Assembly: GCA_002269645.1 (NCBI GenBank)
Contig: NIVC01003185.1
Coordinates: 1,271 to 65,270 of the forward strand
Source of the DNA: Macrostomum lignano
Taxonomy: Eukaryota
Reading direction: 5' to 3'
Length of the DNA: 64,000 nucleotides
Under the pieces are notes generated by a model that was given only the letters and a program-made list of their open reading frames with translations, was not told where the DNA came from and searched no databases. Below, in pieces: positions 1 to 64,000 of the stretch. Each line of letters opens with the position of its first letter. The first letter of the stretch is position 1. The position numbers were made by a program, and so were the translations under genes.

Positions 1-411
1 CTCCTGCACCACAGAAACTCAGCCTCTTCGCGGGGCTGCTGCCCAGCCGAAATTCTTTTTGGACGGCGACTCAGAGTCCCGGTGGTGACCAACTTCGAAC
101 AGGGTGACAGCGTGATCTATGCGCCAAGCAGCTCCTCAGTCGGCAACCCGGCAAAGTTCGTGATGACGGCAGGTCAAAACACGGCATGGATCCTCGCTGA
201 CGATGGGCTTCGCCTTGCAAGCACGAATCAACTTGCCCCAATGGCCACCCAGCCATCGGAATTCGAGATGGAGGACGAAGATGAGACTAACAGCGTGCCA
301 GAAACCGGAAACGAGCCAGTCGCAGGGATTCAGACACCCGTGCCTGAAGAAGCCGTTCAGCTGAGAAGGAGCCTCAGAAACCGATCCGCTCCTGAGCGCT
401 TTGTGCCTTAA
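1..411 (+). mobile_element. C-terminal end of LTR-retrotransposon (Ty3/Gypsy-like) pol/integrase, open at the window edge
   Basis: Frame 1 is open from base 1: LLHHRNSASSRGCCPAEILFGRRLR resembles the integrase C-terminal SPAELLFGRxLR motif, and the ORF ends in LRRSLRNRSAPERF, typical of Gypsy-like pol ends. Followed by a PPT and LTR. Confidence 0.8.
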
Positions 412-502
412 ACTGGTATCCGAGGAGGGTTGAAAAAAAAACGCGAAACTAATGAAACGACATGAAACGACTTCACTGTTCCAATTGACATCTTCTGAAT
501 AT

Positions 503-618
503 AGGGAGGGGCATGTGGTATATCGCACACTGAGATGCACTATAGTTTATATAAGTTCAAGTTCGTTATTCTATGCCGTTTGTTTGCACTAATCGCCTCT
601 AAGCATTCTATCGCTACA
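503..618 (+). mobile_element. Polypurine tract (503-511) and putative 3' LTR (514-618, TG...CA)
   Basis: AGGGAGGGG is followed 2 nt later by TGTGGTA..., ending ...ATCGCTACA, with imperfect terminal inverted repeats and a TATA-like TTTATATAAG inside. The 5' LTR is outside the window, so the right boundary is inferred. Confidence 0.65.
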
Positions 619-2734
619 GTTTCTTCTATGGTAATTAACCCAGCCCAAAGTTCCTAGAGCTCACCCTTCTGATCTCTTTCAAATAAGAAATATAAAGAAT
701 CTTAAGCTCATGAGTTAAATACTTCAGCCGGAGTTCAATTCACAACAGGCTTACCTAGGACTTGAAAGGACTTAAAAGCACCGGATTCTTATCAGTGCAA
801 ATTCTATCTAGCGCATTAGAATCCCAAAACCATCGGAAACCGAAATTGTTGTGAAATCATCCCACGATTCAGTCCCTAGCAGTGAAAGTAATGTAATTTT
901 ATTCCATAACTCCCTATTTAGTGAAGGCCCATTTATCTATTGTGAACCTAAACGGATATCAAAATTATCATAGTTTTGCATCACATGTTGCTATTCAGTC
1001 GCGTTGTGCATCAGTCGTGTTAGATACTTGTTGGCCCAACTGTTCGGGAACAAAGGAGAATTGGATAATAGTCCGTAAAGAACAGGTTAGAGTAAGAGAG
1101 CATGCAGATCGAAGCAGGTAAGTGGTTTCGAAGAATTAAAAGGTTCTAGTAGACGGTCAGAGCAGAGAATCTATATAATTATCTCTTTCTGACCACAAAA
1201 GCAGAGATAAATACACGAGCTGAAATGGAGTCGGATCTGCGGTTTGACAGTTAAAGCGGATAAAAATTTAAAACGCTTTGCATCCTCTAAGACAAAGTTG
1301 AAGTGTAATAACAAGCTTGCACTACGATTAGGTCTGCATGTGGAGGATTTTTAAAGCAAGCGACATGAATAGCAACTGACAAATGGATCATTAACTTTTT
1401 GCATCATCAAAGCGAAGGCAAAGCTTCGTAAACATGCGCAGTTTTATCTTTAACGTTTAATATTTTTTATCAAAAGTTCACAAACGTTTTTGTTGTATTC
1501 GTACTAAATTGTATGGTTTTTCAAAATCTTGAACAATAGCTTGGAAATATTGCAGTCACCATATTGCAGTGCATAAATGAAACGTGTTAGTAAAAGAATT
1601 ATATTGTGCGCTCTCGTACGCCTATATAGATACGTGTACTTATTGTAATCACGCCTTGGCATAGAAAATATTGATAACCATTTTAATTGTAATATTTATT
1701 AACTACTTATTCAGTAGGCTCATATCAGCATACAAACAAAGGTTCATATACAAGTACTGTACTATAATAATAGTTTTTCATGAGCTGCAGATACGACATG
1801 ACTTGTAGCTCGTATAGCTTTGTGTCAAGGGACATTAATCGTATTCTAAGTGCATATTTCGTACGTATTTCCTGAAGTACTTTTTACTGTTGCTTTTCTT
1901 TTGCTATAGAGCTGAAAATTGCTAAGTTCCTATGCCAACCGACAAAGTAGGTTTCGATTAAAAACAGCTTGCGGAGAGGGTTGAGGGAGCGGGACTAACG
2001 TATGGGGACACGGGTTAAACAGAAAAATCGATATTAAACCAGAGGGTGACTTAAAAGAAAGTTGGATCATAAAATCTATTAAAACAGTCACAGCCAGAAC
2101 AGCAATGTCAAACGGACGGGCGAATGTCTCTTTAAGGCTTTGTGTCATGATAGAGTCAAGATAATTTACGGCTAAACAACTACCTGCACGTGGCTTGTCT
2201 AAAAAGAGATAGAGCAGTGCTAGTAATTTTACGCGATACGCTCGTGTGCTTTGATTCTAAATTTACCCTTCAAGAAAGAAGTTTCTATAGCTAGTAGCTT
2301 TTCGTCCGTTGCTTTTAAGCCAAGGGGCAAAAACTGGGTCATCAATCAAGGATGGATGAAAGCGGAGTAGCAATTTTTGTTCTTTGCAAGAGCAGCTACA
2401 GCTACTAATAATTAACAACTGTGTAGACCTCTAGATGTTCCATGAAAACACCGTATTTCAATCGTAAATAACTCCTAAGTCGTAATGCTAAATGCTTTCA
2501 TAAAGTAACAATTGTGCACACATTTTGCATGCCGTGCTATTGCCAATTGTCAAGTTGATGTCGAATGACAAATACTTTTTAAAGTAAATAAAACTAGAAT
2601 TCTGTCTACGTCTAGAGTAAAAAAAGTTAATAACACCTTGACTTACTTGACTTAGCTGCAGGGCTGTCCCGGAGGGGACACAGCGGGAAGGCGCGGGCGC
2701 CCATTCCGCTAGTCCCTGAACGGCCGACGCGTCG

Positions 2735-5386
2735 CTATGGACGGAGGGTTGGCGCCGCCCAGGGAGGTCCCCCAGTGTCGCCAGCAGCTATGGTGCTCTC
2801 TGGAAAGGAGAGTTCAGCCCTGCGGGTGGCCCGAAGGTAGCGCATGAGCTGATTAAAGTTTTCGGGTTTGCACGCATCAGTAATAGATGTGTGTGGCCCG
2901 AGGTAAGTGAGTCTGGCCCGCGTGAAGGCGGGACAGATGCTGACGAAATGCTCAGCGGTTTCGTCACCTGAGTTGCAGAAACTACAGGTGGCGTTGGTGG
3001 CGTTGCCCTGCAGGTACTGGTGCCTGGAGAAGCAGCCGTGACCAGAGAGGGTCATGGTGGCAGCCCGGATGTCTCTGCGCGAGAGGCGCAAGAGGAGCTT
3101 CCGGAGCTGGTGAGAGGGCTGAGGGACAGCGCCTCTGGATTGCCTGCAGTTCGTGCGGTTCGCCCAAGTCGAGCGGTGCTGAGTCCTGATCCACGCTTTG
3201 ATGCGCGAGTCGATGACACAGCCAGGAATCGGGACAAGAGGTTCAGGGCCGAGAGAGGAGCCGGAGGCACCAACTTTTGCAAGGGTGTCAGCCAACTCAT
3301 TTCCTCGGATCCCCACATGCCCCGGAACCCACTTAAGGGTAATTTTGTTGGCGGAACCCAACACATTGAGGAGTTTGATACAGTCAAGGACTGTAGCAGA
3401 GTTGGTGCTGCAGCCACTGATGGCGTGCAAGGCAGCTTGGCTGTCCGAATGGAAAATGATGTTCTTACCAGTAACGCCAGTGGCGAGAAGCTCTGCAGTG
3501 CAGGAGCTGATGGCCAGAACTTCATTTTGGAAAACACTGGAGTTGACCCCAGTGTATTGAGCGTGGGTAGCGATGACCCTCCCGTTCAGAAAGATTCCAA
3601 CACCAAAGCCGGTGTTGGCTGACTGCTTAGAACCGTCGGTGTAGCAATGAAGCTCACCAGGGTTCCAATGGTCATTGATGTTATCGCGCGAGTCGATAGC
3701 TACGGAGTAGCGCTGTCTCAGGTTGAGCGTTGAGGCAATGCCATCGGTGAAGACGCGATTGGCCTGACACTCGTTGAGAAAGTTGAGGCACAGATCGCTA
3801 TGCGGGACAAGGTTCCGCTTAGCAGGTGCTCTCATGTAAATGAATTTGACGCCGGCATCAATTAGACGCCGCGTCGTTCTAGCCGCCTCACCCCTGATGA
3901 AGAGGTCAAGAGGCGGAAGATTAAGGAAGGCACCCATGCCAGCAAAGGGCGTGGACCTGGTGGCGTTGCAGATGAGCCTACACGCTCTGCCTTGGATCGT
4001 GTTGAGCAGGTCTGCATGGCTTTTGACCTGGGTAGCGCTAACCCAGACAACAGAGGCGTACGTAATGGCAGGTCTAACTACGGAAGTATAGATCCACCAA
4101 AGCCGCTTTGGGGATAGACCCCAAGAAGTGCCAAGTGCTCGTCGGAGCTGGGCCAGGATGGCTGAGGCACGCTTGGCTTTTGCTTTCACGTGGGAGGACC
4201 AGTTGAGCCGGTGGTCAAGTATGACCCCGAGACATCTGGTCTGGTGCGCGAAGGCAATATCTCTGCCGTAGAGCTGCAGAGGACGTATGTTCCAGCGTAG
4301 TCTGCTGGTAAACATAATGGCAACGGTTTTGGGCTCAGAGAGTTCCAGACCATTGTCATTGGCCCAGGATTCTGCTTTGCGGATAAAGCTCTGCATCAGA
4401 TCCCTGAGCGTGCTGGGAGACGGTCCTGCCACAATGGCCGTGACGTCATCAGCATACCCGACTTTGAAGACGGGGTCGGGTCGGGAGTCACTCAAAAGAG
4501 CGTCCATGACCAGGTTCCAGAGCGTCGGGGTGAGGACTCCGCCTTGGGGTCCACCCTTACAGACTCTGGTGGAGGCAGTTTGCCCAAGAAGTTGGGCAGT
4601 GACCGTACGGTTGGAGATCATGTACATGATCCACCGTATGAGGGTAGCATGAGCTTTGCGATTTTGAAGGGCCCTCTGAAACGCTTCAAAGATAACGTTG
4701 TCGAAGGCGCCAACAATGTCAAGAAAGAGAGCCAGAGCGTAACCGTCACCCAGTACCGCCCTTTCAATCATCTCGACAATCGCATGCAGGGCGCTGTCAG
4801 TCGACCTCCCGGTACGGAAGGCGTGCTGATTATTGCTGAGGGGCATCGCTGTCAGCTCGCAGGACAGCAGCCGCCAGAGAATAAGCCTCTCAGTGAGCTT
4901 AAGCATTGCTGACGTTAAGCTAATAGGCCGGAAGGCCTTGACGCTTTGGTAGTCACCCTTCCCAGGTTTGGGAATAAAGACTACCCGAGCTTCAGTCCAG
5001 CATTTGGGAACGTATCCCAGCTGGATAGAGGCCCGCATAAGATTGCGGGTGAGTCTCAGGAACGAGGGTATCTTGGCTGCTTCACGAAGGAGAACAGGGT
5101 AGATACCATCAGGTCCAGGAGATTTGAAGGGTTTGAAGGTTCTGACCGCACGAGCGATTAAGTCTTCAGTGACAATGCCCGCCGCTAGGGTGGCTCCATC
5201 CATCGAATGGTTGGGCTCCGGTCTAGCAGTAGGTACCCTCGGGAAGAATGTGCTAAGCATATGCTGAAGCACTTCTTCAGGGTCTTTAGTAAGAGAGCCA
5301 TCATCTTTTTTGATCATGGCTAATTTGGACATTTTGTCCATTGTAAGGGCCTTGACAAGCCTAGAAGTAGGTCTGTCTTGATCCAA
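2735..5386 (-). pseudogene. LINE ORF2 C-terminal part: reverse transcriptase, RNase H and CCHC-type knuckle
   Basis: RT motifs KSPGPDG, FRPISL, LDIVGAFD, GGPQGGVL and YADD. RNase H motifs YTDGS, E, SDSQAA and WVPGHVGIRGNELAD. Knuckle CSFC...H....C. Confidence 0.95.
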
Positions 5387-6474
5387 TTCATTGCAGAATT
5401 GGCGCCACTTACATTCCTTGGCCTTCGCACTTCAGATTTGAAATTGCGGGAGGCTTGCCGGAAAAGCTCCATGTCCTCCGGGTTTCCGGTCTTCATGGCA
5501 CGGCGATGAAGGCTTTTGGCCTTCCGCCTGAGTTTCCCCAGCTCCGGGTTCCACCACGGCGCCGAGGTCTTGCCTTTGTAGGCGCGAGCAGGACAAGCCG
5601 CTTCGTAGGCTTCAATAATGCAACCTGTCAGCGTCTCAGCCATTTGATCCACATCCTCGCAGGTCTCAATCGGGCGTAAGTCCGTGAGTTCCTGCAGGTG
5701 CAGATCAAGGGCAGCCTTGTAGGCCGCCCAATCAGTGTTGCGGATATTGCGTCTCCAAGTGATCGGAGACTGGGTTTTAGTGTCCGCGATGTTAAAGGCG
5801 ATAAAGCAGTGGTCAGACAGGGAGGGCTCCTCAGACCAGACTCTCCACTCCTCAACTCTGTCAAAGAGTCTTGGGGTAACGAGTGTGGCGTCGAGGACCT
5901 CGGTCCATCTGCCATTATTAAAGGTAGGAGTGCTGCCGCGGTTGCAGAGCATGAGGTTTGTGTTAGAGATGAGGGCCAGAAGCTCCTCTCCTCTAGTGTT
6001 GGTATCTTTGCTGCCCCAGTGCTTGTGGTGCGCGTTGAGGTCGCCCCCTAAGCACAGCTCAGCGTTCTGGGACTCGCAGTACTGCGCGAGGCGCAGTAAA
6101 CTCTCAGGAGCAGGGTCTCTGTCGCCTGGGATATAAACCGAGGCAACAAGATGCGTACGCGGAGAGAAATGATTAGATTGGATGACGCAAAGGTCTCCAT
6201 CAGAGAGATCAGTCCTCAGCCAAGCCTGGAGATGGCTAGCAGCGAGGATAGCCGCTCTAGGGTGGCTGTTCCCCGGGCCACACACATAAAAATCAGAGTA
6301 GCCAGAGGGAATGTTGGGCAACTTACCGTTGCGCATCCAGGGTTCCTGGATCAGGATGAGGCCTGGCCTGTACAGCTCAGCAATCTTCATCAGATTTACT
6401 GACGCAGATACGCAATGCTGTAAATTAATTTGCAGACAGAATGTCGCTCCTTTGGCAGCGTGGAGCTTAGTCAT
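5320..6474 (-). pseudogene. LINE ORF2 N-terminal part: apurinic-like endonuclease, frameshifted at about 5422-5425
   Basis: Motifs QINLQH, IQEP, GGDLNAHHKHWGS, LDATL and SDH are present. Adding 1 nt in CGAAGGCC restores VR(R/K)AKECKWRQFCNELDQDRP into the downstream ORF. Confidence 0.9.
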
Positions 6475-7261
6475 ACTGTATTAAATGCAATTTCTGGCTA
6501 GAGCCCAGGGCCATCAAGGAGACTTGGACAACAGATCGTCCTCGTCCCAGGCCGCTGGGGCTTGACTGGGAGATGGGAGTTGGTCGACGTCCATGGCCTC
6601 CTCACCCCCACCGGCCCCCCAGCAGAGTCCTCAGGCTCCGATGACAGGATGGAGGAAGCTTCCTCACCTGCATCTTTACCTTCAGACCCCACCAGGGTGG
6701 CCGAGGAGAGCTCGGATTCCGAAGACCCGGCCTCGTCCTCAACTCCTTCTCCGACTGGCAGGTTTGGTTCCCGGGGCTTGGCCGGAGCCGTTACCGCGGT
6801 CGCCGAACTGCTGCTAGCAGAGGGGCGAGATGCAGCTTTGGCTTTGGGATCGGCTTGCGCCTTTCCTTGGGCCTTAGACTGCGCCCCGCTCTTGCCGGAG
6901 ATGCCGGGGTTGGCAGTAGCCTTCCCTTTGGCATAACACCATTCATAATTACAATTGAAAGCGACACCCCTATTTCTAATTACTAACGACTTCTTTTGGA
7001 TTATATATGATATTTTGCCTACTGCAGTATGGTTCTTTGTTCTTCATTGACTTTTTGGTAGGCGAGGTGACGATGCCGAATCAAGAGTGCTTTACTGATT
7101 ATGAAGAGAACAACCCTTTAAGAATCATTTAAAACATCGGCCGTCGTGTAAGCTGATGACTGTTTTTCCAAGTACGATGAAAAAGAAAATTAAGTAGTTA
7201 TGAGGATATTTCCGAATACATACTTGTTGATAAAGTCAATGTAAAATAATAAACAAATGTT

Positions 7262-7800
7262 TCTCATAAAGTACTCTCAAGATGCATCAATGTACTTCCT
7301 CATCATTTCAAATCAACATACCTGCTACCCAACTCCGACTGATGGATGTCAAACAGGATGCTGAAGAATGCCTCAACAGCCAGTTCTGGTGACTCAAATC
7401 GAACTCCCTTGAGCATACACAAGGCAAGACAAAGTCGCAAAGGGCTAGGTCAGGGATGTGAAGGTGGATGCTGAAGCAGCTGGACGCGGTTCTGCTCCAT
7501 GAACTCAATATTTTGTCGGGCTGTGTGTGCCCTGATGTTGCGTCTTTAGGCGCCTCTCACTAATAACAGGTTGCCGCACTTGAGGCATGCTCACAGTCCA
7601 ATGCTAGTTGACAACCTCTGTGCGCTGTGTTACCAACGGAATAACTGCCAGTGGACCGCTACGAGCCACGAAAACAGCCACCGTCTGCTTGGCCACGCTT
7701 CGTGACTGGACCAATTTTGAAGGTGGGCTGCCTACTTTTGGGGTCGAAGCTGTACACCAAAGCCTCGGCTCCGCCGACGACCAGATGTCACACGTCACAA
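7262..7800 (-). mobile_element. Degenerate mariner (Tc1/mariner) transposase relic
   Basis: Pieces across several frames: VVGGAEALVYSFDP (VTGDETW-like), SRSVAKQTVAVF, NIRAHTA (HDNARPH-like), LLQHPP/PDLALCDF (HPPYSPDLAPCDF-like), LKGVRF and YIDAS*EYF (CIxxxGEYF-like). Multiple stops and frameshifts. Confidence 0.8.
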
Positions 7801-8397
7801 CAAAGAGTCAGTGATGTTTCCAGCCTAACTCAGGACTGTAATAGGAAATTAAAATCCGCTTTTTTCCAGCTGCAGGACCTTGTAGGAAACAATGACGTTA
7901 TAATAACAAACCCTAGAGTAAAAACGGATTAATTAAAACGCAGGTGAAGCGGAAATATGAAAGGATAAAGAGACGAATCAATTATTGGAATCTGCACAGC
8001 TAGAACCCTAATGCTGTGCAGTCCGACTGCGTTTTTATAGACAGCGAATTTGCATGCACGAATACAATTAAAAGTGGAAATATTACTTTTCTAAGTGTAT
8101 TCCTTCCAAAGCGCTTCGTTCTTTATGCTATTGATAAGTACAACAGGCTGTACATGTGTTGAATAAAAGCTGCACTACAATAAAGACTGACTGTACATGT
8201 GTTTACTAGAAACTGTACCATGACTGCGTATGTAAAACATCCTGGGGAGAACTACTGAAGTCTCAAGGCTCACGGGGGGAATTGCTGAGATGTCAAGGTC
8301 AAGGCCAGAAGCTACATGTAGTTTATAAAAAATTTTTTATATTTTTCTTGGCTCCCTCACGGGGGCACTGATTGCTAGTGTGTTTACTAGAAATTTA

Positions 8398-9022
8398 GAA
8401 ACTGCACTACAATATAGACTGACTGTACGTGTGTTTAATAGAAACTGCACTACAATATAGACTGACTGTAAATGTGTTTAATTGAAACTGCACTACAAAA
8501 TAGACTGACTGTACATGTGTTTAATTGAAACTGCACTACAATATAGACTGACTGTAAATGTGTTTAATTGAAACTGCACTACAAAATAGACTGACTGTAC
8601 ATGTGTTTAATTGAAACTGCACTACAATATAGACTGACTTTAAATGTGTTTAATAGAAACTGCACTACAATATAGACTGAATGTAAATGTGTTTAATAGA
8701 AACTGCACTACAAAATAGACTGACTGTACATGTGTTTAATAGAAACTGCACTACAAAATAGACTGACTGTACATGTGTTTAATTGAAACTGCACTACAAT
8801 ATAGACTGACTTTAAATGTGTTTAATAGAAACTGCACTACAATATAGACTGACTGTAAATGTGTTTAATAGAAACTGCACTACAAAATAGACTGACTGTA
8901 CATGTGTTTAATAGAAACTGCACTACAATATAGACTGACTGTACATGTGTTTAATAGAAACTGCACTACAGTATAGACTGACTGTACGTGTTTAATAGAA
9001 ACTGGACTACAATATACACTGA
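8398..9022. repeat. Minisatellite, 43-bp unit AAACTGCACTACAATATAGACTGACTGTACATGTGTTTAATAG, about 14 copies
   Basis: Period 43 measured directly (8401 and 8444). A partial diverged copy lies at about 8165-8215. Confidence 0.95.
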
Positions 9023-10071
9023 CTTACTTTAACCAGGCGCCGACAAACGGATTACATGCAGACGTACTGTCGATCCTAAAAAATGTTTACAAAAAATATT
9101 ATCAGTGCTGTAATGTCAATTTTACAATAAAAAGTACTGCAAGTACTATGTACGGTTTAAAAAATCAGATTTGTCTATTGAATCAATATCTTCAAGTCTG
9201 TAAAATCAGACAGTACGAATACAATCAGACATCATGTCAAGCAGCTTTTAAAATATCATGTAATAACTTTATCTTAGTCTTAAGAAAGAGACATGACAAA
9301 TTATTGATACTCACAGGCATTTTGAATTGATTGTTCACCGCTTTTAATGTTGAACTAAAATAGTGATAATGAAAGGGGTGGAAAATGGTAAAGTTAACCG
9401 CTTGACAACCAGCTGCTTTTTTAATCGTCTATGTAAATATTCTTTCTTACACAATAGTCAGTAGCATATTAGCTTTGTACTCAGCACGAAAAACTCAGAC
9501 AGTACGAATACCAGACATCATTTAAAAAAGCTAATTTAATTAGGACAAAAAATTTCGTTGAACTCACCATTTCAAGATTTAGACAAGTCCGGCCGGTAGC
9601 TCGAAATTCTACAAAAATAGACTTTCTTAACAACCTACTTATAGTACGAGCGTAAAAAGCAGAAAATAATAATAATAGAAGACAACGATGCGTTAATAAA
9701 ATTAAGCTATAAAGAAGTGACTTTTTAATTCAGCGAAGTAAGTTAACAACGCTAATGTATTTTAATTTACACGCTCGGTTTTTTATTTAATCTATATCTA
9801 TTTCACTGCACAAATGATGTTACTTTACTGCAGTAATCCAACACATTTTTCTAACAAGGGAGAAGGCTCAATTAGTAGACGTATAGAAACTAAAACAGGA
9901 TTTGTAAATACACATTAATATGAAACGTATGCAAGCTTATTAATTACTGATTTAAATAATAGATCAGTCAACTTGTTTTTCTAACAGGCGTGCTAAATAC
10001 CTCTCAGATGTCTTTCAGTTAATTGTCACTAAATTCAACGGGAAATATGAATTTTAATGTAGCTAGAAATG

Positions 10072-17353
<7,282 letters not shown>

Positions 17354-18516
17354 TTTTTATGTGAGTATGCACGTGTGTCAGTTTGATAGAGGACCACCAC
17401 AGTTTAAACGAGACTTACGAGTTTTGAGAGCTGGCTGGCTGAGCTCACTGTTTTAAATAAATGAACGCTTTTCAAAATTATATAAGCAGTTAAACAAAGA
17501 TTTTCTGTTTTTACATAGTATGGGTGTAAATAACTATTTATTAATAATTTTGTTAAACAAAAACAAAAACTTTTACACTGTGCTAAGTTAATTTTTGATA
17601 AATGTTTAAGACTTGAAGCATTGTCTTTGCTTTTTAACATTAAAATTCCTTTCCATTTTACATCTCAGACATTCACTACCTATTAACTTGAATGATTCCC
17701 TATAACTGCACTTCAGTGACAGTGTGTACTTACTAGTTACGCAAATAGCATTGATTAACTTAGGGATGGGCTTACAAGTACATTATTATTCATTTATATA
17801 GTCAAGGTTCTAGGTACAGATATAGATAGAGTAGAAGTAATTGATTGATAATAATAAACAAATAAAAATTATATATTTATCTTTTCTTAGTAGTACAAAA
17901 CTATCTGTCTATCTGTCTTAGGTTAAAATTTAGTTGCATGAATTAGACTCTTTACTCAAAGCAACAAATTAGTCACATGGTCATGAATATAGCTAAATAT
18001 ATGTATTAGCGTATCTGTATAATATGTAAGCGATGCGCTTTTGCTGATATTTACAGATAGGAAGAGGACAAAATAACTGATTACTGTAAAGTTATGGAAT
18101 CATTAACATTAAATCAGGCTTGATATTTTTTCATCCAGAAATAGCTCTAAACAATGATCCGTATATCAGAAAAAACAAAAATTTCCTATTTGCGATACTT
18201 TAGCTACTTTAATCGTTGTTTATTAAAAGTAATAAGTATGTGATTTTTTTATGGTTTCCAAAAAGGACACATTGGCTACTTCAGAGTTGGTCTCAGAATA
18301 AAATCGCTTTAGTAATGTCAATTATTATTAATTAAACACGGGATAAACAGCAAGTAAGTTCCGTCTGTCTGAGGCTGTCGTCAAATCCTTTTTAGCAGAC
18401 AAATGCAAGATAAGTGCTTACACAGACTCAAGAAAAAATACTCAATAGCAGCATCTGAACGATATAAAATAAACTTCGTCACTTCAGCTCGACAGTGTAG
18501 TTGACAAAAATCAAGA
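17354..18516. promoter_or_regulatory. Divergent (head-to-head) NDUFAB1/IFT172 upstream region, probable bidirectional promoter
   Basis: 1163 bp separate the two oppositely oriented ATGs. No specific motif is confidently identified. Confidence 0.5.
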
Positions 18517-21500
18517 ATGCGCTTAAAGCATTTAAAGACAATTCACCAACCAGCAGAAGGATCTGCTAGAATAGCTTGTTTGGCTTTCTCGCCCAACGGC
18601 AAAAAGTTGGCCATCTGTACCAGCGAGCGGGTCGTCCAACTCTACGATGATAGCGGCGAACGGAAGGACAAATTTGCCACTAAGCCCAGCGACTCCAAGT
18701 ACAGCAAGAACAGCTATCACGTGACCGCGATCGCATTCGGCCCGGACTCGGCTAAGCTGGCCGTAGCCCAGACCGACAACATTATCTACGTGTACAAGAT
18801 TGGCGAAAACTGGGGCGACAAGAAAGTTATCTGCAACAAATTTCCGCAGCAGTCGGCTGTCACAGCCATGATCTGGCCCCCGGAGCAGCAGATTATCTTT
18901 GGCTTAGCCGAGGGTAAAGTCCGGCTGGCGAACACGCGGAACAACAAGTCCAGCACGCTCTACAGCAGCGAATCTCTGGTGGTGAGCCTGGCGTCCAATC
19001 TCTCCGGCAAGGGTTTCGTCTCTGGACATGCTGACGGTCAGATTGTGCGCTACTTTTTCGAAGACGAAGGCACCGGGGAGACGTCCGGTAAGCTTTGCGT
19101 CCATCCGAGCGCGCCCTACGCCCTGTGCTGGGCCGGCGCCACAGTGGTAGCGGCCGGCTCCGACAAGCGAATCTACGCCTACACGCGCGAAGGTCGGCCT
19201 TTGCAGCAGTTCGACTATTCTCGCGACGACAACGAGAAAGAATTCACAGTGGCCTGCTGCAGTCCCAGCGGTCAGACGGTGGTTGTTGGCTCATTCAATC
19301 GGATTCGACTGCTAAACTGGAGCCCGAGCAAAGGCACCTGGGAGGAGGGTGCAGCTACCGAGATCGATAATCTGTACACGGTTACGGCCCTAGCTTGGCG
19401 CCGCGATGGATCTCGAATCGCCAGCGGCAGTCTCTGCGGCGCGGTTGATGTGTTTGACTGTTCGACAAGGCGCGCCGTGTACAAGGACAAGTTCGACGTG
19501 AAATACGTTGGACCAAGTCAGGTGCTGGTGACGGAGATGAAAACTGGTAGAAAAATTGTCATCAAAAGTCACTACGGCTGCGAGGTCAACGATTTAAAAG
19601 TGAGTTCAGTGATTTGTGTAAATGATAAATGAATCCCCAGAAGTCCTACTCTAGTATTGGCCCACCAGCTGCTTACTTGTGCACTGCTGTGATTTTTACA
19701 CTGATAGATAGACGTATAGATAGATGCAGCAGAAGGTTCTCAAACTTAATTTTTCCCAACAGCTATAAATTAAACTTAACATAACAATCAATTCTTCAAA
19801 TAAAGGTGATGGGAAATGACAAGTACCTTATCGCGTACACTACGGAGACACTAATCATCGCCGACATAAAAAACGAACGCGTTAGCGAAGTTCCATGGAC
19901 AGGAGTCGGCAACGAGAAGTTTTTATTCGACTACGAAAACGTGTGCGTCATCTTTCACGACAGCACTCTGTCAATGATCGAGTACGGCCAGCATCAGGTT
20001 CTGGGCTCGGTACGCACCGAGAACTTCAATCCGCATCTGATCAGCGTAAGAATCAACGAACGAAAACAGCTGAACGTGAGCTCAAATCGGAAGCTGGCCT
20101 ACCTGATGGACCTCAAGACTGTTTGCATCTTTGACCTAGATCGGCAATGCACCATCGGCCAGGTGGATCACGATGTGAAAGTTCATTGGCTGGAGTTGAA
20201 TGAAACCAGCCGGAAGCTGCTGTTCAGAGACAAGAAACTGCGCCTGTTCCTCTACGATGTTGATTCAAGCGAGCGGATCGCCCTACTCAACTATTGCTCC
20301 TACGTGCAGTGGGTACCAGGTAGCGACGTGGTGGTCGCCCAGAGCCGGGACACCCTGTGCATCTGGTACAATGTGGACTCACCAGATCGTATCACCAGCC
20401 TGCCATTAAAAGGTGACATCATCGGTGTGGAGCGCCTGGACGGCAAGACCAACGTGATCGTGCGCGATGGCGCCGCCTCGGTGAATTACATGCTGGACGA
20501 GGACCTGATCGAGTTCGGCACTTCAATGGACGACGGCGATTTTGGCAGGGCTGCGGCTTTCCTGGAATCGCAGGAGCAATCGCCGGAGGTTGAGACAATG
20601 TGGAAGACGCTGGCAGACGCGGCATTGCGTGCTGGCTCCGTGACAGTCGCTGAAAGGTCCTACGCGGCGCTTGGCGATGTTTGCAAAGCCCGCTACCTGC
20701 GACAGGTAAGCTGTGTAGTTGCTAAAAAACAAAAATTATGTTTCTATTGCGATGAAATTAGGTTTCCAGTGCTTGCTACACAACAAAAACAGGTGGACGA
20801 GCTGGTGCAACGGCTGGCAGCGGAGGGCGAGCCGGACCCGCTGCTGCACTACCAAGTGCAGGCAAAACTGGCCCTGCTGGACAGAGACTTCAAACGGGCC
20901 GAGCAGATTTATCTGGAACAGAACGCAGTTGACGAGGCTATCGAGATGTACAAGTCTATGCAACGCTGGGAGCTGGCTCTTGAGGTGGCAATGGTGAAAA
21001 ATCATCCCGAGTTGGAGCAGCTCAAGAAAGGCTACTTGGATTGGCTGAGCCGGACCAATCAGGAAGAGAAGGTAAGAAGGTAGAATGCACAGATGTCTGA
21101 TGTACTGCAGCTAAATAAATTTCAGTCTCTGCCAAGCCTTGAGACTTTATTGGAAATATGTTCCGCATCACACTACTGTAGGTAGTTTAAGTCAAGTAAA
21201 ATGGCAAAAGGACTAACGCCTCCAAAATCTGAATCACGCCGATAATACGCACAAAAGGAATTCCAGTTCAGTTTAGGAAGCATAATATGCCTTTCTTACA
21301 ACTAAAACCCGAACGCAGGTCGGCGAGATGAAAGAGCGCGAAGGCGATTACCAAGGCGCCATCTCTTTCTACCTGAAATCCGGTCTGCCCGGCCGGGCCG
21401 CCCAGCTGGCTTTGAGTCGCGACGAGCTGCGCTCGAACAACGACCTGATGAGCCGCATCGCGACCGCTTTAGAACGGGCCGAACTGTTTGAAAAAGCTGG

Positions 21501-24500
21501 CGAACTATTCGAACGCATCGGCAACAATACTGAGGCTATGAAGTGCTACAGGCGCGCTAAGGCGTTTCTTCGAGCCGTGGACTTGGCGCGGCACGCCTAC
21601 CCTTCTGAGGTGGTCCGCCTGGAGGAGGAATGGGGCAACTACCTGGCCATGCAGAAACAGATGGACGCAGCTGTACAGCACTTTATCGAGGCCGGAGTTT
21701 ACACCAAAGCTGTGGACGCTGCTATTGGATCGCGACAGTGGCTCAAGGTATTTAGTATAGGTCGACTTGAGAAGCCTAGTTAAAATGCTCTGGAAATACC
21801 AAATGGCCTGAGAACAACCGCTATCTATGAAACGCATTGAGAAAATGAAATAGAGGGGCTTGTAGCCTTGGTGGTCAGAGCGTCGGACTCACGACTTGAA
21901 GGTCGGGGATTCGATTCCTGATTCCACTGGGACACTTTGTATCCTTTGTGCAAGACACTTAACTCTGCATTGCTTCAGTTCACCGAGCTGTAAAATGGGT
22001 GCCAGAATTAGCTGGGGTAATTGAGGCTGTGTGTGACGACCCCTCCCCCCCAGTCCTTGGACTGAACAGCCGTACGCAGCCTTCAGATGCGCCGCGCAAT
22101 AGCTGCGGCTGAGCTGTCCGGTTGCCGCATTAATACAGATGTAATCAATTATTGTTATTATTACGATTATCATCGTAATTATTTTAGAGATATTCAATTT
22201 TAAGTTTACTCTCTTTCCGGCTTATTGCGAGCGAATCACGGCCGAATTTCGCGATTAGACGTCAAATTTAACCTGGGAATCACTTTTTGTAAATAGGAAA
22301 TTCGTTAGAAAAAAAACTAAAAATTACGCCTACGATCGTAAATGACTTCATAACTAGTTTACCTATAAACTGGCCCATTTAGTGTTAAGTACAGCTGCAC
22401 GATAAGAAGTAAGATTCAAGGTCACGTCAGGATTGTACATGCTGATAAGCGGCGTCTCTGAGAATGCATTACTCCACTTCAACACTTCGCAGGCGGTAGA
22501 GATTCTGCGCAACATGGGCGACGCGCCAAATTTGAAGCCCTACTACGAAAAGTTGGCCATCCATTTTGCTTCCACAATGGAGCTTGACATCGCCGAGCAG
22601 ATGTACGTTCAAGCTGGCAATGTGAAGCAGGCAATCGCCATGTACACGGACGCTGGCAGGCTGGAGGATGCGCACCGGCTGGCGAACAGCCACATGGACC
22701 GGCACGAGTTCAGCCAGATGTACACTAAACAGGCTGACGAGGCCGAAGCAGCCGGCAGGTACAAGGAGGCCGAGAAACTTTTCCTCACTATTGGCCAGGT
22801 AGATCGAGCCATCCGGATGTACAGAAATGCTCGAATGCACCATGACACGATGCGTCTAGTGCGACAGCACGATCCTGCTAATCTGGCGCAAACTCAGGTA
22901 AAGTAACGACCCTATATGAGACTGTCATCTGTTTTTCCTTCTTTTTCGATTTCTCCCTTCTCTCTTTTTCCATGGTGTCGCGGTAGGACTTCCTTCCGTA
23001 CTAACCGTTTAGATCGCCTTTCAAGTTTACAAGACCATATAAGACGAAAGAGACAACTGTTTGAATCTGACAATTTTCTTGGTACTCGTAACTCTATCAA
23101 AAATATTTTGATAATAACTTTTTAGGCGGCCGTAGCAGCCCAGCTGGCCGAAGAGGGCAACCACAGGCAGGCGGAGCAGTTCTTCTTGGAAGCCGGCGAT
23201 TGGAAGGCCGCTGTGAAGATGTACCGCCAGCTGGACATGTGGGAGGACGCCTACAGGGTGGCTAAGAATCACGGCGAGGGACCGGCGGCCAAGCAGGTGG
23301 CCTATTACTGGGCCAGGCACCTGGGCGGAGAGTCGGCAGTTAAACTGCTTACTAGGTATGGTGGATGCCGAGTCTGTCTGTTTGTATTTCTTATCGTCCT
23401 TACTAGGGGAACGCAGCCCAGTAGTCTAGCGCGCCGCTCTGATGTGCCAGAGCGGTCCCAGGCTCGATTCCAAGTGCAGTCACATTAATTTTGGGCTAAA
23501 TTGGAATCTCGGCTTGGCTCTGCTCGTGCAATTAACGGCCTTGAGGCCCAAACCCCAAGACTCAGTGAAGTGTCCATGCCTAGCAATAAATAAGTTAGAG
23601 CCGCTTTACACTCCTGTGCGAGTGTGTGCCTGCTCAGGGGAGTCGGCGGAATGGGCAGTAATGCCTCTCGCCGGTTGTGTGACAATGTCGCTTAAAGTGT
23701 GCCAGGGTGCACAGGCCTCTATTAATAAGAAATCGTGACTGTTTGCAGATTTTTTGTCTGCATTTGTGCCTTGCATTTAAGTGCCCTTAATGTTTCAAGT
23801 TTTAAATAAGGTCCTCCTCTAGAAGCCTTGTTGCATAAAACCATCCTTCAGATTCGGCCTGTTGGAATCAGCCATCGACACCGCCATCGAGAACTCGGCG
23901 TTCGACTTTGCTTTCGAACTATCAAAGAATCTCATGCAGCATAAGACGCCCGAGATACACTTAAAGTACGCCATGTTTTTGGAAGACGAAGGCAAATTTG
24001 CCGAGGCTGAGGAGCACTTCATCAAGGCTAACAAGCCCAAGGAGGCTGTGCTCATGCACGTGCACGCTCGTAACTGGGACGCGGCAAGACGCGTAGCGGA
24101 GAAACACGACAAGGGCTCGATCCCTGACATCCTGGCCGGTCAGGCTCGTCTAGCATTCGAAGAGAAGGAGTTCCAGAAGGCCGAGGCGCTGCTGCTACGG
24201 GCAGAACGACCAGAATTGGCCGTGAAATTCTACAAAGAGGCCGGCATGAAGACGGACGCGTTGCGAGTGTGCAAAGAGTACCTGCCGCATAAACTGGCCC
24301 AGCTCTCTGTGAGTTGCCTCCACAGCTGTGTCTCTGCCTGTATGTCCTATTGTCTTTGGCTGTGTCAGTGTCTGTCAATCCCTACCAAGCTGTGTCAGTG
24401 TCTATCTATTCTTACCAAGCTGTATCAGTGTCTATCAATCCCTACCAAGCTGTATCAGTGTCTGTCACTTCCTACCAAGCTGTGTCAGTGTCTGTCAATC

Positions 24501-27500
24501 CCTACCAAGCTGTGTCAGTGTCTGTCAATCCCTACCAAGCTGTGTCAGTGTCTGTCAATCCCTACCAAGCTGTGTCAGTGTCTGTCACTTCCTACCAAGC
24601 TGTGTCAGTGTCTGTCAATCCCTACCAAGCTGTGTCAGTGTCTGTCAATTCCTACCAAGCTGTGTCAGTGTCTGTCAATCCCTACCAAGCTGTGTCAGTG
24701 TCTGTCAATTCCTACCAAGCTGTGTCAGTGTCTGTCAATCCCTACCAAGCTGTGTCAGTGTCTAAATTCCTAGAGTTGTCAGTTTCTTGCATTTTTGTCT
24801 GACAATACGTTTAATCCTTTTTATCGACTGTCGCCGCATGCACCACAGGAGGAGCTCGAGTACGAGGCCACCGCCCAGAAAGCGGACGGCATTCAGAATC
24901 TGATCAGAGAGGCCAAACAATACGAGGCCTCTGGTAACCACCTGAAAGCGGTGGAGATGTACCTGAAGCTCACAACCGACGTCACGAACGACGAGTCGAT
25001 GTTGGCAGGCGCCTGGCGCAAAGCCGCCGACCTCGCCGTGAAATTCCTTAGCGCCGACAAGCACGAAAAAGTGGTAGACATTGTTGCCAACCGGCTGAAA
25101 TCGATCGGGCGTCACGCGGACGCAGCCGAGGTCTACCTGCGCGTAGAGATGGTCCAAGAGTGCGTGGACGCCTACATCAGCGCCGAGGATTGGTCTAACG
25201 CGCGACGGGTTGCTAAGCAACTGGAGCCAAGACTAAACAGCTACATTGAGACAAAGTACAAGGAAAGCCTAACCTCGGCTGGCAACGCTCAGGTGAGAGA
25301 GATTCCGATTGAACCCCTAGGCCCAGGGTTCGATTCCTCTATGCGTGCCTGTGCAGCAATCCGTGTGCTTGGCTTTTGAAATGTTTTAAGCTTAACGTCT
25401 GGTGGTTTTGAATGGTCGTAAAACTCACGATCCTTGAACGATGGTTGGTTGGTTGTACTGCAGTGACAAACGCAGAATTTTTAATTGGAGGGGGATGCAA
25501 CTCTAATGGAGGGGCTGGCAGCAGCAGCCTGAAGGGTCAGCTCAAGCGCCTGCAAGTCAGCAATGAGGCAGTCCGTTAGAGTGGCAGTGCGGGCCTGGCC
25601 GCGGCGCCATTGCTCGGTTGACCGGTGCAGCATGGCCAGGGGCAGGATGGACGGGCGCACCGTAGCCCAGGGTCCGTAGGCAGTGGCCCAGCAGCATCTG
25701 ACGGCGCCGGCGCAGGGTAGTGGAGCGATGGCGGAGTTCCAGCGTGGGCCATCAGAGCGTTGGTCGGCAGGCGCTCCGGGTAGTGCACGCCCAGCGCGTA
25801 GTGAAGCAGCGGTCGGTAGAGCGCGTCCAGGGCTCGCTCTCGCGTCTCGGTCAGCGGCACAGCCTCAATATGCCGTACAGGAGGATCGGCACCAAGTCTA
25901 GTGGATCGGCATACTTAGACCGCAGGCTGACACGAGCGATTGTTGGCTATAGAGGCTAAAGAGTTGAGCAAGACGCTTCAGCACTCAATACAGAACTATT
26001 GAATGCCTCAATGACTGCAAGTTGGTGTCCTTAAAATTCATAAACTAGCTAAATTTCATTAGTGAGTACATGCCTGACTATCAGGAAATCAGGGCCGCTG
26101 TAAACCCTGTGTGAGCGTGTTTATGAGTGCGCTTGCATGTGCTCAGGAGTGCCAGGGTGCCCAAACTTTGTTTTTAACGATAACGCCAACAACACTTCAC
26201 ACGAACCCAGGAGCTGGCAGCCACAGGCGACGTTGGATCCGCTGTTGACATGCTCGCCGCCAAAGGCCAATGGGAAAAGTGCCTCGCCATGGCCGAGAAG
26301 CAGGACTACAAGCTGCTGCACAAATATGTGGCCATGTACGCTACCAATCTCATCAAGGAGGGCAATACGGAGGCGGCATTGACGCTCTACGTGAAACACG
26401 GCGCCCCGGCGTTCCAGCAGAACTACAACATCTACCGCAAGATATTTAAGGACGTCATCAGCATGCGGGACATGTGCAAGCCTGGTGCCTATCCGATCTG
26501 GGCCGACCTGCGCGACTTCCTGCTCAATTTGGTGCACAATTTGGAGAAGTCCTCGGACAGGGGCTCGCAGGATCACGAACTGTTTGACCAGCTGCTAACT
26601 ATTGGGCACTACTGTGCCATTCGGTTAGTACTTGCCGACTGGCTTCTCAGACTCCAGGAGCCAGGGCCAGACCCCTTTACCCAAGAGGGCTAAGACAGAC
26701 AGCTCACTCTTTAATTACTTTTTCACTCACTCATAATAGCCACCTCACACCGAAATTAAGCTATGAACCCAGCTAAACACATCGCACGAATAACTAGATG
26801 AAAATTAAAATTGCTACTATCGAGTTTAAACCCCGAATCGTCATCACAGGTCAGCGATGCTGTCGGACGACTCTTTAAAGCCGCAAGCGACCAAAGTGGC
26901 CATCAGTCTGCTGCGATACACGGAGTACATGCCGGCCGACAAGGCCTTCTACGAGGCTGGTATAATGTGCAAATCCATCGGCTGGGATAACATGGCATTC
27001 GTGTTCCTCAATCACTATTTGGATCTAATCGAAGCGATCGAGGATCAGGACGATTCGTCCTTAAATCATTCGGATTTCGAGGGCACGGACATACCAGCCG
27101 AAGTGCCTCTGCCAGCCTCGCCCCACACTAACAGTACAGAGTACGAAGAGGTGAGTACTCGCCGAGTATGCATGGGCGTTTTAGAATACCTAGATAGATT
27201 AAATGATTAATAGTTTAGGCTTTTTAAGGGGTGTAGATTGGATTCAAAGGGTGCAGTTTGGATTCAAGGGGTGCAGTTTGGATTCAAGGGGTGTAGTTTG
27301 GATTCAAGAGATGTAGCCTGGATTCAAGGGGTGTAGTTTGGTTTCAAGGGGTGTGGTTTGGATTGAAGGGGTGTGGCTTGGATTCAAGAGATGCAGTTTG
27401 GATTCAAGAGATGTAGCTTGGATTCAATGGGTGTAGCTTGGATTCAAGGGGTGTAGCCTGGATTCAAGAGATGTAGCTTGGATTCAAGAGATTTGGTTTG

Positions 27501-27897
27501 GATTCAAGGGAGTAGCCTGGATTCAATGATGTAGCACCAATGATTAGCATAATGCTTTAACAAGATCCACCCTTAACCGCAGGTGAAAGCCTGGATCCTG
27601 GAAGTATCAATGAACCAACGCATGGAACAGACGCTGCCGAAAGACAATCGAGGCATATTCGAGGCCTCACTAATTGGCGGCCAGATGAGCCCCTATCCGC
27701 CATGCGTGATCACCGGTTACCCGGTGCTAGAGACTGGCGTGCAGTTTAAACGGACGGACAAGACGGCTAACAAAGACGATTATAACAAGATGCTGACGGC
27801 CACTAAGATGAGCCACTCTGTGGACTGCCAGGATGTGCTGAAATTCATCACGAACTGGTGCGGCAATCTGCCAATGCCGACTTACTCGTTCAAGTGA
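18517..27897 (+). CDS. IFT172: Intraflagellar transport protein 172, complete (1751 aa); exons 18517-19599, 19806-20705, 20793-21071, 21319-21747, 22493-22897, 23126-23355, 23852-24308, 24849-25292, 26211-26623, 26850-27150, 27583-27897
   Basis: Eleven exons splice in frame (5256 nt). N-terminus MRLKHLKT..., WD40 propellers, TPR-like solenoid and C-terminal PCVITGYPV...[11 protein letters not shown] all match IFT172/OSM-1 architecture and length. Confidence 0.95.
21855..22170 (+). mobile_element. CORE-domain-like SINE (family 2) in IFT172 intron 4; duplicate copy at 32055-32370
   Basis: tRNA-like head (TAGCCTTGGTGG; GATTCGATTCC), a CORE-like GCAAGACACTTAAC...CTTCAGTT...CTGTAAAATGGG segment and an (ATT)n tail. 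Homologues at 43039-43308 and 52131-52392. Confidence 0.8.
23406..23732 (+). mobile_element. SINE family 1 copy in IFT172 intron 6; duplicate copy at 33606-33932
   Basis: Colinear with 13928-14288, for example GGCTCGATTCCAAGT and GCTCAGGGGAGTCGGCGGAATGGGCAGTAATGCCTCTCGCCGGTTGTGTG. Confidence 0.9.
24358..24763. repeat. Minisatellite, 30-bp unit TGTGTCAGTGTCTGTCAATCCCTACCAAGC (IFT172 intron 7); duplicate at 34558-34963
   Basis: About 13.5 copies seen directly. Confidence 0.95.
25500..25960 (-). mobile_element. 3' fragment of an RTE-like non-LTR retrotransposon ORF in IFT172 intron 8; duplicate at 35700-36160
   Basis: Frameshifted pieces [52 protein letters not shown] and [21 protein letters not shown] resemble the post-RT region of RTE-type ORF2. 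Confidence 0.7.
27226..27533. repeat. Minisatellite, 20-bp unit GATTCAAGGGGTGTAGTTTG (IFT172 intron 10); duplicate at 37426-37733
   Basis: About 15 copies seen directly. Confidence 0.95.
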
Positions 27898-28479
27898 TTT
27901 GGAACGAAAATACAGGATTGCTGAACATATATACTACTAATAGCGACTCGGACTTTGAGCCTAATTAACGCCTACTTTTCTCGTTTAATAATTACTGTTC
28001 TGTTTTCTACAACCAAGACAAAATAAAGAGAGATTATAAATACGAAAGTCGATATTGCACCTGAACGTTTTCAATAGCCTTTGAGCAATATACAGAAATA
28101 AAAAATAATATTGTACGGAAGTAGAATAAATGTACTTCCTTTAATAAATTTCTGCTTGTTTATACTTTGCACCATTTAAAAACTAAAAAGAACACACCGA
28201 CAAGAAGTCTTTGGTTAATACTTGATACTGACGTAAAAAGAACATATAGGGAAGAGCGATGAAAAAAGATAGCCAAAACTGCATCAAAGAGCAGAGTTAC
28301 TGCTGAGCCATTCCGCTGACTCTTGAGCATACATGAGCACATGAGCTAGTCTAGGATACGTACTTCTGACACACCATCAATAAAAACTGGCACAATGGCC
28401 CGATGACAAAAAAAACAGAATCACAAAAACTGACGCGAGTCTGTGTCATAATCAACTGACGCTATTGGGTGAAAAACTG

Positions 28480-30194
28480 TCAAAGACCCGCTCGCCCAAT
28501 ACTGATAGCTTTGCACAACCATTTCGGCGACACGAGCGACACCAGGAAGCTGGGAATGCTGATGCCCGCGAGCGCTAATGAGAGCAGCAGACAGCCAATT
28601 AGACAGACGAGCGAAGTCAGGGTTGGTGCCAGGGACATAACAGGATTTGAAGGACTGTTGAGTAGAGTCTGCGGTGTAGTAGAGGGTAGCAAATTGCTAT
28701 TAGTTGGTTCATGAAGCTAAGAATGATAGCACTGACTGAATGTGGACCGTGTCTTTGTGGGGCCTGACTCATCTGACTCAATGTGGACCGTGTCTTTGTG
28801 GGGCCTGACACATCTGACTCAATGTGGACCGTGTCTCTAAGAGGCCTGACTCTTCTGACTCAATTTAGACCGTGTCTTTGTGGGGCCTGACTCATCTGAC
28901 TCAATGTTGATCGTGTCTTTGAGGGGCCTGACACATCTGACTCAATGTTGATCCGTCTTTGAGGGGCCTGACACATCTGACTCAATGTTGATCGTGTCTT
29001 TGAGGGGCCTGACACATCTGACTCAATGTTGATCCGTCTTTGAGGGGCCTGACACATCTGACTCAATGTTGATCCTGTCTTTGTGGGGCCTGACACATCT
29101 GACTCAATGTTGATCGTGTCTTTGAGGGGCCTGACACATCTGACTCAATGTGGACCGTGTCTCTAAGAGGCCTGACACATCTGACTCAATGTTGATCGTG
29201 TCTTTGAGGGGCCTGACACATCTGACTCAATGTTGATCGTGTCTTTGAGGGGCCTGACACATCTGACTCAATGTTGATCGTGTCTTTGAGGGGCCTGACA
29301 CATCTGACTCAATGTTGATCGTGTCTTTGAGGGGCCTGACACATCTGACTCAATGTAGACCGTGTCTCTAAGAGGCCTGACTCTTCTAAGTCAATGTTGA
29401 TCGTGTCTTTGAGGGGCCTGACACATCTGACTCAATGTTGATCCGTCTTTGAGGGGCCTGACACATCTGACTCAATGTTGATCGTGTCTTTGAGGGGCCT
29501 GACACATCTGACTCAATGTTGATCCGTCTTTGAGGGGCCTGACACATCTGACTCAATGTTGATCCTGTCTTTGTGGGGCCTGACACATCTGACTCAATGT
29601 TGATCGTGTCTTTGAGGGGCCTGACACATCTGACTCAATGTGGACCGTGTCTCTAAGAGGCCTGACACATCTGACTCAATGTTGATCGTGTCTTTGAGGG
29701 GCCTGACACATCTGACTCAATGTTGATCGTGTCTTTGAGGGGCCTGACACATCTGACTCAATGTTGATCGTGTCTTTGAGGGGCCTGACACATCTGACTC
29801 AATGTTGATCGTGTCTTTGAGGGGCCTGACACATCTGACTCAATGTAGACCGTGTCTCTAAGAGGCCTGACTCTTCTAAGTCAATGTTGATCGTGTCTTT
29901 GAGGGGCCTGACACATCTGACTCAATGTTGATCGTGTCTTTGAGGGGCCTGACACATCTGACTCAATGTTGATCGTGTCTTTGAGGGGCCTGACACATCT
30001 GACTCAATGTAGACCGTGTCTCTAAGAGGCCTGACTCTTCTGACTCAATGTTGATCGTGTCTTTGAGAGTCCTGACTCATCTGACTACAAATATAGACTG
30101 GGATTTAGCAAAGCCGGATAAAACTCTTAAGAAGACCCACCAGCAGCGAGCAGAGCAGGTGACTTGACCACACAGCTGCGAGCAGGTGCAGTTT
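28480..30194 (-). pseudogene. APH1: Orphan APH-1 3' fragment (last 54 nt of exon 4, intron 4, exon 5 at 28480-28668) created by the duplication
   Basis: Identical to 38680-40394. It has no start codon or upstream exons and abuts IFT172 exon 2 sequence at the junction. Confidence 0.9.
28732..30088. repeat. Minisatellite, 41-bp unit GACACATCTGACTCAATGTTGATCGTGTCTTTGAGGGGCCT (APH-1 intron 4, duplicated copy)
   Basis: Period 41 measured (29171 and 29212), about 33 copies. Confidence 0.95.
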
Positions 30195-33100
30195 CAGGTT
30201 CTGGGCTCGGTACGCACCGAGAACTTCAATCCGCATCTGATCAGCGTAAGAATCAACGAACGAAAACAGCTGAACGTGAGCTCAAATCGGAAGCTGGCCT
30301 ACCTGATGGACCTCAAGACTGTTTGCATCTTTGACCTAGATCGGCAATGCACCATCGGCCAGGTGGATCACGATGTGAAAGTTCATTGGCTGGAGTTGAA
30401 TGAAACCAGCCGGAAGCTGCTGTTCAGAGACAAGAAACTGCGCCTGTTCCTCTACGATGTTGATTCAAGCGAGCGGATCGCCCTACTCAACTATTGCTCC
30501 TACGTGCAGTGGGTACCAGGTAGCGACGTGGTGGTCGCCCAGAGCCGGGACACCCTGTGCATCTGGTACAATGTGGACTCACCAGATCGTATCACCAGCC
30601 TGCCATTAAAAGGTGACATCATCGGTGTGGAGCGCCTGGACGGCAAGACCAACGTGATCGTGCGCGATGGCGCCGCCTCGGTGAATTACATGCTGGACGA
30701 GGACCTGATCGAGTTCGGCACTTCAATGGACGACGGCGATTTTGGCAGGGCTGCGGCTTTCCTGGAATCGCAGGAGCAATCGCCGGAGGTTGAGACAATG
30801 TGGAAGACGCTGGCAGACGCGGCATTGCGTGCTGGCTCCGTGACAGTCGCTGAAAGGTCCTACGCGGCGCTTGGCGATGTTTGCAAAGCCCGCTACCTGC
30901 GACAGGTAAGCTGTGTAGTTGCTAAAAAACAAAAATTATGTTTCTATTGCGATGAAATTAGGTTTCCAGTGCTTGCTACACAACAAAAACAGGTGGACGA
31001 GCTGGTGCAACGGCTGGCAGCGGAGGGCGAGCCGGACCCGCTGCTGCACTACCAAGTGCAGGCAAAACTGGCCCTGCTGGACAGAGACTTCAAACGGGCC
31101 GAGCAGATTTATCTGGAACAGAACGCAGTTGACGAGGCTATCGAGATGTACAAGTCTATGCAACGCTGGGAGCTGGCTCTTGAGGTGGCAATGGTGAAAA
31201 ATCATCCCGAGTTGGAGCAGCTCAAGAAAGGCTACTTGGATTGGCTGAGCCGGACCAATCAGGAAGAGAAGGTAAGAAGGTAGAATGCACAGATGTCTGA
31301 TGTACTGCAGCTAAATAAATTTCAGTCTCTGCCAAGCCTTGAGACTTTATTGGAAATATGTTCCGCATCACACTACTGTAGGTAGTTTAAGTCAAGTAAA
31401 ATGGCAAAAGGACTAACGCCTCCAAAATCTGAATCACGCCGATAATACGCACAAAAGGAATTCCAGTTCAGTTTAGGAAGCATAATATGCCTTTCTTACA
31501 ACTAAAACCCGAACGCAGGTCGGCGAGATGAAAGAGCGCGAAGGCGATTACCAAGGCGCCATCTCTTTCTACCTGAAATCCGGTCTGCCCGGCCGGGCCG
31601 CCCAGCTGGCTTTGAGTCGCGACGAGCTGCGCTCGAACAACGACCTGATGAGCCGCATCGCGACCGCTTTAGAACGGGCCGAACTGTTTGAAAAAGCTGG
31701 CGAACTATTCGAACGCATCGGCAACAATACTGAGGCTATGAAGTGCTACAGGCGCGCTAAGGCGTTTCTTCGAGCCGTGGACTTGGCGCGGCACGCCTAC
31801 CCTTCTGAGGTGGTCCGCCTGGAGGAGGAATGGGGCAACTACCTGGCCATGCAGAAACAGATGGACGCAGCTGTACAGCACTTTATCGAGGCCGGAGTTT
31901 ACACCAAAGCTGTGGACGCTGCTATTGGATCGCGACAGTGGCTCAAGGTATTTAGTATAGGTCGACTTGAGAAGCCTAGTTAAAATGCTCTGGAAATACC
32001 AAATGGCCTGAGAACAACCGCTATCTATGAAACGCATTGAGAAAATGAAATAGAGGGGCTTGTAGCCTTGGTGGTCAGAGCGTCGGACTCACGACTTGAA
32101 GGTCGGGGATTCGATTCCTGATTCCACTGGGACACTTTGTATCCTTTGTGCAAGACACTTAACTCTGCATTGCTTCAGTTCACCGAGCTGTAAAATGGGT
32201 GCCAGAATTAGCTGGGGTAATTGAGGCTGTGTGTGACGACCCCTCCCCCCCAGTCCTTGGACTGAACAGCCGTACGCAGCCTTCAGATGCGCCGCGCAAT
32301 AGCTGCGGCTGAGCTGTCCGGTTGCCGCATTAATACAGATGTAATCAATTATTGTTATTATTACGATTATCATCGTAATTATTTTAGAGATATTCAATTT
32401 TAAGTTTACTCTCTTTCCGGCTTATTGCGAGCGAATCACGGCCGAATTTCGCGATTAGACGTCAAATTTAACCTGGGAATCACTTTTTGTAAATAGGAAA
32501 TTCGTTAGAAAAAAAACTAAAAATTACGCCTACGATCGTAAATGACTTCATAACTAGTTTACCTATAAACTGGCCCATTTAGTGTTAAGTACAGCTGCAC
32601 GATAAGAAGTAAGATTCAAGGTCACGTCAGGATTGTACATGCTGATAAGCGGCGTCTCTGAGAATGCATTACTCCACTTCAACACTTCGCAGGCGGTAGA
32701 GATTCTGCGCAACATGGGCGACGCGCCAAATTTGAAGCCCTACTACGAAAAGTTGGCCATCCATTTTGCTTCCACAATGGAGCTTGACATCGCCGAGCAG
32801 ATGTACGTTCAAGCTGGCAATGTGAAGCAGGCAATCGCCATGTACACGGACGCTGGCAGGCTGGAGGATGCGCACCGGCTGGCGAACAGCCACATGGACC
32901 GGCACGAGTTCAGCCAGATGTACACTAAACAGGCTGACGAGGCCGAAGCAGCCGGCAGGTACAAGGAGGCCGAGAAACTTTTCCTCACTATTGGCCAGGT
33001 AGATCGAGCCATCCGGATGTACAGAAATGCTCGAATGCACCATGACACGATGCGTCTAGTGCGACAGCACGATCCTGCTAATCTGGCGCAAACTCAGGTA

Positions 33101-36100
33101 AAGTAACGACCCTATATGAGACTGTCATCTGTTTTTCCTTCTTTTTCGATTTCTCCCTTCTCTCTTTTTCCATGGTGTCGCGGTAGGACTTCCTTCCGTA
33201 CTAACCGTTTAGATCGCCTTTCAAGTTTACAAGACCATATAAGACGAAAGAGACAACTGTTTGAATCTGACAATTTTCTTGGTACTCGTAACTCTATCAA
33301 AAATATTTTGATAATAACTTTTTAGGCGGCCGTAGCAGCCCAGCTGGCCGAAGAGGGCAACCACAGGCAGGCGGAGCAGTTCTTCTTGGAAGCCGGCGAT
33401 TGGAAGGCCGCTGTGAAGATGTACCGCCAGCTGGACATGTGGGAGGACGCCTACAGGGTGGCTAAGAATCACGGCGAGGGACCGGCGGCCAAGCAGGTGG
33501 CCTATTACTGGGCCAGGCACCTGGGCGGAGAGTCGGCAGTTAAACTGCTTACTAGGTATGGTGGATGCCGAGTCTGTCTGTTTGTATTTCTTATCGTCCT
33601 TACTAGGGGAACGCAGCCCAGTAGTCTAGCGCGCCGCTCTGATGTGCCAGAGCGGTCCCAGGCTCGATTCCAAGTGCAGTCACATTAATTTTGGGCTAAA
33701 TTGGAATCTCGGCTTGGCTCTGCTCGTGCAATTAACGGCCTTGAGGCCCAAACCCCAAGACTCAGTGAAGTGTCCATGCCTAGCAATAAATAAGTTAGAG
33801 CCGCTTTACACTCCTGTGCGAGTGTGTGCCTGCTCAGGGGAGTCGGCGGAATGGGCAGTAATGCCTCTCGCCGGTTGTGTGACAATGTCGCTTAAAGTGT
33901 GCCAGGGTGCACAGGCCTCTATTAATAAGAAATCGTGACTGTTTGCAGATTTTTTGTCTGCATTTGTGCCTTGCATTTAAGTGCCCTTAATGTTTCAAGT
34001 TTTAAATAAGGTCCTCCTCTAGAAGCCTTGTTGCATAAAACCATCCTTCAGATTCGGCCTGTTGGAATCAGCCATCGACACCGCCATCGAGAACTCGGCG
34101 TTCGACTTTGCTTTCGAACTATCAAAGAATCTCATGCAGCATAAGACGCCCGAGATACACTTAAAGTACGCCATGTTTTTGGAAGACGAAGGCAAATTTG
34201 CCGAGGCTGAGGAGCACTTCATCAAGGCTAACAAGCCCAAGGAGGCTGTGCTCATGCACGTGCACGCTCGTAACTGGGACGCGGCAAGACGCGTAGCGGA
34301 GAAACACGACAAGGGCTCGATCCCTGACATCCTGGCCGGTCAGGCTCGTCTAGCATTCGAAGAGAAGGAGTTCCAGAAGGCCGAGGCGCTGCTGCTACGG
34401 GCAGAACGACCAGAATTGGCCGTGAAATTCTACAAAGAGGCCGGCATGAAGACGGACGCGTTGCGAGTGTGCAAAGAGTACCTGCCGCATAAACTGGCCC
34501 AGCTCTCTGTGAGTTGCCTCCACAGCTGTGTCTCTGCCTGTATGTCCTATTGTCTTTGGCTGTGTCAGTGTCTGTCAATCCCTACCAAGCTGTGTCAGTG
34601 TCTATCTATTCTTACCAAGCTGTATCAGTGTCTATCAATCCCTACCAAGCTGTATCAGTGTCTGTCACTTCCTACCAAGCTGTGTCAGTGTCTGTCAATC
34701 CCTACCAAGCTGTGTCAGTGTCTGTCAATCCCTACCAAGCTGTGTCAGTGTCTGTCAATCCCTACCAAGCTGTGTCAGTGTCTGTCACTTCCTACCAAGC
34801 TGTGTCAGTGTCTGTCAATCCCTACCAAGCTGTGTCAGTGTCTGTCAATTCCTACCAAGCTGTGTCAGTGTCTGTCAATCCCTACCAAGCTGTGTCAGTG
34901 TCTGTCAATTCCTACCAAGCTGTGTCAGTGTCTGTCAATCCCTACCAAGCTGTGTCAGTGTCTAAATTCCTAGAGTTGTCAGTTTCTTGCATTTTTGTCT
35001 GACAATACGTTTAATCCTTTTTATCGACTGTCGCCGCATGCACCACAGGAGGAGCTCGAGTACGAGGCCACCGCCCAGAAAGCGGACGGCATTCAGAATC
35101 TGATCAGAGAGGCCAAACAATACGAGGCCTCTGGTAACCACCTGAAAGCGGTGGAGATGTACCTGAAGCTCACAACCGACGTCACGAACGACGAGTCGAT
35201 GTTGGCAGGCGCCTGGCGCAAAGCCGCCGACCTCGCCGTGAAATTCCTTAGCGCCGACAAGCACGAAAAAGTGGTAGACATTGTTGCCAACCGGCTGAAA
35301 TCGATCGGGCGTCACGCGGACGCAGCCGAGGTCTACCTGCGCGTAGAGATGGTCCAAGAGTGCGTGGACGCCTACATCAGCGCCGAGGATTGGTCTAACG
35401 CGCGACGGGTTGCTAAGCAACTGGAGCCAAGACTAAACAGCTACATTGAGACAAAGTACAAGGAAAGCCTAACCTCGGCTGGCAACGCTCAGGTGAGAGA
35501 GATTCCGATTGAACCCCTAGGCCCAGGGTTCGATTCCTCTATGCGTGCCTGTGCAGCAATCCGTGTGCTTGGCTTTTGAAATGTTTTAAGCTTAACGTCT
35601 GGTGGTTTTGAATGGTCGTAAAACTCACGATCCTTGAACGATGGTTGGTTGGTTGTACTGCAGTGACAAACGCAGAATTTTTAATTGGAGGGGGATGCAA
35701 CTCTAATGGAGGGGCTGGCAGCAGCAGCCTGAAGGGTCAGCTCAAGCGCCTGCAAGTCAGCAATGAGGCAGTCCGTTAGAGTGGCAGTGCGGGCCTGGCC
35801 GCGGCGCCATTGCTCGGTTGACCGGTGCAGCATGGCCAGGGGCAGGATGGACGGGCGCACCGTAGCCCAGGGTCCGTAGGCAGTGGCCCAGCAGCATCTG
35901 ACGGCGCCGGCGCAGGGTAGTGGAGCGATGGCGGAGTTCCAGCGTGGGCCATCAGAGCGTTGGTCGGCAGGCGCTCCGGGTAGTGCACGCCCAGCGCGTA
36001 GTGAAGCAGCGGTCGGTAGAGCGCGTCCAGGGCTCGCTCTCGCGTCTCGGTCAGCGGCACAGCCTCAATATGCCGTACAGGAGGATCGGCACCAAGTCTA

Positions 36101-38097
36101 GTGGATCGGCATACTTAGACCGCAGGCTGACACGAGCGATTGTTGGCTATAGAGGCTAAAGAGTTGAGCAAGACGCTTCAGCACTCAATACAGAACTATT
36201 GAATGCCTCAATGACTGCAAGTTGGTGTCCTTAAAATTCATAAACTAGCTAAATTTCATTAGTGAGTACATGCCTGACTATCAGGAAATCAGGGCCGCTG
36301 TAAACCCTGTGTGAGCGTGTTTATGAGTGCGCTTGCATGTGCTCAGGAGTGCCAGGGTGCCCAAACTTTGTTTTTAACGATAACGCCAACAACACTTCAC
36401 ACGAACCCAGGAGCTGGCAGCCACAGGCGACGTTGGATCCGCTGTTGACATGCTCGCCGCCAAAGGCCAATGGGAAAAGTGCCTCGCCATGGCCGAGAAG
36501 CAGGACTACAAGCTGCTGCACAAATATGTGGCCATGTACGCTACCAATCTCATCAAGGAGGGCAATACGGAGGCGGCATTGACGCTCTACGTGAAACACG
36601 GCGCCCCGGCGTTCCAGCAGAACTACAACATCTACCGCAAGATATTTAAGGACGTCATCAGCATGCGGGACATGTGCAAGCCTGGTGCCTATCCGATCTG
36701 GGCCGACCTGCGCGACTTCCTGCTCAATTTGGTGCACAATTTGGAGAAGTCCTCGGACAGGGGCTCGCAGGATCACGAACTGTTTGACCAGCTGCTAACT
36801 ATTGGGCACTACTGTGCCATTCGGTTAGTACTTGCCGACTGGCTTCTCAGACTCCAGGAGCCAGGGCCAGACCCCTTTACCCAAGAGGGCTAAGACAGAC
36901 AGCTCACTCTTTAATTACTTTTTCACTCACTCATAATAGCCACCTCACACCGAAATTAAGCTATGAACCCAGCTAAACACATCGCACGAATAACTAGATG
37001 AAAATTAAAATTGCTACTATCGAGTTTAAACCCCGAATCGTCATCACAGGTCAGCGATGCTGTCGGACGACTCTTTAAAGCCGCAAGCGACCAAAGTGGC
37101 CATCAGTCTGCTGCGATACACGGAGTACATGCCGGCCGACAAGGCCTTCTACGAGGCTGGTATAATGTGCAAATCCATCGGCTGGGATAACATGGCATTC
37201 GTGTTCCTCAATCACTATTTGGATCTAATCGAAGCGATCGAGGATCAGGACGATTCGTCCTTAAATCATTCGGATTTCGAGGGCACGGACATACCAGCCG
37301 AAGTGCCTCTGCCAGCCTCGCCCCACACTAACAGTACAGAGTACGAAGAGGTGAGTACTCGCCGAGTATGCATGGGCGTTTTAGAATACCTAGATAGATT
37401 AAATGATTAATAGTTTAGGCTTTTTAAGGGGTGTAGATTGGATTCAAAGGGTGCAGTTTGGATTCAAGGGGTGCAGTTTGGATTCAAGGGGTGTAGTTTG
37501 GATTCAAGAGATGTAGCCTGGATTCAAGGGGTGTAGTTTGGTTTCAAGGGGTGTGGTTTGGATTGAAGGGGTGTGGCTTGGATTCAAGAGATGCAGTTTG
37601 GATTCAAGAGATGTAGCTTGGATTCAATGGGTGTAGCTTGGATTCAAGGGGTGTAGCCTGGATTCAAGAGATGTAGCTTGGATTCAAGAGATTTGGTTTG
37701 GATTCAAGGGAGTAGCCTGGATTCAATGATGTAGCACCAATGATTAGCATAATGCTTTAACAAGATCCACCCTTAACCGCAGGTGAAAGCCTGGATCCTG
37801 GAAGTATCAATGAACCAACGCATGGAACAGACGCTGCCGAAAGACAATCGAGGCATATTCGAGGCCTCACTAATTGGCGGCCAGATGAGCCCCTATCCGC
37901 CATGCGTGATCACCGGTTACCCGGTGCTAGAGACTGGCGTGCAGTTTAAACGGACGGACAAGACGGCTAACAAAGACGATTATAACAAGATGCTGACGGC
38001 CACTAAGATGAGCCACTCTGTGGACTGCCAGGATGTGCTGAAATTCATCACGAACTGGTGCGGCAATCTGCCAATGCCGACTTACTCGTTCAAGTGA
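30195..38097 (+). pseudogene. IFT172: 5'-truncated IFT172 copy (from within exon 2 through exon 11 and the stop), lacking about the first 424 codons
   Basis: Identical to 19995-27897. It lacks exon 1 and the promoter, but the remaining exons are intact. Confidence 0.9.
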
Positions 38098-38679
38098 TTT
38101 GGAACGAAAATACAGGATTGCTGAACATATATACTACTAATAGCGACTCGGACTTTGAGCCTAATTAACGCCTACTTTTCTCGTTTAATAATTACTGTTC
38201 TGTTTTCTACAACCAAGACAAAATAAAGAGAGATTATAAATACGAAAGTCGATATTGCACCTGAACGTTTTCAATAGCCTTTGAGCAATATACAGAAATA
38301 AAAAATAATATTGTACGGAAGTAGAATAAATGTACTTCCTTTAATAAATTTCTGCTTGTTTATACTTTGCACCATTTAAAAACTAAAAAGAACACACCGA
38401 CAAGAAGTCTTTGGTTAATACTTGATACTGACGTAAAAAGAACATATAGGGAAGAGCGATGAAAAAAGATAGCCAAAACTGCATCAAAGAGCAGAGTTAC
38501 TGCTGAGCCATTCCGCTGACTCTTGAGCATACATGAGCACATGAGCTAGTCTAGGATACGTACTTCTGACACACCATCAATAAAAACTGGCACAATGGCC
38601 CGATGACAAAAAAAACAGAATCACAAAAACTGACGCGAGTCTGTGTCATAATCAACTGACGCTATTGGGTGAAAAACTG

Positions 38680-41600
38680 TCAAAGACCCGCTCGCCCAAT
38701 ACTGATAGCTTTGCACAACCATTTCGGCGACACGAGCGACACCAGGAAGCTGGGAATGCTGATGCCCGCGAGCGCTAATGAGAGCAGCAGACAGCCAATT
38801 AGACAGACGAGCGAAGTCAGGGTTGGTGCCAGGGACATAACAGGATTTGAAGGACTGTTGAGTAGAGTCTGCGGTGTAGTAGAGGGTAGCAAATTGCTAT
38901 TAGTTGGTTCATGAAGCTAAGAATGATAGCACTGACTGAATGTGGACCGTGTCTTTGTGGGGCCTGACTCATCTGACTCAATGTGGACCGTGTCTTTGTG
39001 GGGCCTGACACATCTGACTCAATGTGGACCGTGTCTCTAAGAGGCCTGACTCTTCTGACTCAATTTAGACCGTGTCTTTGTGGGGCCTGACTCATCTGAC
39101 TCAATGTTGATCGTGTCTTTGAGGGGCCTGACACATCTGACTCAATGTTGATCCGTCTTTGAGGGGCCTGACACATCTGACTCAATGTTGATCGTGTCTT
39201 TGAGGGGCCTGACACATCTGACTCAATGTTGATCCGTCTTTGAGGGGCCTGACACATCTGACTCAATGTTGATCCTGTCTTTGTGGGGCCTGACACATCT
39301 GACTCAATGTTGATCGTGTCTTTGAGGGGCCTGACACATCTGACTCAATGTGGACCGTGTCTCTAAGAGGCCTGACACATCTGACTCAATGTTGATCGTG
39401 TCTTTGAGGGGCCTGACACATCTGACTCAATGTTGATCGTGTCTTTGAGGGGCCTGACACATCTGACTCAATGTTGATCGTGTCTTTGAGGGGCCTGACA
39501 CATCTGACTCAATGTTGATCGTGTCTTTGAGGGGCCTGACACATCTGACTCAATGTAGACCGTGTCTCTAAGAGGCCTGACTCTTCTAAGTCAATGTTGA
39601 TCGTGTCTTTGAGGGGCCTGACACATCTGACTCAATGTTGATCCGTCTTTGAGGGGCCTGACACATCTGACTCAATGTTGATCGTGTCTTTGAGGGGCCT
39701 GACACATCTGACTCAATGTTGATCCGTCTTTGAGGGGCCTGACACATCTGACTCAATGTTGATCCTGTCTTTGTGGGGCCTGACACATCTGACTCAATGT
39801 TGATCGTGTCTTTGAGGGGCCTGACACATCTGACTCAATGTGGACCGTGTCTCTAAGAGGCCTGACACATCTGACTCAATGTTGATCGTGTCTTTGAGGG
39901 GCCTGACACATCTGACTCAATGTTGATCGTGTCTTTGAGGGGCCTGACACATCTGACTCAATGTTGATCGTGTCTTTGAGGGGCCTGACACATCTGACTC
40001 AATGTTGATCGTGTCTTTGAGGGGCCTGACACATCTGACTCAATGTAGACCGTGTCTCTAAGAGGCCTGACTCTTCTAAGTCAATGTTGATCGTGTCTTT
40101 GAGGGGCCTGACACATCTGACTCAATGTTGATCGTGTCTTTGAGGGGCCTGACACATCTGACTCAATGTTGATCGTGTCTTTGAGGGGCCTGACACATCT
40201 GACTCAATGTAGACCGTGTCTCTAAGAGGCCTGACTCTTCTGACTCAATGTTGATCGTGTCTTTGAGAGTCCTGACTCATCTGACTACAAATATAGACTG
40301 GGATTTAGCAAAGCCGGATAAAACTCTTAAGAAGACCCACCAGCAGCGAGCAGAGCAGGTGACTTGACCACACAGCTGCGAGCAGGTGCAGTTTACGGCT
40401 CTCCAGACAGGCGAACGTCACCACAGTCCAGCAGATGTTCAGACAGGAGAACAGCAGGGCCAGACAGGCGGACACCAGCAGGAAAGCTTCGTGCTCACCG
40501 GCCAAACCGACGGAGCCGGGGCCGGACACGTCAGCCAGCAGGTTCACCATGGCGAATGCCCCGGACATGAAGCCGAAGCCGAGGCCGCACACTGCCGGAG
40601 GGAGTGACAATGGCGATTAATGAGAGTGACAATGTCGATGCATGAGAGTGACGATGGCGACGGATGAGAGTGACAATGGCGATGGATGAGAGTGACAATG
40701 TGGATGGATGAGAGTGACAATGGCGACGGATGAGAGTGACAATGGCGATAGATGAGAGTAATAATGTTGATGAATGAGTGACAATAGCGATGGATGAGAG
40801 TGACGATGGCGATGGATGAGAGTGACAATGTCGAAGGATGAGAGTGACAATGGCGATGGATGGGAGTGACAATGACGATGGATAATAGTGACAATTGCGA
40901 TGGATGAGAGTGACAATGGCGATAGATGAGAGTGACAATGTCGAAGGATGAGAGTGACAATGGCGACGGATGAGAGTGACAATGGCGATGGATGAAAGTG
41001 ACAATGGCGACGGATGAGAGCGACAATGGCGATAGATGAGAGTGACAATGGCGATAGATGAGAGTGACAATGGCGATGGATGAAAGTGACAATGCAACGG
41101 ATGAGAGTGACAATGGCGATAGATGAAAGTGAAAATGTCGATGGATGAGTGACAATGTCGATGGATGAGAGTGACAATGGCGATGGATGAGAGTGACAAT
41201 GTCGATGAATGAGAGTGACAATGGAGATGGATGAAAGTGAAAATGTCGATGGATGAGAGTGACAATTGCGATGGATGAGAGTGACAATGGCGATGGATGA
41301 GTGACATTGTCGATGGATGAGAGTGACAATTGCGATGGATGAAAGTGACAATGTCGATGGATGAGAGTGACATCGATGAATGGGAGTGACAATGGCGATG
41401 GATAAGAGTGACAATATTGATGGATGAGAGTGACAATAGCGATGGATGAGAGTGACAATGGCGATAAATGAGAGTGACAATGGCGATAAATGAGAGGGAA
41501 AAAGGCGATGGATAATAGTGACAATGGTAAGAGTGAGTGTCATCGGGATAGGTGAAGTAGATAACAGTACGCTCATAACTAAAGAGTGACAACAACAGAT

Positions 41601-42863
41601 ACACCGAGGGTGACATTCACTAATTCCCCTCACCATAGGACAGGCTGTTCAAGTCTAGAATCTGAGAGCCAGAACTGCTTGGACGCGTCTCCTGCGTGAG
41701 CCTGACCCGGTCGACACGGGTCCGAGACGAACCCGACAGCGAGACAACGCTTGGCTGCGCTGCGGCACCCGGACTAACGACAACAGCGGCGGAGGCTGCC
41801 GTCACCGAGACAACGGCAGAATCGCCGGTAGCTTCGTTGGAATCAGCCAACGTCCGGGTCGATTCCCCTTCTTCGGCTACGGCAATTTTTTGTAGCCCCA
41901 ACTGCGCTTTTCTACAATGACAGTTGAGGCATAAGGACATTACGAGTACAAGCAGCGCTGAGGGCAATGCTGCCGTTCCGCTGACTCATGAGAGCACACA
42001 CAAAGCGCACCAGTACTGTACACAGACACGCACTCATACACACGCTCACACAGGGTGTACAGCTGCCATTTGACTTTCTAATCGTCAGGCATGTACACTT
42101 TCTGTGCCTTGGGCGGTTGGCCCTCATGGCTGAGAATCGCAGGACAGGCCACCCCAACCCACGACAATCGCACGACAACCCACCCCAACCCACGACAATC
42201 GCACGACAACCCACCCCAACCGCACGACAACCCATCCCAACCCACGACAATCGCACGACAACCCATCCCAACCCACGATTATCGCACGACAACCCACCCC
42301 AACCCACGACAACCCACCCCAACCCACGACAACCCACCCCAACCCACGACAACCCACCCCAACCCACCCCAACCCACGACAACCCACCCCAACCCACGAC
42401 AACCCACCCCAACCCACGACAATCGCACGACAACCCACCCAATAATTTCTGTATTCTACTAAACTAAATCATTTCAACAGATTTTCCTGTGCCCGATAGT
42501 TGTTGTCTATGGTAAAAAGCATTCAAATGCTACTCACTTCAACAAGTAGTACAAGGCTACACGAATCATTTCCTGGAAAATCACCGATACAACCATGCCG
42601 AAGGCCAGATAGCCGCGCAGTGGCACAATTGCGTACCATACTACTGCCGAAAGTAGCAATGACAGCAACCAGAAAAACGAACTAAATTTGTTTAAAAAAA
42701 GATGATTATTAAATGCGGTAAATTCTATATAAATATTGACAATAACAAACCTGCATGTTAAAATGATAATCTTCAATGGATTACTGGCCACAGTAAAAGC
42801 GAACATAACCAATACGGGAGAAAATGCCACCAGAGAGCAGCCGAAAAACTCCATTAAAGTCAT
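38680..42863 (-). CDS. APH1: Gamma-secretase subunit APH-1 (324 aa); exons 42751-42863, 42538-42681, 41634-41911, 40341-40591, 38680-38868
   Basis: In-frame GT-AG splicing (975 nt). MTLMEFFGCSLVAF..., SSFFWLLSLLLS, FQEMIR, YVCGLGFGFMSG (GxxxG), W..V.F, SHLL and TLLN match APH-1 transmembrane motifs. Confidence 0.93.
38932..40288. repeat. Minisatellite, 41-bp unit (APH-1 intron 4)
   Basis: Identical to 28732-30088. Confidence 0.95.
40600..41530. repeat. Minisatellite, 22-bp unit ATGGCGATGGATGAGAGTGACA (APH-1 intron 3)
   Basis: Period 22 measured (40981 and 41003), about 42 copies. It runs almost to the splice acceptor. Confidence 0.95.
41915..42150 (-). mobile_element. Diverged SINE-family-1-related body in APH-1 intron 2
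   Basis: The minus strand reads GCCATGAGGGCCAACCGCCCAAGGCACAGAAAGTGTACATGCCTGACG...GAGTCAGCGGAACGGCAG, which aligns by eye to family 1. Similar fragments lie at about 26062-26160, 28268-28345 and 43985-44095. Confidence 0.65.
42148..42441. repeat. C/A-rich minisatellite, ~20-bp unit ACCCACCCCAACCCACGACA (APH-1 intron 2)
   Basis: Seen directly. Variants carry an ATCGCACGACA insert. Confidence 0.9.
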
Positions 42864-43038
42864 GCCGGCACTTTCTAGGCGGCTTGTCACGTTTGAACAA
42901 GCAGAAATATTAGCGAGATTTATTTATTGGATTGTTTTATATAGCTAAGGACACTACTTGTATGAGTCTGAATAGAATGTTGCTGTTTAAATTTGCCGCA
43001 ATCAAGCAAAATATCCTCGATATAGATATTTGTAGCTT

Positions 43039-43308
43039 TAATAATAATAATAATAACTGAATACACCTGCCCTAATAAGTAAATAAATGGCATCTGAATT
43101 CTGAAGGCTGCGTACGGCTGTTCAGTCTAAGGACTGGGGGGTCGCCACACACCCTCAATTACCCCAGCTAATGCTGGCACCCATTTTACAGCTGGGTGAA
43201 CTGAAGCAATGCAGAGTTAAGTGTCTTGCTCAATCAAGACACAAATTGTTCAAGACACGAGTGAGTTGAGAATCGAACCACCGACGCTCTACCCACTATC
43301 CTACAACC
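43039..43308 (-). mobile_element. CORE-like SINE family 2 copy between CWC27 and APH-1
   Basis: Reverse-complement homologue of 21855-22170 with an (AAT)n tail. Confidence 0.8.
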
Positions 43309-43545
43309 TAATAAAAATTAAAAGTACACAACCAAGACAAAAGTACATATTCCTTAATACAATGATAAATGCAAGAGTAGCAATAGTTAATTTACTTGTC
43401 TTTTTTGGTATTTTATAATTTACAATATTATAGGAAAAGCAGAACAAACGAACAGAGCAAGGGGCCATTTTTATGGCTTGCAGGACGATTCTCATGGACA
43501 ACAGATTAGAACGGATATACACAGCGGCAACAAGGTCGCTATTAT

Positions 43546-46500
43546 TCACAATCGGTCGTCGCCTCCGCCGCTGCCGCCTCGACCAATTCGAGCCGCGAGT
43601 TTCTCGGCGGCCGCTTTTCGTCGACGCTTGTTCATCGGATTGCGCGGATCTTCGAGCTCGTAGCGATCCGGCGCTGACGCCGTGGCAGCGTCGGCCGGGT
43701 CCAGCACGCGCCTAGCTGACGGCCCCGACTCCGGCTGGAACACGTGACTAAACAGGGACGAAGAGGCATCTTTCTTGACATCATCGTCTTTGCCTTTGTC
43801 ATCATCATCCTCCTCGCCATCATTCTTGGCCAGTCGAGCAGCAAATTTGGCGAACATTTTCAGTGTGGCCGCTTCCCTGTTTGAAATCGGCAGGGCTTGA
43901 AATTATCCTCACGGATAAGTCATTTCATGCTTCGAATTCACATTCATTTGGGGCAATATTGTTCATGAGGCACAATGCATCTCAGTGAGTGTACATGCCT
44001 AACGATTAGAAAGTCAAAGGGTTTCCTCTGTACCCTCTGTGAGCGTGTGTATTACGAGCGTAGTGTGTGCCTGTGTACAGTATTGGCGTCCTGCTGTCAC
44101 CGATTTAAGAACTTGTGATACAGCCTAATTGAAGTAAAGCCTTTTAACCTAAGTAGTAAAGTACATTCGCAGAATCACTAGCAGCAGATGTAAACTGCAT
44201 CACCTAGCCGCTTTGGCGTCCTCCCTGCTGACGGCCGCTGCTCTGTCAACGCCGAGCTCTTCGGTGCCCGGATGTCGCCGACGCTTCAATCGAATCATCG
44301 ATGACGGCTTGTCGTCATCATCGGCGGTGTTTGAACTGGTTCTGTCGGCGACAGGGGCTGCGTTGACTTCGGGCGAGAACGTTGGGGCGGCGGTTTTGTG
44401 CAGAGCTCGGCGCATTTTGGCCACCTCGAGTTTCAGCTTGGCCAGCCGCGAGTCCCGAGTCTCGTCCTCGGCGGCTGAACTGGCTGTTGCTGGCGCGGCG
44501 CCGTCGCCAGCGGATGATGCAGCGGGGGTAGCGGCAGTGGAGTCAGCGTCGGCCGTCGCCTGAGTCTGCGCCGGGTTTTGACACAAAACCGGATAAGTTT
44601 TAAGTAGCTGCGGGCTCTGGCGATCTCAGCCAGGAGGGGGCGCCAGCTACAGAGGGGGCGCCAGCTACAGAGGGGGCGCCAGCTACAGAGGGGGCGCCAG
44701 CTACAGAGGGGGCGCCAGCTACGGAGGGGGCCCCAGCTACAGAGGGCACACCAGCTACAGAGGGGGCGCCAGCTACAGAGGGGGGCGTCAGCTACAAAGG
44801 AAGCGCCAGCTTCAGAGGGGGCGCCAGCTACAGAGGGAGCGCCAGCTACAGAGGCGGCGCCAGCTACAGAGGGCACACCAGCTACAGAGGGGGCGCCAGC
44901 TACAGAGGGCACACCAGCTACAGAGGGGGCGCCAGCTACAGAGGAGGCGCCAGCTACAGAGGGGGCGCCAGCTACAGAGGGCACACCAGCTACAGAGGGG
45001 GCGCCAGCTACAGAGGAGGCGCCAGCTACAGAGAGGGTGCCAGCTACAGAGGGCACACCAGCTACAGAGGGGGCGCCAGCTACAGAGGAGGCGCCAGCTA
45101 CAGAGGGGGTGCCAGCTACAGAGGGGACGCCAGCTACAGAGGGCACACCAGCTACAGAGGGCGCGCCAGCTACAGAGGGCACACCAGCTACAGAGGGGGC
45201 GCCAGCTACAGAGGAGGCGCCAGCTACAGAAGGGGTGCCAGCTACAGAGGGCACACCAGCTACAGAGGGGGCGCCAGCTACAGAGGGCACACCAGCTACA
45301 GAGGGGGCGCCAGCTACAGAGGAGGCGCCAGCTACAGAGGAGGCGCCAGCTACAGAGAGGGTGCCAGCTACAGAGGGGGCGCCAGCTACAGAGGGGGCGC
45401 CAGCTACAGAGGGGGCGCCAGCTACAGAGGGCACACCAGCTACAGAGGGGGCGCCAGTTACAGAGGGCACACCAGCTACAGAGGGGGCGCCAGCTACAGA
45501 GGGGGCGCCAGCTACAGAGGGCACATCAGCTACAGAGGGGGCGCCAGCTACAGAGGGGGGCGTCAGCTACAGAGGGGGCGCCAGCTTCAGAGGGGGCGCC
45601 AGCTACAGAGGGAGCGCCAGCTACAGAGGCGGCGCCAGCTACAGAGGGGGCGCCAGCTACAGAGGGAGCGCCAGCTACAGAGGCGGCGCCAGCTACAGAG
45701 GGCACACCAGCTACAGAGGGGGCGCCAGCTACAGAGGGCACACCAGCTACAGAGGGGGCGCCAGCTACAGAGGGCACACCAGCTACAGAGGGGGCGCCAG
45801 CTACAGAGGAGGCGCCAGCTACAGAGGGGGCGCCAGCTACAGAGGGCACACCAGCTACAGAGGGCACACCAGCTACAGAGGGGGCGCCAGCTACAGAGGA
45901 GGCGCCAGCTACAGAGGGGGCGCCAGCGACAGAGGGGGCGCCAGCTACAGAGGGGGCGCCAGCTACAGAGGGCACACCAGCTACAGAGGGGGGACAGGAA
46001 AAAGCACCAGCATTCTCTCGCTCACCTCTACAGGGAGTATGGGAGCAGTCTCCGAGCTCAGGCGTGGATCGTCCAACAAATCATGCGAGCTCATTATTTT
46101 CTTCTGTTTCTTCTTCTTTTCATCCTGTGCTTCGCCATCGGCTTCTTGTTCTTCTTCAATTTCTTCAGCTTCGTCGCCAAATGACAGCAGCGCCAAATTT
46201 CTGGTGGCTTTCGCCTCAGATTTCGGCAGCTTTTTACGCTTATAACCAAAGCCAGACTTGGCGGCCTCGGACTCCTCCTGCTGCTTGAGCTGCTGCTCGT
46301 GTTGGCGACGCCGGCGCAATTCCAGCTGCTCTTCGCGCGGCGCTAAATCCGGGTACGGATTATCGATAACTCGGGCGCTGATGATGCGCTGCGGATTCAA
46401 CGGTCGCTCCTGCTGGTCGGTTTCGCATTCAGCTAAGCGTAGCATGTTGAATAGGGAGTTGCCGACCACCTGCGAGCGGCAACTAATGCATTATCTATCG

Positions 46501-49121
46501 ATTTGGCGGCAAGAATTTTAATACCAAAGTTTATTAGGTACAGGGAGTTAAGTCTCACCTGCGGAGCTTAAATATGGCACTTTTACTTAAGTCTCACCTG
46601 CGGAGCTTAAATATGGCACTTTTACTTAAGTCTCACCTGCGGAGCTTAAATATGGCACTGTTACTTAAGTCTCACCTGCGGAGCTTAAATATGGCACTTT
46701 TACTTAAGTCTCACCTGCGGAGCTTAAATATGGCACTTTTACTCAAGTCTCACATGCGGAGCTTAAATATGACACTTTTACTTAAGTCTCACCTGCGGAG
46801 CTTAAATATGGCACTTTTACTTAAGTCTCACCTGTGGAGCTTAAATATTGCACTTTTACTTAAGTCTCACCTGCAGAGCTTAAATATGGCACTTTTACTT
46901 AAGTCTCACCTGCGGAGCTTAAATATGGCACTTTTACTTAAGTCTCACCTGTGGAGCTTAAATATGGCACTTTTACTTAAGTCTCACCTGCAGAGCTTAA
47001 ATATGGCACTTTTACTTAAGTCTCACCTGCAGAGCTTAAATATGGCACTTTTACTTAAGTCTCACCTGCAGAGCTTAAATATGGCACTTTTACTTAAGTC
47101 TCACCTGTGGAGCTTAAATATGGCACTTTTACTTAAGTCTCACCTGCAGAGCTTAAATATAGCACTTTTACTTAAGTCTCACCTGCAGAGCTTAAATATG
47201 GCACTTTTACTTAAGTCTCACCTGTGGAAACACTGAGTTGCATCTAAAGTGCATCTGCGTCACTTGATGAAGTAGAATCGCATTTCGCATTTAAAACAAC
47301 TCTATTTAGTCTACTTGAGTTAGTAGAAAGTTAAGCGCTAACACAACACGACTCTTGGATGAATTTTCTCGCACCTGTCCAAAAATAGTATTGTGCTTCT
47401 CCAACTCCGGAGTGGCTGCCAGTGTAAAAAAGAACTGACTGCCATTCTGGCCAGGCTGCAGACAGGCCATGCCAACCAGTCCGCGCCGATTGAATCGCAG
47501 CCGCGAGTGCAGCTCCAGCCCGAACGGTTTGCCGAACACGCTGTCGCCGCCTTCCCCGGTGCCGGTTGGATCGCCGCCCTAACAGAGAGTTGAAGAATTT
47601 TGGTATTGAAATAAATAGCAACGTGGCAGTGCGGAATTTCCTGTGATGTTCTCGCCACCTTCCTTTTGCTAGGTTGTATCTTATCTCAGTGTACCATGAA
47701 TCCATGAATCCTATCTCTCTCCTCATGAATCTTATCCCTCTTTCCATGAATCCTATTTCTCTCCTCATAAATCTTATCCCTCTTTCCATGAATCCTATCT
47801 CTCTCCTCATGAATCTTATCCCTCTTTCCATGAATCCTCTCTCTCCTCATGAATCTTATCCCTCTTTCCATGAATCCTATTTCTCTCCTCATGAATCTTA
47901 TCCCTCTTTCCATGAATCCTATCTCTCTCCTCATGAATCTTATCCCTCTTTCCATGAATCCTATTTCTCTCCTCATGAATCTTATCCCTCTTTCCATGAA
48001 TCCTATCTCTCTCCTCATGAATCTTATCCCTCTTTCCATGAATCCTCTCTCTCCTCATGAATCTTATCCCTCTTTCCATGAATCCTATTTCTCTCCTCAT
48101 GAATCTTAACCCTCTTTCCATGAATCCTATCTCTCTCCTCATGAATCTTATCCCTCTTTCCATGAATCCTGTCTCTCTCCTCATGAATCTTATCCCTCTT
48201 TCCATGAATCCTATCTCTCTCCTCATGAATCTTATCCCTCTTTCCATGAATCCTATCTCTCTCCTCATGAATCTTATCCCTCTTTCCATGAATCCTATCT
48301 CTCTCCTCATGAATCTTATCCCTCTTTCCATGAATCCTATCTCTCTCCTCATGAATCTTATCCCTCTTTCCATGAATCCTATTTCTCTCCTCATGAATCT
48401 TATCCCTCTTTCCATGAATCCTATCTCTCTCCTCATGAATCTTATCCCTCTTTCCATGAATCCTATTTCTCTCCTCATGAATCTTATCCCTCTTTCCATG
48501 AATCCTATTTCTCTCCTCATGAATCTTATCCCTCTTTCCATGAATCCTATTTCTCTTCTCATGAATCTTATCCCTCTTTCTATGAATCCTATCTCTCCTC
48601 ATGAATCTTATCTCACTCACTGGAATCTTATCTTGCTCCCCATGAATCATATCTCTCTTTCCATGAATCCTATCTCTCTCCTCATGAATCTTATCCCTCT
48701 TTCCATCAATCCTATCTCTCTTTCCTTGAATTCTATTTCTCTCCCCATGAATCTAATCTCACTCAGTGGAATCGTATATCACTCCCTTAAATCTTTTCTG
48801 ATTCACCTGCATCTTATTCGAGTCTAGTTTAACAAATTATAAGCAGTCATATAACAAATTATCTCAGTTATGCCTTGATTTTACATAGTGCAACATTTCA
48901 GTCAAAATCGAAGCCAATCAGCTACTCACCTGCACAATAAAATCCTTCACAACGCGATGAAACAAAGTGTCGTCATAGTAACCTTCCATGCATAATTGTA
49001 AAAAATTTCTACAAGCTTTCGGCGCCTCTTTCGACCAGAGCTCGATGTCGATGTTGCCTACGGTGGTCTGCAGGAGTACCCGGCCATTCGTTGGCGGCTC
49101 GAGCACGTAGATTGAGCTCAT
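43546..49121 (-). CDS. CWC27: Spliceosome-associated cyclophilin-domain protein CWC27 (about 510 aa); exons 48930-49121, 47375-47578, 46026-46469, 44204-44565, 43546-43876
   Basis: MSSIYVLEPPTNGRVLLQTTVGNIDIELWSKEAPKACRNF, GGDPTGTG, HSRLRFNRRGLV, NGSQFFFT and C-terminal DPRNPMNKRRR. In-frame GT-AG junctions. The exon 4 acceptor could shift by 6 nt. Confidence 0.93.
44634..45992. repeat. Minisatellite, 18-bp unit CCAGCTACAGAGGGGGCG (CWC27 intron 3)
   Basis: About 75 copies seen directly. Confidence 0.95.
46546..47228. repeat. Minisatellite, 39-bp unit AAGTCTCACCTGCGGAGCTTAAATATGGCACTTTTACTT (CWC27 intron 2)
   Basis: About 17 copies, matching the 13-aa periodicity in the ORF track. Confidence 0.95.
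47694..48770. repeat. Minisatellite, 42-bp unit made of two ~21-bp CATGAATC halves (CWC27 intron 1)
   Basis: About 25 copies, matching the 14-aa periodicity in the ORF track. Confidence 0.95.
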
Positions 49122-49169
49122 GCTGAGCAGTGACTCTGTGGTAGATTGAAGGTGTCAATTTTGCAAGAC

Positions 49170-50220
49170 TTTAAGTGGGGGGTCTAGAGATCTAGAGACT
49201 AAAGAAAAGGATCTATATAGATCTAAAAACTTAAGTGGGGATCTAGAAATCTATAGAGGCTAATGCGAGGGCTCTAGAGATCTAGAGACTAATGTGAGGA
49301 ATCTAGATTTTTAGAGACTAATGTGAGGGATCTAGAGATCTAGAGGCTAAAATGAGGAATCCAGAGATCTAGAGACTGTGAGGGATCTAGAGATCTAGAG
49401 GCTAAAATGAGGAATCCAGAGATCTAGAGACTGTGAGGGATCTAGAGATCTAGAGGCTAAAATGAGGAATACAGAGATCTAGAGACTGTGAGGGATCTAG
49501 AGATCTAGAGACTAAAATGAGGAATCCAGAGATCTAGAGACTGTGAGGGATCTAGAGATCTAGAGACTAATGTGAGGGATCTAGAGATCTATAGAGGCTA
49601 ATGCGAGGGCTCTAGAGATCTAGAGACTAATGTGAGGAATCTAGATTTTTAGAGACTAATGTGAGGGATCTAGAGATCTAGAGGCTAAAATGAGGAATCC
49701 AGAGATCTAGAGACTGTGAGGGATCTAGAGATCTAGAGGCTAAAATGAGGAATACAGAGATCTAGAGACTAATGTGAGGGATCTAGAGATCTAGAGGCTA
49801 AAATGAGGAATCCAGAGATCTAGAGACTGTGAGGGATCTAGAGATCTAGAGGCTAAAATGAGGAATCTAGAGATCTAGAGACTGTGAGGGATCTAGAGAT
49901 CTAGAGGCTAAAATGAGGAATACAGAGATCTAGAGACTAATGTGAGGGATCTAGAGATCTAGAGGCTAAAATGAGGGATCTAGAGATCTAGAGACTGTGA
50001 GGGATCTGGAGATCTAGAGGCTAAAATGAGGAATCTAGAGATCTAGAGACTGTGAGGGATCTAGAGATCTAGAGACTAATGTGAGGGATCTAGAGATCTA
50101 GAGAGTTGATTGGGGATCAAGAGATCCAGAGGCTAATGGATCTAGAGATCTAGAGACTTAAGTGTTGAATCTAGATATCTAGAGACTAAAGTGAGAGATC
50201 AAGAGATCTAGAGTAAGAGA
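49170..50220. repeat. Compound minisatellite, 26/29-bp subunits (55-bp dimer) rich in GATCTAGAGATCTAGAG
   Basis: Period 55 measured (49322 and 49377). Confidence 0.9.
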
Positions 50221-50484
50221 CTAAAACAAAAAATGTCTTTAGACCTAAAGACTGAAGTGAGATTCCAGAGGCTGAACTGGGTTACCTCATATGGAGATGG
50301 AGCATGAGCCCTAGGGATAAAAGTGAAATCAAAGATCTAATGAAATCCCAGAGACAAGATACAAGCTAAAACTATTAGGGGTATAAGATTTTATAGAAAT
50401 GAGTGCTTGATTGAATCTGATCTTGATTCAATATTTATCTATCATTCATACCTCATAAGTATAAGGACACTGAGTTAAAATCTA

Positions 50485-50905
50485 GGGATTTAGATTGGAT
50501 CTAAAGATCAAAATGGAATCTAAAAAAGGATTGAGATAGGATCTGAGGATCAAAATGGGACTTAGGGAATTGAGATGAGATCTGAGGATCAAATAAAGGG
50601 ATTTAGGGAATTGAGATGAGATCTGAGGATAAAAAAGGGATTTAGGGAATTGAGATGAGATCTGAGGATCAAAAAAAAGATTTAGGGAATTGAGCTTGAA
50701 TTTGAGGATCAAATTGGATTTAGGGAATTGAGATGAGATCTGAGGATCAAAAAAGGGATTTAGGGAATTGAGATGGGATCTGAGGATCAAATGGGATTTA
50801 GGGAATTGAGATGGGATCTGAGGATCGAAATGGGGTTTAAGGAATTGATATGGGATCTGAAAATCAATATGGGATTTAAAAGGGTTGAGATTAGATCTAG
50901 GGATC
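50485..50905. repeat. Degenerate minisatellite, ~39-41-bp unit GATTTAGGGAATTGAGATGAGATCTGAGGATCAAAAAAGG
   Basis: Recurrences at 50581, 50622 and 50661. Confidence 0.85.
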
Positions 50906-52130
50906 TAGGTGTTCAGATTGAATGCAGGTATCAAAATGGGATCAAGGTGGTTGAGATGCGACCTAGATGTCCAACTATGATGGGACTTTAATCGAGGGCT
51001 AATTGCTAAACATGTGCTTGTAAAAGCATTCAAACAAATATATAGTCATATATTTAAATCAAAAAATAAACAAAACATGTACACACATATTATATATTTT
51101 TACAATTTCTTGCAGAATAACCGATCAACACACATGATTCTTAGATTGGGAATAACTAAATTGATAAACAAAAACAAATTCACAGATAATAATAGCCTAC
51201 AAATATACCTGTGTAGCACTATAATAGTTAAATGAGTTACAATGTTAGTTACCGAATGAGCATAAGCATTTAATATTATAAACAAAACTTAAAAACAAAT
51301 AAAGCTGGTCAAAAAAACGTCAAGATGATGAAATATCTATTATGAATCAAGGATAATTAATACGCACAGGCAAAACTTCATAGGTCGTAGTTTTGAGCTT
51401 AAAAACTAATAGAAAAATATTATTTGAGAAACTATTGATTAATAAAGTTTTAAATGCACAACTTAGATACATATAGGTTTAATACGAAACAGAGAACCTT
51501 TAAAACTGAATAATTGCTCGAAATTAAGAAAACGATTTGGTATTCTGGTGAATTAAGTTTACTAGAAAGTTACAATTGGGATTGTAAATAAGTTCTTGCA
51601 TAGTCATGGAAATAAACAAACCATAACTGCTAGCTATTGTCAGACACGTTGATAATTTGTCTATGGCCAAGAGCAGTTCTGTGGCAGTGTGGCTTTGATT
51701 GGCTTTATTGTCTATGGCCGAGTGCAGTTCTGTGGCAGTGCAGGACTGCTACAGCAAATGGGGATTCTCCATTTAAAAGCCTAATTATTAGCAACTTCAC
51801 CGACAATAGTCATCACTACTATTCTATATTCCTAAGTTGGTCATAAAGAAGCTTATTACAGTATGCGACAGACCTGTAAATTACACCACGGTATATTAAA
51901 ATTACACCTGGGAACAGGAATTTTAATGATCTCGACAACCAAAAGACATTAATAACATTGACATTAATAAGAATTTGCATAAACAACTCGAATAACAGTA
52001 GTATGATAGAAATGTGAAACTAATTTTATACTTAGTTGCCATTTCCTAATAAAGTAAGCGAACGAGCTCATACACACGCTCACGGGCATGTACACTCGGA
52101 GCAGAGTCAGAGAGCTTCAGAAGTATTTTA

Positions 52131-52392
52131 TAAAAATAATAATTGATTACACCTGTTCAAATGACCAGATGTGCAACCGTCAGCTGAAGAAACCTGAAGA
52201 CTGCGTACGGCTGTTCAGTCCCTCAATTACCCCAGCTAATGCTGGCACCCATTTTACAGCTGGGTGAACTGAAGCAATGCAGAAAGTTAAGTGTTTTGCT
52301 CAAGGACATTATAACTTCCGAGTGGGTCGAGGGAATCGAACCCCCGACCTTTAACCACGAGTCTAACGCTTTAACCACTAGGCTACAACCCC
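52131..52392 (-). mobile_element. CORE-like SINE family 2 copy downstream of CCDC6
   Basis: Reverse-complement homologue with an intact tRNA-like head (TAGCCTAGTGGTTAAAGCG...GGGTTCGATTCCC). Confidence 0.8.
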
Positions 52393-52432
52393 TATTTGTT
52401 ATTCTAAAGCATGATCACCAATAAAAATTCAA

Positions 52433-55400
52433 TCAAGAACTTCCACCGGAGCAAGAAGGCGACGGAATCAGATTCTGCCTACGCTTCTGACAATGCAAGC
52501 ACAGCGGCTCCAGCTGCTGTCGCTTTGGCTCGGTTTCCATAGCAACGCCAGCATCGGAACCGGCGTCAGATTCAGACAGATTCCTAGTGAGTCGATCGCG
52601 TTTCAATTCTTCGTCGTCGAGACGCTTACGAAGGCAGACGTTCTCGGCCTGTAGGCTGCGCTCCTCGTGCACCAATCGGGACATGCTGGCGCGATGACCG
52701 GCCTCGGCTGAGTCCAGCTGCTTGCGCAGATTGCCCAAATCAGCTTTGAGCTGGCTGATGTTGCTTAGCATGGCTTCGGGGTCGTCTAGGCTGCATTCTA
52801 CCTGCATTTGTTTGTTTATTGAAAATGTTGATATAGAATGGCTTTTAATCGTAAGTTTGAACAATTAACAGGTGGTAGAATGGAAAAATTCAAGCATTTC
52901 TATGCGATAATATTGGGAGAATCCCAGCTGATAAAATTGGGAGAATCCCAGCTGATAAAATTGGGAGAATCCCAGTCCCAGCTGATAAAATTGGGAAAAT
53001 TCTAGGTGATAAAATTGGGGGAATCCCAGCCGATAAAATTCGGATAATCCCAGTCCCAGCTGATAAAATTGGGAGATTCCTAGGTGATAAAATTGGGAGA
53101 TTTCTAGGTGATAAAATTGGGAGATTCCTAGGTGATAAAATTGGGAGATTCCTAGGTGATAAAATTGGGAGATTTCTAGGTGATAAAATTGGGAGATTCC
53201 TAGGTGATAAAATTGGGAGATTCCTAGGTGATAAAATTGGGAGAATATCAGCTGATAAAATTGGGAGAATCTCAGTCCCAGCTGATAAAATTGGGGAATC
53301 CCAGCTGATAAAATTGGGAAAATTCTAGGTGATAAAATTGGGGGAATCCCAGCCGATAAAATTGGGAGAATCCTAGGTGATAAAATTGGGAGAATCCTAG
53401 GTGATAAAATTGGGGGAATCCCAGCTGATAAAATTGGGAAAATTCTAGGTGATAAAATTGGGGGAATCCCAGCCGATAAAATTGGGAGAATCCTAGGTGA
53501 TAAAATTGGGAGAATCCTAGGTGATAAAATTGGGGGAATCCCAGCCGATAAAATTGAGAGAATCCTAGGTGATAAAATTGGGGAAATCCCAGCTGATAAA
53601 ATTGGGAGAATCCCAGCTGATAAAATTGGGAGAATCCTAGGTGATAAAATTGGGGGAATCCCAGCTGACAAAATTGGGAGATTCCTAGGTGATAAAATTG
53701 GGAGATTTCTAGGTGATAAAATTGGGAGATTCCTAAGTGATAAAATTGGGAGATTCCTAGGTGATAAAATTGGGGAATCCCAGCCGATAAAATTGGGAGA
53801 ATCCTAGGTGATAAAATTGGGAGAATCCTAGGTGATAAAATTGGGGGAATCCCAGCTGACAAAATTGGGAGATTCCTAGGTGATAAAATTGGGAGATTTC
53901 TAGGTGATAAAATTGGGAGATTCCTAGGTGATAAAATTGGGAGATTTCTAGGTGATAAAATTGGGAGATTCCTAAGTGATAAAATTGGGAGATTCCTAGG
54001 TGATAAAATTGGGAGAATATCAGCTGATAAAATTGGGAGAATCCCAGTCCCAGCTGATAAAATTGGGGAATCCCAGCTGATAAAATTGGGAAAATTCTAG
54101 GTGATAAAATTGGGGGAATCCCAGCCGATAAAAATGGGAGAATCCTAGGTGATAAAATTGGGAGAATCCTAGGTGATAAAATTGGGGGAATCCCAGCCGA
54201 TAAAATTGGGAGAATCCTAGGTGATAAAATTGGGAGAATCCTAGGTGATAAAATTGGGGAAATCCCAGCTGATAAAATTGGGAGAATCCTAGGTGATAAA
54301 ATTGGGGAAATCCCAGCTGATAAAATTGGGAGAATCCTAGGTGATAAAATTGGGGAAATCCCAGCTGATAAAATTGGGAGAATCCTAGGTGATAAAATTG
54401 GGGAAATCCCAGCTGATAAAATTGGGAAAATTCTAGGTGATAAAATTGGGGGAATCCCAGCCGATAAAATTGGGAGAATCCTAGGTGATAAAATTGGGAG
54501 AATCCTAGGTGATAAAATTGGGGGAATCCCAGCCGATAAAATTGAGAGAATCCTAGGTGATAAAATTGGGGAAATCCCAGCTGATAAAATTGGGAGAATC
54601 CCAGCTGATAAAATTGGGAGAATCCTAGGTGATAAAATTGGGGGAATCCCAGCTGACAAAATTGGGAGATTCCTAGGTGATAAAATTGGGAGATTTCTAG
54701 GTGATAAAATTGGGAGATTCCTAAGTGATAAAATTGGGAGATTCCTAGGTGATAAAATTGGGGGAATCCCAGCCGATAAAATTGGGAGAATCCTAGGTGA
54801 TAAAATTGGGAGAATCCTAGGTGATAAAATTGGGGGAATCCCAGCTGACAAAATTGGGAGATTCCTAGGTGATAAAATTGGGAGATTTCTAGGTGATAAA
54901 ATTGGGAGATTCCTAGGTGATAAAATTGGGAGATTTCTAGGTGATAAAATTGGGAGATTCCTAAGTGATAAAATTGGGAGATTCCTAGGTGATAAAATTG
55001 GGAGAATATCAGCTGATAAAATTGGGAGAATCCCAGTCCCAGCTGATAAAATTGGGGAATCCCAGCTGATAAAATTGGGAAAATTCTAGGTGATAAAATT
55101 GGGGGAATCCCAGCCGATAAAATTGGGAGAATCCTAGGTGATAAAATTGGGAGAATCCTAGGTGATAAAATTGGGGGAATCCCAGCCGATAAAATTGGGA
55201 GAATCCTAGGTGATAAAATTGGGAGAATCCTAGGTGATAAAATTGGGGAAATCCCAGCTGATAAAATTGGGAGAATCCTAGGTGATAAAATTGGGGAAAT
55301 CCCAGCTGATAAAATTGGGAGAATCCTAGGTGATAAAATTGGGGGAATCCCAGCTGATAAAATTGGGAGAATCCCAGCTGATAAAATTGGGGAATCCCAG

Positions 55401-57565
55401 CCGATAAAATTGGCAGAATCCCAGTTCCTGTTGATAAAATTAGGAAAATATCAGCCGATAAAATTGGGAGAATCCCAGCTGATAAAATTGGGGAATCCCA
55501 GCCGATAAAATTGGCAGAATCCCAGTTCCAGCTGATAAAATTAGGAAAATATCAGCCGATAAAATTGGGAGAATCCCAGTTCCAGCTGATAAAATTGGGG
55601 AAGCCCAGCCGATAAAATTGGGAGAATCCCAGTTCCAGCTGATAAAATTAGGGGAATTCCAGCTGATAAAATTGGGAGAATCCCAAGTGATAAAATTAGG
55701 AGATTACCAGGTGATAATATTGGGAGATTATCAATATATTGCTACAACAGACTCAAATAGTGCCATAAAAATGCTCAGTACCCAACGGTTACCTGCATAT
55801 CTGAAGTGCTGGACAGTCGCCGCTGCGGCTGCTGATCACCTTCCAGCCGCTTTTGCAGATTCTTCTTTTCAGCCTCCAGTTTTTCCATTTGCTTCCACAG
55901 GCGATTGACCAAGGACTCCTGATTACATTACATACAACATGCAGTAAATGGATTAGAAAGACATCTACTCAAAAGATGTCACTTAGAAAGTTAAAGACAA
56001 CACTCGTATTACACTACACCATCTTCAAAGTATGGAGTATCAACAATGATATTAGATTTCATATTTAGGCTCACTAAATATTTTGACAAATTGTCAATGA
56101 ATTTGTCACTGACAGTGAAATCGTCAGGCAGTCAAATTGTCACAAATGGTCAAATTGTCACAAATTGTCACTGATTGTCAAATTGTCACTGATTGTCACA
56201 AATTGTCACTGATTGTCACAAATTGTCACTGATTGTCACAAATTGTCAAATTGTCACTGATTGTCACAAATTGTCAAATTGACACTGACTGACAGTAAAA
56301 TTGTCACAAATTGTCAAATTGTCATTGATTGACAGTAAAATTGTCACAAATTGTCAAATTGTCACTGATTGACAGTCAAATTGTCACTGATTGACAGTCA
56401 AATTGTCACTGATTGACAGTCAAATTGTCACTGATTGACAGTCAAATTGTCACTGATTGACAGTCAAATTGTCACTGATTGACAGTCAAATTGTCACTGA
56501 TTGACAGTCAAATTGTCACTGATTGACAGTCAAATTGTCACTGATTGACAGTCAAATTGTCACTGATTGACAGTCAAATTGTCACTGATTGACAGTCAAA
56601 TTGTCACTGATTGACAGTCAAATTGTCACTGATTGACAGTCAAATTGTCACTGATTGACAGTCAAATTGTCACTATAGACAGTGAAATTTTAACAGTGAA
56701 ATATTATTGCTTATTGAATCTTGATCGTCACAAATTAACAATTGTTCAACTCTACCTAATTAAAAATCCTGCATTTAAGATTAGGTATTTTATGAAAGCA
56801 AAAGAAACTTTATTTACCTGCTCCTGTTCGAGAGAATTCTCCAAAGCCACCTTCTCCTGGCGCAACTGGTCCAAAGCCGATTGCTTGGCGGTGACCTCGT
56901 TTTCAAGGCGGTCGATACGTTTCAATAATTTATTAACTTGAGCCTCCTGTTCGCGTTCTAGCTGCGCCTCTAGGTCAACTTTCTCCTGCTGTAGAGTGCG
57001 CAAGCGTTTAGTTAAATCGTTTGTAAGATGCTCCTCTTCTTGTTCGTAGCTTTGCGCTAATCGCTCTTTCTCCTGCTGCAGACTCTGTATCTTCTTTAGC
57101 ATTGTATTGGTGATGTACTCCTCTTCTTGCTCTGCCTGAGCCTGTATGTTAACGCTGGTCCGGCGCAGACTTTGATTCTCCTGCTGAAGCGACTTGATGC
57201 TCAGCTTCAGAGTCTCCGCTTCCATGCGAAGAACTCGCTTCTCCTAAAGTTATTTTCAATTAATAAATAAGGACTTGAAATTCACAAACTCAAAACTTCA
57301 GGATTCAATAAAACTTAAAATGCACAAAGACAATAATTCACAATCATAACACTTCACAGAGTCAAAATTTCACAATCATTAAACTGCACAAAAACAAGAA
57401 CTCACTATTCAATTGAAAAAAGATTAGTATATTAGACAATACCTGCAAAAGAGAGTCCATTCGACACTTCAACGATTCAAAACTGAGACCAGCTGATGCT
57501 GAGCTGCTTCCATCAATAGATGAGGCATCAGATTCTGAGGCACTGTCACAATGCATAGAAGCCAT
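52433..57565 (-). CDS. CCDC6: Coiled-coil domain-containing protein 6 (about 347 aa); exons 57443-57565, 56818-57243, 55793-55918, 52433-52801
   Basis: [53 protein letters not shown] and [18 protein letters not shown] match CCDC6/DUF2046. All junctions are phase 0. The terminal exon and start are less certain. Confidence 0.88.
52905..55732. repeat. Minisatellite, 24-bp unit TAGGTGATAAAATTGGGAGAATCC with higher-order structure (CCDC6 intron 3)
   Basis: About 118 units. The rare variant AATATCAGC recurs at 53244, 54016 and 55005. Confidence 0.95.
56090..56680. repeat. Minisatellite, 22-bp unit CAAATTGTCACTGATTGACAGT (CCDC6 intron 2)
   Basis: Period 22 measured (56401 and 56423). The left part is degenerate. 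Confidence 0.95.
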
Positions 57566-59283
57566 AGTACCTGTGTGATTGCTAATTTATATGCATAAAG
57601 AAATTGTTAAAAATAGACTATTTCATGCTTTGTTTGCAATGCACTGTCTACTTTACACTTTTATTATAGTTTATTTACTAAACTCAAAAGCTTAAATTAT
57701 AAGTAAAAAACATGAATAAATAATTTATCATTACTAATTATAAAATTTGACTTTTTAAAAAGCTCTTCAATAGTGGTTGTTTTAACCTAGTCTAGGAAAT
57801 TATTATGAAAAAATGAGTCATAAATCTATTAAATTGACCATGCAAACATACACAACCAACTAGCAGCTGACTTGGCTGATGCAGTTAGAGTTTGGCCCAA
57901 GGACAAAGGCTCAAAATCCATGGACCCCCTGTGGAATTCTGCGGAATTTTTTCTCTCATTGGCTGAGGCTAACCCCCCCCCCCAGAACCAATGGTAGGAA
58001 GGTTTGAGTGGAGAATTCCTTGCTGCCCCAGTCATATAAGAAATAGTGTAAGACTTAGAGCTTAGTATTGTGTATTTCTATATTTCAGTATATTTTTAGC
58101 AAGCAGAAGCAGTTACACTATTATTAGTTAGTTTAATTACAGTAATTCGATTTATACTACACGAGGCCAACTCCTCCGCTAGAGGAGAAAGGGGATAGAA
58201 CTCCCATCAGCTGAATCCTATGACCCAAATCCCATCTTCCAAATTCTCTCTAAATCCTTTATAAACCTTCATAAACCAGATTGTTTTCCCTGTTTGCAAA
58301 AATTTACTGCCTGCCATCATCCAGACTGAGACTCTCATCTGTCTCCTTTTCAACATTAAAATAGCCTATTTGTTGCATAAGAAAATTCTGCATTGATATT
58401 ATATAAGTCCCGTATTTGAGTTGGCACCCATCTAGGAGGAGATCGTGTCAAACCTGGCCAGTCCACCCACTCAGCTTTAGATATAAGATAATCATGAGCA
58501 CCAAAGAAGATCGTATTCGAACAACCAAGGCACAAAAAGTATATTGGTGGCTTCTTGTAATCTTTGATATCAATGGCCTTACTGATGGCATCATGGAAAG
58601 GTGCGCCACCTGTTGTCAGTGATCAACTTAACATTGAGGATGACAGAAGCCAGCAGTTAGTACAGGTACTTTGTGTGTCTGTTTTTCTATCAGCTTGTTT
58701 GCAGTGCAATGTAGGGATCAGTAAATATGTGAACTTTTTTTGTTTTTAACTGCCGATTACCTAAATTGCATTTTGCTAATCTGAAAATTTAGAAAACCAA
58801 AACATTCAGTTTTTCTAGAGGTTTCTATAACTACTAGATCAAAGCAGCAGCAACAAGGTCTTTGAGTGCTGGCAAGAAAGCAGTGAAGCGACTGCAGCAA
58901 TCGAGTGCCCAATCAACAGCTGGTGAAAATCATGGCTAGACATGCTAAATCGTCTGAATCTGCAACAGTTGTCAGAATTATCAAGCCTGGCTCTCAGCAA
59001 TCACAAGCAGCATGTCAGACGCCAGCAGCAGCAATGAGCGACCCATGCGTCAGGGAGATTGTGAATACAACCTATCTTGATCGAGTGCTAGAGTGTCCAA
59101 TAAATTATCACCTCAAATGTCTAACAAAAATGACACCTGCATCATGAACAATCTGATTGCCAAATGCAGAGCATTGAAGGGATTCAACAAATGCTTAGAG
59201 AAATGAACTTTACATTATGCAGCCGTCATCAGTTGCATCCGCTCAGTGTGCTGCGGCTGATTTGCCAACATGAAAACCACAAA

Positions 59284-59940
59284 ATAGGAGCAGCCTCAGA
59301 CAGCAAAAGTGGCCTTCTGAAAGTCTAGGGCCAGGGCTGCAACCCGATTGCAATTAAGATCTGCAAACTGCTCGACAAAATCAGCCTTGCTGGATGGAAG
59401 ATTGTGCTCTGCTAGACTCCAGCCCACTGCAGGCTGGAAGGCAACGAGGCTGCAGACAGAGTAGCTGGGGAAGCAACAGTGCTGCCCTAGGAAGAGGCGG
59501 GTATACTGGCAGGCCAGCATAGTCTGCAGACGGCTGGCAGCAGACACTAAGGCCAAGAGCAGCAACAGCAAACACTGGACCCATAGCAAGATGGTGGACA
59601 CGTACGGCAGCCACGGCACTGCAAGACACCCAGACTATAAGGATAGGGTAGAAGAGACCAGCTTCACGCATTTTTGTACTAGCCACTCACTGGAGCTGAG
59701 GGCCTACTGTCACAGGATCAGACGTTGCACTGATGCAACCTGCCTAGTATGCGGGATAGAAGACGAAACAATGGAGCATGTTACTTGCCACTGCCCAACC
59801 ACGGAACTCAGGAGAAGGATTGATGGGCTCACCAAGCTGCACCACCTCAATGAACACTGGGAGGTAGCTCTCAGGTACTCAGGTTTGGTACCGCACACAG
59901 TGGAAAATAACTGAACAGTAGCAGTGGATGTTCAAGCCTT

Positions 59941-59972
<32 letters not shown>

Positions 59973-60020
59973 GGCCAACAACAGCAACAACAGCCACAAC
60001 CACAATAGCAGCAGCAGCAC
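59284..60020 (+). mobile_element. Degenerate 3' fragment of an RNase H-bearing LINE with a (CAA/CAG)n tail
   Basis: SDSKSGL...LC*TPAHCRLEGNEAAD (RNase H), then CLVCGIEDETMEHVTCHC (knuckle), then a CAA-rich tail. Confidence 0.8.
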
Positions 60021-60049
60021 AACCACGCAGACTAGCTGGAGGAGAGCAG

Positions 60050-60725
60050 TTGTGTGCATGGATAGTAAGAGTGGCCTCCAAGTGGTTAGCAAGAGAGGAA
60101 AAAACCCGTTGGCTAATCGGATCAGAGAAGAGCTCAGCAAGCTGGAATAGGAAGAGAAGCGGGTGACCCTGCTTTGGATCCCTAGCCATTGTGGAATCGG
60201 CGGAAATGAAGAAGTGGACAAGGTGGCGGGCAAAGTGGTCAGAGAGATGTGGCATAACAATGCAAAAGTGTTAGCAAGCACGGTTGCAAAAAAAGCTAAG
60301 CCAGGCACTGCGGAAAGCAGAGAAGTGAGTGGAGGCATGAAAGAATGAAGAGGGTATATAAGAGCACATGCAGAGTTAAGAGAAATTCATGGTTTAGCTA
60401 CAAAGAAAAAGAGGTGAGCTTCAGAAGAATGTGCATGGGACACTTGACAGAGCTAGCAGCCTACAAGAAGAGATTGGACTACTAAAGGACTAGTGCCAGT
60501 ACTGCAATATGGAGGAGACAATGCAGCACATCTGGGACTGCCTGGAAATGGATGACAAGAGGTTGTGGTGCTATAATGGTCTGCAAGCAGTCTGTGAGCA
60601 ACCAGAGGAAGCCTTAAAGTATTGGGAATGGTAGAAAAGCCTCCTGCCATGTGGTACCCATAAAAAGATCCTAGCTGTGGAGGCCTAGTAGTTGGCATCA
60701 ACAACAACAACAACAACAGCAGCAG
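60050..60725 (+). mobile_element. Second degenerate RNase H-bearing LINE 3' fragment with a (CAA)n tail
   Basis: VTLLWIPSHCGIGGNEEVD, CQYCNMEETMQHIWDC and (CAA)n at about 60697-60718. Confidence 0.8.
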
Positions 60726-63700
60726 ATTCATAGCCAAGTTATAGAGCTGAGGTCAAGATCAGCAAGGACATAATACATCTGAGAAGAAATGCGCACATAT
60801 AAGTTTATTGTATTATGAGTTTGTTTAGAGGGGTAGTTTTGACTAAATCAGTTTTTGTTTGACCACTTTATGTTGTCTTTTAATTTTTAAAATGTACAAA
60901 CAAAGGAATATATTTCACAAACTAATATCTGACAAATCTAACCACTTTCTTTTCACAGTTAGACTCTGTCAGTATTTCCTATAGCCCAGACACATAGTGG
61001 CAGACTTTTGATACCTGCCTGCTTGCCGCAGCTGCAGCTCCATTGCTGACAGAAAAGAAACTGGCCCGGATGATTCACAGTGATTTGAGTCAAGCTTTAT
61101 TACATTTCATTCTTATGAAATGATGAGTATCAGTGAAAAAAGTCACAATCTACCCTTTATTTTGCTTAGCCTCTGACTCCATGCTTATAATACAGGTAGG
61201 GTGATTAAGTGACAAGTTGCTGACCTATCACAGATGTCCACAGACTATTGAGGAGCTAATTCAGCAGCATGAATTCCTATTTGTATACTTTTGAACTGAA
61301 TTAGGAAATTTCTGCAGAAGCATCTGCCTATCCCTTACTTCAATATCATTATTAATATCTCAAAAAATATACAAACTATGCGAATTAAAGATTGAGTTGA
61401 AACTTTTTGAAAGTCCTAGCTTGAAATTTGATTTTGTGTCTGTGGCAAAAACTATTTGGATGAAGCACCAATTTCACTATGTCTAGGCCAGTGACTGATA
61501 TGGAAAAGCATTTAAGTAATGGCTCAGTAAAATTATTATAGTCTTTTTTATACTCTATTACTCATGCATTACTGTCCTGTTCTTAAATATTTTGAGGGGG
61601 TTATATCATATTACTATATGCCTCCTGAAGACGGGGCCTTTATATTGCTAATAAATTGCTCAAAAGGAGAAGCTAGCGATTGTGATTTCTGACATCAATA
61701 ACGATGCCAAACATGATCGAAAAATGACAAGTTCATGAAGCACTATTTGCTTATTGACTTTTATGAAACAGTGAACCTAGAGCTGATGGTTGAAGTACAT
61801 TAATGCATGGTATTTTGCAAAGCTGCTCTCGCAACTCTAAGTTCCTAGATTCACAAGTTACAAAATGATAGCTGAATAATAGAGAATAAATTAGTATAAA
61901 CACTGAAAAAGATTAAAGTTTTTATTATTTTATATTATGAGTAATAGTTTCAAATCTATTATTATATTAGTATTTATGATGATAGATTAAATATAATAAT
62001 AAATAATATAACAATAGCTATTAGTTGCTCATTAATTGTAGAGAATAGATAGGCCCTAATAAACATAATATTATAATGGCTATCTTTGTCTTATACCAGT
62101 CTAAAAACTAGGGAATACAAAACCCTGAGTTTTGCCAATACCAAGATTTTTTGGGATTGAGATATCCTAGACTTTAAACATCCTAGGATTCTTCCTTAGG
62201 ATCAGGATATCCTAGACTTTGCCAATCCTGGGATCCTAACGAATTAGGCTAGAATTCTGGGATAAAAATTTTTCTAAATCTAACTTTTGATGGTACAATT
62301 TTGGTTTATACAGCTTTTAACCTAAGTTTAAAAGGGCTTTCAATGATAAAAGTATAATAGAATAAAAGATTTTGCTAACAAGAAATTGACATAAGTTTTG
62401 AATTGGAGTGTGAAATATAGGCTAGCACTGGTAAGTATAATAGATAGGCCTAAGCTTTTTTACATGCTAGTATTACCTTAGGAAAATCATACTTGATTAT
62501 AATACACCCTATAACCTAGGGAATAATAGCTTATTATAGAACTATAGTATAGGCCTAGCTTGAGGTACTAATACTAGCCAAGGTAAAAGCAAATCAGACC
62601 TCACCCTCTTAGGGGCACCTGCCCTAGATGGATAATTGGTAGCTTGGTTTATGGTCTAATAGTAGGCCTATAGCAAGGTCCTACTGTTTTAATCCCAACT
62701 ACAACCATAGAGTTTTGAAGAGAGTAGAGAGACTGCTTTAAAAGTAGTTCTACAAATATGCCTTAAATACCCTTATAACTTGCTAATAGCCTTTGTTATG
62801 TATCCCTAATCCCTGCAGCCCTATAATAACCTACTATTCACTAGGCCTAGCCTAGCCTGCATGCTTAAAAGTTAAAAGATTAAGAAATCAAAACAAGACA
62901 AATAGCATGAAATAGGTTATGATTTTTGCCAAACAAAGTTAAAGTATCTTAGCTGCAAATACTAACTGCTTAAGAATGAATTATAGTTTAGTTGCAAAAA
63001 AATTAGTTACCAGTTCAAATTGGAACTGCTAATTATTATTTTATGCCTAGGCCAAGCCTAGTCAGTAAAAAACATTTTACTTCTTTAACTGGACTTCAAA
63101 CATTTATAGTTGCAAGGGACAGGAGGCAGAAGGCTAGTTTTAGAATAGAAGCATACAAAGTTTATTAAAAATCTTTTTGTTTTATACCAACATATGCACT
63201 GCTTAGGCCTATACTCACGTAAACTACGTGTGGCGCTATATCTAATACACGTAGTTTCCCCCGTAAACACAATTGCATGTGCATGTATAGCTTCCTTCTT
63301 TATTACGGAGTGTGGAGTGATGACACGGGTGTGTTTAGTGCTTTTTAAGCAATGCCTTTTTGATCGTTATAATTCTTGATACAGCTTTTCAAATTTATAA
63401 AAATTGCTTTAATTTAGTTCAGCAAATTTATATGCATAATTACTGAAAATTTTGTTGTACCATGGTATTTTTTACGCACAATTTTGCTTTTGCCACAGTA
63501 TCTAAAAATTCTTCGAATCTAAGAACGTTTTTTTAGAAATTTTAGCTGGTTCTACTATTAATGTGCCTAGTATTTTTGTCCTGATCAGCTTCTTTGTTCT
63601 TCAGTAATTTTAGTAGGTGGAATGAATAATTTTCTAATAAATGTTGTTCTTAGATGTCTTTATTTATCACTAATGAACTCAAAGTCTGGCATGCAGTAAA

Positions 63701-64000
63701 ACATCTTAAAGTGGTCGAAAACTGACGAAAAGTGGGGTCAAAAGTGTCTCTTCGTTTTTTATTTTTGAAACGCTTGATTAACGAAATAAAGTACATTGAG
63801 CAAAGCATGTGAAAATGTTTGGTATATATTAAATAATAGTAAGCCTTAAAAAATAAGTATATTATAGATACCGCTACTTGCAATATAGTCAATAGGTGCA
63901 TGCATTGGCATTGGCATTGCTTGTTATGTGGATGATGTTGAAGTTTTTTATTTTGTCTATTCAATCTACTTTCGTTTTAGTCGCCATCATATCTTTTCAT

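Follow-up and report, generated by a model that had tools for sequence, protein, structure and literature searches.

An exact 10.2-kb tandem repeat spanning parts of IFT172 and APH-1 in the Macrostomum lignano assembly

Young tandem copy-number variants (CNVs) formed by NHEJ or FoSTeS/MMBIR consist of head-to-tail copies with a single novel junction and zero to a few nucleotides of microhomology; they have no flanking repeats, their breakpoints disregard gene boundaries, and partial gene copies lie in the middle. A second class of near-identical neighbors arises during assembly: homotype false duplications (Rhie et al. 2021, PMC8081667; Ko et al. 2022, PMC9516828) are of long-read scale, show no haplotype differences, can create partial gene models, and are found at contig boundaries or with gaps and read errors. 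A third precedent comes from M. lignano itself, whose assembly Mlig_3_7 was built from PacBio CLR reads with Canu, followed by Pilon and SSPACE (PMC5730564). The genome comprises three subgenomes (L1, L2 and S) with a published divergence of 1.4-2.4%, and the assembly is known to misrepresent paralogues: blocks present in four copies, defined by between-scaffold homologies, account for 11.9% by length versus 1.7% by read coverage, most of them have 3-fold read coverage, and chimeric scaffolds hold 36% of the length (PMC10733133). The line DV1 is highly inbred (PMC10733133).

Here we describe a 10,200-nt tandem repeat in Mlig_3_7 that shares features with each of these systems. It has all the features of young tandem CNVs listed above, but differs from typical cases in being known from the assembly alone, in combining 1 nt of microhomology with imperfect similarity, and in its absolute identity, which extends even to minisatellites. 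The lack of haplotype differences and the partial gene model created, and probably the size, are those of homotype false duplications, whereas the M. lignano unit lies inside a gapless contig and is free of errors. Like the over-represented blocks of the same assembly, the unit occurs four times in a mostly three-fold genome; unlike them, its extra copy sits in tandem on one contig and is 100% identical.

Structure of the repeat and its junction

The window (the whole 64,000-nt stretch analyzed) is the end of GenBank record NIVC01003185.1 (65,270 nt), with an offset of 1,270. Copy 1 occupies window positions 19995-30194 (record NIVC01003185.1:21265-31464) and copy 2 occupies 30195-40394 (record 31465-41664), with the same letters in GenBank. 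A full position-by-position comparison, which a first-pass annotation of this DNA had proposed, found 0 mismatches in 10,200 positions and bears out its description of two adjacent exact copies; an exact repeat of 10.2 kb cannot arise by chance. Each unit runs from the middle of IFT172 exon 2 to the IFT172 stop codon, across the 3′-3′ intergenic spacer, and into the 3′ part of APH-1. Copy 2 retains all introns and the intergenic spacer, and is thus not the intronless, poly(A)-bearing product of a retro-duplication. Rfam and tRNA scans of the duplicated interval gave no match, and when the window and two paralogous loci were searched for further long exact repeats, nothing emerged beyond higher-order structure inside minisatellites.

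The sole novel junction (30185-30204, break between 30194 and 30195) reads GGTGCAGTTT / CAGGTTCTGG, where the slash marks the break, and has 1-nt microhomology and no filler (...GCAGGTGCAGTTT / CAGGTTCTGGGC... in its surrounding text; TGACCACACAGCTGCGAGCAGGTGCAGTTT / CAGGTTCTGGGCTCGGTACGCACCGAGAAC in its wider 31-mer context). Here the antisense half of APH-1 exon 4 runs into what is left of IFT172 exon 2. The exact match runs on for 1 nt leftward (T at 19994 and 30194) and 0 nt rightward, so the unit is equally writable as 19994-30193 and 30194-40393; the boundary comparison thereby agrees with the junction letters and single-T microhomology first proposed. By contrast with this junction, the outer boundaries (19994/19995 and 40394/40395) are native, continuous exon in colinear homologue alignments. 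Adjacent direct copies, one novel junction and native outer edges are the topology of a tandem segmental duplication, and since the 64-kb window contains 0 N, the junction lies inside a contig and not at a scaffold join.

Three minisatellite arrays lie inside the unit (30-nt x13.5, 20-nt x15 and 41-nt x33; 2,061 nt in total), and all are doubled exactly. The 41-nt array (28732-30086, with its exact repeat at 38932-40286) fills part of the last APH-1 intron and ends 108 nt from the right-hand breakpoint. Arrays in the window show ~2-3% divergence even where the unique sequence of the copies compared differs by just ~0.2%, a contrast that weighs against a real duplication. The left breakpoint region (19979-20002) bears an imperfect similarity to the right one, with 10/16 nt matching left of the break and 5/8 right of it, a likeness above chance (score 6, empirical p 0.007-0.011, ~0.01) by a statistic picked after viewing the data. 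NAHR would call for direct repeats of tens to thousands of nucleotides at both breakpoints; 1 nt of exact homology and these imperfect matches are what the locus offers.

Genes cut by the repeat

The intact IFT172 gene (18517-27897, + strand) comprises exon 1 (18517-~19602), exon 2 (~19800-21074), the TPR exons that follow, and a stop codon at 27895-27897. Its predicted protein of ~1,754 aa is made up of ~427 codons before the breakpoint and the 1,327 aa of an annotated fragment, and its C-terminus matches PDB 9h2d (E 3e-72). Homologues of IFT172 are colinear through 19995 in copy 1, and their alignment begins exactly at 30195 in copy 2. That second, 5′-truncated IFT172 (30195-38097, + strand) has no promoter and no exon 1, and is also missing the first ~65 codons of exon 2. 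In GenBank it is a gene at 14794-22696 (-) of locus L001, with a partial 1,327-aa CDS beginning exactly at the junction.

APH-1 lies on the opposite strand. The intact gene (PAA52774.1, BOX15_Mlig026367g1; 38680-42890, - strand) is a GenBank model that matches Pfam Aph-1 (E 1e-25) and has five coding exons (42890-42753, 42683-42537, 41910-41635, 40592-40341 and 38868-38683) plus a stop codon. When this model is mapped to the window, the right breakpoint falls in the fourth coding exon (40592 to 40341), and a match to PDB APH-1B (E 1e-15) runs ungapped over 40394/40395. The last exon gave no match with an approximate human APH1A query, and the exon structure is taken from the GenBank model. An orphan APH-1 3′ tail occupies 28480-30194 (- strand; copy-2 coordinates minus 10,200) and consists of the last 18 codons of exon 4 (30194 to 30141), the last intron with its 41-nt array, the last exon (28668 to 28483) and the stop codon (28482-28480).

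The homologue alignments and the APH-1 model therefore place the breakpoints in IFT172 exon 2 and APH-1 exon 4, as the first-pass annotation had done, and its picture of one intact copy of each gene with a truncated IFT172 and an orphan APH-1 tail between them holds. Each gene is complete once, so the dosage of IFT172 and APH-1 does not change. The extra pieces are two 3′ fragments, back to back at the junction and pointing apart; because they diverge and have neither promoters nor 5′ exons, no fusion gene can form.

Young duplication or assembly product

Taken alone, the sequence fits both a very young real duplication and an over-expansion error, between which raw reads would discriminate. 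We put the chance that this is a real, very young head-to-tail 10.2-kb tandem duplication, carried by one subgenome copy out of three in the M. lignano DV1 DNA that was sequenced, at a shade better than even. Such a duplication may have originated through a template switch during replication or through non-homologous joining. Having just traversed the last APH-1 intron with its 1.35-kb 41-nt minisatellite, a nascent strand would disengage at 30194, re-prime 10.2 kb back at the weakly similar IFT172 exon 2 site through its terminal T and the 10/16 imperfect matches, and copy the interval a second time.

The other copies of the locus were found on NIVC01000093.1 and NIVC01000212.1, which are ~99% identical mutually and 93-98% identical to the window in the duplicated interval. 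IFT172 is without annotation on both, and the 10-kb paralogous flanks that we fetched reach as far as the equivalents of window positions 21265 and 23628, and not to the left breakpoint. From ~43.8 kb on, the window all but duplicates NIVC01000212.1, with 99.3-100% identity once variable arrays are set aside; over 6 kb at ~99.7% likeness the two differ by substitutions and minisatellite variants, with 0 single-base homopolymer indels among the listed differences. NIVC01003185.1 itself is a short contig (65 kb) with a mosaic relation to other scaffolds, and a retrotransposon open reading frame with Macrostomum affinity was seen in protein searches. The three-subgenome constitution and the misrepresentation of paralogues in Mlig_3_7 (PMC10733133) would be the grounds for reading the second copy as a retained haplotype or subgenome variant (L1, L2 or S) misplaced in tandem, that is, a heterotype false duplication. 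We regard this as scarcely credible, as a place has already been found for each of the three subgenome copies and the published divergence predicts more than 100 differences per 10.2 kb. The observed 0 differences, against 1-7% between paralogous copies, refute a heterotype false duplication.

Over-expansion during assembly, a homotype false duplication in which Canu and Pilon laid out the 10.2 kb of one subgenome copy twice and polishing with multi-mapping reads equalized the copies, is a serious contender to which we assign somewhat less than an even chance. A point in its favor, and against a real duplication, is the perfect identity over 10,200 nt although 2,061 nt are minisatellite. The host contig is short and, through its near-redundancy with NIVC01000212.1, marks a tangled region of the assembly graph. 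A length of 10.2 kb falls within the usual range of PacBio CLR reads. Homotype false duplications in VGP assemblies are of about one read length (PMC8081667), and the unit may be of about that size. Together with the two paralogous scaffolds the unit forms a 4-copy block, a class that in Mlig_3_7 is mostly 3-fold in coverage, in an assembly of widespread chimerism (PMC10733133); this published statistic derives, however, from between-scaffold homologies and may not fit within-contig tandem copies. Known false duplications, moreover, lie at contig boundaries or are gapped, and carry read errors or heterozygous differences (PMC8081667, PMC9516828), whereas here the copies are separated by no gap and by no difference.

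Support for a real duplication comes from the junction, which is clean, gapless, within a contig and also present in the public record. Overlap-layout assemblers can place a junction within a contig only if one or more reads contain it, and it is very improbable that ligation would make a chimera of two points 10 kb apart on the same strand. Joins made by SSPACE leave at least one N, and we know of no Canu, Pilon or SSPACE step by which a direct junction free of gaps could be made unless some read contained it, which counts against over-expansion, as does the homeology at the breakpoints, not expected from a layout error. Identity between the copies can also be accommodated by a real duplication: residual assembly error nearby looks low, so two truly identical copies could emerge identical, and since DV1 is highly inbred, a duplication of recent date would be expected in homozygous, exact form. 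The protein-search matches included no M. lignano entries from Logan read assemblies. The alternatives first offered, a non-homologous duplication of very recent date or an artefact, both stand, with the exception of an artefact of construction.

That exception follows from the record. Planting of the sequence during preparation of the window, which the length of exactly 10,200 nt might suggest, has a negligible probability: record positions 29950-54160 (locus L001), which take in the junction and the whole of copy 2, equal window positions 28680-52890 exactly, and 1,270 plus 64,000 gives 65,270, the full length of the record, which leaves no room for an insertion. Planting is refuted for the stretch that comprises the junction and copy 2, both in the public source record. 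A fixed-length software step was likewise considered for 10,200 (170 x 60, 102 x 100) and rejected; the record boundaries (21265, 31465 and 41665) match no round coordinate, and we know of no such step in Canu, Pilon or SSPACE. The round length is a coincidence with no known mechanistic meaning, and of the two grounds on which the first-pass annotation took an artefact seriously, perfect identity is retained and round length is not. The same junction could also reflect an extrachromosomal circle of 10.2 kb, or an array with three or more copies, that the assembler threaded into a two-copy tandem; excision between both breakpoints would yield an identical junction and an assembly-graph loop identical to that of a tandem duplication. 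Such a circle would, however, have to be abundant enough to rival chromosomal reads, and its low prior makes this class of explanations very unlikely. Slightly less probable again is the specific case of an abundant 10.2-kb extrachromosomal circular DNA, cut out between IFT172 exon 2 and APH-1 exon 4 beside the minisatellite, with no chromosomal duplication.

Consequences for annotation and for M. lignano

Neither of the two outcomes, a duplication of very recent date or an error of assembly, is out of the ordinary, and the value of the repeat is mainly practical. Public annotation lists a 1,327-aa partial IFT172 model that exists solely through the duplication, and we advise caution with this fragment, which, pending confirmation by reads, is best left out of counts of gained genes and which would be a false gain if the repeat is an artefact. 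In that case the locus would represent a gapless, error-free false duplication within a contig, of a kind that filters based on gaps or haplotype k-mers would miss. If real, it would add a further, very young structural variant to a flatworm that is neopolyploid and structurally unstable, and its minisatellite-adjacent breakpoint would be a small data point on how such events begin.

Duplicated unit and its junction

Position-by-position comparison of 19995-30194 with 30195-40394 found no mismatch over the 10,200 nt of each copy, bearing out the first-pass annotation of two exact, adjacent copies. Identity reaches one nucleotide further on the left and none on the right, so that the junction at 30194|30195 (...GGTGCAGTTT|CAGGTTCTGG...) has the 1-nt (T) microhomology previously noted and no filler. 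Because both outer boundaries are native sequence, this is the sole new junction, and the topology is that of an inserted tandem copy. The 64-kb window contains no N bases and no further long exact repeats, save higher-order structure within arrays.

The unit holds seven homopolymer runs of at least 6 nt and three minisatellites copied exactly in copy 2, with units of 30 nt (13.5 repeats, 24359-24763), 20 nt (15 repeats, 27226-27526) and 41 nt (33 repeats, 28732-30086, copied at 38932-40286), which sum to 2,061 nt, or 20% of its length. The 41-nt array shows higher-order structure, with exact 200-mers repeating at a 490-nt offset. The right breakpoint lies 108 nt from this 1.35-kb array, which would be a plausible fork-stalling site.

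Genes cut by the breakpoints

Intact IFT172 (18517-27897, + strand) was delineated by homologue alignments, with homologue residue 1 at 18517, and by a match of its C-terminal domain to the solved mammalian IFT172 C-terminus 9h2d (E = 3e-72). Exon 1 ends at ~19602, exon 2 spans ~19800-21074 and is followed by TPR exons, and the stop codon is at 27895-27897. Position 19995 thus falls inside exon 2, where the left breakpoint had been placed. Alignments are unbroken through 19995 in copy 1 and start exactly at 30195 in copy 2, which carries a 5′-truncated IFT172 (30195-38097, + strand) with a 1,327-residue GenBank product beginning exactly at the junction; the ~427 codons before the breakpoint and these 1,327 residues add up to ~1,754, the normal IFT172 length. 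In a homology search with exon 2, this 1,327-aa fragment annotated on NIVC01003185.1 was absent from the matches (best ~50% identity); the APH-1 protein of the same contig did come up in a search of the same protein index.

The five coding exons of the GenBank APH-1 model, mapped to the window (42890-42753, 42683-42537, 41910-41635, 40592-40341 and 38868-38683, - strand), put the right breakpoint in exon 4, again as first annotated. This intact gene (PAA52774.1, BOX15_Mlig026367g1; 42890 to 38680, - strand) has Pfam Aph-1 matches at E ~1e-25, a query joined from its exons matches PAA52774.1 at 100% identity, and the exon with the GxxxGxxxG motif aligns ungapped to human APH-1B across 40394|40395. 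Exon 4 has its donor, GTGGGT, at 40340 (copy 1: 30140); most of the last intron consists of the 41-nt minisatellite. Exon 3 (41635-41910, - strand) encodes a low-complexity Ser/Ala/Val-rich stretch of ~92 residues, which each of the three M. lignano paralogues retains, altered by a few substitutions and a single small indel; the corresponding loop of human APH-1A is ~20 residues long.

From left to right, the order is intact IFT172, an orphan APH-1 tail comprising the last 80 codons (30194 to 28480, - strand), 5′-truncated IFT172 and intact APH-1, the layout of one intact copy per gene with two fragments between them that had been described. The fragments diverge from the junction without 5′ exons or promoters, and no fusion transcript would be expected from it.

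Paralogous loci and flanking sequence

APH-1 has two further copies in the assembly, on NIVC01000093.1 and NIVC01000212.1. Over the IFT172/APH-1 interval, identity is 98.7-100% between these scaffolds and 93-98% between them and the window, in keeping with the published three-subgenome structure (S, L1 and L2), whose divergences are 1.4-2.4% (PMC10733133). The window and these two loci thus account for all three subgenome copies, and the second tandem copy is the fourth. Were it a retained haplotype or subgenome variant, more than 100 differences would be expected; none is seen, and this reading is excluded with near certainty. Through APH-1 exon 4, both scaffolds keep the colinear order of a single-copy locus, in compared flanks that end before the left breakpoint. 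IFT172 is unannotated on both, though its sequence occurs there.

Leaving aside the most variable arrays, window positions 43800-52890 share 99.3-100% identity with NIVC01000212.1, and left of ~43.8 kb the window is only 93-98% identical to both scaffolds. Judged from this switch, the contig or NIVC01000212.1 is a mosaic of subgenome relationships, through either chimeric assembly or homeologue recombination. The switch lies ~3 kb off the duplication boundary and the two do not coincide.

Minisatellites are very dense over 40602-56689 (units of 22, 10/31, 18, 39, 21/42, 29/55/168, 39/117, 24 and 22 nt), several within an annotated gene for a 513-aa cyclophilin-type (Pro_isomerase) protein (43546-49130, - strand); one frame of the 18-nt array at 44634-45992 is open throughout as a six-residue PSVAGA-type repeat, which may or may not be coding. 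Further features are a tRNA-Thr (anticodon CGT, 52320-52393, - strand; ARAGORN and Rfam, 32.9 bits, gathering score 29) and exons of a DUF2046 (PF09755) gene (56752-57225, - strand, and 52433-52890; Pfam E = 3e-53, GenBank 347-aa product). The left flank carries an apparently intact non-LTR retrotransposon (2735-6474, - strand) with an AP-endonuclease ORF (5320-6474, - strand) and an RT and RNase H ORF (2735-5386, - strand). Its closest named relatives are M. lignano proteins (78-96% identity over partial alignments), some in chimeric gene models, e.g., one named ABC transporter.

Recent duplication or assembly error

Once reverse-complemented, NIVC01003185.1:29950-54160 (GCA_002269645.1) is identical to window 28680-52890. 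The offset of 1,270 plus 64,000 gives the record length of 65,270, so the window takes up the final 64,000 nt of the record, with nothing inserted during its preparation; the units lie at 21265-31464 and 31465-41664 of the record. This match and arithmetic rule out, practically beyond doubt, a duplication planted while the window was prepared. Of the first-pass alternatives, a recent event or an artefact, both therefore stand where assembly error is meant, and a construction artefact falls away.

We lean slightly towards a real, very young duplication over an assembly error. The junction is gapless and inside a contig, and in overlap-layout assembly some read would have to contain such a junction. 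That a ligation chimera joined two points 10 kb from each other on the same strand is very improbable. The ancestral breakpoint regions are alike at 10 of 16 positions left and 5 of 8 right of the break (empirical p 0.007-0.011 against random position pairs in the window, for a statistic picked post hoc), which is at most suggestive of a real duplication. Residual assembly error looks low near the duplication: in a 6-kb stretch of ~99.7% likeness between the window and NIVC01000212.1, the differences on the list comprise substitutions and minisatellite variants and not one single-base homopolymer indel. High inbreeding of the sequenced DV1 line (PMC10733133) and the putative fork-stalling array beside the right breakpoint also count towards a real duplication.

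That the assembly laid out one 10.2-kb stretch twice is a substantial possibility, though short of probable. The copies are absolutely identical even within arrays, whereas the window's arrays differ by ~2-3% between copies ~0.2% apart in unique sequence. The draft assembly, Mlig_3_7, was built from PacBio reads with Canu 1.4, Pilon polishing and SSPACE scaffolding (PMC5730564). Its chimeric scaffolds hold 36% of its length, and its four-copy blocks, 11.9% of length against 1.7% by read coverage, are mostly unmatched by coverage (PMC10733133), although this statistic rests on between-scaffold homologies and may not cover copies in tandem on one contig. NIVC01003185.1 is itself short and, from ~43.8 kb on, nearly redundant with NIVC01000212.1. 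At 10.2 kb the unit falls within the usual range of PacBio CLR reads, and homotype false duplications are reported to be about one read long (PMC8081667). Against an artefact of the usual kinds, the false duplications described so far are found at contig boundaries or with a gap between copies and show errors or heterozygous k-mers (PMC8081667, PMC9516828), features that this gapless, error-free duplication inside a contig lacks. An extrachromosomal circle or multi-copy array behind the junction is hardly to be expected.

Were the duplication real, the lack of any difference over 10,200 nt would bound copy divergence at 2.9e-4 per site (95% upper bound), or ~1e-4 when arrays are weighted by the ~12-fold faster change taken from the 6-kb comparison with NIVC01000212.1. 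Between 46548-50213 and that scaffold, arrays differ by ~0.3-5% and unique sequence by ~0.2%; the arrays have reshuffled unit variants and gained or lost 2-3 nt at a time, which roughly gauges, for this locus, how much faster they change. A real duplication would be younger by a factor of at least 20 than the similarity to NIVC01000212.1 along the right flank, and by a factor above 100 than the L1/L2 split.

The finding is accurate but ordinary: a young non-homologous copy-number variant of a common kind, or a draft-assembly error. The partial IFT172 gene model in GenBank is not to be read as gene gain.
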